Assembly (NCBI GenBank): GCA_026390435.1
Contig: JAPLFY010000039.1
Coordinates: 41,163-105,162 of the forward strand
Direction: 5' to 3'
DNA from: Pseudomonadota bacterium
GTDB lineage: Bacteria > Bdellovibrionota_B > Oligoflexia > Oligoflexales > CAIYRB01
DNA length: 64,000 nucleotides
Below the pieces are notes generated by a model. It saw only the letters and a list, made by a program, of their open reading frames with translations, did no database searches and had not been told where the DNA came from. Every line of letters begins with the position of its first letter. Positions within the stretch are counted from its first letter, which is position 1. The position numbers and the translations under genes were made by a program. Below are positions 1-64,000 of the stretch, piece after piece.

Positions 1-1740
1 GTGCTGACTCACCCCCGGAAGATTTCACTCATTGAAGTGGTCGCATTAGAAGCTATTTTCCAGTGTGCATGGCTCGCTCGCATGCCACAAAGTAAGGTGC
101 TGAAGCCGGAAATTATTGCCCCAGCCTCGGCGAGTCCTGGCATTGACCGTGATGCCAAGGTTTGGCATGAAGCTCTGGAATGGACTTATTACGGCAAGCT
201 TTTGGCACAGTTGAAGCCTAAGAGTTCTCAGCGGACTGCTGATTCCGATAATGCTGTACCAAAAGCACAGGCATTCTTCTGTATCGACGATCGGGAAGGA
301 TCCTTAAGACGGAACCTAGAGGTAGTCTGGCCAGATGTTGTCACGTTTGGTGCACCGGGATTTTTCGGTGTTGATTTTCTCTTTCAAGGAGCTGAACAGT
401 CTGCCCCACAGCAGCATTGCCCCGTTATTCTTACGCCCAAACATGTGGTGAGGGAAGCTAAGGGTAAGCCGCAACGAGGTCGGCACCTCAGGCGTGGATT
501 TCATTTATGGGAAGTTGCGAATACCGGAATTAGAGGCTGGATATCGACGCCCCTGTTTGGTCTTTGGGCGGCAATCAAGCTCAGTTTGCAGGTGATATGG
601 CCTCGTTTACAGGAAAAGAGTGCTGCAGCTAATTTTGAAACAACTCCATTACAGATCGAGCGCACTATAGAGGAACCGACCCAGCAAGGTTATTGGCTAG
701 GATACTCAGTATCAGAAATGGCTGACCGCGTTGGTGGTATTTTGCGAAATTGCGGTTTAGTCGACCATTTTGCTGAATTGATTGTTATGGTGTCACACGG
801 CTCAACGACCACAAATAATCCGCATTTTTCTGCGTATGACTGTGGTGCTTGCGCTGGTAAACCAGGGGCTGTGAATGCCAGAGCCTTCGCAACCATGGCT
901 AACAATGCAGTTGTGCGCAAGATTCTTAGTGAACGCGGTATTGCAATACCAGATAAAACCTACGTACTCGCTGCGATGCATGACACGACGCAAGATGATG
1001 CCAGTTATTATGATGAATCCTTAATTCCATCGACTCACTATAAATTGGTGGCAGAATTTAAGCGGAACCTAGAGTCTGCTCTTGAGCTGAATGCTCAGGA
1101 GCGCGCCGTGAAATTTGATTTGGCGCCAGCATCACCTAAGGCTGCTCGTTCACATGTCCGGAAAAGAGCAAGAGCCATTTTTGAGCCGCGTCCAGAGTGG
1201 AATCACGCCAATAACGCGTCGGCTATCGTCGGTCGGAGGATTTTAACGCGCGGAATCCATTTGGACCGCCGGGCCTTTCTTCAGTCTTATGACCCTAGGT
1301 TAGATCCAACCGGAGATATACTCGCGGCGATCTTAGGCGCTGTGGTTCCGGTCTGTGGTGGTATTAATCTGGAGTATTTCTTTTCTCGTGTTGATAACGA
1401 CACCTACGGAGCTGGTTCGAAGCTTCCTCACAATGTGATGGCGCTACTTGGTGTCGCTCAGGGGGTTACCGGTGATCTGCGGACAGGACTACCAGCACAA
1501 ATGGTAGAGATCCATGATCCAGTGCGACTTCTTGTGGTTGTTGAGCAGAATCCCGTCATTGCCAGCAAGGCGGCAAAGAAAAATCCTGCGATCTTTCAGT
1601 GGATAGAAAACGAATGGGTGCGATTTGCTGCAGTTGACCCGGAAACAGGAAGCTACTGGATCTGGCGCCAGGGTGGCTTCGTTCCATTTGAACCTAAGGC
1701 CCTCGTAATCACGCAGTTTTCGACAGGACAGGCTCAATGA
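1..1740 (+). CDS. dabA: DabA-type inorganic-carbon transporter subunit (DUF2309/UPF0753), 5'-truncated by the window edge
   Basis: The ORF is open from base 1. It carries family-typical motifs FFCIDDREGSLRRNLE, HGSTTTNNPHFSAYDCGACAGKPG and GGINLEYFFSRVDNDTYGAGSKLPHNV. Its stop overlaps the next start (ATGA at 1737-1740). Confidence 0.85.
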   Translation: MLTHPRKISLIEVVALEAIFQCAWLARMPQSKVLKPEIIAPASASPGIDRDAKVWHEALEWTYYGKLLAQLKPKSSQRTADSDNAVPKAQAFFCIDDREGSLRRNLEVVWPDVVTFGAPGFFGVDFLFQGAEQSAPQQHCPVILTPKHVVREAKGKPQRGRHLRRGFHLWEVANTGIRGWISTPLFGLWAAIKLSLQVIWPRLQEKSAAANFETTPLQIERTIEEPTQQGYWLGYSVSEMADRVGGILRNCGLVDHFAELIVMVSHGSTTTNNPHFSAYDCGACAGKPGAVNARAFATMANNAVVRKILSERGIAIPDKTYVLAAMHDTTQDDASYYDESLIPSTHYKLVAEFKRNLESALELNAQERAVKFDLAPASPKAARSHVRKRARAIFEPRPEWNHANNASAIVGRRILTRGIHLDRRAFLQSYDPRLDPTGDILAAILGAVVPVCGGINLEYFFSRVDNDTYGAGSKLPHNVMALLGVAQGVTGDLRTGLPAQMVEIHDPVRLLVVVEQNPVIASKAAKKNPAIFQWIENEWVRFAAVDPETGSYWIWRQGGFVPFEPKALVITQFSTGQAQ

Positions 1741-3650
1741 CACAATTTCTTGGGATTGTAGGCTTTCTGATTTTGCTGCTGCCTGCCGCTTGTTCATTGC
1801 TGACGCTTTTTCTTGGGCGGCGTCAAAGCGTAGCTGCAGAGAATCGAGTCGCCGCATTAAGTTATACGACAGCGATACTATTAGTGGGTTGTGTCGTGGC
1901 GATGGCGCTAATGTGGCTGCGTGTTGCTAAGCCGCAGGCCATAGAATTCGCCGGTGTTATTGGCATTGTTGACGTTGTGTCAGTTGCCTATTTAATTATG
2001 ACAGCATTCGCCACGCTGATTACTATTAAATTCAGTCGCTACTACCTCCACCGCGAGCCCGGATATTCACGATTCTTTTCCATCGTATTTCTATTTATAT
2101 TTGGAATGAATCTATTGATACTTTCCAGCACTCTCCAAAATTTCCTGGTGGGCTGGGAAATCGCTGGGCTGTCGTCATTCCTACTTATTGCATTTTACTT
2201 CGAGCGCGAGCAACCAGTCCGGCACGCCCTGCGTGCGTTTGCAGTATATCGAGTCACGGATGCTGCCCTGCTCATGGCAGCTGTTTGGCTACATTCTGTT
2301 GAGCGGGAGGGTAGTGATCCACTGACTCTTGGAATACTGGGTAGCAGTCTCTCGGGTGATCCAGTGCTGGGGCTGAATCCTTGGAGTCTTGGTATTATTA
2401 GTGTCCTGCTCGTAATTGCTGCAGCCGGCAAAGGAGCACAGTGGCCGTTTTCGTCTTGGCTACCCCGCGCTATGGAGGGTCCTACCCCATCAAGTGCAAT
2501 TTTTTACGGCGCATTATCAGTTCATGCTGGGATTTTATTATTGCTGCGTACGGCCCAGATTTGGGGGCAGCTCGAGGGTGCCCGCTGGTTGCTGGGTGGA
2601 CTCGGGTTAATATCTGCGGTCGTGGCAACCGGTGTCGGTCGAACTCAGTCTAGTATAAAAGGCCAGATTGCTTATGCATCCATTACCCAAGTGGGGTTGA
2701 TGATGATCGAGCTCGCTTTGGGCTGGCCACGGATTCTGGTCCTCATTCACTTTCTCGGTAATGCTTCTTTAAGAACCTATCAACTTATGGTGTCACCATC
2801 GGTAGTAGTCCATATGCTGCAGATGCAGACCATGCGTACTGCTGCTAGTCATCGTTGGTCCATTGAGTCATGGTTACCTCGACGTCTGCAGCTCGCTCTT
2901 TATGCCTTTGCGGTTAACGAGGGTTTTCTCGACTATAATCCTCGGTACTTTGGGCCGCGGCTCTGGTGGCAGGGACTGCCAAGGCTAATTCGTGGGAGCG
3001 TATGGACTGTCGGTGGAGCGTGCACCTTAGCTGCCTTCTTTTTTGCTCTAGGAGAAGCTGGTGTAGTTGCAAAACTTGAGGCGATCGGGCTGATAGCGGT
3101 GATGATCGGAGGCGCAGTTGCAGCAGCTGGGCAACTCCGTAGACCCTTCACTGCTTGGGTACTGGTCGTCGTCAGTCAGCTAAGTTTTGGTTTTTTGACC
3201 TTAGTTCTGGTGCACCCGGATAAGAATACTGCTGCGTTATTTTTTCTCTCGGGGATTATTCCAGCGGGAGTTTTGGGTGGATATATTATTAGGCATTTGG
3301 TGAAGACTAAAGATCAAATTCGTCGCGACAGTGGCATTCTCTATCCTGATGCAGTGACATTACTTCTGCTTTCGACCTTGGCATTATCGGCATTTCCGGT
3401 CACGCAAGCTTGCTGGGGTGAGGAGATGCTGCTTGGTGACCTGTGGCTGCGATTGCCGGTATTAACTGCCGCCTGCATCGTCGTACTGGTATGGAATGGA
3501 TTTATTCTGATGCAGCTTTTTGTGAGTTTGTGCTTTGGTCCGGGGCGTGTGGGAGTCCAGTTACCTGGAGTAGCTGTCGTCTCTCCAGTGGAAGATGGTG
3601 CAGCGCTTTACGCAGGGCAAGGCTCACCTTCCGCTACCTTTAGTACGTAA
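1737..3650 (+). CDS. dabB: DabB-type NuoL/NdhF/MrpA-like proton-conducting membrane subunit
   Basis: 637-aa polytopic membrane protein with antiporter-family motifs (WEIAGLSSFLLIAFY, KGAQWPFSSWLPRAMEGPTPSSAIFYGALSVHAG). It is translationally coupled to the DUF2309 gene. Confidence 0.8.
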   Translation: MTQFLGIVGFLILLLPAACSLLTLFLGRRQSVAAENRVAALSYTTAILLVGCVVAMALMWLRVAKPQAIEFAGVIGIVDVVSVAYLIMTAFATLITIKFSRYYLHREPGYSRFFSIVFLFIFGMNLLILSSTLQNFLVGWEIAGLSSFLLIAFYFEREQPVRHALRAFAVYRVTDAALLMAAVWLHSVEREGSDPLTLGILGSSLSGDPVLGLNPWSLGIISVLLVIAAAGKGAQWPFSSWLPRAMEGPTPSSAIFYGALSVHAGILLLLRTAQIWGQLEGARWLLGGLGLISAVVATGVGRTQSSIKGQIAYASITQVGLMMIELALGWPRILVLIHFLGNASLRTYQLMVSPSVVVHMLQMQTMRTAASHRWSIESWLPRRLQLALYAFAVNEGFLDYNPRYFGPRLWWQGLPRLIRGSVWTVGGACTLAAFFFALGEAGVVAKLEAIGLIAVMIGGAVAAAGQLRRPFTAWVLVVVSQLSFGFLTLVLVHPDKNTAALFFLSGIIPAGVLGGYIIRHLVKTKDQIRRDSGILYPDAVTLLLLSTLALSAFPVTQACWGEEMLLGDLWLRLPVLTAACIVVLVWNGFILMQLFVSLCFGPGRVGVQLPGVAVVSPVEDGAALYAGQGSPSATFST

Positions 3651-4300
3651 CCCATCCCGACGACTGTGTGAATGAGCGTTGTCGAAAAGTTTTGATCAAT
3701 TTTCTTGCGGAGTAATTTGATATACGCATCAACTATATTGCTCTGAGATTCGACCGTCATTGACCAAACATGTTCGCAGATGGCGGCTCGTGACAATATC
3801 CTGCCCGGATTCCGTAGAAGATACTCTAGCAGTGCAAATTCGCGGCGGGTTAAGGAAATCATTCGATCGCCCCGAGTTACTCGCTGTGAATATAAGTCCA
3901 TCTCTAGATCATGAAGCTTTAGCTTTGCGCTCAAAGACAGGTCACTGCGTCGCATAATTGCGCGCATGCGAGCGTATAATTCCTCGATAGCGAAGGGTTT
4001 ACTGAGACAGTCGTCGGCACCAGCGTCTAAGATCGTGACTTTGTCTTTTACCAGATCACTCTGCGACAGAATTAATATCGGAATGCGGCAAATTTCGCTC
4101 CGGAGTAATCTCACCAGATTAAGACTGCTGCCATCTGGTAAATGTGAGTCGAGCAAAATTGCGTCAAATTCCAGGTCTGCAAGCAGGGCTCTTGCTGTCG
4201 TGTAGTCACTTGCCCAGTCACAGACATAGCCTATAGAACGCAGGCCATTTTGAATAAAACCAGCCAGATTTTCCTGGCTTTCCACCAACAAAATACGCAT
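3608..4300 (-). CDS. OmpR-family response regulator (REC + winged-helix)
   Basis: The REC domain is MRILLVES...AILLDSHLPDG...LSKPF, and the C-terminal domain is RREFALLEYLLRNPGRILSR...GMGY. The ATG at 4298-4300 is preceded by GGAG 6 nt upstream, so I prefer it to the TTG at 4312 used by the ORF track. Confidence 0.85.
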   Translation of the reverse strand: MRILLVESQENLAGFIQNGLRSIGYVCDWASDYTTARALLADLEFDAILLDSHLPDGSSLNLVRLLRSEICRIPILILSQSDLVKDKVTILDAGADDCLSKPFAIEELYARMRAIMRRSDLSLSAKLKLHDLEMDLYSQRVTRGDRMISLTRREFALLEYLLRNPGRILSRAAICEHVWSMTVESQSNIVDAYIKLLRKKIDQNFSTTLIHTVVGMGYVLKVAEGEPCPA

Positions 4301-4406
4301 CAATAGCTCCAAATAGAGCTCATGCAGTGGCGGCCTAAGTAAACCTCAGAAACCACCGAGCTGTAGTCTATGTGAAATTTTCGCCCTGGGACTTGGGCAG
4401 CATCAC

Positions 4407-4778
4407 TTACGTGAGTAGCAACTCAGCATTGGTAAGTGGCGGTGATGTGCTTAGTAGATGGCGTGATAGGCGCCTGTTGATCGAAAAGGTAGAGGTTGTC
4501 CAGGCAAAAATAAGTTGGAGGCTCTGCGTATCGATCCGCTTAAGCCCAGCAGCAACAAAGGTAATTAGCCATAAGTGCGGCAGAGATACCTTGCCATGGA
4601 GGCCATCTACGTGCTTGCCGCTGACGACTGACTCCAAGCGGGAGTATTGTTCGACTTCTAGGTCCTCATCCGTCCAATCTGCATTAGAGAGCGCCAAGCC
4701 CAAACATGCCATCAATCCTAAGAAGATGGCGAGGGTTCGGAGGCATCGGTAGAAGTATGGTGCGCTGCGCTCTAGCAT
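4407..4778 (-). CDS. Hypothetical small membrane/secreted protein
   Basis: The ORF has a hydrophobic N-terminal segment (LRTLAIFLGLMACLGLALS) and lies upstream of, and co-oriented with, the response regulator. I saw no clear RBS and recognise no homology. The overlapping + strand ORF (4372-4752) looks compositionally worse (Ser/Arg-rich). Confidence 0.3.
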   Translation of the reverse strand: MLERSAPYFYRCLRTLAIFLGLMACLGLALSNADWTDEDLEVEQYSRLESVVSGKHVDGLHGKVSLPHLWLITFVAAGLKRIDTQSLQLIFAWTTSTFSINRRLSRHLLSTSPPLTNAELLLT

Positions 4779-4938
4779 AATATTAATTTTAGTAGCCTGA
4801 AGTCTTAACTGCAAGGCGATTCACTTTAACTGCGATCATAGGGCTTGTCGGGTCTTGAGGTGGTTAGTATTCTCAGCGGCTGACCATCAACCATCGAAAC
4901 GGAACTTGGCGCCGTGAGCCGAGCCCAAGGGGACCATC

Positions 4939-6324
4939 TTGGTGTGGAAGTGTCTATTTCTTCTGATGTCTTTTGGGGTGACCGCAGCTGCGGCAGGTGA
5001 AGATGCACGCGATCAGGACATTTTTGGGGCGCCTTCGGCAGAGAAGGTGGTTGCACCTGAAGCGGACATGAATCAGCGTTTAATGGATACTCTGCAAATC
5101 GGAGGGCGGTTGGAGATTCGGACCGACTCCGGTCATAAAGAGGGGGTCGGCGCTGCTGGTGGGGACTTCGGCAAACTGAAGCAGGCCGATGTTTATTTTG
5201 ATTCCCGTCCAAATAAGGATTTGCGAGGCTTTTTACGTTTGCGTTTCTCCGAGGGCGGCTCGTCTGGTGGTGCACCAGCAATAACATCGGATTCTATCAA
5301 TAAATCGGATGTGTGCTCCAGTGGTTGCATTCGCTCAGATGTAGATGAGATGTGGCTGAAGTGGGATATTGCGAAAATAGTTTACGCGACTTTCGGCAAG
5401 CAGCATGTGCGGTGGGGGAGCGGTCGCTTCTGGAATCCAACCGACTTTACTTCTATTCGTGTGATCGATCCTCTGGCTTTATTCGATCGCCGATTAGGCG
5501 TAGACATGCTGAAATTGCATCTGCCTTTTGAGAAGCAGGGGTACAATCTTTATGCGATTTTGCTCTATGGTGCGGCTAAGCAAATTGACCAATTGACCGG
5601 TGCTCTTCGTGGTGAGTTTGCGTTCGGTGGGATTGGTGAGGCAGCAATTAACTTTCAGACGGCAGCCCATGCTCCAATTCGCTTTGGCCTCGATATTTCG
5701 AGCGGCTTAGGACCGGTAGATGTGCACAGTGAGTCGGCCTTGACCAAGAGGCAAAGCCAACTGCTTTATCGCGGAGGGATAGATACTACCACCGGTCAGT
5801 TACCAACTGCCTATCGGGAGCCCGACAAATGGTTTGTTCAATCTCTACTGGGCGTTGATCGCAGCTTCAAATATAACTCCGACGATGTGGCTACCGTGGG
5901 AGTGGAATATTTCTATAACCAGTTCGGCTATAATGACCGAAATTTAGAGCTGTACTCTCTGGTCACAGGGCAATCACCGACTCTTTATGGTGGTCGTCGC
6001 TATATTTCGGGCTACCTCAATCTACCGGCTCCGGGTTCGTGGGATGATACGTCATTTTTTATAACTGGACTCCGTAACTTGAGTGATGACACCAGTACCG
6101 CCCGCTTGACCGGTACTTGGAAGCTATTCAAAGACGCTGATATTCAGGCTTTTGTGGCTCAGTGTCACGGTGACTACGGTGAGTTGTGTTTTCGCATACC
6201 ATCATCATTTAGGGGCTTAGCTTCATTGCCGCAAGTGAGCCCTCAGCTGCAGCAAGCGGTCCAGGCTTTACCGACCAAGCGTACTTTGACCACGGCTGGA
6301 GCTGGTGTTGTCTTAAAGTTTTAG
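4939..6324 (+). CDS. Hypothetical outer-membrane beta-barrel-like protein
   Basis: It has a signal-peptide-like N-terminus (WKCLFLLMSFGVTAAAAGEDA), an AAGGGGA RBS just upstream, alternating-polarity segments, and a C-terminal ...GVVLKF ending in an aromatic residue, as is typical of OMPs. The start may be TTG 4939 or GTG 4942. Confidence 0.6.
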   Translation: MVWKCLFLLMSFGVTAAAAGEDARDQDIFGAPSAEKVVAPEADMNQRLMDTLQIGGRLEIRTDSGHKEGVGAAGGDFGKLKQADVYFDSRPNKDLRGFLRLRFSEGGSSGGAPAITSDSINKSDVCSSGCIRSDVDEMWLKWDIAKIVYATFGKQHVRWGSGRFWNPTDFTSIRVIDPLALFDRRLGVDMLKLHLPFEKQGYNLYAILLYGAAKQIDQLTGALRGEFAFGGIGEAAINFQTAAHAPIRFGLDISSGLGPVDVHSESALTKRQSQLLYRGGIDTTTGQLPTAYREPDKWFVQSLLGVDRSFKYNSDDVATVGVEYFYNQFGYNDRNLELYSLVTGQSPTLYGGRRYISGYLNLPAPGSWDDTSFFITGLRNLSDDTSTARLTGTWKLFKDADIQAFVAQCHGDYGELCFRIPSSFRGLASLPQVSPQLQQAVQALPTKRTLTTAGAGVVLKF

Positions 6325-6350
6325 TGCCGAGCTTTTAAGCCCTGACGTCC

Positions 6351-6400
6351 TTATTTTTATAAATTTTAATTTATTCTATAAATTTTTATAAATTTCTAAT
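6351..6400. repeat. AT-rich tract with three copies of TATAAATTT
   Basis: Read directly: TATAAATTT starts at 6358, 6377 and 6387 within an almost pure A/T 50-mer. The tract lies between the OMP-like gene and tRNA-Leu. Confidence 0.5.
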
Positions 6401-6525
6401 GAGTGCTTTTCGGTAAATGGAGAGATTTCTCTGGGGGGCTAGATCCTTCGTTGGCGAATGCCATTTCGTGTGTTACCAATTCTTCTTCGGTTCTGCTATT
6501 GAGCCCTCATGAGAGCTCGTAAATT

Positions 6526-6612
6526 GCCCGCGTGGTGAAATTGGTAGACACACAGGACTTAAAATCCTGTGCTTCCGTAAGGGGCGTGCCGGTTCGATTC
6601 CGGCCGCGGGCA
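6526..6612 (+). tRNA. tRNA-Leu (anticodon UAA), class II with long variable arm; genomically encoded CCA at 6613-6615
   Basis: A manual cloverleaf fits. The acceptor stem is GCCCGCG/CGCGGGC, the D region GGTGAAATTGGTAGACAC, and the anticodon stem CAGGA/TCCTG with loop CTTAAAA. There is a long variable arm, and the T arm is GCCGG-TTCGATT-CCGGC. Confidence 0.93.
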
Positions 6613-6700
6613 CCATCACTAGATCTAGAAGCCGCGTTGATAGAAGGCTCGATTTAGCTATCAGTAACCATAACCGACACAAGCCAACTCGACGAATTTA

Positions 6701-7162
6701 TTGCTTCGGTACTATAATCTAATCGTGGCAAATTCACTTCCAAACAGCCAAGTGCGATCACCGGCTGGATCTAGCTCCCGAAAGGGTGCGGGGTCTGGTG
6801 AGATTGGTGCGTGTTATCATTGCGAGGCTAAGTCGGGTTCAAACACATTTTGCGAAATCTGGCGCAATTGGACTTGTGCGTCGTGTGTGAATAAGCACCA
6901 TAAGGCGCATCATAAAACTTGTGTGGTCGAAGTTGAAAAGGGCAAGTTGATCGGCAAGCAGCAGCGCCTTTATTTCACCATTCTTGTGACGCGCTACGAT
7001 GGTCAGGTTGTGCCGCTGCAGTGTCGTCTCGGTGAGAAGATGGAAATGGAAGACCATTGGATGGGCACTTACATTTTTGGCAGCGGTAGTATGATTTTGG
7101 TAACGGAGTCACGCGCAGCCATCAATGAAAAAATTCTCAATGGCTTGAGATCCGTTCGATAG
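6701..7162 (+). CDS. Hypothetical protein with N-terminal CxxC...CxxC zinc-ribbon-like motif
   Basis: It contains CYHC-x17-CASC followed by the His-rich stretch KHHKAHHKTC. The stop lies 12 nt before the next gene. The start is uncertain: there is no in-frame ATG near the 5' end, and the candidates are GTG 6725 or GTG 6752. I recognise no family. Confidence 0.45.
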   Translation: MLRYYNLIVANSLPNSQVRSPAGSSSRKGAGSGEIGACYHCEAKSGSNTFCEIWRNWTCASCVNKHHKAHHKTCVVEVEKGKLIGKQQRLYFTILVTRYDGQVVPLQCRLGEKMEMEDHWMGTYIFGSGSMILVTESRAAINEKILNGLRSVR

Positions 7163-7174
7163 AAAGGATGATCT

Positions 7175-8905
7175 TTGAAAGCCTTCGTATTTTCCCGCGA
7201 TAAGTTGTCATTCGAAGTCTTGGAGCGGGCGCTGCGAGATGATGATTTTAGTAATGTGAAGTTACTTTCGCCTAGTTTGCTCGGCCTAGAATCAGTCGGT
7301 GACTTTGGCTTGGCAAGCGTCATCTTCTTAGATTTGGATGCAAGTGATGCAGCTAGCTTGACGCGTGACCTACCGCCGCAGGTCCCAGTCATCTGTATTG
7401 GATCTCACGAAAGCATCAAGCGTAGCGCTGGAATTGCCAAACATATTTTGCGTAAACCTTTTTCCAAGGTGCAAGTGCAGAAAGTTATGCATACGGCGCT
7501 TTTTGAAATCGTGCGTTTGCCCCAACGAGAAGCCATCGCAAATGCAGATGAATCTGGTGTTGTAAACGATTTGAAGCGGCGCTGGCAGCAACGACTTGAT
7601 GCCATAAGCGCGCGTAGATCTGAGTTAGCGCTTATGCTTACGGCGTCTACTGACCAATTGCGTATTCTACTGCAAAAAAGCAATGACGAATCGTTGGATG
7701 CGGGGACACGCCTTCCCAATGTTGTCTTTCCGATGAATCATGCTCTAATTGTCGAATCGAGTGAGCAAAATGCTCGACAATTGATGCATAGTTTTGCCGC
7801 GAAGTGTGTCATGCAGGCTGATGTGGCTGAAGACGGCCAAACGGGTTGGAACCTACTAGCCACTGGTCCATACGATGTCTTGGTGTTGCGCTGGGAGCTG
7901 ACGCAACTCAGTGGACTAGCATTGTATAACCGGATTCGTGTCACGGAACGTTTTCGCTATATGCCTGTTGTCGTCCTCTCGTCTAAAGTTCAGGCGCAAG
8001 ACTTTCGTTTGTTGGATGAGGATTTGGCCGTTTCGCTATTGCCATTACCCGTCGGCGACAAGGCTTTAAGTGGAGCTCTCAGCAAGGTTGTTAGCAATGC
8101 AGCGTTAAGTCGTGAGTTTATCAACGATCTGATGGTGCTGGTACGCGAAATTCAGAGCCTGTCTTCGGCCAACAAGGACGATTTGTCGCCGAAGGGGCGT
8201 GACTACGATGAGCTGGTTACGAATGCGCTAAAAATCGTTGGTGATCGTTTTCTCGATGAGGCTAATTTCGAGGCGGCGGAGTGGTCCTATTCTGCGGCAT
8301 GGCGTCTCGGTGACCGCAGGCTGTCTCTGGTCACTGGCTACGGCAAGGCGTGCATGTTTTTGGGTAAAGTGGATGAGGCGATGCGTCTTATCTCGGTGGC
8401 TGATGCATTGGCGCCGAAGTCGGTCGAGCGACTCTGTCTCTTGGGGGAGCTTGAGCTTGGGCAGCGGCACTATGCGGAAGCTAGGCTGCAATTTGGCAAA
8501 GCGCTGGCGATTGACTCCGAAATGAAAAAGGCTGAGGCCGGAATTCTTGTTGCGGATGCCATCGAGAAGCAAGAGTCTTCGGAAGAACATAAGCCGCCAT
8601 TTGACCAGTTTGCATCGTACCTCAATCTCATCGGAATCAATTTATCCCGGGCTGGTCAAACCGACGAGGCTGTCACTTACTATGAATCAGCCATGTACTT
8701 TGTGCATAAGCCAGCGCAGAGGGCCAAATTATGGTTCAATTTGGGGATTTGCCACCTACGCGCTCGAATGCCTGTAGAAGCAAAAGCAGCATTTGAGCAG
8801 GCTGTTAAAGCCTCAGGTGGCACCATGACAAAGGCCGCAAAATATTTAGCGGACTCAGTAGAGTTAGTCGATAAAAGATCTTCATTAGATTTTGAGCTGA
8901 TGTGA
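7175..8905 (+). CDS. REC / degenerate-REC / TPR-repeat regulatory protein
   Basis: TTG start with an AAGGA RBS 6 nt upstream. REC1 keeps the Asp (VIFLDLD), Ser (ICIGSH) and Lys-Pro (LRKPF) positions. REC2 has Arg at the phospho-acceptor position (VLVLRWEL) and lacks the conserved Lys. The C-terminal half shows TPR-like helical repeats. Confidence 0.7.
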   Translation: MKAFVFSRDKLSFEVLERALRDDDFSNVKLLSPSLLGLESVGDFGLASVIFLDLDASDAASLTRDLPPQVPVICIGSHESIKRSAGIAKHILRKPFSKVQVQKVMHTALFEIVRLPQREAIANADESGVVNDLKRRWQQRLDAISARRSELALMLTASTDQLRILLQKSNDESLDAGTRLPNVVFPMNHALIVESSEQNARQLMHSFAAKCVMQADVAEDGQTGWNLLATGPYDVLVLRWELTQLSGLALYNRIRVTERFRYMPVVVLSSKVQAQDFRLLDEDLAVSLLPLPVGDKALSGALSKVVSNAALSREFINDLMVLVREIQSLSSANKDDLSPKGRDYDELVTNALKIVGDRFLDEANFEAAEWSYSAAWRLGDRRLSLVTGYGKACMFLGKVDEAMRLISVADALAPKSVERLCLLGELELGQRHYAEARLQFGKALAIDSEMKKAEAGILVADAIEKQESSEEHKPPFDQFASYLNLIGINLSRAGQTDEAVTYYESAMYFVHKPAQRAKLWFNLGICHLRARMPVEAKAAFEQAVKASGGTMTKAAKYLADSVELVDKRSSLDFELM

Positions 8906-8996
8906 AGTCAGCGTCAACGCTAACAGGGGTCGACCTCCCCAGGGGGTGTGATAGAATGTGCTCGTTGAGATCCTTCAGCAATTGCAGAGGCGCCCC

Positions 8997-9488
8997 ATGA
9001 AAGCAAAAACAATTGGTGATGTCGCGACCGCGCAAAGATCATTTTTAACTATTAATCATACTGAGCATTTAAGTGCTGCTGCTCGGGTCTTACGGACGGC
9101 TGGTGCACAGCCTTTGGTAGTCATGCTTGATGGAGCATTAGCAGGGCTGGTGACCGAGTCTGATCTTTTCGCGCGCGGAATGAACGATGATGGGTTGTCC
9201 CTTAATTCGAAGCTAACAGTCGCCGACGTCATGACAAAGATTGATTTGTTTGTCACGGAATCAACAACTTTGGCAGAAGCAATCATGGCCATGGAGCGCC
9301 AAGGTCCGTGGCTCCCCGTAACCAGAGATGGGCAGGTCGTTGCGCTGGTGACAGCCGTTGATCTTTTGCGCTTAGTCACTAGCCCGCAGCCAGGAGTTTT
9401 AACCCGCGCTGCGGAAGAGACAGAAGTCATGTTGAGTGCCCCGGTATGGCAGGGCTTGCTAAATTTGTTGGCTGAAGCGGGTATTTGA
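8997..9488 (+). CDS. CBS-domain pair protein
   Basis: Two CBS-like modules are present (VVMLDGALAGLVTESDL and LPVTRDGQVVALVTAVDLLR). The ATG at 8997 has an AGAGG RBS 6 nt upstream. The ORF track starts at an upstream GTG (8958). Confidence 0.75.
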   Translation: MKAKTIGDVATAQRSFLTINHTEHLSAAARVLRTAGAQPLVVMLDGALAGLVTESDLFARGMNDDGLSLNSKLTVADVMTKIDLFVTESTTLAEAIMAMERQGPWLPVTRDGQVVALVTAVDLLRLVTSPQPGVLTRAAEETEVMLSAPVWQGLLNLLAEAGI

Positions 9489-9502
9489 CGATTCACAACG
9501 CT

Positions 9503-10612
9503 TTAGTCCAAGCTCGCCAGGGCTTGATCTAGATCGGCAATCAGCTCCGCTATTGGCTCAATACCCACAGCTAGCCTTACGAGGTTACGCGGAGTCCGGG
9601 TATTTGGGCCCTCCATGGATGCGCGATGTTCGATGAGGGTCTCGACTCCGCCAAGACTGGTAGCTCGGTGAAGGTTTCGTACTGCAGCTATGAAGGCCAG
9701 GGCTGCGCTCTCGCCCCCTTTAACCTCGAACGATAGCAGGCCGCCACCAGAGCGCATTTGTGTTTTTCCCAGCAAGTATTGTGGGTGTGACGTCAGGCTT
9801 GGATAGTGCACTCGCTCGATCTGACGATGGCTATCGAGAAACTTGGCAATTTCTTCTGCGCTTGCACATTGAGTTTGAACTCGTAGCGTCATCGTCGCCA
9901 TGCCGCGCATGGTAAGCCAGCAATCGAACGGCGAGGGCACGGCGCCGCCGCAGATCTGAATGCTCCTAAGTCGCTCGGAAAGTGCACCTTGCTCACGGGC
10001 GACGAGCACACCGCCCAGCACGTCAGAATGTCCATTGAGATATTTTGTTGTTGAATGCAGCACTAGATCGCAACCAAATTTAAGCGGGTTTTGATTGAGC
10101 GGTGTGGCAAAAGTATTGTCACATAAGAGAGTGGCTTTGGCCTGTTTAGCAATGGTGCTAAGGGTGGTCAAATCGCTAAGCCTAAGGCATGGATTTGAGG
10201 GGGTTTCTACCCAAATTAGACGCGTATTGGATCGGACAGCTGCTTGCACGGTCTCAATATTGGTCATGTCGATGAAGTCGAAGGAAAGGCCCCAGCGCGG
10301 AAAAATCTGGCGCATCATCTCTTGGGTGCCGTGATAGCACTCCTGCGGTAGCAGGACATGATCGCCACTGCTTTGAGATAAAAATGCCGCCATCGACGCA
10401 GCTGTGCCAGACGCAAAGGCGATAGCAGTCGCGCCTCCTTCGAGGGTGCACAGAGCGTCTTCAAGTTGCTCGCGATTTGGGTTGCCGTGGCGAGTATAAA
10501 AATAACCGCCTGGATAAGTGCCGTCTGCATCCCGCGTGAACGTCGTACTCAGCTCAATGGGGGCAATGACTGCTCTACTTGGTGGCCGCTTTGGTTTCTC
10601 ATGAGATGACAT
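9503..10612 (-). CDS. PLP-dependent Cys/Met-metabolism enzyme (cystathionine gamma-synthase/beta-lyase family)
   Basis: It carries the family motif around the PLP lysine, HSTTKYLNGHSDVLGG, and N-terminal YTRHGNPNREQLE. Substrate specificity (MetB, MetC or MetZ) cannot be resolved by eye. Confidence 0.85.
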   Translation of the reverse strand: MSSHEKPKRPPSRAVIAPIELSTTFTRDADGTYPGGYFYTRHGNPNREQLEDALCTLEGGATAIAFASGTAASMAAFLSQSSGDHVLLPQECYHGTQEMMRQIFPRWGLSFDFIDMTNIETVQAAVRSNTRLIWVETPSNPCLRLSDLTTLSTIAKQAKATLLCDNTFATPLNQNPLKFGCDLVLHSTTKYLNGHSDVLGGVLVAREQGALSERLRSIQICGGAVPSPFDCWLTMRGMATMTLRVQTQCASAEEIAKFLDSHRQIERVHYPSLTSHPQYLLGKTQMRSGGGLLSFEVKGGESAALAFIAAVRNLHRATSLGGVETLIEHRASMEGPNTRTPRNLVRLAVGIEPIAELIADLDQALASLD

Positions 10613-10740
10613 AGAATCTCCTACGAGGCGAATCTCAACACCAAGTGGTGATGTAGAGAAACTGTTCGTATAAGATATTTATTATCTGGACCAATTGTTG
10701 TCAGGCATTAAAGCGCCAAACTGTCTGTTAAGTATTTTGC

Positions 10741-11673
10741 TTAGCAGAAAGCTGTAATGGTCTGCTTGATATCTTCGGAGTGAACCAGCTGCACATCGCG
10801 CGGCAATGACTTGCGCGCTAGTCCAAATAGTACTTTGCCGGGGCCGATCTCGACATAATCGCGACAGCCAAAAGCATGAGCAGCGGCCAGGGTTTGTGTC
10901 CACTTAACGGCACTGTTGATCTGCTCAATCAGTAAATTTGCGCCGTATTCTTGGGTGATTTCTGCGGTGAGATTTGGAATCACTCGCTCATTTGTTTGGT
11001 GGAATTTGGACGCTGTTAACAGAGGTGTCATTGCTTCCCGTGCTGGGAGCATAAGCGATGAGTGGAAAGGAGCGCTAACCGGTAAGATCACGAAGCGGAT
11101 CCCGCTCGTCTCTAGATTGGTGCACAGACGATCTACTGCCGTCTTGTGTCCGGCAACAACTAGCTGCTGAGGCGAGTTATAATTAACTACCTCAACTACT
11201 GAGTCGGGCCTTGAGGCATCCTTGCACCGACCTTGCAGGTCATCAGCGAGGGTATTCAGGACCGCGGCCATCGCTCCGACGCCAGCGGGCACGGCTTCTT
11301 GCATCGCTTCGCCCCGGCATCGCACCAGGTGAACCGCGCTCGCGAAGTCAAGCTTACCAGCCGCTACTACGGCCGAGTATTCACCAAGGCTATGACCGGC
11401 AAACAGTGTGGGTTTGATCCCGGTCTCTGCTTGCAGGGTACGCCATATAGCGATGCTTACAGTGAGTATACTGGGCTGAGTGTTTGCAGTGAGTTTAAGC
11501 TCATCGTCCGGGCCGTCGAAACACAAGCGCCGGATATTGAGCTTAGCTGCGTCTTCAGCCTCTTCGAAGGTGGATTTTACGGCGGGAAACTCAGCGAGTA
11601 AGGTGCGGCCCATGCCCACAAACTGTGAGCCTTGGCCGGGAAACATCGCGAGCATTTGTCCGCTATAAGTCAT
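10741..11673 (-). CDS. fabD: Malonyl-CoA:ACP transacylase
   Basis: FPGQGSQFVGMG and the active-site GHSLGEYSA motif are present, and the 310-aa length is typical. Confidence 0.9.
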   Translation of the reverse strand: MTYSGQMLAMFPGQGSQFVGMGRTLLAEFPAVKSTFEEAEDAAKLNIRRLCFDGPDDELKLTANTQPSILTVSIAIWRTLQAETGIKPTLFAGHSLGEYSAVVAAGKLDFASAVHLVRCRGEAMQEAVPAGVGAMAAVLNTLADDLQGRCKDASRPDSVVEVVNYNSPQQLVVAGHKTAVDRLCTNLETSGIRFVILPVSAPFHSSLMLPAREAMTPLLTASKFHQTNERVIPNLTAEITQEYGANLLIEQINSAVKWTQTLAAAHAFGCRDYVEIGPGKVLFGLARKSLPRDVQLVHSEDIKQTITAFC

Positions 11674-11679
11674 CCCTGC

Positions 11680-11898
11680 TTATCCTTCGACGTTGAAGTC
11701 CTCGCCGCCGAGATCGCCTTTGACCTTCGGTTGCACTACAACTTTACCCTTGTAGTTGCCACAGTTCTTGCAAACAGTGTGTGCAAGCTGGGCTTCGCCG
11801 CATGCGGAGCAATATGCGAAGCTAGTAGCTTTCAACGCGTGATGCGCACGGCGCATGTCGCGCTTGGATGCCGAGATTCGAAACTTTGGAACTGCCAT
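11680..11898 (-). CDS. rpmF: 50S ribosomal protein L32
   Basis: It begins MAVPKFRISASKRDMRRAHHAL and has a CxxC...CxxC zinc ribbon (CSACG...CKNCG). The ATG at 11896-11898 was chosen over the longer ORF-track start. Confidence 0.9.
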   Translation of the reverse strand: MAVPKFRISASKRDMRRAHHALKATSFAYCSACGEAQLAHTVCKNCGNYKGKVVVQPKVKGDLGGEDFNVEG

Positions 11899-11985
11899 GG
11901 CCCTACTCCAAAACAAACTGACGCACAAAAAACGAAGTTACCTCTTAGCGTGACTAAGTCGGAAAGGCAAGCGTTGAGCGTGGAA

Positions 11986-13581
11986 TTATTGGACGCCGGA
12001 CAGGATAATTTTCGTGCCGCCATCTGCCTTCCGGACCGAGCCGCTAACGTAGACACTGCCGCTGCTGCGTTCTAGTGCTGGGCCCCAGATTTTCTTAAAG
12101 AACACTCCGCGGATACTGCCATCGCTACCATTAAAGGTAATGGTGCAGGCAGCTTGGCACTGAGAAAGCGCATTTCGATCAAACGAGAGCGGTCCGAAGT
12201 TGCGGACTTGCGTCCCATCCACCAGACTCTTGACTCCACGGGAGGCGGTACTGGCAGCGGCTTTCGTGGCCGCCGGAGTAGATGCCGGAGTAGGTGCCGG
12301 AGTTGTGCTGGGTGTGGGTCCTGCGGTCGGGATCGAGGCGGGAATTGCGGCAAGCCGCGGCCGCGATTTTGTGCTGATAGTCGAATTTCTCACGGAGGGG
12401 AGCGCCACCTCGGTCGCGATGGATGCTGGTCGACTCCTGGCGATCTTCGGGCGGCTTACGCGCTGGCTTTTGCGGTTCGCGCGCTCAAGGCTCGGGCGAG
12501 GCTCATTATCCCGGCTGTTTGAGCTGCGGTTACTTGGATGTGTGGCCTGCTCATTTATGCCCAGCTCATCTTTGAAGACCGGTGGTGCGGGAATTGGTGT
12601 TGGCTGTAGCGGTCCTTCTGTCGGGGCATCGTCTGGCAGGTCCGGTGACTGTGCGCCGCCATCTACTCTGCCAGCGTCCGACATTGTAGCGTTAAATGAC
12701 GTTGTTTCCGTGCGTCGCGTCGAGGATTTGGGCGCGCGTCGCGTTGGGATGGGGTGAGAGTTCAGTGAGGTTGACGGCGATAGGCTCTTAAGGGGGTGTT
12801 TGGATTCCCATGCCAACCGGCCTGCTGCACCAAGCAGGAGGAGTGCTATTACCGTACCGATGATAGCGAAGGGAGAAATCGGAGTCTCATTTGCTGTGCT
12901 GGCTTTTGGCAAGGTGGTTAGGCTTCTAGTCAGGCGCGGGTGTGCGCCTAATTCTGCGGGGCGTCGTTGTCCGTTGCTGAAGACGGCTAGGAATTTACTG
13001 ACTGGTACTTGCGCTGAAGAGCCCTCGCGCATGACGCGTGCGCCCTGTGGTAGCACCCCACGATAAAACAAAGAGCGGATTTCTTCGAGGCTTAAAGGCC
13101 CCAACATACGTGCCCCGGCATCGGTTACATAATAGTGCTTCGGGGTGCGCTGACGTCGCGGTAATTGCTCTGCGGGTGGCGATTTAGCATCGGCGATGCG
13201 GACTGTGGTCTGAGGATCGGCTGCCAAATGAAGCGGTCCACCTCCTATGGCTGGTATTCCCGCGTTACCGGGGCGCCGACTTGGTTGGGTGAGTTCTGAA
13301 AAGGCTTGGCTGCGATCATGGAACTCGACATCGCCAAAGCTGCTCGCTTCGATGCCGTGGCCTTGGGGCTGGCGCACGGCGGTAGCATGCTCTTCAAAGT
13401 CCGGTTCTTGAGTGAGGAAGAGTTCGTCGACCTCCACGATTTCGCGACGTAATGACGACCCGTCGCGGCCCACCATGTCAAATGGGTCGATGGTTCCTTC
13501 CCGCAGGCCTTGCCGTACGGCTTCAGCGGTGAACGGCCCTAGTTGGCCAGATCCTTTATATATGTACCAGGCGTCTTTCAC
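11986..13581 (-). CDS. Membrane-anchored protein with two N-terminal GYF_2-like domains and a Pro/Thr/Ser/Ala-rich linker
   Basis: GYF_2-like modules are WYIYKGSGQLGPFTAEAVRQGLREGTIDPFDMV and HYYVTDAGARMLGPLSLEEIRSLFYRGVLPQGARV. There is one TM helix (FAIIGTVIALLLLGAAG), a long low-complexity PT/S-rich region, and a ~90-aa C-terminal globular part. Confidence 0.65.
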   Translation of the reverse strand: MKDAWYIYKGSGQLGPFTAEAVRQGLREGTIDPFDMVGRDGSSLRREIVEVDELFLTQEPDFEEHATAVRQPQGHGIEASSFGDVEFHDRSQAFSELTQPSRRPGNAGIPAIGGGPLHLAADPQTTVRIADAKSPPAEQLPRRQRTPKHYYVTDAGARMLGPLSLEEIRSLFYRGVLPQGARVMREGSSAQVPVSKFLAVFSNGQRRPAELGAHPRLTRSLTTLPKASTANETPISPFAIIGTVIALLLLGAAGRLAWESKHPLKSLSPSTSLNSHPIPTRRAPKSSTRRTETTSFNATMSDAGRVDGGAQSPDLPDDAPTEGPLQPTPIPAPPVFKDELGINEQATHPSNRSSNSRDNEPRPSLERANRKSQRVSRPKIARSRPASIATEVALPSVRNSTISTKSRPRLAAIPASIPTAGPTPSTTPAPTPASTPAATKAAASTASRGVKSLVDGTQVRNFGPLSFDRNALSQCQAACTITFNGSDGSIRGVFFKKIWGPALERSSGSVYVSGSVRKADGGTKIILSGVQ

Positions 13582-13807
13582 GCGAACCCTTCGCAGTTGG
13601 CGAGCGGTCTGCTCGCCTCATCTTTATCGGACAAAGTCTTGCGAAGTTCAGTGGTTGGGTGATTTTCTTGCAATGTGCCTGTCATTGGTGGGGCTTCCAA
13701 AGGCGGTCGAATCACCTTGCATATTGCGGTCTAAAACGCTACAGACGGAGCCGTCTGTTAAATGGCAATACAATGTCGTAAGAGCAATTATTTTCGAGTA
13801 CTTATCT

Positions 13808-14353
13808 ATGCGTTTGGGACTATCCGTCATCTCCGATCGAACTCCTGTGATCATCCGTGGCGACGAGCCGTGGTTGGAGCGGGTCTATAAAGATTTCCCC
13901 TTAGCAGAGGCAGCTGGTGGCCGACCGTTGCTGACGGCTAAACTGGAGCTAACCGCCGAAGAGTCCGGCGCTGTTTTGGTAGTCGGTGAGGTCTCTTACG
14001 CTCCCCGCGTCAATTGCAGTCGGTGTGCCCTAGTGATGAACTGGCCTATGCATATCGATGTGCGGGTGCGCTTCATCCCTGAACAAGCAAATGAGACACC
14101 GAAGGAAAAAACCCTGAGCCGAGATGAGCTCGACATCTATTTTATTGAGGATCATTCGGTTGATATCGAGCAGTTGATCATCGATACCATTGAGACTGCG
14201 ATACCAACTCAGTTTTTGCCAGTGGCAGAGGATGGGCATAGTTGTCGGGTCTGTAAGGTCGATACGCGCTCGGAACAGGTCTACGGGGTGGGTGCGGAGG
14301 CTGAGGAGTCTTCGCCATTTTCTGTGCTTAAAGGGTTGAAGTTGCCGCAGTAG
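13808..14353 (+). CDS. yceD: YceD/DUF177 family protein (large-subunit rRNA accumulation protein)
   Basis: The typical DUF177 layout is present, with a CSRC...C..C metal-site-like pattern (NCSRCALV ... HSCRVCKV) and an acidic middle (DELDIYFIEDHSVDIEQLIIDTIE). The ATG at 13808 was chosen. The in-frame upstream extension to 13412 is antisense to the GYF gene. Confidence 0.75.
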   Translation: MRLGLSVISDRTPVIIRGDEPWLERVYKDFPLAEAAGGRPLLTAKLELTAEESGAVLVVGEVSYAPRVNCSRCALVMNWPMHIDVRVRFIPEQANETPKEKTLSRDELDIYFIEDHSVDIEQLIIDTIETAIPTQFLPVAEDGHSCRVCKVDTRSEQVYGVGAEAEESSPFSVLKGLKLPQ

Positions 14354-14476
14354 ACGAGTAGGTTACGGGAGCCGTTTGCCAGTTGCAGGCGGTAATAATA
14401 GGCGGGCCGTCCGGCTTGAAGGTGTGCTACGGCACTTTGGACGACCGAGGAACAACCTTCACGAGGAGAGATTGAG

Positions 14477-15292
14477 ATGAGTGTTACGATCAACATGAAG
14501 GACATGCTAGAAGCTGGCGCGCATTATGGTCACCAAGCACGTCGCTGGAATCCAAAGATGAAGCCATACATCTTTGGCGAGCGCAACGGTGTCCACATCA
14601 TCGATCTTCAAAAGACGGTGCGTCTTTTCAAAAGTGCTTGCGACTTTCTTGAGCGGACCACGCAGCGCGGCGGTCATGTTCTTTTCGTTGGTACCAAGCG
14701 TATGGCTCGCGATTTAGTCGCAGAAGAAGCACTACGCGCTGGCCAGTTTTACATCAATCACCGTTGGTTGGGTGGCACGCTGACTAACCTCGTGACCCTA
14801 CGTCAATCGATTCACCGTTTGAAGCGCATCGAGAAGATGGAGCAAGACGGCACCTTCGATAAATTAGTGAAAAAAGAAGTGTTAGGCCTCCGCCGTGAGT
14901 ACGAAAAATTGGTCCGCAACTTAGGCGGTATCAAAGACATGCCGGGTCTACCTCGTGCTCTGTTTGTGGTCGATGCCCACAAAGAGTCGATCGCCCTACT
15001 TGAAGCAAAACGCCTCGGTATTCCAGTGGTTGCTATCGCTGATACCAATGCTGACCCAAATGGTATCGATTACTTGATCCCAGGTAACGATGACAGCTTG
15101 AAATCCATCCAACTATTTGTCCGTACTGCAGCAGAAGCTTGCATCGCTGGTAAACAGCGTTCGCGCGATCGTGGTGAGAGCGACGAGAAGTATGACTCGG
15201 TCGAAGCTGGTAAATTCCACGACAGCGAAGGCCACACTGTTGCTGTTGAGAAAGCTCGCAAGCCTGATGGCGAAGGCGACGACATCAACTAA
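14477..15292 (+). CDS. rpsB: 30S ribosomal protein S2
   Basis: MKDMLEAGAHYGHQARRWNPKMKPYIFGERNGVHIIDLQKT is present, with an AGGAGAG RBS upstream. Confidence 0.95.
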   Translation: MSVTINMKDMLEAGAHYGHQARRWNPKMKPYIFGERNGVHIIDLQKTVRLFKSACDFLERTTQRGGHVLFVGTKRMARDLVAEEALRAGQFYINHRWLGGTLTNLVTLRQSIHRLKRIEKMEQDGTFDKLVKKEVLGLRREYEKLVRNLGGIKDMPGLPRALFVVDAHKESIALLEAKRLGIPVVAIADTNADPNGIDYLIPGNDDSLKSIQLFVRTAAEACIAGKQRSRDRGESDEKYDSVEAGKFHDSEGHTVAVEKARKPDGEGDDIN

Positions 15293-15403
15293 TTTTAGTG
15301 ATCTGGTACTCCGGCGCTCATCGAAGCTAATTGAGCTCGCGCCGGTACCAGGTGCAAGCTTGTTTTTAATCATCTGACTATATGTAAATAGGAAGGTATC
15401 GAT

Positions 15404-16300
15404 ATGGCAATCACCGCAGCAATGGTCAAAGAGCTACGGGAAAAGACCGGCGTCGGGATGATGGAGTGTAAGAAGGCTCTCGCAGAAGTCGAGGGCGACA
15501 TGGAAAAAGCCGTGGTTTGGTTGCGTGAGCACGGCATGGCTCGCGCCGCTAAAAAAGAAGGCCGCGTTGCTGCCGAGGGCTTAGTTGAGGTGTTCGTGAA
15601 CCCTGAGCAAACTGCCGGTGTTCTCGTTGAGCTCAATTGTGAAACTGACTTTGTCAGTAAAAACGAAGAGTTCCGCACTCTGGCTCATGACATTGCTAAG
15701 CTGGCGTACCACCACAAAGCAAAAGGTCATGAAGAACTGCTAGGCCTTAAAATCGGTGCGCAGACTGTTAAAGAAAAACTGACCGAGTTGATCGCTAAAA
15801 TTGGCGAAAACATGAACCTTCGCCGCGTTAAAGTTTTGCACGCGACAAACGGTGTGGTCACGGGCTACTCCCACATGGGCGGCAGAATCGGTACTTTGGT
15901 TGTACTTGAGGGTGCTACCGGTCCGGACGTAGTTGAAATTGGTAAAGACTTGGCGATGCATGTGGCAGCAGCAGCTCCTCGTTACTTGGTTGAGACCGAA
16001 GTGAATGCAGAAGAACTGAACCAAGAGCGCGAGATTGCTCGCAAGCGTTTGGAAGAAGAAGGCAAGCCAGCTGAGTTGGTCGAGAAGATCTTGGTTGGTC
16101 AGATGAAGAAGTTCTACAAAGAAGTTTGTCTGATCGAGCAAGCCTTTATCAAAGATCCGAACGTGACCGTTCAGAAGTATGTAGATAATACTAAAAAAGG
16201 TCTCAAGATCGCTTCCTTTGGACGTTTCCAATTGGGCGAAGGCATTGAGAAGAAGAAAGAAGATTTCGCTGCAGAAGTTGCAGCGCAATTAAAGAAGTAA
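15404..16300 (+). CDS. tsf: Elongation factor Ts
   Basis: It has the UBA-like N-terminus ITAAMVKELREKTGVGMMECKKAL and follows rpsB, which is the conserved order. Confidence 0.95.
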   Translation: MAITAAMVKELREKTGVGMMECKKALAEVEGDMEKAVVWLREHGMARAAKKEGRVAAEGLVEVFVNPEQTAGVLVELNCETDFVSKNEEFRTLAHDIAKLAYHHKAKGHEELLGLKIGAQTVKEKLTELIAKIGENMNLRRVKVLHATNGVVTGYSHMGGRIGTLVVLEGATGPDVVEIGKDLAMHVAAAAPRYLVETEVNAEELNQEREIARKRLEEEGKPAELVEKILVGQMKKFYKEVCLIEQAFIKDPNVTVQKYVDNTKKGLKIASFGRFQLGEGIEKKKEDFAAEVAAQLKK

Positions 16301-16319
16301 ACTAGAGAAGTAGATATCC

Positions 16320-17036
16320 ATGAGCCAATGCAAGTACCGTCATGTCATGTTGAAGCTGTCAGGCGAGATGCTGGGCGGTAATCAAGGCTATGGAATCGAT
16401 GGAGATGCGCTGCTGATGATCGCCAGCGAGATTGCTGATGCCCATAACTTGGGTCTCATGGTCTCTGTGGTGATCGGTGGTGGTAATATCTTTCGTGGGT
16501 CGGCTGCTGCCAAGTGGGGCATTGAGCGCGCATCTGCGGACTATATGGGCATGCTGGCGACCATTATTAACGGTTTGGCCTTGCAGGCGACCTTGGAAAA
16601 CAAGTTCAACTTGCAGACACGGGTGATGACGGCGATCAGTATGCCGTCATTGGCCGAACCTTATATTCGCCGTAAAGCGATGAAGCACCTCGAAGAGAAA
16701 CGCATCGTGATTTTTGCCGGTGGAACGGGCAATCCGCTCTTTACGACGGACACTGCTGCCAGTCTGCGGGCACGTGAAGTGGGTGCTGATATCATCTTGA
16801 AAGCGACTAAGGTCGACGGGATTTACGATTCCGATCCGATGAAAAATCCGAACGCTAAAAAATACAAGAAGGTATCTTATCTAGACGTTATCTCGCAAAA
16901 GTTGGACGTTATGGATGCGACAGCCATCACCATGTGTATGGAAGCCAACCTCCCAATCATGGTATTTAAATTAGCTGAGCCGGGATCCGTTAGACAGGCT
17001 CTACTCAATGATGGCGTGGGTACAACTGTTAACTGA
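16320..17036 (+). CDS. pyrH: UMP kinase
   Basis: It carries LKLSGE...VIGGGNIFRG and belongs to the amino-acid kinase family, in the conserved position after tsf. Confidence 0.93.
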   Translation: MSQCKYRHVMLKLSGEMLGGNQGYGIDGDALLMIASEIADAHNLGLMVSVVIGGGNIFRGSAAAKWGIERASADYMGMLATIINGLALQATLENKFNLQTRVMTAISMPSLAEPYIRRKAMKHLEEKRIVIFAGGTGNPLFTTDTAASLRAREVGADIILKATKVDGIYDSDPMKNPNAKKYKKVSYLDVISQKLDVMDATAITMCMEANLPIMVFKLAEPGSVRQALLNDGVGTTVN

Positions 17037-17060
17037 ATTCCGAATGCAGAGGGGCAGACC

Positions 17061-17618
17061 ATGGCTGGTAATGTCGTTGAAACCTGTAAGCAAAACATGG
17101 ACAAGCGCGTTAAAGGCTTCGATGCCGACCTGTTAAAAGTGCGCACTGGCCGTGCATCCATTACTTTACTAGATGGTGTTAAGGTCGATTATTACGGCAA
17201 TCCTACACCGCTTAATCAGGTTGCTACGCTCTCGACCCCGGACGCTCGTACCATTACGGTCGCTCCCTATGAGAAGAAGTCGATTCAAGATATTGAGAAG
17301 GCCATCATGAAGGCCGATCTCGGTGTGCAGCCGACAAATGACGGAAATGTGGTGCGGGTTCCTATTCCCGCGCTTACCGAAGAGCGCCGTAAAGACATCG
17401 TCAAAAACCTGAAGAAAGTCGCCGAAGAAGCCAAAGTGGCGATTCGTAATATCCGTCGTGATTCCAATGACGAAGTGAAGAAGCAACTAAAAGACAAACT
17501 AATCAACGAAGATGACGCCAAGCGTTTGGAAGCTGAGGTGCAGAAGCACACGGACGCTTTCATAAAGGTGCTCGACGAGCGCCTAGCAAAAAAAGAGCAG
17601 GAAGTTCTTAAAGTCTGA
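17061..17618 (+). CDS. frr: Ribosome recycling factor
   Basis: 185 aa, with VRTGRASITLLDGVKVDYYG and LTEERRKDIVK, in the conserved position after pyrH. Confidence 0.95.
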   Translation: MAGNVVETCKQNMDKRVKGFDADLLKVRTGRASITLLDGVKVDYYGNPTPLNQVATLSTPDARTITVAPYEKKSIQDIEKAIMKADLGVQPTNDGNVVRVPIPALTEERRKDIVKNLKKVAEEAKVAIRNIRRDSNDEVKKQLKDKLINEDDAKRLEAEVQKHTDAFIKVLDERLAKKEQEVLKV

Positions 17619-17624
17619 GTCGCT

Positions 17625-19031
17625 ATGAGCTTTCTTGAGCGTTCAGCACTAGGGTTGGCGGCCGCGATCAGAGCTCGCAAAGTGAGCCCGGTTGAGGTCG
17701 CTAAGCATTATCTGTCTGTCATCGACAGGCTGAATCCTCAATTTAATGCTTTTGTCTGGCGCCGAGATGAGGAGTTTTTGGCTGAGGCCAAAGTAGCTGA
17801 AGACGCGGTGATGCGTGGTGATCAGCTGGCCCCATTTCACGGAGTGCCGATTCCGCTGAAGGATCTGACGGAAGCGACGGGTCAGAGTATGACCCATGGT
17901 TCGCGGGCGTCTCAAGGTAAGATTGGCCGCTTTGATACCACAGCTGTGAGCCTGCTGCGGAAGGCCGGCTTTCTCTTCATGGGACGTACAAACTCGCCGG
18001 AGTTTGGCACCTTGCCTGTCACTGAGAACGCGTTGCACGGTGCGACAAGAAATCCGCACGGGATTGGCTTCACTCCTGGCGGTTCGAGTGGCGGAGCTGC
18101 AGCGGCTGTTGCTGCCGGAATGGCGCCCATTGCGCATGCTAGTGACGGAGGAGGATCCATCCGCATACCCGCCTCATGCTGTGGCTTAGTCGGCTTGAAG
18201 CCAAGCCGTGCCCGTATTCCCAAGGGCCCCTTAGTGAGTGAGGTAATGCATGGGTTTACGACTGATGGGTGTGTCTCTTTAACTGTCGCTGATACTGCAG
18301 CGGTGCTCGATGTTCTGGCTCAGTACGATCCGACGGCCTGGATGACACTGCCGCGGCCAGAGACCAATTATCTTGAGAGTGCTAGTCGTAAGCCACCTCG
18401 TCTACGCATCGGCTTCACGGTTCAGGGGCCGTACTCAACGGTAGCAGTGGCCCAAAGCTGTATAGATGCAGTCACTCGCACGGCCACGATTTTGAGTGAG
18501 CTGGGTCATGATGTGAGGCCAGCGCAAATTGATTGGCCATCCTCGGACGAGTCGCTAGCGCGCGACTTTATTGCAGTATGGTGCACTGGTGCTGCCTATC
18601 AGGACGTTAAAGACTGGTCGCAGGTGGAGCCGTTGAATCAGCAGCTGCGAGCGATGGCAAAGGCTCAAAGTAGCCATGACTATCTGCAGGCAGTGTTGCG
18701 ACTTCAGGTATTCTCGCGCAAGATTTTGCATTCTTGGGGCAAGGACTTTGACGTTCTGCTCACGCCAACTATGGCGATGGAACCACCACCGATTGGCTGG
18801 TTATTTGAGAATGGCGAGACGGACGCAGAAAGACTGCTGTGGCGTTGTACGGAAATGGTGCCGTACACCGGATGGTGCAATGTGACAGGGCAGCCTGCTA
18901 TTTCCCTGCCAACTTATACGGCACCATCCGGACTGCCTGTTGGGGTGCAATTGGTGGCACCGCCGGCACGTGAAGATATCTTATTGATGTTGGGGACGGA
19001 ACTTGAGCAGGTGTGTGGTTGGGCGGATTAG
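17625..19031 (+). CDS. Amidase-signature family amidase
   Basis: The amidase signature GGSSGGAAAAVAAGMAPIAHASDGGGSIRIPAS is present. The gene starts 6 nt after frr. Confidence 0.85.
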   Translation: MSFLERSALGLAAAIRARKVSPVEVAKHYLSVIDRLNPQFNAFVWRRDEEFLAEAKVAEDAVMRGDQLAPFHGVPIPLKDLTEATGQSMTHGSRASQGKIGRFDTTAVSLLRKAGFLFMGRTNSPEFGTLPVTENALHGATRNPHGIGFTPGGSSGGAAAAVAAGMAPIAHASDGGGSIRIPASCCGLVGLKPSRARIPKGPLVSEVMHGFTTDGCVSLTVADTAAVLDVLAQYDPTAWMTLPRPETNYLESASRKPPRLRIGFTVQGPYSTVAVAQSCIDAVTRTATILSELGHDVRPAQIDWPSSDESLARDFIAVWCTGAAYQDVKDWSQVEPLNQQLRAMAKAQSSHDYLQAVLRLQVFSRKILHSWGKDFDVLLTPTMAMEPPPIGWLFENGETDAERLLWRCTEMVPYTGWCNVTGQPAISLPTYTAPSGLPVGVQLVAPPAREDILLMLGTELEQVCGWAD

Positions 19032-19060
19032 CTCTCTGAGGTTTTCCGGGCGCTTTTAAG

Positions 19061-20395
19061 TTAAAGCTCTTTTGACGGTTCGTTCAGCGTGGCTAGCTGG
19101 CGTTTTTTAATCCGCTCCACGAGCGTCGTGCGGTTAAGGCCAAGTAACTTGGCAGCTTGATTGCGATTATTGCCGGTACGTTCAAGTGCTTGGCGGATCA
19201 AATCGTTTTCTAGGGATTCTATGTAGCCGGCCAGGTCCAGCCCATGCTCGGGGAGACGGCCGAACTCGGCTGGATATACTGTTTGCGGGCGACCCGTAAT
19301 ACCGCTGCTATCGGTGGAGTGCCGAGGCGTTTGCGGCAGATGAAAACGAGGGGCTTGAGTGATTACATGCGCACTCGGCATTATCGGAGGCGTAACACCA
19401 GTATCCTGGTGTTCAGGCGCAAACAGGATCTCGTTCGGCAGGTCATCGACATCGATGAGGCCGCCGCCTTTCATGACGATGAGGCGCTCGACTAGATTCT
19501 GCAGCTGCCTAACATTACCTGGCCAAGAGTAACCAGACAGCACTTCAATTAGTGAATCACTGAGGTAACCCGGCTTGGACAAACAGTGGACTCGATTAGC
19601 ACTCTCGATAAAATGAGCGAGTAAGTGTGGTACATCCTCTTTACGCTCGCGCAATGCTGGTAAATAAATCGGCAGGACATTAAGCCGGTAATAAAGATCT
19701 TGGCGGAAGGTGCCTCGTTTCATGGCTTGTTCAAGGTTCATATTCGTGGCGGCGATGACGCGAACATTTACCTCGTGCATGATGTTACTTCCTAAGGAAG
19801 CAAACTTCTTGTCTTGGAGCACTCGCAGGAGCTTGGCCTGCAGTAGGGGCGGCATGTCTCCAATTTCATCAAGAAAAATGGTTCCGCCCTCAGCGAATTG
19901 AAACTTCCCGATCACGCGCTTGTCGGCACCGGTGAAGGCGCCTTTTTCGTGACCGAATAGCTCGCTTTCGAGGAGTGTGTCAGGAATAGCACTGCAATTA
20001 AGTGGCACATATGGCCGCACAGAGCGATTGGACAAGCGGTGCAAAGCGGCGGCTATGAGTTCTTTGCCTGTGCCGCTTTCGCCCAAAATGAGCACGGAAC
20101 TATCCGAACGCGCAACTTTGGCGACCGTTTCGAGCACCGTCATCATGGACTTGGCATGGCCAATGACTTCCGGGAAGTACTGGCGCCAGTGATCGGCTAT
20201 CCCACTTGGTCGCTCGTCGAGCAGGAAAGATTGCTCAGTAGATTTGTTGCCAAAGCCATTCGGACCTAATGTGCGCATGGAAGGGGCGTCCTCCGGTCGG
20301 GTTCGGGCGGTAGAGTAGATAGGGATGATGAGATTGAGACGGGAAATGGGGGCATAGCCGGCTGTGCTGCCAGCAGCGAGAGAAGGTTGGTGCAC
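19061..20395 (-). CDS. Sigma-54-dependent transcriptional activator (bEBP) without a recognisable N-terminal sensor/receiver domain
   Basis: The AAA+ core has Walker A GESGTGKE and the sigma-54 contact loop ESELFGHEKGAFTGA. The C-terminus has a Fis-type HTH (NRNQAAKLLGLNRTTLVERIKK). The start is ambiguous between GTG 20395 and ATG 20278. At most ~80 aa precede the AAA+ domain. Confidence 0.85.
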   Translation of the reverse strand: MHQPSLAAGSTAGYAPISRLNLIIPIYSTARTRPEDAPSMRTLGPNGFGNKSTEQSFLLDERPSGIADHWRQYFPEVIGHAKSMMTVLETVAKVARSDSSVLILGESGTGKELIAAALHRLSNRSVRPYVPLNCSAIPDTLLESELFGHEKGAFTGADKRVIGKFQFAEGGTIFLDEIGDMPPLLQAKLLRVLQDKKFASLGSNIMHEVNVRVIAATNMNLEQAMKRGTFRQDLYYRLNVLPIYLPALRERKEDVPHLLAHFIESANRVHCLSKPGYLSDSLIEVLSGYSWPGNVRQLQNLVERLIVMKGGGLIDVDDLPNEILFAPEHQDTGVTPPIMPSAHVITQAPRFHLPQTPRHSTDSSGITGRPQTVYPAEFGRLPEHGLDLAGYIESLENDLIRQALERTGNNRNQAAKLLGLNRTTLVERIKKRQLATLNEPSKEL

Positions 20396-20567
20396 CGTGT
20401 ACTTTTATCTTACCAAATCCGACAATTGCCGTGCAAATATTGCCGCTACATCTCCCCTGTCAGGGGTGAGTGTCTGAGGAGCAAAAGTCGACGAAAAAAG
20501 CTTTGCCGGCGGCAGCCTGGGTGCGCTTTAATGGGGCTACATTGACGATAATTGGCGATGGTATTTT

Positions 20568-21659
20568 ATGCGGGTTGCTTTTGTTCATGATTGGCTGGTG
20601 ACCTACCGTGGTGGGGAGAAAGTCCTTGCGGCTTTGCTCGAACTTTACCCAGAGGCGCCAATCTTTACCTTGTTTTACGACCGGGCGACGATGCCGCCTA
20701 CAATCACGGAGCGGCGAGTAGTGGTGCCGCCTGTGCTAAATAGTGTCCGGCGACTCAGAAAGCTTATGCTCCCGCTGCTCCCGCGGGCCATAGAGAGTCT
20801 GCCACTTCGTGACTACGACTTGTTGATCAGTACCTCCTCGTGCGTGGCTAAAGGTGCGATTAAAGGGCCCAATGCCAAGCATCTTTGCTATATCCATTCC
20901 CCGATGCGTTACATTTGGGATCAGCAAGCGGAGTATATTGCCGGCGTGAAACATATCCCTGGAGCAGCTGCTGGCATCAGAGCCATGACACCCGGATTGC
21001 GCCGCTGGGATGTTGGCAGTGCCGCAAGGGTAGACCGCTTCATCGCCAACTCTTCCTTTGTCCGTGATCGGGTGCGGCGTTTGTATGGCCACGAAGCTGG
21101 GGTTGTTCATCCACCCATTGCGGTCGAGAGCTTTCGCCCTTCCACGGTTCGTGGCGACTATTTTTTGGCAGCTGGAGCCTTGGTGTCTTATAAGCGCTTT
21201 GACTTGGCTATCGCTGCTTGCCTGAAGTTAGGTCGGCGCTTAGTTATTGCAGGGTCTGGACCGATGGAGAATGCGCTGCGGGCGCAGGCCGCAGGTCACG
21301 TTGAATTCGTCATCAACCCAAGTGATGCTGTTTTAGCTCGCCTCATGGCTGAGGCAGAGGCTCTGCTATTTCCTGGGGTTGAAGATTTCGGCATGATTGC
21401 GATCGAAGCAATGGCAGCGGGAACGCCAGTGATTGCTTTTGCTGCCGGTGGAGCTCGTGATTTCGTGATTCCTGGTTACACGGGCGCCTTCTTTGAAGAT
21501 CCAAACACAGAATCTTTAGCGGCGGTGATCGCGGCGTTTAAGCGCGATCAATTCGCCGCCTCAGCTCTCGTAGAATACGCTGCTGGATACAATCGCAATC
21601 ATTTTTTACAACGCATGCGTGGCGAGATCGCGGCGCTGATGTCCGGGAGTCCTTCGTGA
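20568..21659 (+). CDS. Glycosyltransferase family 4 (GT-B, group 1)
   Basis: The N-terminus is MRVAFVHDWLVTYRGGEKV and the C-terminus has the EX7E-type motif FPGVEDFGMIAIEAMAAGTPVIA. Confidence 0.8.
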   Translation: MRVAFVHDWLVTYRGGEKVLAALLELYPEAPIFTLFYDRATMPPTITERRVVVPPVLNSVRRLRKLMLPLLPRAIESLPLRDYDLLISTSSCVAKGAIKGPNAKHLCYIHSPMRYIWDQQAEYIAGVKHIPGAAAGIRAMTPGLRRWDVGSAARVDRFIANSSFVRDRVRRLYGHEAGVVHPPIAVESFRPSTVRGDYFLAAGALVSYKRFDLAIAACLKLGRRLVIAGSGPMENALRAQAAGHVEFVINPSDAVLARLMAEAEALLFPGVEDFGMIAIEAMAAGTPVIAFAAGGARDFVIPGYTGAFFEDPNTESLAAVIAAFKRDQFAASALVEYAAGYNRNHFLQRMRGEIAALMSGSPS

Positions 21660-23074
21660 GCCGTCGAGATAATGACCTCTTATTAATGCTGCGAGTCATA
21701 TCCGACGTGATCATGGTCATGTTGGCCTGGGTGCTTGCGTTTACGTTGCGTTTTTCTGGGATCCTCCCCATCACTAAGGGTATCCCCGAGCCGATTCTTT
21801 ATATGAAGCTGCTGCCCTTTGTGGCGGTCATTTGGCTCTTGGTTTTTGCATTATCGGGATTTTACCGTCGTACGCGACGGTCAAGGTCGGCGTTTTTGGA
21901 GGCGCTTGATGTTATCCAAAGTTGTTTTCTAGCGACGATTGCTTTCATCGCATTCACCTATGTCTACGAGGAGTATCGTTACTCGCGTGTCGTGATGGTG
22001 ATTTTTGCGTTGTTGCATCCTTGGTTTATCATGGCAGGCCGCAGCGGGATTCGAAAGGCATTAAGACTCTACCGTCGAACGGCCACGCCAAGGCAGACAC
22101 TGATTATCGGCAGCGGTGACGGGCTACGGCAGGCTGTTGATATGACTCGGACTGGAGATTTAACGCGCGGTGAGATTCTTGGCGTGATGCTAGCCGGGCC
22201 TGCAGAACTCGTGGAGGCAGGAGCTCAACTCTGCCGGGACAATCAATTGCAGATGCTATCATTGCCGATTAGTTGGACGGATTTCTTTTCGCAGCATCCG
22301 ACGGCGACCGTTGTTTTTGCTCTGCCGCACAGTGCTTACGGTTTACTCGATCAAGCACTCGAGCAGATTGCCGATCAGGTTCCAGATGTGCGGTTACTAC
22401 CCGACTTGGCTAGGTTCAGTCGTTTTTCTACTGGCGTTGATATTATTAGCGGCACGCCAGTCGTTACCATTAATGAAAGCCCGCTGGCCGGTGCGGGTAG
22501 CCTAATTAAGCGTGCTGTTGATGTGCTAGGAGCCCTGGTGGCGATCACATTATTTAGTCCGATTTTGGCCATCGTCGCTATTGTAGTCGCTGTGACCTCC
22601 ACGGGGCCGGTGCTTTATCGTCAAGAGCGTATGGGCGTGGACGGTAAGACCTTCTATATGCTCAAATTTCGCTCCATGCGTGTAGATGCAGAACAGGTGT
22701 CAGGAGCTGTATGGGCGAGTGCCGGGGACGACCGTACCACTCCTGTGGGCAAATGGTTGCGGCGTACTAGCCTCGACGAGCTGCCGCAGTTCTTTAATGT
22801 CTTGCGCGGTGAGATGAGTTTGGTGGGTCCGAGGCCAGAACGTCCTGTATTTGTAGAGCAATTTCGTCGCAAAGTACCTGGTTACTATCTCCGCCATAAA
22901 ACCAAGGCCGGGATCACTGGGTGGGCTCAGGTCAATGGCTGGCGCGGCAATACTAGTATCGAAAAACGCATTGAATGCGATCTCTACTACATCCAGCATT
23001 GGTCGCTGTTACTGGATGTGAAGATCATTTTCTTGACCGTGTTCAAAGGTTTCATCAATCGCAACGCCTATTGA
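21656..23074 (+). CDS. Polyprenyl-phosphate hexose-1-phosphate transferase (WbaP/WcaJ-type EPS priming sugar transferase)
   Basis: N-terminal TM helices precede the bacterial sugar transferase domain PVLYRQERMGVDGKTFYMLKFRSM...DELPQFFNVLRGEMSLVGPRPERP. The GTG start overlaps the upstream stop (GTGA). Confidence 0.85.
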   Translation: MSRRDNDLLLMLRVISDVIMVMLAWVLAFTLRFSGILPITKGIPEPILYMKLLPFVAVIWLLVFALSGFYRRTRRSRSAFLEALDVIQSCFLATIAFIAFTYVYEEYRYSRVVMVIFALLHPWFIMAGRSGIRKALRLYRRTATPRQTLIIGSGDGLRQAVDMTRTGDLTRGEILGVMLAGPAELVEAGAQLCRDNQLQMLSLPISWTDFFSQHPTATVVFALPHSAYGLLDQALEQIADQVPDVRLLPDLARFSRFSTGVDIISGTPVVTINESPLAGAGSLIKRAVDVLGALVAITLFSPILAIVAIVVAVTSTGPVLYRQERMGVDGKTFYMLKFRSMRVDAEQVSGAVWASAGDDRTTPVGKWLRRTSLDELPQFFNVLRGEMSLVGPRPERPVFVEQFRRKVPGYYLRHKTKAGITGWAQVNGWRGNTSIEKRIECDLYYIQHWSLLLDVKIIFLTVFKGFINRNAY

Positions 23075-23167
23075 ACCGCCGAGTTAGTTTGCTGCGCCTT
23101 ATCGTACGTTGAAATTCAATAGTGCCGATGCTATCTGAGTCATCCCTAGACTTCAGGAGGCATGGGT

Positions 23168-23644
23168 ATGGCAAAGAATTTGGGTACGGATCAGATTTTA
23201 GGCGTCGGCAGCTTGGGCGTCACCAAGGCAAGTTCGTTTGTTAAAGAGTTTCGCGATTTTGCTCTTAAAGGCAACGTCGTTGATTTAGCGGTCGGTGTCA
23301 TCATCGGTGCCGCCTTCGCCAAGATCGTTGATTCCATGGTGAAGAATATACTTATGCCGCTTATCAGCCTGTTCTTTCCGTCTGAGCAAAGTTACCTTGG
23401 CTGGAAATATGCCGTTGGCAACAAGGAAATCCCTTACGGGCTATTCATTGGCGACATCGTTAACTTTATTATTGTCGCCTTGGCGCTATTCCTCTTTGTG
23501 GTGAAGTTTCTCGGCTGGGTCTCACGTCGTCGCACCGCTGAAGAAGTCGCAGCGGCCAAAGCTGCGCCACCTCCGGCTCCGACTAAAGATCAGGAGCTGC
23601 TTGCTGAAATCCGCGATCTCATGGCTCGCCAGTCGCGCGGCTAA
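23168..23644 (+). CDS. mscL: Large-conductance mechanosensitive channel
   Basis: EFRDFALKGNVVDLAVGVIIGAAFAKIVDSMVKNILMPLI is present. The AGGAGG RBS lies 7 nt before the second ATG (23168). An in-frame ATG at 23162 is too close to the RBS. Confidence 0.9.
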   Translation: MAKNLGTDQILGVGSLGVTKASSFVKEFRDFALKGNVVDLAVGVIIGAAFAKIVDSMVKNILMPLISLFFPSEQSYLGWKYAVGNKEIPYGLFIGDIVNFIIVALALFLFVVKFLGWVSRRRTAEEVAAAKAAPPPAPTKDQELLAEIRDLMARQSRG

Positions 23645-23693
23645 TGAGTCTGGTTAAGGTTGACTTGAATTAATTGCAGAATGGAGATGAACG

Positions 23694-24737
23694 ATGAAGC
23701 TTTTAACATGTGTTATTTCTGTTTGTTCAGCTTGGGTGTTGAGCGCATCAGCGTTCGCGCAAGGTGTTGCGAAGCCGGCTACCTCAGGTACGACCGAAGC
23801 AAAAAGCGTTGAGTTGGCCAGCGACAAATTGCCAGCCAAAGACGGCTTTTCTGATTTGGAATCGGTCACCGGTGGATCGAACGTTATTGATCAGCAAAAC
23901 GTCAACGGCCAGCAAAGTGGTACTTCAACGCTGTACAACTTGGATCTGTCCAGTGACCTCAACTACCGTCGTAATCAACAGTCCGTTAGTAACAACCTAA
24001 CAGTGAACGAATCCTTCTCGCGGACGCCGGCATTGCCGCGTTTGATTAAGTCTACCGATGCGGTCCGTTTCGTCAGCATGTACCGTTACTTTTTTACTAG
24101 CACCAGTCCCTTCGGCGTTTACGGTCGTTTCAAAGCTTCGACTTCAGCATTTGAGTCCTATGATGAGCGTGCTTCGCCGGTAAACTACGAGCGTCAAAAT
24201 CGCGATGGAACATCGTCGACAGAGACAGGTAAATTCCGCACCAAGTTAGCAGCTGGTTTCGCGCCGCAGGAATACAAAGAAGCCTTTGGTATTTTTGTTA
24301 GCCCATTTGATCACGAAGCGTTTCGGGCTGAGGTTCGTGCCGGTCCAGCGGCAGTGCAAACTCTGTCGAAAGATGCCTACTACACGAATACGAGCAAAGA
24401 CGGTTTAGTGGTTTTGACCGAAGTCGGTGACGTACATGCATTCGGTGCTGAAGCTGCGGTGGAAGTCAAAGGCGTTCTTCTCGACAAGAAACTAGACTAC
24501 GTAGCATCGGTTGAAGCTTTGTATCCCCTGATGTATTCGCCAAAACCCGCGAACTCCCCAGAGACATCCAAACTGGTGAACTACGAAGCCGTGGCCGCAG
24601 TCCGCTATAAGCTAAGTGATTGGCTGGGCATTACCGCTCAAGCTAAATCGAAGCGTAACCCAATGATTCGCCCAGAAGCGGAAGTTGTGAAGAGCGTGCT
24701 GTTGACTGCGACTTTGAAGAGGTCGTTCCTCGACTAA
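23694..24737 (+). CDS. Hypothetical secreted/outer-membrane protein
   Basis: It has a clear signal peptide (MKLLTCVISVCSAWVLSASAFAQG), a GGAGA RBS 6 nt upstream, and beta-strand-like alternating segments. I recognise no family with confidence. Confidence 0.55.
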   Translation: MKLLTCVISVCSAWVLSASAFAQGVAKPATSGTTEAKSVELASDKLPAKDGFSDLESVTGGSNVIDQQNVNGQQSGTSTLYNLDLSSDLNYRRNQQSVSNNLTVNESFSRTPALPRLIKSTDAVRFVSMYRYFFTSTSPFGVYGRFKASTSAFESYDERASPVNYERQNRDGTSSTETGKFRTKLAAGFAPQEYKEAFGIFVSPFDHEAFRAEVRAGPAAVQTLSKDAYYTNTSKDGLVVLTEVGDVHAFGAEAAVEVKGVLLDKKLDYVASVEALYPLMYSPKPANSPETSKLVNYEAVAAVRYKLSDWLGITAQAKSKRNPMIRPEAEVVKSVLLTATLKRSFLD

Positions 24738-24772
24738 CTGGCTACGCTTGCAGATAAAAAGCAACATTGTAA

Positions 24773-24806
24773 TAAAAAAGGGACCCGGTTGGGTCCCTTG
24801 TTTTTT
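24773..24806. terminator. Bidirectional rho-independent terminator between convergent genes
   Basis: There is a perfect 7-bp GC-rich stem GGGACCC/GGGTCCC (24780-24786 and 24791-24797) with a GGTT loop. It is flanked by an A-run upstream and a T-run downstream. Confidence 0.8.
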
Positions 24807-25119
24807 ACTGAGCAGCCTTGCCGGTAAGGGCCGTGAAGTCTGATTTCACGTCGGAATCAGGGTAAACATCGGTGGCGAATTTCGGCATGCCGCGTCCTCC
24901 TGTGCGTACCTTAGTGCTAAAAGTTGCGTAATCTACAGCCTTTAGGCTTGGGCCCGTGTCTCCCTCGCCAGCGGCTCCGTGGCAGTTGGCGCATTTGCCG
25001 GTGAACGTCGTTGAAAAAGCTGCAGCTACTTTGACTTGCGACATTGAACTTGGGCGACCGCAGGCCAGTGCGAGGGTGCCGAATGTGACGGTGACGGTTA
25101 GGACTGTAAATAATTTCAA
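24805..25119 (-). CDS. Small class-I c-type cytochrome, probable lipoprotein/periplasmic
   Basis: It has a single CANCH haem motif and a hydrophobic N-terminus ending LALAC. The TTG at 25117-25119 is preceded by GGAGA 7 nt upstream, so it was chosen over the longer ORF-track start (25224). Confidence 0.7.
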   Translation of the reverse strand: MKLFTVLTVTVTFGTLALACGRPSSMSQVKVAAAFSTTFTGKCANCHGAAGEGDTGPSLKAVDYATFSTKVRTGGRGMPKFATDVYPDSDVKSDFTALTGKAAQ

Positions 25120-25330
25120 GGTGTTGTCTCCCAGGGAGTGAAGGGGCAGCCGTGCGGTTTGCGTGTGTCTGCCCACCGGACAAAGTCCGGACGCCGACTT
25201 AGCCCATCGGAGTTCATAGGTCAACTACAGCCTAAGATTGCCCAGGATTAAAGTCTTGCTTTGATAGGCTTGCGTCGATAAAAGTCCGATCAGCAAATTT
25301 TCAGTGAGAGTTGCTCTCAGGAGGCATTCG

Positions 25331-28138
25331 ATGTTCAAGTGCGCAATCAGCTGGCTGGGCCGCTTTTTGACCTACGGTTTGTTCGTAAGTCTTATAGTTA
25401 GTGCGAGGGCGAATGCTGATGAAGTGCTTAGCCAGCCTTTCGATCTCGAAGTTGACATGCTGAAGAGCGAAGGACACAGGAGCTCCATCGAGCCTCGGCT
25501 AGGCACGGTGCAGAATCTTCAGGCCGAAGCTACGGCTAGATCGGCATTGAATATCTCAGCTCGCGCAAAAGCGTTAGCGGACACAGTCGAATATCTACAA
25601 GTCGATGTTTATATCGAAAACCGTCGTGACTATCCTGTCGATGCGGTCGTTCTGAATTTTGATCAGGACGGTGGCGCAGGTCAGATCTGGGACCTGACGA
25701 CGGACGCATACAATAAACAACCTTTGGCTGCACCTTACGCATTAAAAGTCGGGCGAATTGCCGCTTACGGCGTGAAGCGCGTGATCCTTAGCGTGAAGAA
25801 GTCTCTGGCACCACACCTTCGCGGAACCATCACCCTGCAGCCGAGCTCTGGCGAAGGACAGATGACTACGGACCTCTTGGTGTCTCCAGCCAACGACGAG
25901 CTGTGGGCAGTGAGCTCGGACACGAACGAAGTAGTTGCTTATGCGCTGCCAGGAAAACAAGAGATTGCTCGCTTATCTGTTGGCGCGCAGCCGGCTGGTA
26001 TAGCCTTACAAAAGGCCCGTGACTGGATCGTCGTTAGCTCGGCGAAAGGTAATTCGCTGACGGTGATCGATCGCCGCACGAAGACCGTATTGAGTGTCCT
26101 CGGTAATAACGAGGAGTTCGGTCGTGAGCTCCGTTATGTACTCGTTTCACAAAAGTCGCCGACTATCTACGTCAGCAGCTACGTCGAGGGGACACTGTCT
26201 GAAATCAAGCTGAATGATGCGGCGCAAGTTGCTTCATCAAAGACTCTTAAGATCGGTGCTCGGCCGACAGGCATGAGCATGACCTTTGATGAGTCTCAGT
26301 TGTACATCGCCCACTTTTTGCCCCGTGGCGATATCAATCATAATGAAGCTTGGATCAGCGTCGTGACTCTGCCGAAATTTGTGGCAGAAAAAGATGCAGT
26401 GATTGAAGACCACTTCAATCCTGATAATCCAAGGATGCAGTGCCTCGCTGATTTTTATAATAACTATCCGCCGGCTAAATTAATCTACGGCAAACTCAAG
26501 GCAACTGATTTCAGTTTGGAAGGAACAGCAAGCCAACTATCCGGCGTCTTCCTCGACCCAGCGGGTCAAGTTGCCTGGGTGCCAGGTACAAGAATCACTG
26601 GTGCTTTAGTGGTACTGGAGCGCGGCCAAAATGCCGACAAATCGCTCAAGAGATTTGGTGGACTTCAGCCCGCTCAGCTCAGTGCTCCTCTCATCTTTCC
26701 TCTGGATGCTAGTAAGAAATCTGAGTTGAACAGCATCTATACGCGTGATGTCGAGATGGCGATTCCGTCGCTGAAAAATATTGTTTACTGCATGCGTCAT
26801 CCGCTTGAGATCGAATTTATCGACCGTGCTTTGCAAAGTAACGGCAAGGAGCAAACCAATCCATTTCTAGCCTACGGCGTCCCGCATGCGGGATTAACAG
26901 GGTTGGGTTTGGTTAATACCATTCGCTTCACCAAAGGTGGCCGGTTTGCCTTAATCCTGAGCCATGTTTCTGACGAGATTGCGATCTATGATGCCACCAC
27001 GATCAATCCTGCCAGTCAGTTGCATTTTCAACTGTCGGGGTCCAACCCAAAGGGCATGACCGTCTCGCCTGATGGTAAGAAGATTTACGTCTCCTATGAG
27101 AATTCTGATTTTATCTCTGAGATCGATGCCTCTGCTTACGCTCCAGAGGAGCCAAGTCGTCTGACGGCGCCTTATCAGATTCCTTATCGCTACTTCCCCA
27201 CGACCAAGGCCCTAGTGCAGCTTGGTGGAGTTGTTGGCTTCCCCCTGATTCGTAACATCGAAAAGGTGGCAGTTAAGCCAGCTCTTCAGGAAACTGCACG
27301 CCTCAAGCTTAGGTCCACGGATCCGCTCAGCCCTGAAATGCGCCGCGGCAAGACTCTATTCGCTTCAGCCAATCCAGATAAATATCCAGTGTCGATGAAT
27401 CGTCTTGGAGCATGTGCATCATGCCATCCGGACGGCGGCAACGATGGCACCAGCTGGGTCACTATGGAAGGTCCGCGCCGGACGATATCGCTCAGAGGTG
27501 GCGTTGCCGATCGCGGCTGGCTCCACTCGAGTGCAACTCATACTAATAGCCACGAGTTTGTCGAGACGATCGTCCCGGAGCGCCTAGGTGGAAAGCTGGA
27601 AAAGTCTGATCTAGACGCAATGGCTCAGTATCTCGATCACGGTATTCCAAAGCTGCAAAGCCCGCGGGTAGATGCTGTATTGGCAAAACGTGGCGAAGAA
27701 CTGTTTCAGAACAATTGTGCCAGCTGTCACCGCGGCACCGCTCACACTAGCGGTGTGAAGGCTGATGGAACGCCACGTCTCTATAATATCGGTACGGCAA
27801 ACCCTAATCACGGTGTGGCGGCAGGCCGTTTTTCCAACACTCTGATTGGCTTGGCTGATGCTAAATCGAAAGAGATTGCGGAAGCACTCATCGGCGACCG
27901 GGCTCTCGGTGGCGACGATCCGATTCAGGCAATTCTCGACTACCGGCCACGTCCCGTTCGTGATGTTGGACAGCTAAAGGCTCCGGCTTTAACAAACACA
28001 TTTGACAATGTCGTCTTCTTCCATGATGGTTCGGTCGATAATCTCAAGGGCGCTATCACCCGGATCAACGGCCTACTTGGACTCAGTCTTACAGTTGATG
28101 ATATCGATGCTCTTGAAGCGTATGTGACGACTCTTTAA
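25331..28138 (+). CDS. Secreted beta-propeller (YVTN/YncE-like repeats) fused to a di-haem cytochrome c peroxidase/MauG-like C-terminal domain
   Basis: The ATG at 25331 has an AGGAGG RBS, and a signal peptide follows. Repeated motifs of the type GAQPAGIAL...VSSAKGNSLTVID and GSNPKGMTVSPDGKKIYVS are present. There are two CxxCH motifs (CASCHPDG, CASCHRG) in a CCP-like context (GKTLFAS..., GEELFQNN..., VVFFHDGSVDNL). Confidence 0.75.
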   Translation: MFKCAISWLGRFLTYGLFVSLIVSARANADEVLSQPFDLEVDMLKSEGHRSSIEPRLGTVQNLQAEATARSALNISARAKALADTVEYLQVDVYIENRRDYPVDAVVLNFDQDGGAGQIWDLTTDAYNKQPLAAPYALKVGRIAAYGVKRVILSVKKSLAPHLRGTITLQPSSGEGQMTTDLLVSPANDELWAVSSDTNEVVAYALPGKQEIARLSVGAQPAGIALQKARDWIVVSSAKGNSLTVIDRRTKTVLSVLGNNEEFGRELRYVLVSQKSPTIYVSSYVEGTLSEIKLNDAAQVASSKTLKIGARPTGMSMTFDESQLYIAHFLPRGDINHNEAWISVVTLPKFVAEKDAVIEDHFNPDNPRMQCLADFYNNYPPAKLIYGKLKATDFSLEGTASQLSGVFLDPAGQVAWVPGTRITGALVVLERGQNADKSLKRFGGLQPAQLSAPLIFPLDASKKSELNSIYTRDVEMAIPSLKNIVYCMRHPLEIEFIDRALQSNGKEQTNPFLAYGVPHAGLTGLGLVNTIRFTKGGRFALILSHVSDEIAIYDATTINPASQLHFQLSGSNPKGMTVSPDGKKIYVSYENSDFISEIDASAYAPEEPSRLTAPYQIPYRYFPTTKALVQLGGVVGFPLIRNIEKVAVKPALQETARLKLRSTDPLSPEMRRGKTLFASANPDKYPVSMNRLGACASCHPDGGNDGTSWVTMEGPRRTISLRGGVADRGWLHSSATHTNSHEFVETIVPERLGGKLEKSDLDAMAQYLDHGIPKLQSPRVDAVLAKRGEELFQNNCASCHRGTAHTSGVKADGTPRLYNIGTANPNHGVAAGRFSNTLIGLADAKSKEIAEALIGDRALGGDDPIQAILDYRPRPVRDVGQLKAPALTNTFDNVVFFHDGSVDNLKGAITRINGLLGLSLTVDDIDALEAYVTTL

Positions 28139-28173
28139 TTAGGACTTTGGCCTTTTAATCGGTGGAATAGCTC

Positions 28174-29205
28174 ATGGAATTTCGTCGTCTAGGTGCTTCT
28201 GGTTTTAAGGTTCCGGCACTCAGCTTGGGCACTGCAACCTTCGGCGGCAAAGGTGACTTATTCAAGGCGTGGGGTTCCACCGATGTCAGTGAGGCCAGGC
28301 GTTTAGTAGATATTTGTCTTGAGTTCGGCGCGAATATGTTTGATTCCGCCGACATGTATTCGAACGGTGCGGCGGAAGAGATCTTGGGACAGGCAATTAA
28401 AGGCCGCCGGGACTCAGTGATCGTCTCCACTAAGGGCACGTTCCCCGTCGGTCCTGGCGCGAATGACGTTGGGTCGTCTCGTTACCATTTGACTAAGACA
28501 ATTGAAGCCAGCCTGCGTCGCCTGGGTACCGATTATATCGACCTTTACCAACTGCACGGATTTGATGCGACGACACCGGTAGAAGAGACCCTTGCAACCT
28601 TGGAAGGCTTTGTTCGCGCCGGTAAGATCCGCTACATCGGTTGTTCCAATTTCTCCGGCTGGCATCTCATGAAGTCGCTCGCTGCGTCAGAGCGGCTTGG
28701 GATTTCGCGATATGTTGCGCACCAAGCCTATTACTCTCTAGTTGGACGTGACTTCGAGAGTGAGTTGATGCCACTCGCCGCAGACCAAGGAGTGGGCACG
28801 GTGGTGTGGAGTCCGCTGGGCTGGGGCCGCCTGACTGGTAAGATTCGTCCTGGCCAAGCCCTGCCGACTGTTAGTCGGCTGCAAAGTAAGGCCTCCAATG
28901 ACGCCGGTCCTCACATGTCAGATGACTACTTGTATAAAGTGATCGCAGCATTGGATGTGGTGGCAAAGGAAACTGGAAAGACAGTGCCACAAGTCGCCAT
29001 CAATTGGGTGCTGAGTCGTCCGACCGTGGCTAACGTGATTATTGGCGCGCGCAACGAAGAGCAGCTACGGCAAAATCTTGGCGCAGTTGGCTGGCAGTTA
29101 ACGGCGGCTCAGGTTGCAAGCTTAGATGCTGCGAGCGCACTGCCGAAGCCGTATCCCTATTGGCATCAGGCGCAATTTCTTCAGCTTAATCCGCCGCTAG
29201 TGTAG
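28174..29205 (+). CDS. Aldo/keto reductase
   Basis: AKR family motifs are present (LGTATFGG, FDSADMYSNGAAEEILG, GTDYIDLYQLHGFD, IRYIGCSNF). Confidence 0.85.
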   Translation: MEFRRLGASGFKVPALSLGTATFGGKGDLFKAWGSTDVSEARRLVDICLEFGANMFDSADMYSNGAAEEILGQAIKGRRDSVIVSTKGTFPVGPGANDVGSSRYHLTKTIEASLRRLGTDYIDLYQLHGFDATTPVEETLATLEGFVRAGKIRYIGCSNFSGWHLMKSLAASERLGISRYVAHQAYYSLVGRDFESELMPLAADQGVGTVVWSPLGWGRLTGKIRPGQALPTVSRLQSKASNDAGPHMSDDYLYKVIAALDVVAKETGKTVPQVAINWVLSRPTVANVIIGARNEEQLRQNLGAVGWQLTAAQVASLDAASALPKPYPYWHQAQFLQLNPPLV

Positions 29206-29251
29206 ATTTAAATCGATCTGTCGCGGGCGGTTTTGGAAAGTAATGGCCTCT

Positions 29252-30202
29252 TTAAGGCGTGCACGAGGCACCGGTAACGGGGCCTTTGACTGCGTAATGC
29301 GACCCGGTCACGGCCTCTCGGCATTTAAATAGTTTTGCCAGAGATTTGCTTAGGCCTGAGTCGTTGTCGACATTAACAATGAGGTTCCATGCGGCCTCAT
29401 CGCTGGCTTGGCGAGGTAGAAGTACACTACCAGTGATATTTGCCAGGCCTGTGTGAGCTTCAAGGGTGAGCGGACTCCGGATGAACGTCGATTTGTCAAT
29501 CATCTCGAGATTAAGCTGGGTCTTAGGAATCAGCAGTGGTCTATTATTTTCGTCAGCGAGCATCCATACGGCATCCCGTAGAGCCCCATTGAAGCGTCCA
29601 TTTCTCCGTCCAGCTGCTTCTGCCGCGCGCAGTGGCCTACTAAAATGGACATCACCGCCTAATAGGCCCCGACTCAGATAGAAGCTTGGAGCGGCCTTGT
29701 CCGAGAAGATGATGTTGCTAATGGCAACGGCATCAATGTCCACTGCTGTGCCTTCGAGTCTTAAGGCACCGATATAGGTCTTTCCGGCTTCTGGGGCGCG
29801 CAAGATCCATTTGGGCGCAGAGCCATGGATCGTCAGCCGGCCATAATCACCAAACATGGCCTCAATGTCGAAGTGCCAGGATTCTCCAATGAATAGCGTG
29901 CTGAGTTCAGGGGTGATTAATATACGCTTTAAATTTAGGGTGGCAGAGATCTTACGGCTATTGCGGATAGTAACGTCCTGGAGCAGAAGATTGGCCACGC
30001 CACTCAGTTCAATGTCTTTGATTTCGCTCATCAGGGTAGGCAGTACGCTGTGCAGCGAGCGTTCTACATAGTCGTTAAAATAGCCACGAAAACTATCTGA
30101 GCTGATAACGAAACCAAGAGCAATGCGAAGGCCAATGGCAAGGGCGATGATGGCTCCGAGGATGATGGCAACAATATTGCTCAGCTGTTTCATGGCACTC
30201 AC
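29252..30202 (-). CDS. Hypothetical membrane-anchored periplasmic protein
   Basis: It has a single N-terminal TM helix (NIVAIILGAIIALAIGLRIALGFVI). It lies 71 nt downstream of, and co-oriented with, the multicopper oxidase. I recognise no family. The start may be GTG 30202 or ATG 30193. Confidence 0.5.
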   Translation of the reverse strand: MSAMKQLSNIVAIILGAIIALAIGLRIALGFVISSDSFRGYFNDYVERSLHSVLPTLMSEIKDIELSGVANLLLQDVTIRNSRKISATLNLKRILITPELSTLFIGESWHFDIEAMFGDYGRLTIHGSAPKWILRAPEAGKTYIGALRLEGTAVDIDAVAISNIIFSDKAAPSFYLSRGLLGGDVHFSRPLRAAEAAGRRNGRFNGALRDAVWMLADENNRPLLIPKTQLNLEMIDKSTFIRSPLTLEAHTGLANITGSVLLPRQASDEAAWNLIVNVDNDSGLSKSLAKLFKCREAVTGSHYAVKGPVTGASCTP

Positions 30203-30273
30203 TCAGTTGGGCGTGGATTCGTCGATCATCGCCTATTGCTGTTGAAATTGCATTTAATTTCGTGCTGTTAAGG

Positions 30274-31902
30274 TCACTCGGATACGTTGAAGCTAAGCAT
30301 CATGCCGGCATGCAGGTGCTCGGCGATGTGGCAATGAGCCATCCATTGGCCTGGATTCGCCGCCTCAAGGACGATGTCCATGGTCTCCCCGGGTGCGATG
30401 AGCGCGGAGTCTTTCCAGACCAAGTTGGAATTTGCCTGACCGTTTAGGCTAGCAATGACAAAGCGCTGACCGTGAAAGTGAATGGGGTGCTGCATTGGAT
30501 GCACCGATTTAGGGTCGTTGTAGACGCGAATTTTGACGAAATCACCGCGCTTGAATTGCCACTTGATGTGCATGTTTTCTGCCTTAGTCTTCGCATCGAT
30601 TAGCTTCCAGACTAAGTTGGTATTGTCACTCTTGCTGTTCATAGCGGCCATTTCGTCAGTCCATTCGATAGCGCGAGGCTTAGGTCCTTGTGGTTTAGCC
30701 GCGTCCTGCACCTGATGCATGTGGTGCATGTCGTGTCCAGACTCTTTGTGGGGCATGGAAAGCTTGCTGTGGTCGATAACTAGAGTGATAGTTAGTTGTT
30801 TATCGATTGGTCCCTTTAGTTTTTGCTTCACGACTTTCAAATCTGTGATCGAGAGTCCCGGGTTTCTCAGCTTGTTGAAATCGGCGATGAGTTTAGGTGC
30901 TGGGCCATTGCTAACTTCGACAGTCCCTAGTTTAACGCTGCCATCAGGCTTATTATTGACGATGTCGTAGGTCCCGGGCTTGGCATATCGCGCCTCGACG
31001 ATATAGCGCTCGGACGGAGAGATCGTTACAGCGTCGGTCCACTGCTCGTGTTCATAAAGTCCGCCGTCGCTGCCCACCAGTTTCATGCGTGCTCCAGGCA
31101 AAGCGAACTTAATTGTCCTGGTACTTGCTGAGTTAGTTAGGAAGAAGCGGAGGACTTCATCGGCCTGCGCCTGGAGGACAAAGTGATCTTGGCCATTGAT
31201 CAACATAACATCGCCATACCGTCCCATCAGCGTGTGGGTCACCCGGTCGCGGTAAAACGGCGCGGCATCTTTGCCGCTGGCGTCGTCTAAGATTAGTGCA
31301 ACTTCGCGGTTGACCGAATTATAGAAGTTGGGGTCTTTGGGGACGACCCAGAAGTTGCCGTACATGCCTAGCGCCTGGCTATAATCTTCGCGCACATGCG
31401 GGTGATACCAGTACATGCCTGCATCGGGAAACTTGAGGGTGTAGTCATAGGATCCACCTGGGGCAATCGCTGCCTTCTGACTGATTCCGACGACGCCATC
31501 GTTATGGTAGTCCAGTCGCAGGCCGTGCGGATGCAGGGTGGTCGGGATTTCCGTCTCGTTCTTCAAAGTGAGGAAAATGGTGGCGCCTTGTTTGACCTTG
31601 ATGATGGGGCCGGGGACAGTGCCGTTGTATGCGAGCCTGCGGATCCACTGACCACCAATTCTTTGTTTCACTGGTCTAGCTGTGACTATGTATTTGGCTC
31701 CGTCGCTTAATTCTTTGGTCTCCATCGGCTTTGCCTCTGGAAGGCCTTCCACGCTCGTCGGGAAGGTGCCATCAGCGGGTACAGCAGCGACGGTGGTCGC
31801 TGGGGTTGGCACCGAAGTGGTGGCGGAGGGGCTTTGTGTTAGCGTGCAGCTGGATAACATGACGATCAGAGTCAAGACGGCTGTGTCATTTGCTTTTCGC
31901 AT
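30274..31902 (-). CDS. Multicopper oxidase, probable lipoprotein
   Basis: All four Cu-site motifs are present: HPHGL, WYHPHV, HPIHFHG and HCHIAEHLHAGMM. The lipobox-like signal is LIVMLSSC. Confidence 0.88.
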   Translation of the reverse strand: MRKANDTAVLTLIVMLSSCTLTQSPSATTSVPTPATTVAAVPADGTFPTSVEGLPEAKPMETKELSDGAKYIVTARPVKQRIGGQWIRRLAYNGTVPGPIIKVKQGATIFLTLKNETEIPTTLHPHGLRLDYHNDGVVGISQKAAIAPGGSYDYTLKFPDAGMYWYHPHVREDYSQALGMYGNFWVVPKDPNFYNSVNREVALILDDASGKDAAPFYRDRVTHTLMGRYGDVMLINGQDHFVLQAQADEVLRFFLTNSASTRTIKFALPGARMKLVGSDGGLYEHEQWTDAVTISPSERYIVEARYAKPGTYDIVNNKPDGSVKLGTVEVSNGPAPKLIADFNKLRNPGLSITDLKVVKQKLKGPIDKQLTITLVIDHSKLSMPHKESGHDMHHMHQVQDAAKPQGPKPRAIEWTDEMAAMNSKSDNTNLVWKLIDAKTKAENMHIKWQFKRGDFVKIRVYNDPKSVHPMQHPIHFHGQRFVIASLNGQANSNLVWKDSALIAPGETMDIVLEAANPGQWMAHCHIAEHLHAGMMLSFNVSE

Positions 31903-32160
31903 TAAAGAAACTCCAAGTATGTATTGCGGTTATTAACTCTCTGGCGCGGACTGGCTGCAATGGAAAAGCTACTTGGTGGAGCTGGAGAGTTGTCTGGGCT
32001 GACTGTATGATGAGCTTAATATTTAAATAATTACAGTTGTTTAAGTGGTTTTTGGCGGCAATTAGTCGGCCTTCTGCAGTCCTATACAATTCATTCTCAT
32101 TCGGCTAACATCGCATCGATTTATCGCTATTTATGGCGAGCCATTATCGAGGAAACAGTC

Positions 32161-33459
32161 GTGAGCGAGTGGCGCTACCAAAGTGGGTTCGGTAATTATT
32201 TTGAGAGCGAAGCGGAGTCCGGGACCCTGCCTGTTGGGCGCAATAGTCCGCAGCAGGCCGCGCGCGGCTTATATGCCGAGCAGATTAATGGGTCGGCCTT
32301 CACCGCGCCAAATGCAGAGAATCTACGCACCTGGATGTATCGCGTGCTGCCAAGCGTGCGGCACAGCTCGTTCATGCCACTGACGCATGCAACGTTCCGT
32401 AGCGGGCCATTTACTGAGGTGCCGCCGCCGCCAGATCAACTGCGGTGGGATCCACTGCCTTTGCCCAGCGTTCCGACAGATTTCGTCGATGGGATCGTGA
32501 CGGTTTGCGGCAACGGCGATGCCGCAGCGCGTTCAGGCTCTGGCGTCCATCTTTACGTTGCTAATAAGTCGATGACCGATCGAGTGTTCTACAACGCTGA
32601 TGGCGAATTACTCATCGTGCCCCAACTAGGTGCGCTTTTGCTGGTTACTGAGCTGGGCTGTTTGAGTGTCGAGCCGCAAGAGATTGCGGTGATTCCTCGC
32701 GGCATCAAGTTTCAAGTGCGTCTTGCTGGCCCAACTGCTCGCGGTTATATCTGCGAGAATTACGGCGATCATTTCCAGCTACCGCATCGTGGGCCCATCG
32801 GTGCTAACGGTCTGGCAAACAATCGCGATTTCTTAACTCCGGTTGCTTGGTATGCGCGCGGCGACGAGGCCAAGCAGCCTGTCGAATTGGTCTGTAAATT
32901 TTCCGGTAATCTCTGGCGTACGACACTACCGCAATCGCCGTTTGACGTCGTGGCATGGCACGGAAACTATGCGCCGTACAAATATGACCTGCGGCGCTTT
33001 AATACCATTAATACCGTTAGTTTTGATCATCCAGATCCATCCATATTTACTGTGCTGACGGCGCCTTCCGGCAAGCCGGGTACAGCAAATGTAGACTTCG
33101 TCATCTTTCCGCCCCGCTGGATAGTGGCGGAAGATACGTTTAGGCCGCCCTATTTTCATCGCAACATTATGAGCGAGTATATGGGGCTTGTGCATGGCGT
33201 TTACGATGCTAAGCCTGCCGGTGGCTTCACGCCTGGTGGTGGCAGTTTACATAATTGTATGAGCGCACATGGGCCAGAGGCGGCAGCTTTCGCCTCGGCG
33301 AGTGAAGCGCAGCTGAAGCCTGTATATCAAGGTGATACGTTAGCGTTCATGTTTGAGACGGCTTATGTGTATCGGCCAACCGCCTGGGCGCTGAATACGC
33401 CAGTTTTGCAGCGAGATTATCTAGACTGCTGGCAGGGTTTGCAGCCGCAGTTTAAATGA
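32161..33459 (+). CDS. hmgA: Homogentisate 1,2-dioxygenase
   Basis: The N-terminus [27 protein letters not shown] and the later FRPPYFHRN and [11 protein letters not shown] motifs are present. GTG start. Confidence 0.9.
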
Positions 33460-33480
33460 GGTGTTTGCCTGTTCGATCTG

Positions 33481-35526
33481 TCATTGATTCGAAAGTATCC
33501 GCAACCTAGCCGCCAAATCAGCCGCGCCGGGAGTCGCTGGGTCAATCGCCAGGGCGGCTGACAGTTGCTTGGCGGCCTCAGCGTGGTCCCCTGCCTGTAG
33601 TAGGCAGCTGGCAAAGGCTAGGTGAATCATCGCACTGTCGGGGCTTGCCACGGTCGCTTGCTCGAGCCAGCGTAGCGCTGATTTTAAGTCCCCGCGTGCC
33701 ATGGAAATAAAGCCGATATTGGCCATCGCTAGTCCGTGATTAGGTTGCAGGCGAAGTGCTTGTTGCAGTGCCGCGACTGCATCATCGAGATAGCCCGCTT
33801 CGCGTAGAATCTGACCAAGGTCGCTGTAATAATCTGGCCGAGGGGATAGCGAGACGGCCCGCCTGTATGATGCAATGGACGCATCCAGCTGGCGTAGTCT
33901 TTGCTGCGTGTAGCCTAAATTTTTATGATAACTCGCATCTTCTGGCGCCAGTTCAGAGGCACGCCGCAAGTGTACGGCTGCTTCACCCAAGCGGCCGAGT
34001 CGCGTTAATGCGACGCCTAAATTAGATCTCGCGGCAGCATATTCGGGCCAAAGTTTGACGGTATGCTGCAGTGTCCGTAGAGCCTCATCAAGAATATTTT
34101 GTTCTATGTAGGAGGCTCCGAGATTATTGAAAGCATCGCGGAAATCAGGCTTCAGTTTAAGAGCAGACTGAAAGTGAATTTCGGCTTCACTGAATTTTTG
34201 TTCGGCCAGTAAGATTTTACCGAGATTATTATGCGCTAACCAAGACTTGGGATTGCGCCTGAGGGTGTCCGACCAAATTGTTTTTTCACTCTGGTACACG
34301 GCAGCTTGTTGCTGCGTTTTATGGGCGAAAAATCCGCTAAGCGCACACACAGCCATAAGCTTCACTGAGTTTGGTACGGGCAGCTTCATGCCTAGCTGAA
34401 CGACGAGATAAATCGGCGCAATGACCGCCATGTATTGCCAGTGGTCGGCAACGTCAGCAAAGCGCATGAAGTAAATGCCGTAAATTCCAATCACAGGCGC
34501 TAAAGCGAGGCCGTAGTAACACACAGCCGCTGGCACAGCCCAGCCCCAGCGGCGGCGTCCCCACCAGGCGACTAGGGGTAACGCGACTGCTGCGAGGCTT
34601 GGCAAATAAGTCCAGGGGCTGGCGCTACCCAAGTCTAGTTTCGGATAGATAAACGCGATCTCTGACGGCCACAATGCTTGCTTTAGATAGAACCAGAAGT
34701 TCCAGCCGGCGCGAGCTAGACGCAGATACAAGGGTCCTAGATCCAGTGTTTCACCGAGGGGTAAGGCAGCGTCCGCCGCATACCAAGAGGCCGCGGCGAT
34801 ACCGCTGATCATTGCAGCGGCAAAAAATGGAGCTACGGTAAAAGTGGTTCTTCGCCAGCTGTGAAGAGTTACGAACGCTGCAGCGGTGAGAATGATCGGC
34901 GAAAATATGACGGCAGATTTTGTTAGTAAAGCCGCGACGAAAAGTAAAAGAGAAAGAGCATAGGGTAAATAGATGCGGGCATGAGACGCCGTGACTTCGA
35001 CACTACACTTCTTCTGTTCTTTGTCATGATGCGCGTGCGGTGTTCTTTCTAAATAGGCCAAAAAAGCCAGCCAAGAACCAAGGCAAAAAGTCGTGCTCGC
35101 GAGTGTTTTAAATTGCACGATCCAGGCTACGGCCTCGGTGTTGATTGGATGCACGCAGAATAACAAGGCGCAAAAAAGGGCACCTGGCGTCTTTAGGCGT
35201 CGGAGTATGGCGGCGATGAGAGTCGTATTCAGTGCGTGCAGGATGATGTTGGTGAGGTGATAGGGAAAGGTCCAAGTACCCCACCAGCGATAGGCGTACC
35301 AAAACCAAGTGTAGTGAAGTGGCCAAAAATCTGGCGCCTGGTGACTAAGCCAGATGCGAGCGACTGTACTAAAAGGTGAACTGATCAGCGGGTAGTTAAA
35401 CAGAGCTTCGTTATCGTCCCAGATCGGGGCTCCGTCCAGCGCTGGTGTGTACATCCACCAGGATAGGCCCAGGGCGCTGGCAAAGAATGCCAGCCAAAAG
35501 CCGAGACTGCGGAGTTTGGGATTCAT
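33481..35526 (-). CDS. Polytopic GT-C-like (PMT_2/TMTC-like) membrane protein fused to C-terminal TPR repeats
   Basis: About 400 aa containing at least 9 TM helices are followed by about 270 aa of canonical TPR repeats (AHNNLGKILLAEQKFSEAEIHFQSALKLKPDF..., repeated). Confidence 0.65.
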   Translation of the reverse strand: MNPKLRSLGFWLAFFASALGLSWWMYTPALDGAPIWDDNEALFNYPLISSPFSTVARIWLSHQAPDFWPLHYTWFWYAYRWWGTWTFPYHLTNIILHALNTTLIAAILRRLKTPGALFCALLFCVHPINTEAVAWIVQFKTLASTTFCLGSWLAFLAYLERTPHAHHDKEQKKCSVEVTASHARIYLPYALSLLLFVAALLTKSAVIFSPIILTAAAFVTLHSWRRTTFTVAPFFAAAMISGIAAASWYAADAALPLGETLDLGPLYLRLARAGWNFWFYLKQALWPSEIAFIYPKLDLGSASPWTYLPSLAAVALPLVAWWGRRRWGWAVPAAVCYYGLALAPVIGIYGIYFMRFADVADHWQYMAVIAPIYLVVQLGMKLPVPNSVKLMAVCALSGFFAHKTQQQAAVYQSEKTIWSDTLRRNPKSWLAHNNLGKILLAEQKFSEAEIHFQSALKLKPDFRDAFNNLGASYIEQNILDEALRTLQHTVKLWPEYAAARSNLGVALTRLGRLGEAAVHLRRASELAPEDASYHKNLGYTQQRLRQLDASIASYRRAVSLSPRPDYYSDLGQILREAGYLDDAVAALQQALRLQPNHGLAMANIGFISMARGDLKSALRWLEQATVASPDSAMIHLAFASCLLQAGDHAEAAKQLSAALAIDPATPGAADLAARLRILSNQ

Positions 35527-35786
35527 CTCTATTTGCGGCCCTTTTTAACCTAAATGCTGTGACCTCTGCTTCGGTGGTCGTAGAAAATACTTGAGGTCCG
35601 TAGTGGGCGCTAAGGAATATATTAATGATTTTAGGCGGTTAATGGTGCGCCTTGGAGCTGGTACTCGTCCGGGACCTACTGGTGTGGCTATTTGTTAATC
35701 AAGGCGCAAATTCCACCCCAACCCGGCGTTAGCATGGTACTAATAAAGATCCAGACAGCAGTTAGTGACAGGGTATAGGGAGACTT

Positions 35787-37058
35787 ATGGCGGCGCGGTG
35801 TTACGCAATTGATTTCGGGACATCTAATTCACTTTTGGCAGCGACCGATGGCGTGCTGACGCTGCCTCCCATTGGTCTGGATCCAAGTGCCCCAGATCCG
35901 ACCGTGCTCAAGAGCGTGCTCTACACTCCGTCTGCCGGTAAATGGTATTTCGGTGCGGAAGCAGTGAGCCAATACGGCGAGCATCTCGCCGAGGGGCGTT
36001 TGTTCCGGTCGCTGAAAAAATACCTGCCGGATCCGAGCTTCTCCGGTACTCACGTGCTTAACCGTTTTTACAATTTGCCAGAGCTTATCGCCGTGTTCCT
36101 GCGTGAACTGAGAGAGCGCGCCAATAAGCACTTTGATCAAGATGTCACAGCAGTAGTGCTCGGGCGTCCGGCTGTCTTCGCCAGTGACCCTACCAAAGAC
36201 GCTCTGGCAGAGAAGCGCTTGACCAGTGCAGCGCATTTGGCAGGGTTTAAGGACGTGGCTTTCTGTCCAGAGCCAGTGGCAGCGGCTTATGAGTTTCGCC
36301 ATCAACTAGATAAACGGCGCAAGGTTCTGATTGCCGACTTTGGTGGTGGTACTTCGGACTTTACGGTGCTCAATATGGACCGCGACCGGTTTACGGACCG
36401 CGACTTGCTCGCGACCCACGGGATTCCAATTGCCGGTGATCGCTTTGACGGCGGCATCATGAAGCACATGATCGCTCCTCATTTTGGTTCAGAGATCGTT
36501 TACCGCATGCCAATGGGCAATAACGATCTGCATTTGCCGCAGCAATTGATTAATAAATTGTGTAATGCTGCCGACATCTCATTTTTATCGCGCAGCGATA
36601 TCATGCTGCTGCTTAAAGAAGCGCAGCGCTGGTCGATTACGCCGGAAAATTCTGTACGTATGGACCGCCTCTTTATACTGATTGAAGAGCATCTGGGCTA
36701 CAAACTGTTTAAGTCCATTGAGCAAAGCAAAATCGAATTATCGGCATCCGAGACCTCGCAATTTCGTTTTGATCATCCTGGAATTGTCGTCGAAGAGGAA
36801 TTGTCGGCGGCTCGGTTTAAAGAAGTCAGTGCCGACTTAGTCGCCCAGATTGTTGGGGCCCTAGACGAGACTCTGCTACGGGCCGGTGTTAAAGCTGATG
36901 AGATTGAGATTGTTTGCTGCACTGGTGGTACGGCAAAGATACCCGAGCTACGGGTCGAGCTAGAGCGTCGTTTTGGCGCCGATAAGCTGCGTCAGCATCG
37001 ACATTTTCACTCAGTGGTAGGTGGATTGGCGGAGAGAGCTGTGGCTCTCGGCCTATAG
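35787..37058 (+). CDS. Hsp70-family ATPase lacking a substrate-binding domain (YegD-like)
   Basis: Actin/Hsp70 phosphate motifs are present: AIDFGTSNSLLA and LIADFGGGTSDFTVL, plus CTGGTAKIP. At 423 aa it contains only the nucleotide-binding domain. Confidence 0.8.
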   Translation: MAARCYAIDFGTSNSLLAATDGVLTLPPIGLDPSAPDPTVLKSVLYTPSAGKWYFGAEAVSQYGEHLAEGRLFRSLKKYLPDPSFSGTHVLNRFYNLPELIAVFLRELRERANKHFDQDVTAVVLGRPAVFASDPTKDALAEKRLTSAAHLAGFKDVAFCPEPVAAAYEFRHQLDKRRKVLIADFGGGTSDFTVLNMDRDRFTDRDLLATHGIPIAGDRFDGGIMKHMIAPHFGSEIVYRMPMGNNDLHLPQQLINKLCNAADISFLSRSDIMLLLKEAQRWSITPENSVRMDRLFILIEEHLGYKLFKSIEQSKIELSASETSQFRFDHPGIVVEEELSAARFKEVSADLVAQIVGALDETLLRAGVKADEIEIVCCTGGTAKIPELRVELERRFGADKLRQHRHFHSVVGGLAERAVALGL

Positions 37059-37083
37059 TTTTTGGAGGCTAGTGCGGGTCATC

Positions 37084-37971
37084 ATGAAGTACGTTGACTG
37101 TCAAAATCAGCGCAATCTGATCGTCACTGCGGACGATTTCGGTCTTACCGACGAAATCAATCAAGGGATCGTGCTGGCCCATCAGCAAGGCATCTTGCGC
37201 TCAACAGCTTTGCTGATGAACGGCCTGGCTACAGGTGCTGCTCTCGAGCTTAGGCGCCAAAACCCTGGCCTTGAGATTGGTGCTCATCTTGGCATTGTCG
37301 AGGGCTACTCTCTGCTCGGTAAGAAGAGCACTCTGACAGATGATTTGCAGTATTTTGGCCAGGGTAGTGTGTGCCTCCACCGAGGATGGCCACAATTTAT
37401 CGCCAAATACCTAAAGGGCCAGATTGACCTGGGCGAACTCGAGGAAGAGCTCGATCTGCAGCTCGCTCGGATGCGGTCTGCAGTCGGTCCGATTGCCTTT
37501 GCAAATGGCACCCAGCATCTGCACCTGCTCCCCGGTGTACTCGATATTGTCCTGAAATTAATGAATAAATATGAGATCAAATGGCTGCGTCTGCCAGCAC
37601 TGAGCCGCACTGTGCCGGGCTCCATGCGGCGCATTCCGTATAACTGGGCGCTGCGGGCGTTAGGGTACCGGGCGCGTCGCCGCGCTGCTCGCAGCGGGAT
37701 CGGCGGGGCGAAATATTTCGCTGGGTTTGACGTTTGCGGTCGCCTTGATGCAGCTGCCGTCTGTAAGATTCTAGAAGGAATGCCGGTTGGCACTATGGAA
37801 TTGATGAGTCACCCGGGGCTTGATTGCCCTTATCTGCGTGAGAATCTACCATGGGGCTATCAGACATTTGCTTGGGCTGGAGAGCTGGCAGCATTGATCA
37901 GCCCAGCCGTTGCTGAGGTAGTAGCTCGGCGCCAGATTAATTTGATTCAGTTTAAGGATCTTACCCACTGA
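37084..37971 (+). CDS. YdjC/ChbG/HpnK-family carbohydrate deacetylase
   Basis: The N-terminal signature LIVTADDFGLTDEINQGIVLAHQQGILRSTALLMNG and a later HPG motif are present. The ATG at 37084 was chosen. The ORF-track extension to 37021 overlaps the preceding gene. Confidence 0.8.
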   Translation: MKYVDCQNQRNLIVTADDFGLTDEINQGIVLAHQQGILRSTALLMNGLATGAALELRRQNPGLEIGAHLGIVEGYSLLGKKSTLTDDLQYFGQGSVCLHRGWPQFIAKYLKGQIDLGELEEELDLQLARMRSAVGPIAFANGTQHLHLLPGVLDIVLKLMNKYEIKWLRLPALSRTVPGSMRRIPYNWALRALGYRARRRAARSGIGGAKYFAGFDVCGRLDAAAVCKILEGMPVGTMELMSHPGLDCPYLRENLPWGYQTFAWAGELAALISPAVAEVVARRQINLIQFKDLTH

Positions 37972-37976
37972 ATACT

Positions 37977-38984
37977 ATGCTGAATACTATGCAACGACCT
38001 GCTAAATTTTCCATCTCTGTGGTCATTCCTGCTTATAACGAAGCGGATTGCGTCGCAAAGGTGGCGCATGAGCTGACGCGTATTTTGTCTACTCTGACGC
38101 CAGACTTTGAAATCCTATTCATCGATGACGGCAGTAAGGACGGTACCTTTGCGCGGGTCACGGAGCTTGCTGCCAAGGACTCACGGATCAACGGCATCTG
38201 TCTGTCGCGTAACGTCGGGCACATGGCTGCACTCGCGTGCGGTCTCGATAGTGCCCGTGGTGATGTGGTGATTTGTATGGATGCTGATATGCAGCATCCA
38301 CCGGAATTGATTCCGGCTATGGTCGCGGCTTGGCGTGATGGTTACGATGTCGTGAACATGCTCCGTCGCAACACTGCCGAGACCAATGCCAAAGGCGACC
38401 TACTCTCGCGTCTATTCTATTGGACCTATAATCGCACCTCCGATGTGCAAATCATCCCGCACAGTCCTGACTTCCGTCTGCTCGATCGCCGCTGTGTAGA
38501 CGCATTGAAGTCGATGACAGAGCGGTTGAAGTTTTACCGGGGTATGGTGCCTTACATTGGCTTCCGCCAAACTTTGATGGAATTTGATTGTCCGCCGCGG
38601 TTCGCCGGTAAGCGTAGTTACACGATCAGGAAATCTCTGAAGTTGGCGTCGGACGGCATTGTGTCGTTCTCCGATGTGGGCTTGAAGTTGCCGCTCATTG
38701 TCGGTGGTTTCATCTCGTTTTTGGCAGCCATTTACATCATCGTATCGATCGTCCTTGTGGTATTAAAAATCACGCCACTTGCTCCTGGGTGGGTGTCCCT
38801 ACTTAGTTTCAACGTGCTAAGCCTCGGGCTGAATCTCACTTTTATCGGGGTTTTTGGCCTTTATATCGGCAAGATCTTTAATGAAGTGAAAAGACGGCCT
38901 CTGTATTTCGTCCAGACTGCCGTTGGTAAGCCGCTGCCGCGGCGTGCCGATACAGGTCTCCTTGAGCATCGGGGCGAGGAGTGA
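37977..38984 (+). CDS. GT2 polyprenyl-phosphate glycosyltransferase (ArnC/GtrB-like)
   Basis: VVIPAYNEADCV and FIDDGSKDGT are present, along with a DAD motif (CMDADMQHPP) and two C-terminal TM helices typical of GtrB/ArnC-type enzymes. Confidence 0.85.
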   Translation: MLNTMQRPAKFSISVVIPAYNEADCVAKVAHELTRILSTLTPDFEILFIDDGSKDGTFARVTELAAKDSRINGICLSRNVGHMAALACGLDSARGDVVICMDADMQHPPELIPAMVAAWRDGYDVVNMLRRNTAETNAKGDLLSRLFYWTYNRTSDVQIIPHSPDFRLLDRRCVDALKSMTERLKFYRGMVPYIGFRQTLMEFDCPPRFAGKRSYTIRKSLKLASDGIVSFSDVGLKLPLIVGGFISFLAAIYIIVSIVLVVLKITPLAPGWVSLLSFNVLSLGLNLTFIGVFGLYIGKIFNEVKRRPLYFVQTAVGKPLPRRADTGLLEHRGEE

Positions 38985-40408
38985 CTCTTAACTGGATTCG
39001 CCGTCACCCAAGGCTGCTGCCAAGTCTGGTGGCGCTTGCTGCTTTGGTGCTTTGCTTTTTTCAGCTAGGTGATCACGGCGTCAGACTGTGGGATGAAACG
39101 CGCCACGGCGAGTCTGCCTGGCAGATGCTCCGGCGTGGCGATTTCATTAATTACTATTTTGACGGCCTACCGGACGACTGGTTGGCTAAGCCTCCGCTAG
39201 GGGTTTGGTTAATCGCATTATCGTATAAGCTGATTGGGTTTAACGAGTGGGCTTTGCGGGCACCATCGGCACTGGCTGGGGTGGGGATAGTCATGTTCAC
39301 TTATCTTCTGGTGCGGCTCTACCACGGCCAAGTGACGGCAGCTATAACCTGCATGATCTTGCTGCTGTGCCGGGGAATTGTTGGCCAGCATGTGAGTCGT
39401 ACCGGTGATCTTGACGCCCTATTTATCGTGACTGCAATGGCGATGATTTATCTGCTGCAGCGGCACGAGAAAAAGGGTGGCGACTTACTCCTGATTCTTG
39501 CTGGTGTGTGCGGTGGCCTGTGCTTCTTCACCAAAGGCTTCATGATGGGGCTTTTTCTCCCCGGCCTAGGTTTGTATGTGCTCCTGCGTGGCCGTGCCCT
39601 GCCATTGTTGAAAAATGGCGCTTTTTGGGCAGCTTTGATGCTCTTTCTCGGGTTCATCGGTGGTTGGTACCTAGCTGTGAAAAAGCTGGGGACGCCATTC
39701 GTGAATAGTCAGTTTGGTGCTGACTCCTGGGACGTGATGGTTAATTACGACATCTTCCGACGCTTCACCGAGAAGATTGAAGGTGATACGAGTACCCCAA
39801 TGTATTTGCTGGAGGCTCTCGATATTCGCTTTGGGCCTTGGCTATATTTACTGATGCTGTCGCTGCCGTTACTGCTTTGGAAGCGCGATAATACGACCTC
39901 CTGGTGGCGCGCGGCATGGGGCAGACTCAAAGCCGATCACCTGCTGTTACTGAGTGTCTGCATGGTTGTTCCGACATGCATTTTGTTTGCGAGTTCGGCG
40001 ACTAAGTTTAACTGGTACGTAGCAATCACGACGCCATTCCTTTCTATCTTGACGCTGCAGCTATTTCACGTGAGTGCGAAACGCCGGCCTCGTCTTTGGT
40101 GGCTCTTTGGGTTGTTTACGCTAGTTGGGATTGGGGGACAGTTGCAGTACTTGCTGCGCCCCGAAGAAAGTCTGTCGCATCAGGTGATGGTGCAACTGCC
40201 GGCGGTGCATGCAGCTAAGCACATCTATGCTGAGCGGAAACCTGCGTACAACACCATACTCACACTTAAGTGGCGAGATCGTCAGGCAGAACTTGCCAGT
40301 GCTGAGGTTCTGGCCAAGCCACGCGAGAAAATTAGCTCAAAAGTCGCGCGCATTGCTGAATCTGGCGGTGGTTTCAGTTTGTTGCTGACGCCTGCTGGTG
40401 ATGATTAG
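38981..40408 (+). CDS. GT-C glycosyltransferase (ArnT/PMT family, GT39/GT83-like)
   Basis: The first-loop motif LWDETRHGESAWQML is followed by at least 10 TM helices. The GTG start overlaps the GT2 stop by 4 nt. Confidence 0.8.
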   Translation: MTLNWIRRHPRLLPSLVALAALVLCFFQLGDHGVRLWDETRHGESAWQMLRRGDFINYYFDGLPDDWLAKPPLGVWLIALSYKLIGFNEWALRAPSALAGVGIVMFTYLLVRLYHGQVTAAITCMILLLCRGIVGQHVSRTGDLDALFIVTAMAMIYLLQRHEKKGGDLLLILAGVCGGLCFFTKGFMMGLFLPGLGLYVLLRGRALPLLKNGAFWAALMLFLGFIGGWYLAVKKLGTPFVNSQFGADSWDVMVNYDIFRRFTEKIEGDTSTPMYLLEALDIRFGPWLYLLMLSLPLLLWKRDNTTSWWRAAWGRLKADHLLLLSVCMVVPTCILFASSATKFNWYVAITTPFLSILTLQLFHVSAKRRPRLWWLFGLFTLVGIGGQLQYLLRPEESLSHQVMVQLPAVHAAKHIYAERKPAYNTILTLKWRDRQAELASAEVLAKPREKISSKVARIAESGGGFSLLLTPAGDD

Positions 40409-40486
40409 AATATTCTTATTTAGTGCTTTGGCGGGTATTTTGCTGGTAGGCAACAGTGAACTGATGCGCACCAGGATAAAGTTCGC

Positions 40487-40492
40487 TATAAT
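40487..40492 (+). promoter_or_regulatory. Candidate -10 box (TATAAT) placed for a leaderless transcript
   Basis: A perfect TATAAT ends 6 nt before the ATG at 40499. No Shine-Dalgarno sequence lies between them, and I found no convincing -35 element. Confidence 0.25.
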
Positions 40493-40498
40493 AATAGT

Positions 40499-40867
40499 AT
40501 GCGAAAGCTTCTCCACATCTTGATCAGTCTTTGCTTCTTCGCTGCAAACATAGCAGCGGCACTGCCTGCGTGTGATTCAGAGAAGAGCGATCTAAGTTGT
40601 GCACAGGCACACTCGGGTGGTCGTCAGGCAGATCAGGCAGATCAGGCAGATCATGACTTGCTCAGAGCTGACTGTTGTAGCTGTGATCATCCAGCCGTCT
40701 GTTTGGGCTGCTGCCACAGTCACACTTTTATGTCTCCGCGCTTTGTCGTGTCGCTAACGATGCAGGTTAAGCTCCAAATTCGTGGATCTTTCCCGGCGAA
40801 TTCCGTGATTTCTGCCCAGCCGGAAGCGCGGATCGAACGCCCGCCAATCGCAGTCACAGTAGTTTGA
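40499..40867 (+). CDS. Hypothetical secreted Cys/His-rich protein
   Basis: It has a signal-like N-terminus MRKLLHILISLCFFAANIAAALPAC, a (QAD)3 repeat, and the cluster CCSCDHPAVCLGCCHSH. I cannot assign a family confidently. Confidence 0.55.
   Translation: MRKLLHILISLCFFAANIAAALPACDSEKSDLSCAQAHSGGRQADQADQADHDLLRADCCSCDHPAVCLGCCHSHTFMSPRFVVSLTMQVKLQIRGSFPANSVISAQPEARIERPPIAVTVV
40625..40651 (+). repeat. Perfect 3 x 9-bp tandem repeat (CAGGCAGAT), in frame, encoding QADQADQAD
   Basis: Read directly from the sequence at 40625-40651. Confidence 0.9.
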
Positions 40868-40990
40868 ACTCAACGTAAAGTTTGAGTCAGAGGTGTCCTT
40901 TTATGGATGCCGGCGATGCCTAGTCTTTTGGCTGCTCGTCAACTGTGGTTCGTGCGTTTAAAAAAATTGAAAATTAATTGGGAGCATTTC

Positions 40991-41374
40991 ATGAAGAAGT
41001 TTCTTAATTGTCTGCTTATCGTATGGACATCCTTTTTCGGCCTAGTGCAAAGCTCTGCGTTTGCTGCTAGCGGTGATCGCTGCTGCGACGAAGATGGTTG
41101 CTGCGAGGGTGATTGCGAAGAAGGTAACTGCACAAATGAAAACTGCACTAACGTAAACTGTCATCATGAAAAGTGCTGTGATGCTGGTGGTTGCTGTGAA
41201 GATGGTCGCTGTGAAAATGGCGCATGCACAGAGTCTGATTGCACCAACCCAAACTGTGTCCACAGCAAGTGCTGTGACGCCGGTGGTTGCTGTGAAGATG
41301 GTCGCTGTGAAGACGGCAACTGCACAGAGTCAGACTGCACCAATGCTGATTGTCCACATGACAACAATAAGTAA
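40991..41374 (+). CDS. Hypothetical secreted, acidic, 24-cysteine three-repeat protein
   Basis: A GGGAG RBS lies 6 nt upstream of the ATG, and the signal peptide is MKKFLNCLLIVWTSFFGLVQSSAFA|AS. The 102-aa mature part has 24 Cys, 25 Asp/Glu, 6 Lys/Arg and 4 His, arranged in three units of CC-x4-CC-x3/4-C-x4-C-x4-C-x4-C. A terminator follows. Confidence 0.65.
   Translation: MKKFLNCLLIVWTSFFGLVQSSAFAASGDRCCDEDGCCEGDCEEGNCTNENCTNVNCHHEKCCDAGGCCEDGRCENGACTESDCTNPNCVHSKCCDAGGCCEDGRCEDGNCTESDCTNADCPHDNNK
41078..41362 (+). repeat. Three tandem 93/96/96-bp coding repeats
   Basis: The units are 41078-41170, 41171-41266 and 41267-41362. Units 2 and 3 differ at only 2 of their first 45 nt and at 21 of 96 nt overall (counted by hand). 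Unit 1 is more diverged. Confidence 0.9.
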
Positions 41375-41458
41375 GCTTGGGTGACTAATTAGCTTAGAGA
41401 CTTGTGATCTTTAGTTGAATTGGTGGCCCTACTCGGGCCATCTCAGCCACAGTTTTGA

Positions 41459-41506
41459 CGAGCGGCCAAGGAGGCTAGGTCTCCCTTGGGCCGCTCGCTT
41501 TATTTG
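41459..41506 (+). terminator. Rho-independent terminator for the Cys-rich gene pair
   Basis: A 13-bp stem (CGAGCGGCCAAGG / CCTTGGGCCGCTCG, with one bulged G) is followed by CTTTATTT. The opposite strand has no U-run, so the terminator is probably unidirectional. Confidence 0.6.
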
Positions 41507-43636
41507 CTATTCACTAAACGCAACTGCCGCCTCAACCTGAGACCAGAAGCGATGGTAGCGAAACTCTGGCACCGGGCCGCCATTTAGATAATTTTGCACT
41601 TTGGCGAAGTCAGGGTCGCTGCGGTATTGCGGCCGCAAGCTTAAGAAAGTCGCGGTGCTATTTGCCTCGGCGCCGCGTCCTAACTTGCCGTTAAATCCAG
41701 CAGGAATAAAAACACTGGCGTTAAAGTTGCTGTAGTCGGCTCTAGCCTCATTATTGGATACGCCTTTGTCGTCGCGGTAATGCGTCCAGGTGCGGTCAAT
41801 GATCTCGCGAGCAAGCGTCGACGCTCCCAGAGCATTCTGCTGATTACGATGCAAGGCGGTGCCTTTAGCGTAACTTAGGAGAGCTTTAGCAAGGCTGGTG
41901 GCGATCCCGATGTCCTCGTTGTAATCGACAACTGTGACATGTAGGTCGCTGTTTATCTGCTGGCTCTGCGATGACCACGAGTGCGGCTGTCCGCTCCAAG
42001 CGAGATTGCTCGGGATCTTGTAGCCGCCATCATCGGACAGCTTTACATTGCGACTGACCCAGGTGACCCAACGGTCGAGCAGCGCTTCGATGCTGCGATC
42101 GCCGCTCGCTAGGTAATAGGTCGCAACCCGCTCCATCGACCATGCCTGCCAACCAAACCAATTATTTGAATTCGGATTATGGTAGACCGGATGCTGTTCA
42201 AAGCTGAGGCCGTGAAAGGTACTCTGGCCCATTGGTGGCACGTCGTAGCGACCTTGCCAGCTGTTAGTGGCGCCACCGGCAATCGCACCCTCAGCTGATT
42301 GTAGCCACTGATAAAACTCAAGCTGACGCTGGAGACTCTGTTGCCAGTCGCGGGCGCCATTTGCTGTGATTGGTTTAAAGTCTTGGTCTGCGCTCAGCAC
42401 ATAAGCAGCAAGCGGGTTTTGGTAGCCAAAATGAGCGTGACTGCCGCCGATACGCCAAGACCATTGGCCTTGGTCTGCTGGATGTGAACCACCCCAAGAA
42501 TAATACCAACCCATCAAATAATGTGCCGAATCGTAGTCAGATCCTGCGGGACACTGTGGGCTCTGGCAGCCAATGGATTTGAAGTATTTGTCAAACATGG
42601 CATAGCGCAGGAAGTCGCCCATGCGGCTCGCCTTCGCCGCGAGGCTCTTGACCGCAGCTACGTTGCCACTGGCGCGCGCGTACTGCATAGCTAAGTAAGT
42701 CGCCTGCACAATTCGTGCATCTGCATCGGGGGCATTGGTGTAGCGCCATTGCCGTTTGTACCCGTTTGGATCAGCAGCAAATAGGCTGAGGAAGCCCTGA
42801 TCTGGTGCGCCGAATTTAAATTCGTCGATAGAGGGATGTGGAACAGTGAGGAATACTGACTCCATCGGGCCGCGCTGAAACGTATTGATATAGACAGGGT
42901 CTGTGCCGGCACCGTAGCCGTACCAGTTATTGGTATCGATCAACCAATGCATGCCGTAAATATCGCTACCGTAGGCGGCGGCAAGTTCAGCGCTGATGGG
43001 ATCTCGACCTACACTGATCCCTTGACTAATTTGCACAGGATACTGATTTGGTGTGTCTTGCTCCGGTGCGTACGTCGCCGGCGATCCTGGATTGTAGGCT
43101 GCTGATCCATACTGCAGTTTGGGGATCGCATATGTTTCCATGCGATCAAACACATAATGCAACAGGCTGTAGTCATCAGTGTAGCGACCAAAGACGGCCT
43201 CTAACCAAGCCCAGTAGCTTACCGTTTCACTGGTAGTCAGATGGCCGTAGTCTGGAGCTTCCGCGATTAAGGTCTCGGCAGAGTGGAAGGGCAGGCCAGT
43301 GGCGCTAAAGTAGCCGTTCTTAGGATCATGGAGCTGGAACCAGAGAGTGAGGAAGCGGTCGCGCGAGGGATTGTCGCTAGGCACTTTCAGGGTGCGGCTA
43401 TTGGCTGTGCGAATTTCAAATGCACCGCTTTTTGAATTTGCCAAAACATAAGGCAGCCCCGGATGCGGTGCTGCCCAGTGTTCAGTGTCCCTATCGATGC
43501 CGATCCCACCAGTGCTGATCCCGCCAGTGCCGACCTCATCGGCCGCGCGTAGCTGCGGCCCTGTGATAGCAAACATCACAGCGGCGGTAAATTTGACAAC
43601 GAGCCCCACATACGAACCTAGTCGCATCGAACCCAT
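41507..43636 (-). CDS. Glycoside hydrolase family 48, secreted, single-domain
   Basis: GH48 hallmark blocks are present: AEAPDYGHLTTSETVSYWAWLEA, GMHWLIDTNNWYGYG, YTNAPDADARIVQA and EFYQWLQSAEGAIAGGATNSW. The ATG at 43636 has an AGGAGG RBS 8 nt upstream. Confidence 0.85.
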   Translation of the reverse strand: MGSMRLGSYVGLVVKFTAAVMFAITGPQLRAADEVGTGGISTGGIGIDRDTEHWAAPHPGLPYVLANSKSGAFEIRTANSRTLKVPSDNPSRDRFLTLWFQLHDPKNGYFSATGLPFHSAETLIAEAPDYGHLTTSETVSYWAWLEAVFGRYTDDYSLLHYVFDRMETYAIPKLQYGSAAYNPGSPATYAPEQDTPNQYPVQISQGISVGRDPISAELAAAYGSDIYGMHWLIDTNNWYGYGAGTDPVYINTFQRGPMESVFLTVPHPSIDEFKFGAPDQGFLSLFAADPNGYKRQWRYTNAPDADARIVQATYLAMQYARASGNVAAVKSLAAKASRMGDFLRYAMFDKYFKSIGCQSPQCPAGSDYDSAHYLMGWYYSWGGSHPADQGQWSWRIGGSHAHFGYQNPLAAYVLSADQDFKPITANGARDWQQSLQRQLEFYQWLQSAEGAIAGGATNSWQGRYDVPPMGQSTFHGLSFEQHPVYHNPNSNNWFGWQAWSMERVATYYLASGDRSIEALLDRWVTWVSRNVKLSDDGGYKIPSNLAWSGQPHSWSSQSQQINSDLHVTVVDYNEDIGIATSLAKALLSYAKGTALHRNQQNALGASTLAREIIDRTWTHYRDDKGVSNNEARADYSNFNASVFIPAGFNGKLGRGAEANSTATFLSLRPQYRSDPDFAKVQNYLNGGPVPEFRYHRFWSQVEAAVAFSE

Positions 43637-43677
43637 AGCGAGCACCTCCTGTGCTCTTGTTTATAAACCTTTTTGCG

Positions 43678-45081
43678 CTAGAAGGCGACCAGTTGTGGCG
43701 CCCGAGGACAGGCGATCACGTCGCGTATGTTGCCCATACCTGTTAAGTATTGCACTAAGCGCTCAAAGCCTAAGCCAAAGCCTGCGTGCGGTGCAGAACC
43801 AAACCTTCTTAGATCTAGATACCACTGCAAATCAGCTGTTGGGATATTCATCGCGGCCATGCGCTGCTCGAGCAGTGGTAGGCGTTCTTCGCGCTGGCTA
43901 CCACCGATAATCTCACCAATGCGTGGGGCAAGGACGTCCATCGCGGCGACAGTTTTACCGTCGTCGTTCATGCGCATATAAAAAGCTTTTATTTGCTCAG
44001 GGTAGTCGGTGACGATCACTGGGCCCTTATATACCGTGTCTGTCAGGTAGCGCTCGTGCTCACTTTGAAGGTCTAGGCCCCAGCTAACAGGGAACTCAAA
44101 CTTCTGCTTTGCGCGGCTTAGCTCAGCTACAGCATCGGTATAAGTGATCCTTGTGAAGGGAGACTCCGCCAACTTGGCGATCTCGGCAACGGTGATGGTT
44201 TTGTACTGCTTTTCTAAGAATTCGAGCTCCTGCGGACAGTGTTTGACCACGGCAGCACACATAGCGCGTAAGAACTCTTCGGCTAGTTGCGCATCGTCGG
44301 CCAAGTCAGCAAAAGCCATCTCTGGCTCGATCATCCAGAACTCGGCAAGGTGCCGTGTCGTATTAGAATTCTCAGCACGGAATGTCGGCCCGAAGGTGTA
44401 GATCGAGCCCATGGCCATCGCCATGAATTCGCCTTCTAGCTGCCCAGACACAGTCAAGTGGGTGCGCTTGCCAAAGAAATCTTTGCGATAATCGACTTGC
44501 CCCTTATCGTCTTTTGGTAGTGCGTTTAGGTCGAAGTTTGTGACGGTGAAGAGCTCGCCCGCACCCTCGCAATCGTTAGCGGTGATGATCGGAGTGTGTG
44601 CCCAGATGAAGCCGCGATTTTGGAAAAATTCATGTACGGCATAGGCTAGCGTGTTGCGCACGCGGAACACCGCGCCAAAGGTATTCGAACGTGGACGCAA
44701 GTGGCCAATCTCACGCAAAAACTCTAATGTGTGTCCCTTCTTTTGCAGGGGATAGGTCTCAGGGTCAGCGCCGCCAAAAACGGTTAACTCTTGAGCCAGC
44801 AACTCCACTTTTTGGCCCTTACCCGGTGATTCCCGTAGGACTCCGCGCACACTGATGGCAGCGCCGGTATTGCACTGCGCCAGTTGGCTGAATGGCTGCG
44901 TGTCCACATCGACAATGACTTGGAGGTTGTCTTGAGTCGAACCATCACCCAATACTAAAAAGGCAAAGTTCTTGGCTTCACGTTTACTGCGAACCCAACC
45001 GCAGACCGTGGTGATGGTGCCTGGTGTGCCATTGGTGAGGACTAAAGCAATGCGCTCGCGTTGCATAGATGCAGACTCCAT
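43678..45081 (-). CDS. asnS: Asparagine--tRNA ligase
   Basis: 467 aa, class IIb, with [32 protein letters not shown] and GFGLGFERL. Confidence 0.92.
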
Positions 45082-45099
45082 TGGAATGTTGAGATCGAC

Positions 45100-46311
45100 T
45101 CAGCTCAGTTGCCGCAATTTTCTTGCTTCCAGGTCGCGTAAGTCTCGCCAAACTGAGAATGGTAAGAACTTGCGCGCTCCATCGGTGGTAGCAACCTGCG
45201 AGTTATAGACTTCGTAATAAACGGCTAGCGTGTTGCGCGCAACACGATACCAGTTAAATTTGCGCACTTGCTCGCGACCTTTGGCGATCAGGTCTTCCCT
45301 GATCTGTGGATTGGTCAGCACTGTGGCCATCGTCTCTGCTAATTGTTCGACATTATAGGGGCTTACCATCAATGCAGCATCGCCGACGACTTCTGGCAAT
45401 GAGGACGTCAGAGTCGTGACTACCGGCACTCCGCTTGCCATGGCCTCGAGAGGCGGCAGGCCGAAACCTTCATAAAGGCTCGGATAGACGAACAAACTAG
45501 CGCGTCGGTAGTAAGTCCGCAGCATCTCGTCATTGACGAAGCCTTTGAATAAGATGTCGTCCTTGAACTTCTTAACTTTCAATCTGACTTCGGCAAAGAG
45601 CGGGCTCTCGCCGCCGATCAATACCAGTTTTGGTTTTAATTCTGGGTGCTTGCTGCGCATTAATTCGTATGCTTCCAGCAGCGTCCCAATGTTTTTTCTA
45701 GGCTCCAGGGAGCCTACATAGAGAATGTAATCTTCCAGGTCCCAGTCCTGCGGCTTGGGCTCTTCGCCGTTGTTGGCGGTGAAGAGGTCGTCCACGGCCC
45801 AGTAAACTTGACTCACCCGCTCAGCGGGTAGGTTACAAAACTGCAGTAAGTCATTTCGCGAATTGTTGCTATTCGTGATGACCTTGGCGGCACGACGAGC
45901 CAAGCGCGGTATGACAAAGTTATACAGCGTCCGAAATGAGAAACTGAACCACTGTGGATTCACGACGAAGCAAAGATCATGAATGTGCACGATCGACCGC
46001 CCGCGGTAGAATAGCGGAGCTAAATTAGCCGGAGAGTGCAGGATGTCGATTTGGTGCTTCTCAGCCAGGCGCGGTAAAGAGAATTGTTCCCAGAGATGAT
46101 TGCGAAAGTTTTCGCCTTCACGAATGTTGGAAGCGATGACTTTAACGTTTGGATAGTTCCAGTCTGGGTTATTTGCCTGATCGGCAGAGGTGAAGAGGTA
46201 GTACTCGTTCACATGATCGACGCGTACCAGGGCTTTTATGAGGTTGTATGCGGCGCGTTGAACGCCAGTCCGCTTGGCTGCTAGAAATCTACCGTTAATA
46301 CCAATTCTCAT
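45100..46311 (-). CDS. Glycosyltransferase family 4
   Basis: It begins MRIGINGRFL... and carries YPSLYEGFGLPPLEAMASGVPVV. The ATG at 46309-46311 overlaps the upstream stop (ATGA). The gene ends 18 nt before asnS. Confidence 0.8.
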   Translation of the reverse strand: MRIGINGRFLAAKRTGVQRAAYNLIKALVRVDHVNEYYLFTSADQANNPDWNYPNVKVIASNIREGENFRNHLWEQFSLPRLAEKHQIDILHSPANLAPLFYRGRSIVHIHDLCFVVNPQWFSFSFRTLYNFVIPRLARRAAKVITNSNNSRNDLLQFCNLPAERVSQVYWAVDDLFTANNGEEPKPQDWDLEDYILYVGSLEPRKNIGTLLEAYELMRSKHPELKPKLVLIGGESPLFAEVRLKVKKFKDDILFKGFVNDEMLRTYYRRASLFVYPSLYEGFGLPPLEAMASGVPVVTTLTSSLPEVVGDAALMVSPYNVEQLAETMATVLTNPQIREDLIAKGREQVRKFNWYRVARNTLAVYYEVYNSQVATTDGARKFLPFSVWRDLRDLEARKLRQLS

Positions 46312-47441
46312 GTCGGCTCTACTCGCTTCACCGCGCTGGCTTTGTCGCTGACACGACATTTCTTGTAGATCTCGACGGTTTGATCGGTCATCGCTTGCCA
46401 TGAAAAGCGACGCGCATGCTGCACGCCAAATTGTGATAGGCGCTGACGCAAGCCCTCATCCCGAACGCCGAGCTCTAGTGCTCTCGCGATGTCTTGATAG
46501 TCAAAAGGATCGGTGAAAATCGCACTGTCACCCACGACCTCGGGGAGGCTCGATGAATGCGCGACGACAACCGGCGCACCGCAGGCTAAGGCCTCAAGCG
46601 GCGGTAAACCGAATCCTTCGTATGTTGATGGATAGACGAATAAATGTGTCATCGAGTAAACGCTAGGCAAATGCTCTTCCGCAATAAACTTAGAAAAGTA
46701 GATGAGATGCTTTTTGCCGTAGTTCTCAGCAATCCGAATAAGGCTGGCGTCAACTGGGCATGCCAATACTAGCGGAATAGTCACTTGCGAATGGCAGTAG
46801 GCGCGCACAAGCTGGTGCACATTCTTGTGCGGCTTATTGTTCGACAAGCAGAGGATGAACCGTTCTGGCAACTCGTATAAGTCCCGGACGTATTCCAAAT
46901 ACTCAAGATCGGTGACTGGCTGATAGTTGGCCGACACGCCGTTGTAGGTGACAAAGATTTTATCTGGCGAAATAGAGAGATTGCGAACGATCTCATCTTT
47001 AGAAAAATTGCTGACTGTGAGGATGTAGTCGGACCTGCGAATACAACTACGGACGAAGAGCTGGTAATAGAACTGGTGGAACGGCGTATAAAACTGCGGC
47101 AGTACCATGTGATTTAAGTCATGGATGGTCATGACCAAGCGGCATGGGCAGACCAGAGGTGCCATAAACGACGGCGCATGGAAAAGATCGGCCTTAATCT
47201 CATGGAGGAGTCGTGGCAGCTCCCACTGCTGACGCAGGCTCATCCAGCTGCCCTGCACCGTTTTGAGCTGCATGTGCTTAGGCCAGGTCAGACTCTCGAG
47301 TGGGCTGTGCGGGTTGATAATGATGAAGTAATCATCAGTAGCACCGTTGTTAGCAAGACACATCAGCAGCTCGTACACGTAGCGAGCAATGCCATGCATA
47401 CTGCCTGGGTTGATCATCCTGGCATCGATTGCGATTCGCAC
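46308..47441 (-). CDS. Glycosyltransferase family 4
   Basis: It begins MRIAIDARMINPGSMHGIARY and carries YPSTYEGFGLPPLEALACGAPVV. Confidence 0.8.
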   Translation of the reverse strand: MRIAIDARMINPGSMHGIARYVYELLMCLANNGATDDYFIIINPHSPLESLTWPKHMQLKTVQGSWMSLRQQWELPRLLHEIKADLFHAPSFMAPLVCPCRLVMTIHDLNHMVLPQFYTPFHQFYYQLFVRSCIRRSDYILTVSNFSKDEIVRNLSISPDKIFVTYNGVSANYQPVTDLEYLEYVRDLYELPERFILCLSNNKPHKNVHQLVRAYCHSQVTIPLVLACPVDASLIRIAENYGKKHLIYFSKFIAEEHLPSVYSMTHLFVYPSTYEGFGLPPLEALACGAPVVVAHSSSLPEVVGDSAIFTDPFDYQDIARALELGVRDEGLRQRLSQFGVQHARRFSWQAMTDQTVEIYKKCRVSDKASAVKRVEPT

Positions 47442-47535
47442 CGGTCCCCCTGCTTAACGAGATCCAAAGTATCACAGTTGGATCTTGCGTTAGCAAGGTG
47501 AAGTTCGCGCGATACCCGTAGATTAGAGGCGGCCT

Positions 47536-48276
47536 TTAAATAACGAAACCGACCTCAATGCCGAACTCAGCCGTCGTTTGGAAGCGGTGCAAGAGGTGTT
47601 CTTTGTCATTGTCGGTCAATGGCACCAAGGGGTTGCCGTTCGTTCCCCCTCCCGAGCTATCTTTAACTGTCGCCTGGTAATGTTTGGCGCCGATATAAGT
47701 ACCTATTAATAATGGATATTCACTGCCGACGTAGCGGTATCCGATGCGCGCGTGACCGGTTGGTCCGGAGAGCGCTGCGTTGTGGTGGATCAGGGCGGCA
47801 TCGACTAAGGTGCTGCCGGCAGCGTTGCTCGGCTGACGCCAATCGACATTTTCCTCATGATATCCGAGGCCCCCACCGTAATAAAAACCTGCCATGGTAA
47901 ACGGGCGAGTGTAGCGGAAGAGAAAGAGGGAAACTTGTCCCCCTTTGGTCATCATTGATTCACCGGTGCGTTCGAGTGCGGCTTTGGACGCATCCTCACC
48001 GGTGCGTTCAGTGCTACCTTCAAGTGCCAGTGAGGCGATACCATAAAGATTGAGTTCTAAGCGACCGACCGGACCGCGTTCGGTCGAGGCTATAGGCAGT
48101 CCCACGAGGAGTGAGCGATAGGTGCCACCGCCGTCTGTGCGTCGTCCAGACACAGATAGCTGACCGTTTTGCCGACTCTGAGCAAGGGCAGCCTGTGAAT
48201 TCAATAAGAAGGCAAAGCCAAGCGCAGCAGCTTGTAACCGAACGACGAAACGACGATTCTGCGGTGACGTTGCCAT
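47536..48276 (-). CDS. Hypothetical outer-membrane/secreted beta-rich protein
   Basis: The signal peptide is RLQAAALGFAFLLNSQAALAQ. The protein is rich in Gly and aromatic residues, which suggests beta strands, and ends ...EVGFVI. I recognise no family. Confidence 0.5.
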   Translation of the reverse strand: MATSPQNRRFVVRLQAAALGFAFLLNSQAALAQSRQNGQLSVSGRRTDGGGTYRSLLVGLPIASTERGPVGRLELNLYGIASLALEGSTERTGEDASKAALERTGESMMTKGGQVSLFLFRYTRPFTMAGFYYGGGLGYHEENVDWRQPSNAAGSTLVDAALIHHNAALSGPTGHARIGYRYVGSEYPLLIGTYIGAKHYQATVKDSSGGGTNGNPLVPLTDNDKEHLLHRFQTTAEFGIEVGFVI

Positions 48277-48470
48277 AGATGCCTCTTGGTGAGTACTTAG
48301 CGTTAGGCGGCTGAAGGCTGGTGGGATCGGATAGCCTTAGTAATAGTTTAGCCCAGTAACTCAGGCGAGCGAAGCGGCAGTATTTGCCTAGCTCGAGTCG
48401 CAGCTTCGCGTTAATGTCAAAGTCTCAGTTAAACTTATAGCTTGCTTGCATCGATCGTGAGGATGGCCGC

Positions 48471-49229
48471 ATGTTGGTGATTGCTCATCGCGGAGCGAAC
48501 AAAGAGGCTCTGGAGAACAGCTGGTCTGCATTTGCGAAGGCGGTCGAGTGCGGTGCCCAGCGCATTGAACTCGATGTGCAGCTGAGCAAAGACGGTCATG
48601 CTGTGATCATGCATGATGACGATATGTTCAAGACGACTGGGCAACATGTCCATATTTCCCGGCTGGAACGATCTGAGCTGCGCACCATTAAGCTGCGCAA
48701 TGGCGAACCACTGCCGTTTTTAGATGAAGTGATCGAACGGTTATTGCCGCAGATCGAACTGAACATCGAAATCAAGGGTGAATCCGAGCAACTGGCAGCG
48801 GTGGTTGCCAATTTGGTAGCTAAAAACCCCCGTCGTGAGCGCGTGATTGTGTCGTGTTTTCAGTCCCCACCCCTAGTCTGGCTAAGGCGTAATGCGCCGG
48901 AAGTACAGCGGGCTTGTCTCTGGAGTTTGGACACATACTCTTGGCCGTTCTTCGCCACCTTGGCGCCGACAGTCTTTCTCGAGATAGCAGGGACGAACAT
49001 TCTGCATCCGCATACAAGTTTGGTTGACTATAATTTGATGGATCAAGCCGCAGCGCGTAACTGGCGGGTTTATGCGTGGGCGGAAATGGTGGGCGAAGAT
49101 CATGACCGCGAGGGTCTTTGGACCACTTTAAAGACCTTTGGTCTGCACGGTCTGTGTACAAATTATCCGCGAGAACTCACACAATGGCTCAAGGAGTCTG
49201 CTGCTTATGACCAGCTCATCCATGACTAA
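48471..49229 (+). CDS. Glycerophosphodiester phosphodiesterase
   Basis: The GDPD motifs VIAHRGA..ENS and ELDVQLSKDGHAVIMHDDD are present. Confidence 0.85.
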   Translation: MLVIAHRGANKEALENSWSAFAKAVECGAQRIELDVQLSKDGHAVIMHDDDMFKTTGQHVHISRLERSELRTIKLRNGEPLPFLDEVIERLLPQIELNIEIKGESEQLAAVVANLVAKNPRRERVIVSCFQSPPLVWLRRNAPEVQRACLWSLDTYSWPFFATLAPTVFLEIAGTNILHPHTSLVDYNLMDQAAARNWRVYAWAEMVGEDHDREGLWTTLKTFGLHGLCTNYPRELTQWLKESAAYDQLIHD

Positions 49230-50142
49230 GTTTGAAGATATTGATGCGGTTACGCGCAGGTTTGAGATCAGCAAGCTAAAGGCTCCAAAAGGCTCGGTGG
49301 ATCTTCGCTATGGCGTCTACAAGCAAGACAGCGAGCCGAGTCAATACGTGGTGTTCCTTAACGGACGCTCCGAGTGGATTGAAAAATATGCTTATCTCGC
49401 GGCAGATCTGGCTTTGCCTGCGGGCACCGGCTTTCTCACCTGGGACCATCGCGGTCAGGGTGCCTCCGGTGGCTCGCGTGCGCACATTGATGATTACGAA
49501 ACCTTTGTTCAGGATGCGGGGCACGTGATCGGCAGCGTCGTCGGTGACAAGCCTTACATATTAATGGCTCATTCGATGGGAGCGCTGATTTCGTTATACG
49601 GGACACTCAAGGGAGTATTGAAGCCGCAAGCACTAGTGCTCGGATCGCCTCTGCTGGGTCTGCCAAATCGCCCGGTACCTAGGCCTCTGGCTAAGCCTTT
49701 GTCGAAACTTCTGACGCAGGTGGGGCTCGGTCCCTGCAGTTCCGGAGCTGGTGGGTTTGAAGCTGCGCCCTTTGCCGATAATATTTTGACCCATAGCCCC
49801 GACCTTTATCAGCGCATCGTTGCGGGACCTTACAAACTACCTGGGGCCACATTTGGCTGGGTATCGGCGTCTTTCCAGGCTATCGATGTTTGTTTTAATC
49901 CGAATTATTTGGCCAGATTGTCTGTGCCGACACTAGTTTTAGGTGCGGCAGAGGAGTCTGTAGTCGATCCAGACTGCGCCAGTAATTGGGTGCGGGTGGC
50001 GAGTCAGCATGCCAAGGGTGATGTGCAGCTTAACGTGGTGCACGGTGCTAGGCACGAGCTCTTCTCAGAGCTGCCTAGACTGTACGAGGGTGCTATTCAA
50101 AGCGCCCGTTCATGGATTTTCTCCCACATGTCGGCGCGTTAA
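49222..50142 (+). CDS. Alpha/beta hydrolase (lysophospholipase / monoacylglycerol-lipase-like)
   Basis: It has the nucleophile elbow AHSMGA and a HRGQG oxyanion-region motif. The ATG at 49222 overlaps the GDPD stop (ATGACTAA). An alternative in-frame ATG lies at 49207. Confidence 0.75.
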   Translation: MTKFEDIDAVTRRFEISKLKAPKGSVDLRYGVYKQDSEPSQYVVFLNGRSEWIEKYAYLAADLALPAGTGFLTWDHRGQGASGGSRAHIDDYETFVQDAGHVIGSVVGDKPYILMAHSMGALISLYGTLKGVLKPQALVLGSPLLGLPNRPVPRPLAKPLSKLLTQVGLGPCSSGAGGFEAAPFADNILTHSPDLYQRIVAGPYKLPGATFGWVSASFQAIDVCFNPNYLARLSVPTLVLGAAEESVVDPDCASNWVRVASQHAKGDVQLNVVHGARHELFSELPRLYEGAIQSARSWIFSHMSAR

Positions 50143-51405
50143 ATCGGCATCAATCAGCCAGTCACGGTCTAGCGCCGTGATTCTGGTGTTTTTAAACTCG
50201 GCCTCAAGCTTACCGGCACCAAAATAGAGTGCGTCCTGGCCGCCGAGTAATTTAGGAGCCTGAAACAAGTGCAGATGATTGACAGCTTCAGCGTTTAAGA
50301 ACGGTGTGTAAGTACCTAAGCCGCCCTCAATCAGCACGCTGGTGATACCTCTAGCGTGGAGAGCGGTCAGGATATCCACCGGCGCGAATGTGCCCGTTTG
50401 GTTCGTCGCTAAGGCGATGGTTTGAAGGCCTTTTTCGGTAAGCTCTTGCTTTGCTGAAGTAGCTTCGGGATCGAGTTGTTGACAGGTAATCCACAGCACG
50501 GCTTCGGGGGTGTGGCCCAAGATCCGCCACCCCTTGTCTGGCTTGGATTTCAGTCCTCGGCCATCAGGATCGAGCACGACCCTAAGTGGGCTTCGGCCGG
50601 GCCAAAGTGAGTCACGTGCATCGAGTGCGGGGTCATCGGCTATTAAGGTGCCGGCGCCAATCAGGATCGCGTCATAGTAGACGCGCAGGAAATGGCCATA
50701 GGCGCGGGCACGCGGTCCAGTGATCCAAGCGCGGCGATCACCTTGGCGGGCCATCACGCCGTCAGCCGAGGTTGCCACTTTTAGGCCGACAAAAGGTGAG
50801 TTATGCCGCATGTTCCAGAGGAAAATCTCCGCCAGCTGCTCGCATTCCGCCGCCCAGTTGGCGTCGTGTTCGCAATTAACGCCGGCTGCGTGCAATACGG
50901 CGACGCCACGCCCACTCACTTTGGGATTGGGATCGACGACGCCATAGACAACGCGACTGACGCCGCATTCAGCCACTTGCGGCGCGCAGGCAGGGGTGCG
51001 GTTGCTGTGGGCGCATGGCTCGAGCGTGACATACATGGTGCCGCCCTTGAGCTTAGTACTCAGGCCGGCCAGCTTGGCTGCTGCTAGTGCGTTAATTTCC
51101 GCATGAGCATGGCCCACGCGTTCATGCGCTCCGGCGCTAATGAACCGGTGCTCGCTATCGACGCAGACGGCGCCAACGAGTGGATTTGGGGAAACGTTGC
51201 CCATGCCGCGGTGGGCAATCAGTAGGGCTAGTCGCTTTGCCTCAGTCGGTGTGATGGGGGTACCAGCCGATGGTAAAGCCAATGTTGCAACAGCATAATC
51301 TAAGGCTGTATCTGCGATACTTAGTTTGGACCCCGAAGGGCTATTTTCGCTCATGCGCGCGATGCTAGCACAAGCCATTTGGGATTGCACCGGTGGCCAT
51401 TTCAT
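50110..51405 (-). CDS. ribD: Bifunctional riboflavin biosynthesis deaminase/reductase
   Basis: The deaminase zinc motifs HAEINAL and TLEPCAH are followed by a C-terminal reductase domain. The start is uncertain (ATG at 51405, 51378 or 51354). Every option leaves an unusually long N-terminal leader before the conserved PNPLVGAV block. Confidence 0.85.
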   Translation of the reverse strand: MKWPPVQSQMACASIARMSENSPSGSKLSIADTALDYAVATLALPSAGTPITPTEAKRLALLIAHRGMGNVSPNPLVGAVCVDSEHRFISAGAHERVGHAHAEINALAAAKLAGLSTKLKGGTMYVTLEPCAHSNRTPACAPQVAECGVSRVVYGVVDPNPKVSGRGVAVLHAAGVNCEHDANWAAECEQLAEIFLWNMRHNSPFVGLKVATSADGVMARQGDRRAWITGPRARAYGHFLRVYYDAILIGAGTLIADDPALDARDSLWPGRSPLRVVLDPDGRGLKSKPDKGWRILGHTPEAVLWITCQQLDPEATSAKQELTEKGLQTIALATNQTGTFAPVDILTALHARGITSVLIEGGLGTYTPFLNAEAVNHLHLFQAPKLLGGQDALYFGAGKLEAEFKNTRITALDRDWLIDADLTRRHVGENP

Positions 51406-51572
51406 CGCTAGCAGATCGGGTTCCGCTGCTAATCTTGCACAGATTTCTTGGTCTTTGATGAGCGCAGCCCCTAACTCCTGCTACCAAAGCCGGGCAAAGT
51501 AGGTAAAATGGGGCGAAGCCCGGCTAAGCCGGAGTTTGGCGCTATCGTTCCATTCGATCCTGTGGGGACTTT

Positions 51573-54269
51573 ATGACTACCTCTACTGATAGCTTTCGCG
51601 CGCTCGACACCCTAAGCGTGGGTGGTAAGACCTACCGCTTTGCGAGCTTGAAAAAGGCCGCTGCTGGCGGACTCGGTGACATTACTCGCTTGCCTTTGTC
51701 GCTAAAGGTACTGCTTGAGAACCTGCTCCGTCACGAAGATGGCCACATCGTCACTAAGGCCGATATTACGGCTATGGCAACCTGGCTACAAACTAAGACC
51801 TCGACGCATGAAGTCGCTTTTTACCCAGCCCGTGTGCTGATGCAGGACTTCACTGGCGTGCCGGCGGTTGTCGACTTGGCGGCTATGCGTGAAGCGATGG
51901 TTAAAGTCGGTGGCGACCCCAAGAAAATTAACCCGCTGAAGCCAGTTGACCTGGTGATTGACCATTCCGTAACCGTCGACAAGGCCGGGACTGCCGATGC
52001 CTTTGACGTGAACGTGAATTTGGAGTTCGATCGCAACGGCGAGCGTTATGAGTTTTTAAAATGGGCACAGACGGCCTTTGATAATTTCACCGTGGTCCCA
52101 CCAGGAACCGGCATTTGTCACCAGGTGAATTTAGAGTACCTAGCACGCGTCGCCTTCCGCGCTAAGGATCCTGACGGTAGTAATGATGAGTGGGTCTATC
52201 CTGATACCCTCGTCGGTACCGACAGCCATACCACCATGGTCAACGGTCTAGCCGTGCTCGGATGGGGCGTCGGCGGCATTGAAGCTGAGGCAGCAATGTT
52301 AGCGCAGCCGCTGTCGATGGTGATTCCGGAAGTTGTAGGCTTCCGACTCAAAGGTACTTTGCCGGAAGGTGCAACGGCTACTGACTTGGTTTTGACCGTG
52401 ACCGAAATGCTGCGCAAAAAAGGCGTGGTCGGTAAGTTTGTCGAGTTCTTCGGCGACGGCTTGAACAACCTGTCTCTGGCAGATCGCGCCACCATCGCTA
52501 ATATGGCTCCTGAGTACGGGGCTACTTGTGGGTTCTTCCCGATCGATGATGAAACTCTGCGTTACCTGCGCTTTACCGGCCGCGATGATGCCCAGGTTGC
52601 TCTCGTTGAAGCTTATGCTAAGGCGCAAGGGTTCTGGCGTGATCCATCAGCTGCAGAGCCAGTATTTACCGATGTGCTAGAACTAGACTTGGGTTGCGTA
52701 GAGCCGAGCTTGGCGGGTCCGCGTCGTCCCCAAGATCGCGTCGCTCTCAAGGGTGTGGTTGCTGGCTTTAACAAAGAGCTGCACGGTAACTTCAAAGTTA
52801 GCGAAGCTAACGCCAATCAGACCTCACCGGTTGCGGGTTCTGACTTTGCGCTAGAGCACGGCTCTGTAGTCATTGCAGCGATCACCAGCTGCACGAACAC
52901 CTCTAACCCCGCCGTAATGCTTGCCGCCGGACTGGTCGCGAAAAAGGCCGTTGAAAAGGGCCTGTGCGTCAAACCATGGGTTAAGACCTCTCTAGCACCA
53001 GGCTCGCAAGTAGTTACCGACTACTATCTAGCGGCAGGACTTACTCAGTACCTCGACCAACTTGGGTTCAACCTAGTCGGTTACGGCTGTACGACCTGTA
53101 TCGGCAACAGTGGACCGCTGCAGGACTCTATTGCTGCTGCTGTTCACGCCAAAGACCTAGTTTGTGCCGCGGTGCTGTCCGGTAACCGCAACTTCGAAGG
53201 CCGAATCGGCCCGGACGTTAAAGCGAACTACCTGGCATCGCCGCCTCTCGTCGTTGCTTATGCTATCGCTGGTAACATCAAAGTCGATCTGACCAAGGAT
53301 GCACTCGGCACCGGTAAAGATGGCAAGCCCGTTTACTTGAAAGACATCTGGCCAACTAACGCCGAGATTCAAGCTGCGATCACCAAGGGGCTAAGTCCCG
53401 AGATGTTCCGCAAGCGTTACGCTAACGTCGCTAAGGGCCCAACACAGTGGCAAGCCGTTAAAGTTAGCGGCGGCTTCTCCTTTAAGTGGGACGAGAAGAG
53501 CACGTACGTTCGTAATCCGCCTTATTTCGTCGGTATGGCGAAGCAGCCAGCGGAACTGGTTGACGTAAAAGGCGCTCGTCCACTTGCCATCCTTGGCGAT
53601 AGCGTCACTACGGACCACATTTCACCGGCCGGGTCGATTAAAGATTCTAGTCCAGCTGGTCAGTACTTGTTGAGTCACGGGGTAAAAAAGGCCGACTTCA
53701 ACTCTTACGGCGCCCGTCGCGGTAACCACGAAGTCATGATGCGCGGTACGTTTGCTAACATCCGTCTGCGCAATGAGATGCTAGCTGGGATCGAAGGTGG
53801 CGTGACCAAGCATATGCCGGACGGAAAACAGCTTTCTATTTACGACGCAGCGATGCAGTACCAGGCAGAGAAGACTCCGCTCGTGATCGTTGCCGGTAAA
53901 GAATACGGCACCGGCTCGTCGCGCGACTGGGCTGCGAAGGGTACCATGCTGCTAGGTGTCAAAGCTGTCTTGGCGGAAAGTTTTGAGCGGATTCACCGTT
54001 CCAATCTGATTGGAATGGGCGTTTTGCCGCTGCAGTTCCTGGCGGATCAAAGCCGCGTCACCCTAAAGCTAGTGGGTACAGAGACCTTCGATATTTTGGG
54101 TGTAAGTAAGCTGGCTCCTCGCTCAGAAGTAGATGTTGTGATCCATCGTGCCGATGGCTCGACAGACAAAGTGCGCGCTAAGTGCCGCATTGATACTGCT
54201 GACGAGCTTGAGTACTACCGTAACGGCGGCATCTTGCATTACACCGTAAGGAAGTTGAGTGGTCACTGA
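51573..54269 (+). CDS. acnA: Aconitate hydratase A
   Basis: 898 aa, with [12 protein letters not shown]. The Fe-S ligand contexts [10 protein letters not shown] and [12 protein letters not shown] are present, as is [16 protein letters not shown]. Confidence 0.95.
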
Positions 54270-54717
54270 ATTGCGCATTCGTGACGCTACGGTTAAAGAT
54301 CTGCCTGTGCTAGTCCGTTTCAATGCCGCTTTGGCGTGGGACACGGAACAGCGCAAGCTAAGTCCAGAGACGCTAAGCGCTGGGATTACCCGCGCTCTAG
54401 CGGCTCCGGAACTCTGTCGTTATTACGTGGCCGATGTCGATGGCAAAGTGATCGGACAGACCATGGTCACCTTTGAAGTCACGGATTGGGAAGATGGTTT
54501 GGTCCATTGGATCCAAAGCGTCTTTGTCGATCCCGAGCATCGCGGACGGGGTGTCTTCCGTCAGCTTTATCAGCACGTAGTGAACACGGCGACGGCTAGT
54601 GGTGATGGCCGCCGTGTTCGGCTCTATGTCGAAAAAGATAACGACACTGCAATCGCTACTTATGAGCGACTCGGAATGCATCAGGCTCACTTTCACATTT
54701 ACGAAACCAAACTCTAG
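54259..54717 (+). CDS. GNAT-family N-acetyltransferase
   Basis: It has an acetyl-CoA-binding-type motif, [17 protein letters not shown]. The GTG start overlaps the end of acnA, so the exact start is uncertain. Confidence 0.7.
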
Positions 54718-54723
54718 GACCGG

Positions 54724-56184
54724 ATGTTAATCCATCTACTTTACGACTGGATGCTCCGCGCCGATGTGTTGGTCGCTAGTCACGTGATCATTGCGCTAGC
54801 AGCGTCCGCGCATATTGTCCTGACTAAAGATGAGCCATATGCTGCGGTAGGCTGGGTCGGCCTGGTGTGGTTGTCACCGATTATCGGCTCAGGGTTATAT
54901 TACACTCTGGGGATCAATCGGATCAGGCGCTCTGCCGTCAGTATTATGGGTCATGACGAGGCCAAGGCGCTCGATCATGTCGCACTTAAGCAGCTAAGTC
55001 AGGCTGGCATTTTGCCCGATCCCGGCATGCGCCAACTTGCCCACGTCGGCAATCATGTTGGCGGTCTGGCCCTACTTTCTGGCAATGGAATACAGCCGCT
55101 GATCAATGGTGACGAGGCCTATCCGGCCATGCTCGCAGCGATTGCTAGTGCAAAGCAGAGCGTTATGCTCTCAAGTTATATTTTCGCCAACGATGCGATT
55201 GGCGCTGAGTTTGTGGCGGCACTAAAAAAAGCCAAGCAGAGTGGCGTTGAAGTGCGGGTGCTTGTCGATGCAACAGGGTCCAGATATTCGTTCCCCTCGA
55301 TCATCCGGCCGCTTCGGCAGGCAGGTATTAAGTGTGCTCGCTTTATGCCTAATCTGCAGCCTACGCGCATCTCTACCATAAATCTGCGTAGCCACCGCAA
55401 GATTATGGTGGTTGATGGCGTCATCGGATTCACTGGTGGAATCAATATTCGCCAGGGTAACTGCATCAAGCGTAATTTTCCCAGTCCGGTTCAAGATCTT
55501 CACTTTCGTGTGGTTGGGCCAGTGGTGGCGCATTTGCGCCAAGCCTTCACCGAGGACTGGGTATTTACGACGCGCGAGCAGCTAGCCGGTGAGATGTGGG
55601 TACCCAAGATTATGGAATTACAGGAACAACAAAACGGCATCTTGGCGCGCGGAGTTCTCGATGGGCCGGATCGCGATTTTGAAAAGACGCTGTGGACTAT
55701 ATTGGGTGCGGTCGGTGCTGCGCGGCGACGCATCAGAATCCTGACTCCCTATTTTCTTCCAGATGCCACGACGATACGTTTTCTTTGTGTGGCTGCGATG
55801 TCAGGTGTCGAGATTGATATCATTTTGCCCGAGAAAAATAATATTTTGCCAGTGCAGTGGGCTGCTATGGCTAGCTTGACATCACTGCTGCAAAAAGGGT
55901 GCCGCGTTTATTTGTCACCCCCACCATTTGATCATTCTAAGGTCATGTTAGTGGATGATGCCTGGGCTATGATTGGCTCTGCAAATTGGGATGCGCGCAG
56001 CTTGCGCCTCAATTTTGAATTTAATATTGAATGTTTCAGTCATGATTTTGCGGCGCAGATGCATGCTATTTTTGCAGCTAAGCTGGTAAATGCAAGGCCG
56101 CTAACTTTAACTGATATTCAGGCTCGATCTATGCCCATTAAATTGCGTGATGGGGTCATGCGGTTGATGGCCCCTTATCTTTGA
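54724..56184 (+). CDS. cls: Cardiolipin synthase (PLD superfamily)
   Basis: Two N-terminal TM helices precede two HKD motifs (HRKIMVVDG and HSKVMLVDD...GSANWD). Confidence 0.88.
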   Translation: MLIHLLYDWMLRADVLVASHVIIALAASAHIVLTKDEPYAAVGWVGLVWLSPIIGSGLYYTLGINRIRRSAVSIMGHDEAKALDHVALKQLSQAGILPDPGMRQLAHVGNHVGGLALLSGNGIQPLINGDEAYPAMLAAIASAKQSVMLSSYIFANDAIGAEFVAALKKAKQSGVEVRVLVDATGSRYSFPSIIRPLRQAGIKCARFMPNLQPTRISTINLRSHRKIMVVDGVIGFTGGINIRQGNCIKRNFPSPVQDLHFRVVGPVVAHLRQAFTEDWVFTTREQLAGEMWVPKIMELQEQQNGILARGVLDGPDRDFEKTLWTILGAVGAARRRIRILTPYFLPDATTIRFLCVAAMSGVEIDIILPEKNNILPVQWAAMASLTSLLQKGCRVYLSPPPFDHSKVMLVDDAWAMIGSANWDARSLRLNFEFNIECFSHDFAAQMHAIFAAKLVNARPLTLTDIQARSMPIKLRDGVMRLMAPYL

Positions 56185-56192
56185 TCCAGTAG

Positions 56193-57371
56193 TCAGGACT
56201 CGGTGACTGGAACCCAACGCTTATTTGCCGCCTCATCTGCGTCAATAGCTTGGACCCATCCACCAGATTTAATTCTTAATCTGTTGCCACGCCAATTGAT
56301 ATGGCGACTGAACGCTGCATGCAGCCAGTTCAGCGGTAACAGGAATTCTTTGAGGAGCCAGAGCAATGGGTCAAGCTTTGCTCCGTCGATGGCTTTAAGT
56401 ACGCTCATATCGCACAGCATCCAAAGTAATGCTGTGGCTAGAGATGCGAGCAGTGAGTAGGCGGGGCCCAAATTTGCAATGCCGATACCGCCAAGTGCAG
56501 CTACGATGAACATCGAATGTTGCCACTCGATGTAGAATACGCCCGGTGCCGCATATTTGCGTAGCGCGCTCCAGCGGCGATGACGCTGCCAAAATTCGCT
56601 TAGAGATTTTTCGCCGATATATTGCGTGACCGGTGTCCGCGTCATTCCCACTTTCTTGCCATAACGCTTGGTGGCCAGACCAAAAGCATAATCCTCAGAA
56701 CCGTGATCCGCCAATGCCCTCAGCCCACCGAACTTATCAGCAAACGACCTTCTGAAAAGCATGGATGATCCAATGACAAAATCCATGCGGAAGAGCTGAG
56801 CTAGCAGCTGCCACCTGATATAAAAACAGTTAATGTGTAGTTCTTCTAGACGTCCTCCCAATCCCTGGCCTTCACGGCCTCTTCTTAAGCCGGTGACTAC
56901 GCCTACGTCCGGGCGTGATGATTGAAGGAGATGCTGTATGTAGTCGGGGGAGGCGCGGATGTAGCTGTCGCTGATGAGAATCTGGTCGTAGCTCGCCCTT
57001 TCTAGCGGTCTAATCAGATTATTTACCTTTGGATTAGCGCCAACGATCTCTTCCCCTGTGATGAGTTGGGCAGGTGCATTCGGATAACGGGATAGCAATT
57101 CGGTCACCACTTTAACAGCGGGATCTCGAGCATCGGCTACAGAGAAAATGACCTCATATTTTGGATATTCAAGATTGAGGAAGCTCTCCAAGCTAGATGC
57201 CAAGCCTGGATCTACTCCTTTCAGTGGCTTAAGGATCGACACTGGTGGCTGATCTATCAGGTCGATTGGCGGTGCTTTACGCACCCACCACCAAGCCCAA
57301 ACACTCCCCGATAAAAGCAGGACCAAATTTAGGAGCCAAAGACAGAGCGCTGCGTTCTGGATCCAGATCAT
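56193..57371 (-). CDS. GT21-type (ceramide glucosyltransferase / HpnI / processive glycolipid synthase-like) membrane glycosyltransferase, paralog A
   Basis: PPVSILKPLKGVDPGL, GANPKVNNL, EDYAFG and the (Q/R)xxRW-type motif QRHRRW are present. The ATG at 57371 (GAGGG RBS 6 nt upstream) aligns with the paralog's N-terminus. Confidence 0.8.
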   Translation of the reverse strand: MIWIQNAALCLWLLNLVLLLSGSVWAWWWVRKAPPIDLIDQPPVSILKPLKGVDPGLASSLESFLNLEYPKYEVIFSVADARDPAVKVVTELLSRYPNAPAQLITGEEIVGANPKVNNLIRPLERASYDQILISDSYIRASPDYIQHLLQSSRPDVGVVTGLRRGREGQGLGGRLEELHINCFYIRWQLLAQLFRMDFVIGSSMLFRRSFADKFGGLRALADHGSEDYAFGLATKRYGKKVGMTRTPVTQYIGEKSLSEFWQRHRRWSALRKYAAPGVFYIEWQHSMFIVAALGGIGIANLGPAYSLLASLATALLWMLCDMSVLKAIDGAKLDPLLWLLKEFLLPLNWLHAAFSRHINWRGNRLRIKSGGWVQAIDADEAANKRWVPVTES

Positions 57372-57502
57372 GATTTGCCCTCGCATTTTGCTCTTAAGTA
57401 ATGAGGTATGGTATCAGGGAGCGTTCATTCGGTCATTAATTGAGGCAGTAGATTAATCTGGCATTAATATAGGCTCGGGATTTTCTGCTAGCGGGAGTAG
57501 TT

Positions 57503-58027
57503 ATGACAGTTTTGGATCGCGCCAAAAAGATCCTGCCCGAGACTTTGATCGACACCACGTTGCTACGAGTGTTTGGCCTAGTAAAGGTGCCACTGATTGG
57601 ATTTGTGCGACCAAGGGTTTTGCACGTGAGTGCTGAATCGATGAGCATGCTGATACCGCTGACGCGCCGCTCTCGCAATCATCTCAAGTCCATGTATATG
57701 GGTGCCCTGATGATTGGTGCGGATGTTGCCGCTGGTTATTACGCAGCCAAATTAATTATCGAGAAACGCTACAAAATCGACTTTGTCTTCCGCACCGCAT
57801 CGGCGCGCTTCTTGAAGCGGCCGTTAGGAGATGTGGTTTTTTCCTGTGCACAAGGCGGAGATATTGAGCGCCTGGTCGAAGCAGCTCAACAGTCTGGGGA
57901 GCGGGTGGAGGTGAAGCTCAAAATCATCGCGACGGTTCCATCCATTTCCGACGAGGTTGTGGCAGACATGGACATGGTCCTGTCACTTAAGCGTCGTAAA
58001 CCTAAAGGCACCGTAGTTGCTGGTTGA
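57503..58027 (+). CDS. Hotdog-fold protein (DUF4442 / PaaI-thioesterase-like)
   Basis: The size and pattern (...IPLTRRSRNHLKSMYMGALMIGADVAAGYYA...) resemble DUF4442/YiiD_C-type hotdog proteins. The assignment is from memory of the family and is moderately confident. Confidence 0.6.
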   Translation: MTVLDRAKKILPETLIDTTLLRVFGLVKVPLIGFVRPRVLHVSAESMSMLIPLTRRSRNHLKSMYMGALMIGADVAAGYYAAKLIIEKRYKIDFVFRTASARFLKRPLGDVVFSCAQGGDIERLVEAAQQSGERVEVKLKIIATVPSISDEVVADMDMVLSLKRRKPKGTVVAG

Positions 58028-58028
58028 C

Positions 58029-59198
58029 TCAGCCTGCCGATAACCAATCAGGTTTGGCATCTGTCTGCTCCTGTGCCGTCTGCACGCGACCACCTGAGAG
58101 CAGGCGCAACTTATTGCCTCGCCACGTTACTTGGCGGGTGACGACTGCACTTAACCATATCAAGGGCACGGTTAGTTCACGCAAAGCCCAAATTCCTAAG
58201 TTAAAACGACCACCGAGCTGACGCGAAAGGGCCAAGTCCCCGAGTATCCAGATCAAAGCTGTGGCCACTACACTAGCTACGCTGTAGGCAGTTCCTAGTT
58301 TTGACCATCCCACCCAAGCAAAAAGCAGGGTCAGGATTCCGTGATGAGCCCACTCGATGAAAAATAATCCAGGTGCCGAATATTTGCGCAGCGTACTCCA
58401 ACGACTATGTCTAAGAAAAAAGTTTTGAAAACTGCGGGCACCTACGTATTGAGTGACTGGAGCTGATACGAGTGCGATCTCTCGTCCCACTCGTCTCGTG
58501 GCCATGCCGAAGGCGTAATCTTCTGCACCCTGATTACCAAAGCGGTTGAATCCACCAAGGCGGTCGGAAAAAGAGCGTTTAAACATCATCGTTTTGCCGA
58601 GCACTAAACCAGTTCCCAATGCGTGAGACACCAGCATGGAGCGTATGTAGAAACTATTCAGATGCATTTCTTCTAGGCGGCCGCCAATGCCCTCACCACC
58701 AAGGCCGCGGATAGGGGCTGTGACTGCGCCGATATTTGCACCTGTTTCGCGCACAAGGTCTCTTAGGTAAGTTGGAGTCGCGCGAATGTTGCTGTCACTG
58801 ATGACTACGTAATCATAGCGAGCCATTGTAAGCGGCCGCACTAAGTTATTGACCTTGGGGTTAGCTCCCACTTGCTCGTCGCCCACCACGAGTCGGGCCT
58901 GCGCGTTGGGATAGCGAGCGAGGAGTTTAGTGACTACAGCGATGGCTGGATCTCCGGCCTCTGCCACTGCAAAAATAACTTCATAGTTAGGGTAATCTTG
59001 AGTCAGGAAAGTTTCTAAGCTTTGTGCGAGACCAGGATCGACTCCCTTAAGAGGTTTTAAAATCGATACTGGGGGCAACTGATTATTGTTTCTAGAAGGC
59101 GCTTTACGCAGCCACATCCAAACATAGACGCTACTACTAATGGACAACAGTGTGCTGAACATCCATAAGCACAGCGCAACATTTGATGCTGAAATCAT
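58029..59198 (-). CDS. GT21-type membrane glycosyltransferase, paralog B
   Basis: It has the same motif set as paralog A (PPVSILKPLKGVDPGL, GANPKVNNL, EDYAFG, LRHSRW). Its stop lies 1 nt from the stop of the convergent hotdog gene. Confidence 0.8.
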   Translation of the reverse strand: MISASNVALCLWMFSTLLSISSSVYVWMWLRKAPSRNNNQLPPVSILKPLKGVDPGLAQSLETFLTQDYPNYEVIFAVAEAGDPAIAVVTKLLARYPNAQARLVVGDEQVGANPKVNNLVRPLTMARYDYVVISDSNIRATPTYLRDLVRETGANIGAVTAPIRGLGGEGIGGRLEEMHLNSFYIRSMLVSHALGTGLVLGKTMMFKRSFSDRLGGFNRFGNQGAEDYAFGMATRRVGREIALVSAPVTQYVGARSFQNFFLRHSRWSTLRKYSAPGLFFIEWAHHGILTLLFAWVGWSKLGTAYSVASVVATALIWILGDLALSRQLGGRFNLGIWALRELTVPLIWLSAVVTRQVTWRGNKLRLLSGGRVQTAQEQTDAKPDWLSAG

Positions 59199-59499
59199 GA
59201 GTCTGATCCTCTGTCCGAGAGTTGCGTTGGCGAGGTGACGTCTTGAGCGCTTGCCCGGCTCACAGACTCTGATCGGTAAATCCAGTGGCGGACTTTAGGT
59301 TTACCTCAAGAATCCATTTTATCTATTTAAATACAGTCGGTTATGGATTTTAATTGAGAGTCAAATAAACTTGCTAACGATCTAAATGGGAGTCAGTCAT
59401 ACTTGGGACGTCGCTCAGCGTGTAAAGTTCCAAGATGTCGATGAGTTATAGAGAGCGGTTTGGATTTGCCGGCCATGAACTTAAGAACAGGTGATCGAA

Positions 59500-60468
59500 A
59501 TGACCCAGCAACATTCGTTTCTTACCCAGCACTTAGGCATTGAGCACCCGATCATCTGTGGGGCCATGTACCCATGCAGTAATCCGGAGCTGGTGGCGGC
59601 AGTGTCTGAAGCCGGTGGCGTTGGCGTGGTCCAGCCAATCTCTCTCACTTTTGTGCACAAGCATCAGTTCCGCGAAGGGCTGCGTTACATTAGAACGCTG
59701 ACGCAAAAGCCGATCGGCCTCAACCTGCTCATCGAAAAGTCCTCGAAGAAGTATCTCGAGAAAAACAAAGAATGGTTGGGCATTGCCCTAGAAGAGGGGG
59801 TGAAGTTTTTCATCACCGCATTGGGAAATCCAGACTGGGTCGTGCGCCGCGTTGAAGGCAGTGGAGCTCTGGTATTTCACGACACCACCGATAAGATCTG
59901 GGCGAAAAAAGCGGTCGATGCAGGAGTCCACGGCTTAATCTGTGTGAATAATCGGGCCGGCGGTCATGCCGGACAGATCTCACCAGAGAAGCTCTATAAT
60001 GACCTGGCTCCCCTGGGTCTACCACTGGTCTGTGCCGGTGGTATTGGCGACGCCGATAGCTACCACGCAGCATTAAAACTGGGCTATCAGGGAGTGCAGT
60101 TGGGGACTCGATTTATCGCCTCCACGGAATGCAGTGCGCACTCAGACTACAAGCAAGCTATCGTGAACGCAGAGGCAGCAGATATCATCCTGACACGCAA
60201 ACTTACCGGCGTACCGGTGGCTGTGATTAACACCAAATTCATGCGTGAACGTGGCTCGGAGGTCAGTGGTGTGGCCAAGTTCTTGCTTGATAATCCCCGC
60301 ACCAAACACTTCGCACGCATGTTTTACAGTGTGCGTTCCCTTTTTGAGCTGAAACAAAGCCTCGAGAAAGGCGCTGACTATAAAGAATACTTCCAGGCGG
60401 GTAAGAGCGTTGCGGGGATAGACCGCGTCGAATCCGTCGCATCCATTATCCAGGGCCTAGTTAGATAG
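59500..60468 (+). CDS. Nitronate monooxygenase / FabK-like FMN-dependent oxidoreductase
   Basis: NMO family motifs are present: IEHPIICGAMYPCSNPELVAAVSEAGGVGV and VCAGGIGD. The start may be ATG 59500 or GTG 59491. Confidence 0.75.
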   Translation: MTQQHSFLTQHLGIEHPIICGAMYPCSNPELVAAVSEAGGVGVVQPISLTFVHKHQFREGLRYIRTLTQKPIGLNLLIEKSSKKYLEKNKEWLGIALEEGVKFFITALGNPDWVVRRVEGSGALVFHDTTDKIWAKKAVDAGVHGLICVNNRAGGHAGQISPEKLYNDLAPLGLPLVCAGGIGDADSYHAALKLGYQGVQLGTRFIASTECSAHSDYKQAIVNAEAADIILTRKLTGVPVAVINTKFMRERGSEVSGVAKFLLDNPRTKHFARMFYSVRSLFELKQSLEKGADYKEYFQAGKSVAGIDRVESVASIIQGLVR

Positions 60469-60565
60469 GTTTGAGCCAAAATGTCTTTTTGCTAGCCGCT
60501 GGTCGTTCATTGCTGTTAAAAAAGAGCATCCTCAAAAGACTCATGACCCAGTTCAGGAGCTCATC

Positions 60566-61714
60566 ATGGTGCGTTTTCGGTGTACTTTAGCGGCAATTGC
60601 TTTGGCTTTTACCGCGCATCCTGTGCTCGCAGCCGATAAGCTCAAAGTTGGAGCTGTTTTCGCTCTGAGCGGCGGCCAGTCCACTTACGGTGAGGAATCC
60701 ATTAACGGCCTCGACTTGGCCCTCAGCAATCTTGCTAAGACCGACCCAGCTCTCGCCGCCAAGATCACCGTCATCCGTGAGGATGAGAAGTCGAATCCAG
60801 TTGATGCTGCCACAGCGGTTAAAAAAGTACTAAACGTCGACCAGGTCGACATCGTATTCGGTACCGTGGCTAGTTCAAACACGTTGGCGATGGTTGCTGC
60901 CGCCGTCGCTGCGGGTAAGCCACTGGTAACCCCAGCATCGACCAACCCCGAAGTGACGAAAAAGAGCCCCCTGGTCTTTCGGACCTGCTTTATCGACCCT
61001 TTCCAAGGATCCGTGTTAGCGGACTTCGCTTTACATAATCTCAGTAAGAAAAAAGCAGCCGTCCTGCTTGATCACAAGTCTGACTACTCTATGGGTCTAG
61101 CCCAATATTTCGAAGCAGCATTCAAAGCCGGCGGCGGTGAGATTGTTGCTAATGAAGCTTACGAGGCGGGTAAGAAGGACTTTAAGACGCAGCTCACCAA
61201 GATTCGCGCTCGCAGACCTGATGTGCTGCTGGTTCCCGGCTACTATCAAGAAGTGGGCCTGATCATGAAACAAGCCAGACAAATGGGCTTTCAAGTCACG
61301 ATGCTAGGTGGTGATGGTTGGGATAGTCCTACCTTGTTTGAGCTTGCTGGTGCCGAGGCTGCAAAAGACCACTACTTCTCTAGTCACTTTGCTCCCGATG
61401 ATAAAGATCCAGCGGTGCAAAAGTTTGTGAGCGATTATAAGGCTCGTTTTGGTAAGCAGCCAGGAGCGATGGCGTCCCTCGGTTATGACGGTATCTTAAT
61501 TATCGCTGATGCTTTTAAGCGTGCCGGAACGAATTCTGCTCCAGCTCTACAAAAGGCATTGGCCGAGACGGTAAATTTCCGCGGTGTCAGTGGGACCACA
61601 ACCATCAATGCGCAGCATGATGCGGTAAAAGACATTGTTATCCTTAAGACTGGGTCCACGGGCGCTACTTTTGCAGCCAAAATCGGTGTCGCTACCGGTA
61701 AGAAATCGCACTGA
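60566..61714 (+). CDS. Branched-chain amino acid ABC transporter substrate-binding protein (LivJ/K-like)
   Basis: It has a signal peptide (AIALAFTAHPVLAAD) and type I periplasmic binding protein features. It sits at the head of a liv-like operon. Confidence 0.8.
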   Translation: MVRFRCTLAAIALAFTAHPVLAADKLKVGAVFALSGGQSTYGEESINGLDLALSNLAKTDPALAAKITVIREDEKSNPVDAATAVKKVLNVDQVDIVFGTVASSNTLAMVAAAVAAGKPLVTPASTNPEVTKKSPLVFRTCFIDPFQGSVLADFALHNLSKKKAAVLLDHKSDYSMGLAQYFEAAFKAGGGEIVANEAYEAGKKDFKTQLTKIRARRPDVLLVPGYYQEVGLIMKQARQMGFQVTMLGGDGWDSPTLFELAGAEAAKDHYFSSHFAPDDKDPAVQKFVSDYKARFGKQPGAMASLGYDGILIIADAFKRAGTNSAPALQKALAETVNFRGVSGTTTINAQHDAVKDIVILKTGSTGATFAAKIGVATGKKSH

Positions 61715-61720
61715 GACAGT

Positions 61721-62605
61721 ATGAGCGAATTCCTTCAATTTCTAATCAATGGTGTGGCAGTCGGTAGCATGTATGCGCTGATTGCTCTCGGTTATACGAT
61801 GGTCTACGGGATCGTCTCGTTGATCAATTTCGCCCATGGTGAATTCATGATGATGGGCGCCTTTATCGGTGCCTTAGTTTTGCATCGGCTACAAGGGACG
61901 CCGCTCGTAGTGGCTTTGCTGATCGCTATGCTGGCCTCGGGCTTAATCGCCGTGGTGACGGAACTAGTGGCGTACAGACCACTGAGAAATCAGCCAAAGA
62001 TTTTCGTCCTGACAGCGGCAATTGCTGTGTCAGTGCTGCTGCAAAATGTCGCGCGCCTGGTGTTTGGATCCTCGGCAGTGGCCTTTCCGGCGAGTTTTCC
62101 CGAAGGTAGTATCGCCTTTGACAGCCTGGGTATTTGGATCGAATATTCTCAGCTCATCGTTCTTTGCCTTAGTTTAGTCCTGATGGTTGGGCTTTGGCTG
62201 GTGGTCAACAAGACCAAGATCGGGATGGCGATGCGAGCGACTTCTCAGGATCTTGAAGCGGCACGTCTTATGGGTATCGACACGAATCTGATCATTTCTT
62301 TTACGTTCTTTGTGGGAGCCAGTCTTGCCGGAGCGGTGGGTGTCCTTTACGGGATGCAATATTCGGTGGATCCTTTGATGGGCGTACAGCCAGGCTTGGC
62401 AGCGTTTGTTGCCGCTGTATTGGGCGGGATCGGGTCTCTGCCTGGTGCCATGATCGGTGGCGTATTGATCGGGGTGATCGAGAACTTAGTCGCGGGTTAT
62501 CTGTCGAGCACCTATCAAAGTGCGATCACCTTTTTGATTTTGATCTTAGTGTTGTCGGTCAAGCCAAGTGGTCTATTGGGCCGGATGACGGTGGTCAAGG
62601 TCTGA
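61721..62605 (+). CDS. livH: Branched-chain amino acid ABC transporter permease
   Basis: The LivH-type N-terminus FLQFLINGVAVGSMYALIALGYTMVYG is followed by a polytopic membrane region. Confidence 0.85.
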   Translation: MSEFLQFLINGVAVGSMYALIALGYTMVYGIVSLINFAHGEFMMMGAFIGALVLHRLQGTPLVVALLIAMLASGLIAVVTELVAYRPLRNQPKIFVLTAAIAVSVLLQNVARLVFGSSAVAFPASFPEGSIAFDSLGIWIEYSQLIVLCLSLVLMVGLWLVVNKTKIGMAMRATSQDLEAARLMGIDTNLIISFTFFVGASLAGAVGVLYGMQYSVDPLMGVQPGLAAFVAAVLGGIGSLPGAMIGGVLIGVIENLVAGYLSSTYQSAITFLILILVLSVKPSGLLGRMTVVKV

Positions 62606-62638
62606 GAGGCTCCGGCAGGAGCTTCATGAGGAGAGCAG

Positions 62639-63559
62639 TTGAATTTGATCTTAAATTTTCTGAGCGAACTCGGTCCCACCGTCTACTCTTCGTTAGAGCT
62701 GATCGGCGTTTATGTCATTCTCGCGCTTAGCTTAAATATGATCAATGGCATGGCCGGCATGTTTTCTATAGGACACGCTGGATTCTGGGCCGTGGGTGCC
62801 TATAGTGCTGCCGCAGTGACTGTGCACGATCCGTTTGGATTGGCTGGTCCAGCGATCTTGTTGGCTAGTATCGTAGTGGCGATGGTAGTTACTGGCATTG
62901 CCGGTTTGATTCTGGCTGTGCCCTGTTTGCGATTAGCTGGAGATTACCTGGCAATCGCGACCCTAGGGTTCGCGATCATTATTGTCACCTTACTCTACAA
63001 CTTTGACTACATGGGTGCGGCGACAGGAATCAGTACGCCAACGCATGGGGGTAAAGCCTTCGTCTGGCTCATGGTGCTGGTGACTTTGGTCGTCTATTAC
63101 CGACTGCAGTTCTCAAATTTGGGCAGAACGATCCAGGCCCTGCGCGAGGACGAGATCGCAGCACAGGCTGTAGGTATCAATCGTGTGCGCCTCAAGACAT
63201 TGGTCTTTGTGATTGGTGCCTCCATGGCCGGATTAGCCGGGGCACTTTATGCTAATTCTGCGACCTACTTGAATCCCTCGGGCTTCGAGTTCGATCAAAG
63301 CATAAAGTTGCTGACCATGGTGGTCTTAGGTGGGCTAGGATCGATCACCGGGGTCACTTTAGCCGCTATCCTGCTGACCTTGCTGCCTGAGGTTCTGCGC
63401 CTTTTCAGTCTCGAGTCTTATCAGATGATCGTGTTTTCTGTACTACTCTTGGCGATGGTGCTGCTGCGCCCACAGGGATTAATGGGGCGCTTTGAACTTT
63501 GGGATCTGCCGATTCTAAAGCGGTGGTGGCGGCCTAATGGTGCGGAGACACACGCATGA
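62639..63559 (+). CDS. livM: Branched-chain amino acid ABC transporter permease
   Basis: LivM-type pattern (LSLNMINGMAGMFSIGHAGFWAVGAY). TTG start, and the stop overlaps the next start (ATGA). Confidence 0.85.
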   Translation: MNLILNFLSELGPTVYSSLELIGVYVILALSLNMINGMAGMFSIGHAGFWAVGAYSAAAVTVHDPFGLAGPAILLASIVVAMVVTGIAGLILAVPCLRLAGDYLAIATLGFAIIIVTLLYNFDYMGAATGISTPTHGGKAFVWLMVLVTLVVYYRLQFSNLGRTIQALREDEIAAQAVGINRVRLKTLVFVIGASMAGLAGALYANSATYLNPSGFEFDQSIKLLTMVVLGGLGSITGVTLAAILLTLLPEVLRLFSLESYQMIVFSVLLLAMVLLRPQGLMGRFELWDLPILKRWWRPNGAETHA

Positions 63560-64000
63560 GTGAACGTTCCGCATCACTGTTAGTGACTGACTCTCTCGGT
63601 ATCCAATTTGGTGGACTCCGCGCTGTCGACGGTGTGCAGTTGCGCGTCGGTAGTGGTGAAGTGGTTGGACTTATAGGCCCAAACGGCGCTGGTAAAACCA
63701 CCTGTTTTAATATGATTACGGGTGTCTACAAGCCGACCTCAGGTTCTATTAGCTTGGGTGGTGAGCGCATAGACGGGATGGCGACGACTGAGATCAATCG
63801 TCGAGGGATTGCGCGTACCTTTCAGAATATCCGGCTTTTCCGCAGTATGACGGTGCTTGATAACGTGCGTGTCGCTTTGCACCGGCAAGCAGACTACGGG
63901 ATTTTTAGCTCTGTGTTACGTCTGCCTAGTTACCGGCGTGCCGAGGCTCAATTACGCAAGCGGGCCCTGGAGTTGCTGGACGTTTTTGGCTTAGTCGGGC
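63556..64000 (+). CDS. livG: Branched-chain amino acid ABC transporter ATP-binding protein, 3'-truncated by the window edge
   Basis: My translation from ATG 63556 gives MSERSASLLVTDSLGIQFGGLRAVDGV...GLIGPNGAGKTTCFNMITG (Walker A). The ORF stays open to the end of the window. Confidence 0.85.
   Translation, partial: MSERSASLLVTDSLGIQFGGLRAVDGVQLRVGSGEVVGLIGPNGAGKTTCFNMITGVYKPTSGSISLGGERIDGMATTEINRRGIARTFQNIRLFRSMTVLDNVRVALHRQADYGIFSSVLRLPSYRRAEAQLRKRALELLDVFGLVG

Follow-up and report, generated by a model that had tools for sequence, protein, structure and literature searches.

We describe a two-gene unit in which a gene for an acidic, Cys-rich protein of a new family (gene 2), with no match in Pfam, NCBIfam or the PDB, is preceded by a small ORF (gene 1) that, judged by its sequence, looks like the known type of copper-sensing leader peptide. 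The gene 2 product most likely serves as an extracytoplasmic metal sponge. With modest confidence, we favor the interpretation that gene 1 is a nascent-chain metal sensor of the CutF/CruR/CopL type, which would act post-transcriptionally and gate the synthesis of a novel exported metallothionein-like protein. The unit is part of a 64,000-nucleotide stretch of DNA, here called the window.

Results

The two-gene unit and its surroundings

The preliminary description of this DNA had proposed a self-contained unit of two genes encoding secreted Cys/His-rich proteins. The unit is real and self-contained, with both ORFs, their residue counts, the Cys ladder of the gene 2 product, the TATAAT and GGGAG elements and the terminator all found as listed in Table 1. 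Its reported setting between a GT-C gene and a GH48 gene was observed in the window clade only; elsewhere the pair is located in other neighborhoods. Co-occurrence of the two genes, which had been suggested as a check, was found in five lineages (the window clade, L018, L019-22, L009 and L023). In each of these a gene 1 homolog is positioned upstream of a gene 2 homolog, and the spacer between them is 123 nt in the window and 92-124 nt across the five lineages. The genes around the pair are unrelated between the five lineages. Gene 1 is the sole constant companion of gene 2, and gene 2 was never seen without gene 1. As a candidate third partner, extra genes beside the unit in L004 and L007 were compared with a 118-aa gene in L019 and rejected for lack of similarity.

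The earlier statement that no maturase gene is nearby was borne out for radical-SAM and MNIO maturases, in the window as well as in the four other contexts. There are no MNIO or DUF2063 genes within ~15 kb on each side of the unit (window searched from 25 to 57 kb), and no MNIO, DUF2063 or DoxX gene is present beside the pair in any of the five contexts. No metal-resistance gene adjoins the unit, and a multicopper oxidase gene is 8.6 kb away. An Rfam scan of the whole window returned one tRNA alone and no known riboswitch or leader.

Table 1. Positions of the genes, protein segments and RNA elements of the two-gene unit in the window. A slash marks the predicted cleavage site.
Feature	Coordinates	Strand	Remarks
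-10-like box, TATAAT	40487..40492	+	6 nt before gene 1 ATG; putative promoter element
Gene 1	40499..40867	+	122-aa ORF; proposed exported CutF/CruR/CopL-like leader ORF and nascent-chain metal sensor
Gene 1 signal peptide, MRK + LLHILISLCFFAANIAAA	40499..40561	+	Predicted heuristically and from alignment
(QAD)3 linker, (CAGGCAGAT)x3	40625..40651	+	Acidic, length-variable, N-terminal to the Cys cluster
Cys/His cluster, CCSCDHPAVCLGCCHSH	40673..40723	+	Residues 59-75; CCSCDH-x4-C-x2-CCHSH
RPPI	40838..40849	+	Residues 114-117 of 122, 5 residues from the C terminus; candidate ribosome-stalling motif
Arm A of long-range RNA helix	40919..40950	+	In the spacer between gene 1 and gene 2
Gene 2 Shine-Dalgarno, GGGAG	40980..40984	+	6 nt before ATG; predicted hairpin with codons 3-8
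Gene 2	40991..41374	+	127 aa, acidic, predicted secreted, three 8-Cys modules, new family
Gene 2 signal peptide, MKKFLNCLLIVWTSFFGLVQSSAFA/A	40991..41065	+	Heuristic: positive n-region, A-x-A site (AFA/AS)
Module 1, RCCDEDGCCEGDCEEGNCTNENCTNVNCHHE	41078..41170	+	8 Cys
Module 2, KCCDAGGCCEDGRCENGACTESDCTNPNCVHS	41171..41266	+	8 Cys
Module 3, KCCDAGGCCEDGRCEDGNCTESDCTNADCPHD	41267..41362	+	8 Cys
Arm B of long-range RNA helix	41445..41479	+	In gene 2 3' UTR; overlaps 5' arm and loop of terminator
Intrinsic terminator, G+C-rich hairpin then GCTTTATTT	41459..41506	+	3' UTR fold -55.8 kcal/mol, z = -3.6

Gene 2 is read in the proposed frame

Overlapping minus-strand ORFs had been named as a possible alternative to the gene 2 frame. 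Among nine distinct gene 2 alleles of 384 nt, codon position 3 accounts for 47 of the 64 variable sites, and the changes amount to 54 synonymous against 18 non-synonymous in the proposed frame, which is thus the coding frame and is under purifying selection. The alternative frames gain stop codons, with the exception of one that has 6 synonymous against 65 non-synonymous changes. By this substitution pattern the minus-strand and +3-frame ORFs within gene 2 were rejected as coding; since they fail the allele test, we regard the minus-strand ORFs as by-products of composition.

The family is scarcely represented in databases. The exact gene 2 protein is missing from a collection of 15 billion proteins, and a word-indexed protein search with it retrieved P0001 alone. 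An exhaustive profile search retrieved only three representatives among 1.84 billion proteins, namely P0001 and two single-module proteins that it added (P0014 and P0015). One gene 2 locus was found in GTDB genomes and six in JGI metagenomes, and all belong to the same clade. Gene callers are often wrong on this family because its codon composition keeps several frames open.

Gene 2 encodes a modular Cys-rich protein of a new family

Sec-type signal peptides on the products of both genes, as proposed earlier, are supported by heuristic judgment. The hydrophobic core of that of gene 2 has a Kyte-Doolittle mean of 2.26, and a twin-arginine motif is absent from it. The predicted mature part of 102 residues contains, in agreement with the earlier count, 24 Cys, 25 Asp/Glu, 6 Lys/Arg and 4 His. 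Phe, Trp and Tyr are absent, aliphatic residues are limited to two Val, the pI is 4.07 and the Cys content ~24%.

The Cys residues are arranged in three modules with the ladder CC-x4-CC-x3/4-C-x4-C-x4-C-x4-C-x-H, the spacings being 0,4,0,3,4,4,4 in the first and 0,4,0,4,4,4,4 in each of the other two. All eight Cys are invariant both between modules and between lineages. Modules 2 and 3 are 79% identical at the DNA level, including 43 of the first 45 nucleotides. When we examined whether the repeat number varies, homologs with one, two or three 8-Cys modules were found, and gene 2 of L008 and L017 is without one of the modules. A His follows the last Cys in most modules. The L009 homolog carries a His-rich N-terminal extension of 20 residues, and the predicted mature N termini ANH, SSH and ATH place a His at position 3 in three of the five lineages.

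The protein had been described as being without a recognizable family, and this was the outcome of all family searches. Pfam and NCBIfam gave no match to gene 2 at E<=1 or E<=10, DUF2282 included, and a PDB sequence search with the mature protein returned nothing at E<=10. AlphaFold2 models reached a mean pLDDT of 45.9 for the full protein (2-row alignment) and 58.9 for one module (5-row alignment). Such values do not support a fold search, and structure favors neither a metal-binding nor a disulfide-bonded protein. The low-confidence models contain one short helix outside the signal peptide and no helix bundle.

Gene 1 has the anatomy of a leader ORF

All 14 gene 1 homologs originate from uncultured proteobacterial assemblies. 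They range from 114 to 139 aa in length, and the acidic (QAD)-type linker accounts for all of this variation. The predicted signal peptide has a hydrophobic core of ~18 residues (maximum 12-residue Kyte-Doolittle mean 2.5) that is followed by AAA/LPAC, and a conserved [LIM]-P-[AGS]-C after it is accompanied by a second Cys (C25, C34). The mature part has eight Cys plus His residues. Within the Cys/His cluster, which holds a CxxC (C68-C71) and a CxxxC (C68-C72), the residues C60, C62, H64, C68, C71, C72, H73 and H75 are invariant in an alignment of eight sequences down to 42% identity.

The C-terminal half of gene 1 has 33 of its 58 variable sites at codon position 3. The peptide RPPI is invariant across six lineages despite synonymous codon changes (CGC/AGA/CGG, CCG/CCA, CCA/CCG/CCC/CCT and ATC/ATA/ATT). 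The distance from the cluster to RPP (C72 to R114) is invariant at exactly 41 residues in the full-length homologs, and 40 in L009.

The NCBIfam profile CopL_fam matches 10 of 11 gene 1 homologs full-length and collinearly with 18.6-26.8 bits (E 2e-3 to 2.3e-6), which is below its curated cut-off of 40 bits although the E-values are significant for a distant relative; CzcI matches too, more weakly. A CopL_fam match is absent for L018 and P0012. Pfam, including DUF2946, gave no match to gene 1 or any of its homologs (E<=10), and a tblastn search of 72,556 plasmids with gene 1 returned nothing at E<=10.

RNA signals and a long-range helix around gene 2

In all lineages that were examined (window clade, L018, L019 and L023), a TATA[ACG]T box precedes the ATG of gene 1 by 6-7 nt. 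There is no Shine-Dalgarno sequence between TATAAT and ATG in the window, and the gene 1 mRNA may therefore be leaderless. A promoter consensus scan identified no good or canonical -35 element and no sigma-70 promoter on the plus strand, and inspection of the spacer by eye gave no convincing match to a sigma-54 or ECF-like promoter. The terminator of gene 2 was missed by the consensus scan.

Local folds of the spacer from four lineages did not reveal a conserved hairpin over the gene 2 Shine-Dalgarno sequence. A different structure became apparent over a longer range. Arm A in the spacer and arm B in the 3' UTR of gene 2 form a helix of 32 pairs, in which 93% of cells are standard pairs compared with 32-45% after sliding of the partners. 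Both sides have changed in seven pairs, and none of 500 shuffles reached the observed values. The core of arm A, GCTCGTC-N0-4-CTGTG, is kept even at ~40-50% protein identity. Folding of the 651-nt transcript yields the helix in the MFE structure as well as in the centroid, and the predicted duplex energy of the helix is -66.8 kcal/mol for the plus strand versus -49.9 kcal/mol for the minus strand. In the window clade it includes five U.G pairs, all of which fit an RNA of the plus strand. The helix is absent in L009. This long-range pairing was not part of the preliminary description.

Each locus has exactly two copies of the helix motif, in inverted orientation and flanking gene 2. A REP-like repeat or the end of a mobile element was considered for the spacer element and rejected, as the element was found only as a pair around gene 2. 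Because the 5' arm of the terminator is common to arm B, the terminator and the long-range helix are mutually exclusive.

Discussion

Gene 1 combines a conserved export signal and Cys cluster with a spacer of fixed length and RPP near the C terminus, and thereby possesses what nascent-chain sensing needs. For this reason we consider a cis-acting leader ORF of the CutF/CruR/CopL type likelier than the partner, chaperone or metal-delivery protein that had been suggested for it. Leader ORFs of the CutF kind that carry Cys motifs typically head copper-homeostasis genes. In two published reports, such ORFs are delimited as shorter than 150 aa, with an export signal, CXXC/CxxxC and PP in the last 15 residues (PMC9973294, PMC9426467). 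Gene 1 is likewise shorter than 150 aa and without a Pfam domain, and has a heuristically predicted export signal, CxxC and CxxxC, PP within the last 15 residues and a same-strand next gene within 1000 nt; it has no match at the curated threshold to Pfam DUF2946 or NCBIfam CopL_fam.

Like gene 1, CutF of Rhodobacter capsulatus (cutFOG, DUF2946-like; PMC9973294, bioRxiv 10.1101/2025.02.05.636593) is a small ORF at the head of an operon with a Sec-type export signal. Both have two N-proximal Cys, a Cys metal motif and, ~40-45 residues from it, a proline motif near the C terminus, and both are followed by a structured spacer and then by a gene for an exported effector. Gene 1 differs from CutF in having RPP instead of PPP, a much richer Cys/His cluster and no match to Pfam DUF2946. 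Furthermore, its 123-nt spacer contributes to a long-range helix, whereas CutF has a demonstrated Shine-Dalgarno-shielding stem by the stop codon, and its effector is a small Cys-rich protein, whereas that of CutF is a multicopper oxidase.

For CruR (Bp2923) of Bordetella pertussis, the published report describes a CXXC, an arrest-like R-(A)-P-P near the C terminus and a family-constant spacing of 45 +/- 2 residues between the Cys and proline motifs (PMC9426467). Gene 1 likewise has a CxxC and a proline motif near its C terminus, with RPP in place of RAPP; its own spacing, constant among its homologs, is 41-42 residues and thus 3-4 residues shorter. The intergenic regions are both long, 162 nt for CruR and 123 nt in the window. 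According to the same report, regulation by CruR is post-transcriptional, as we propose for gene 1; it controls a TonB-dependent transporter via Rho-dependent termination, and copper relieves the CruR arrest. CopL of Xanthomonas and Stenotrophomonas is a small ORF rich in Cys and His that precedes a copper-resistance gene and acts in cis. Its family (NCBIfam NF033807, CopL_fam) provides the sole curated full-length match to gene 1, albeit below cut-off. In contrast to CopL, the gene downstream of gene 1 is not copA or copB.

Based on these similarities, the unit could operate as follows. Gene 1 would be a small exported leader ORF that is threaded through SecYEG during translation, so that its Cys/His cluster, fixed 41 residues ahead of RPPI, would face the periplasm while the chain is nascent. 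Binding of a metal, most likely copper, or disulfide failure would alter the dwell time of the ribosome on RPP. This dwell time would determine, via the structured RNA in the 123-nt spacer and whichever the direction of regulation, how strongly gene 2 is expressed from the mRNA that it shares with gene 1. The gene 2 product would be a Sec-exported acidic effector with one to three 8-Cys modules and no hydrophobic core. Outside the cytoplasm it would bind metal at high capacity through thiolates and His, in the manner of a metallothionein-like sponge or redox sink.

The first hairpin of the spacer begins past the gene 1 stop codon, ~20 nt downstream of a ribosome that pauses on PP, and arm A is positioned ~50 nt farther along. 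Given these positions, direct melting of a Shine-Dalgarno-shielding stem as in CutF is not evident. The helix of ~32 bp that encloses gene 2 through its UTRs probably governs how the mRNA is processed or how stable it is, for example as a site for RNase III or an end clamp, or it competes with the terminator. We can tentatively entertain a more specific proposal, in which gene 2 represents a new class of Sec-exported modular 8-Cys metallothionein-like proteins, thiolate sponges for copper or a different soft metal, and is gated by a divergent nascent-chain sensor of the CutF/CruR type through a new RNA mechanism. The regulated element would then be the ORF-enclosing UTR helix in its competition with the terminator, in place of a local Shine-Dalgarno stem; we regard this as possible, though doubtful in its full form.

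Among the roles considered in the preliminary description for the gene 2 protein, that of an exported metal buffer is favored by the new evidence, while metal binding itself is a property that we infer. Metallothioneins such as SmtA/BmtA and the modular fungal Cu-metallothioneins have CxC/CxxC patterns, and tandem Cys modules occur in variable number. Gene 2 is similar to metallothioneins in its ~24% Cys, its lack of aromatic residues and of a hydrophobic core and its variable tandem Cys modules. It is distinguished by its signal peptide, strong acidity and CC-x4-CC / C-x4-C ladder; with no profile match and with a signal peptide, it does not group with the bacterial metallothioneins (SmtA/BmtA), which are cytoplasmic and have a Zn-finger-like fold with Cys and His. 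If it binds metal, gene 2 would also resemble Csp1, an exported Cys-rich high-capacity store of Cu(I) (family: PMC5171941). Csp1 is a Tat-exported four-helix bundle with a Cys-lined core, whereas gene 2 has a Sec-type signal without a twin-arginine motif and no bundle in its low-confidence models, and thus falls outside the Csp copper storage proteins.

Thiols exported to an oxidizing periplasm tend toward disulfides. Gene 2 could accordingly encode a disulfide-knotted secreted mini-protein with four disulfides per module and no physiological metal, which might be structural, adhesive, ice- or mineral-binding or toxin-like, and might still be regulated by gene 1. [quoted passage not shown] Modular copy-number variation is common among surface proteins, and the C-T-x-x-x-C ladder of gene 2 presumably resembles that of Cys/Thr-rich beta-helical repeat proteins. 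We nevertheless consider this explanation unlikely, because in five of five lineages gene 2 is closely tied to a Cys/His leader ORF that resembles CopL/CutF, and because His recurs in gene 2: after the last Cys of most modules, in the His-rich tract of one homolog and at predicted mature position 3 in three lineages. In addition, gene 2 is unlike any solved Cys-rich fold in the PDB sequence search, and AlphaFold2 yields no confident disulfide scaffold.

A different view is that gene 1 is not a cis-acting leader and that its product persists as a stable protein, periplasmic or anchored by a lipid, which serves the gene 2 protein as metallochaperone or redox partner. The two genes always occur together, the mature gene 1 product has eight Cys plus His, the [LIM]-P-[AGS]-C after its hydrophobic segment could be a relaxed lipobox, and CzcI-type relatives are thought to be periplasmic metal-sensing regulators. 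Conservation of gene 1, however, peaks at the spacer length and at RPPI while the length of the N-terminal linker is free, and CutF and CopL have no action in trans, CutF being degraded after export. This renders a stable partner protein rather improbable.

Slightly more improbable still, in our estimate, is that gene 2 encodes a Sec-exported precursor of a bufferin- or oxazolin-like RiPP, the Cys of which would be converted to thiooxazoles or related groups by an MNIO encoded elsewhere to give a copper-chelating product. According to published reports, precursors of the bufferin, oxazolin (EGKCG repeat) and 'CxxxxC' kinds carry a Sec signal peptide and repeated Cys motifs in variable number, they protect against copper outside the cytoplasm, and their genes directly precede MNIO (DUF692) and DUF2063 genes (PMC12452194, PMC11626156). 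[quoted passage not shown] It differs in that it has no MNIO, DUF2063 or DoxX neighbor and matches no family signature. MNIO and DUF2063 genes are absent from ~15 kb on each side in the window and the four other contexts, there is no Pfam match such as DUF2282, and gene 1 is the only constant neighbor.

Finally, the inverted elements could act as DNA, as the repeats of an invertible or once-mobile segment, given that gene 2, which is promoterless, lies between inverted repeats of 25-35 nt and that minus-strand duplex stability equals that of the plus strand in L018, but this is very improbable in view of the single orientation in all ~20 assembled loci, the constant presence of gene 1 with gene 2, the five window-clade mismatches, which are all U.G in the plus transcript whereas the minus strand would have C.A, and the lack of a recombinase gene nearby.

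The unit and the interpretation that we favor for it, of a leader sensor gating an exported Cys-rich protein, have several implications. The gene 2 family is a caution for annotation, with wrong frames called and the protein almost invisible in databases. The helix joining the untranslated ends of gene 2 provides a clean, compact and testable long-range structure in a bacterial mRNA. The DUF2946 kind of nascent-chain metal sensor was worked out only in 2021-2025, and the known cases precede genes for oxidases, efflux pumps, chaperones and TonB receptors. At this locus, such a sensor would have a new sort of effector, an exported thiol-rich metallothionein-like protein. Textbooks place proteins of this type in the cytoplasm because the periplasm oxidizes thiols. 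If the gene 2 protein binds metal, it would be a further instance of extracytoplasmic copper buffering in bacteria, achieved without the enzymatic Cys modification of the bufferins.

Gene 2 encodes a probably secreted cysteine-rich protein of a small family

The two plus-strand ORFs of the preliminary description are present in the ORF list and the sequence, with gene 1 containing a (QAD)3 repeat and the cluster CCSCDH-x4-C-x2-CCHSH, and gene 2 having GGGAG 6 nt before its ATG and a signal-peptide end of AFA followed by AS. By heuristics, this signal peptide is predicted to be of the Sec type. Recounting confirmed that the 102-aa mature protein of gene 2 has 24 Cys, 25 Asp/Glu, 6 Lys/Arg and 4 His, and that the ladder CC-x4-CC-x3/4-C-x4-C-x4-C-x4-C occurs in three copies, here termed modules (about 32 residues each). 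No copy of the module deviates at any of its eight Cys. The mature protein lacks Phe, Trp and Tyr, its only aliphatic residues are two Val, and its pI is 4.07.

An alternative reading frame had been named at the outset as an outcome that would overturn gene 2, and we compared nine distinct 384-nt alleles from related contigs, with 64 variable sites. In the proposed frame, 47 of the 64 sites fall on codon position 3, and the changes are 54 synonymous and 18 non-synonymous. In the other frames the same changes create stop codons, save in one frame with 6 synonymous and 65 non-synonymous changes. The proposed frame is therefore the coding one. Gene 2 is under purifying selection, and the ORFs that overlap it reflect a sequence in which TGY, GAN and GGN codons abound. 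In related contigs, gene callers often picked the +3-frame ORF (67-75 aa) or an N-terminally extended form (152-155 aa). Neither the 127-aa protein nor the window's 155-aa extended form is in a collection of 15 billion proteins.

Gene 2 has no match in Pfam or NCBIfam and no similarity to PDB chains at E<=10. An exhaustive search of 1.84 billion representative proteins with a 32-residue module profile found three proteins: P0001, from locus L009, which has two modules with a His-rich extension ahead of them (tract HGHQEQHSHSHDDHEHHEND), and the single-module proteins P0014 (64 aa) and P0015 (67 aa). DNA-level scans, which are independent of gene calling, found gene 2 in a Lake Loclat MAG, the single hit among the representatives of 185,579 GTDB species, and in six contigs of the JGI metagenomes, all of the window's own clade. 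Gene 2 belongs to a protein family that is absent from Pfam, NCBIfam and PDB and of which all public data together contain a handful of members, in part because gene callers miss the ORF. The database version of P0001 (163 aa) reads through a TAG stop. Under table 11, the ORF stops at position 669 of L009, giving 125 aa, and a clean terminator hairpin comes next; the 38-residue C-terminal tail of P0001 is thus probably an artefact of the genetic code that the gene caller chose.

Repeat number, which the preliminary description had proposed to examine, does vary: relatives have one, two or three modules, and L008 and L017, two loci of the window clade, have two rather than three. Modules 2 and 3 share 79% DNA identity, including 43 of the first 45 nt, and thus provide a substrate for unequal recombination.

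The two genes form one conserved unit

We found 14 homologues of gene 1, all of them in proteobacterial assemblies from uncultured organisms. In five lineages, everywhere that the available sequence extends far enough, the two genes co-occur in the same orientation, with 92-124 nt between a gene 1 homologue and the gene 2 homologue downstream of it. Identity of the upstream protein to gene 1 is 49% in L018, from a 'Deltaproteobacteria bacterium' MAG, and 42% in L019-L022, a further lineage. Of the upstream ORF, the L009 contig covers just the last 65 residues, which end in YRPPI and a stop codon, and L023, the fifth lineage, has the same pair arrangement. The original placement of the pair between a GT-C and a GH48 gene holds for the window clade and not elsewhere; flanking genes differ completely between lineages, which makes these neighbours incidental. 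As originally stated, no maturase adjoins the pair: radical-SAM, MNIO and DUF2063 genes are absent within ~15 kb on either side in the window, and from the other contexts.

In L008, the Cys cluster of gene 1 lacks 12 residues, reading DDCCHSH instead of DCCSCDHPAVCLGCCHSH; the deletion falls between two CC dipeptides, and gene 2 is the two-module form. This unit may be a decaying or differently tuned copy.

Positions of the gene pair, its RNA elements and neighbouring features (window coordinates unless a locus of a relative is named)
Feature	Position	Remarks
Gene 1	40499-40867 (+)	122 aa
Gene 2	40991-41374 (+)	127 aa
TATAAT	40487-40492	
TATA[ACG]T region before gene 1	40487-40501; L018 ~7475-7493; L019 ~7525-7542; L023 225-240	
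Gene 1 (QAD)3 repeat	40625-40651	(CAGGCAGAT)x3
Spacer element	40928-40948	TTGGCTGCTCGTCAACTGTGG
Long-range helix, arms A/B	40919-40950 / 41445-41479; L018 7947-7963/8263-8281; L019 7949-7967/8271-8289	~32 bp
Wrong-frame ORF inside gene 2	41166-41384	+3 frame; equivalent called in L001, L003, L005-L007, L010
Unit of L008	L008 6001-6363 and 6487-6774	
P0001	L009 292-783	database form
Flanking genes of pair, window clade		GT-C and GH48
Flanking genes of pair, L018		MoxR, DUF58, FtsJ-like gene
Flanking genes of pair, L019		histidine-utilisation genes, unknown exported proteins
944-aa protein	25304-28138 (+)	lactonase-type beta-propeller and C-terminal cytochrome c domain
Multicopper oxidase	30274-31902 (-)	three domains
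Four-gene block	35787-40408 (+)	Hsp70/MreB-like ATPase, YdjC-like deacetylase, GT2, PMT_2/GT-C
GH48 glycoside hydrolase	41507-43645 (-)	hydrophobic N-terminus

Gene 1 resembles exported regulatory leader ORFs

Gene 1 has no match in Pfam. The NCBIfam model CopL_fam matches 10 of 11 gene 1 homologues (best E 2.3e-6) at 18.6-26.8 bits, under the curated 40 bits, and its alignments are collinear over the full length, for example, residues 5-135 with positions 3-129 of the 129 in the model. Matches to CzcI also appear and are weaker. In the literature, CopL and CzcI are tied to a group of DUF2946-like upstream ORFs that includes CutF and CruR (PMC9973294; bioRxiv 10.1101/2025.02.05.636593; PMC9426467). 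CutF is a small Sec-exported protein whose periplasm-exposed CxxxC binds copper at a stage when the C-terminal proline motif has not yet left the ribosome; the prolonged pause opens a stem that otherwise masks the ribosome-binding site of the gene that follows (PMC9973294; bioRxiv 10.1101/2025.02.05.636593). Its N-proximal Cys are proposed to form disulfides with the Cys of the motif when copper is absent (bioRxiv 10.1101/2025.02.05.636593). In CruR, a CXXC and a C-terminal RAPP, 45 residues apart, control Rho-dependent termination in a 162-nt spacer (PMC9426467).

Judged by the published operational criteria for CutF-like ORFs, gene 1 has fewer than 150 residues and no annotated domain, a predicted export signal, both CxxC and CxxxC, PP within the last 15 residues, and a close next gene on the same strand. 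Homologues vary in length (114-139 aa) wholly within an acidic linker N-terminal to the Cys cluster, and downstream of this linker gene 1 keeps its length. The 9-nt linker unit CAGGCAGAT differs in copy number and sequence in nearly every relative. The distance between the final cluster Cys and the Arg of RPP is 41 residues throughout the full-length homologues, and it is 40 in L009. At the amino-acid level RPPI does not vary, and its codons differ synonymously between lineages. Two more invariant Cys, C25 and C34, lie at the mature N-terminus and parallel the two N-proximal Cys of CutF.

The preliminary description suggested that gene 1 encodes a partner, chaperone or metal-delivery protein. 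The fixed spacer, the conservation of RPPI at the peptide level and the two extra Cys fit a nascent-chain sensor better than a stable protein. There are also differences from the known systems: the proline motif reads RPP, where the known ones read RAPP or PPP, the Cys-to-proline spacer falls 3-4 residues short of that of the CruR family, and gene 1 does not match the DUF2946 profile. We regard gene 1 as a divergent relative, not a certified family member, whose action is most likely that of CutF, CruR or CopL, and for a CutF/CopL-like action in particular we consider the probability to be good.

Conserved RNA elements flank gene 2

In all lineages examined a TATA[ACG]T box, in the window the TATAAT noted previously, lies 6-7 nt 5' of the gene 1 ATG, and there is no Shine-Dalgarno sequence. 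This arrangement suggests that the gene 1 mRNA is leaderless. A consensus scan found no canonical promoter before the pair. At the other end, the strong hairpin first described is present 3' of the pair and is followed by GCTTTATTT.

The spacer between the genes contains an element whose conservation is far above that expected from protein divergence; its reverse complement stands in the 3' UTR of gene 2. GCTCGTC-N0-4-CTGTG occurs exactly twice per complete locus, once per strand, on either side of gene 2; it was found nowhere else in up to 16 kb of loci, and the 64-kb window has no further close copies. We aligned the 32-pair helix that the two arms, A and B, could form across three independent lineages. 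Standard pairs fill 93% of the cells, versus 32-45% when partners were slid by 1-3 columns, and none of 500 shuffles matched the observed pairing values. Both sides change at seven pairs, for example, CUGUGG/CCACAG to CUGUGA/UCACAG, and the outer third of the helix in L018 has an entirely different sequence with complementarity kept. The evidence from these three lineages that the arms pair is good but not overwhelming. The helix was not found in L009.

The helix dominates the predicted minimum-energy and centroid folds of the 651-nt gene 2 transcript. In the window clade, all five non-Watson-Crick pairs are U.G on the plus strand, and the duplex is stronger there (-66.8 kcal/mol) than on the minus strand (-49.9 kcal/mol), which favours an RNA role over a DNA role; this asymmetry was not seen in L018. 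Arm B shares sequence with the 5' arm and the loop of the intrinsic terminator, so helix and terminator are mutually exclusive. The helix may be an RNase III processing site, may stabilize gene 2 mRNA as an end-to-end clamp, or may form as an alternative fold in place of the terminator. Comparison of spacer folds across lineages found no conserved hairpin over the Shine-Dalgarno sequence of gene 2.

Possible functions of the gene 2 protein

Both an exported metal buffer and a disulfide-knotted protein had been proposed for gene 2. We favour metal binding outside the cytoplasm, at somewhat better than even odds, based on composition, His placement, the precedent of CutF-like ORFs and the variation in module number, a trait shared with high-capacity metal binders. 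The composition is metallothionein-like: Cys makes up 24%, and both aromatic residues and a hydrophobic core are lacking. Most modules have a His after the last Cys. If the predicted cleavage sites are correct, the mature N-termini (ANH, SSH, ATH) place His at position 3 in three of the five lineages. Amino-terminal Cu(II)/Ni(II) sites show this pattern. Among CutF-like ORFs, those that carry Cys motifs stand at the head of copper-homeostasis genes (PMC9973294). The metal is most likely copper; the CzcI-like matches leave Zn and Cd as less likely candidates. Gene 2 would be either induced by excess metal, as with CutF, or repressed, as with CruR.

The leading alternative is a disulfide-knotted mini-protein, since eight Cys per module in an oxidizing compartment fit four disulfides equally well, and AlphaFold2 gave no confident model of gene 2 by which to judge between the two. 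A bufferin-like RiPP precursor is a weaker rival: such precursors share a Sec signal and Cys repeats (PMC12452194, PMC11626156), but they adjoin their MNIO enzymes, and none is near gene 2 in the examined contexts. Taken together, a nascent-chain sensor encoded by gene 1 ahead of an exported metal-binding protein encoded by gene 2 is an explanation that we hold to be a little more probable than not.

Other genes in the window

The multicopper oxidase gene, 8.6 kb upstream of the pair, is copper-related and not adjacent to it; its upstream gap of only 258 nt leaves it without a CutF-like ORF directly in front. A 944-aa protein combines the domains listed in the table. The conserved four-gene block just upstream of the pair looks like a lipid-linked sugar modification pathway unrelated to the pair. 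The GH48 gene is syntenic in all close relatives, and in two of them (L004 and L007) two unrelated small genes lie between it and gene 2.

Conclusions

A Sec-exported, thiol-rich, metallothionein-like effector is absent from the published neighbour classes of CutF-like and CruR-like genes (PMC9973294, PMC9426467). By analogy, the regulatory half of the unit would be a divergent member of a type of system described recently. The effector half is a family missing from Pfam, NCBIfam and PDB, and the helix between 5' and 3' UTR is an additional element.
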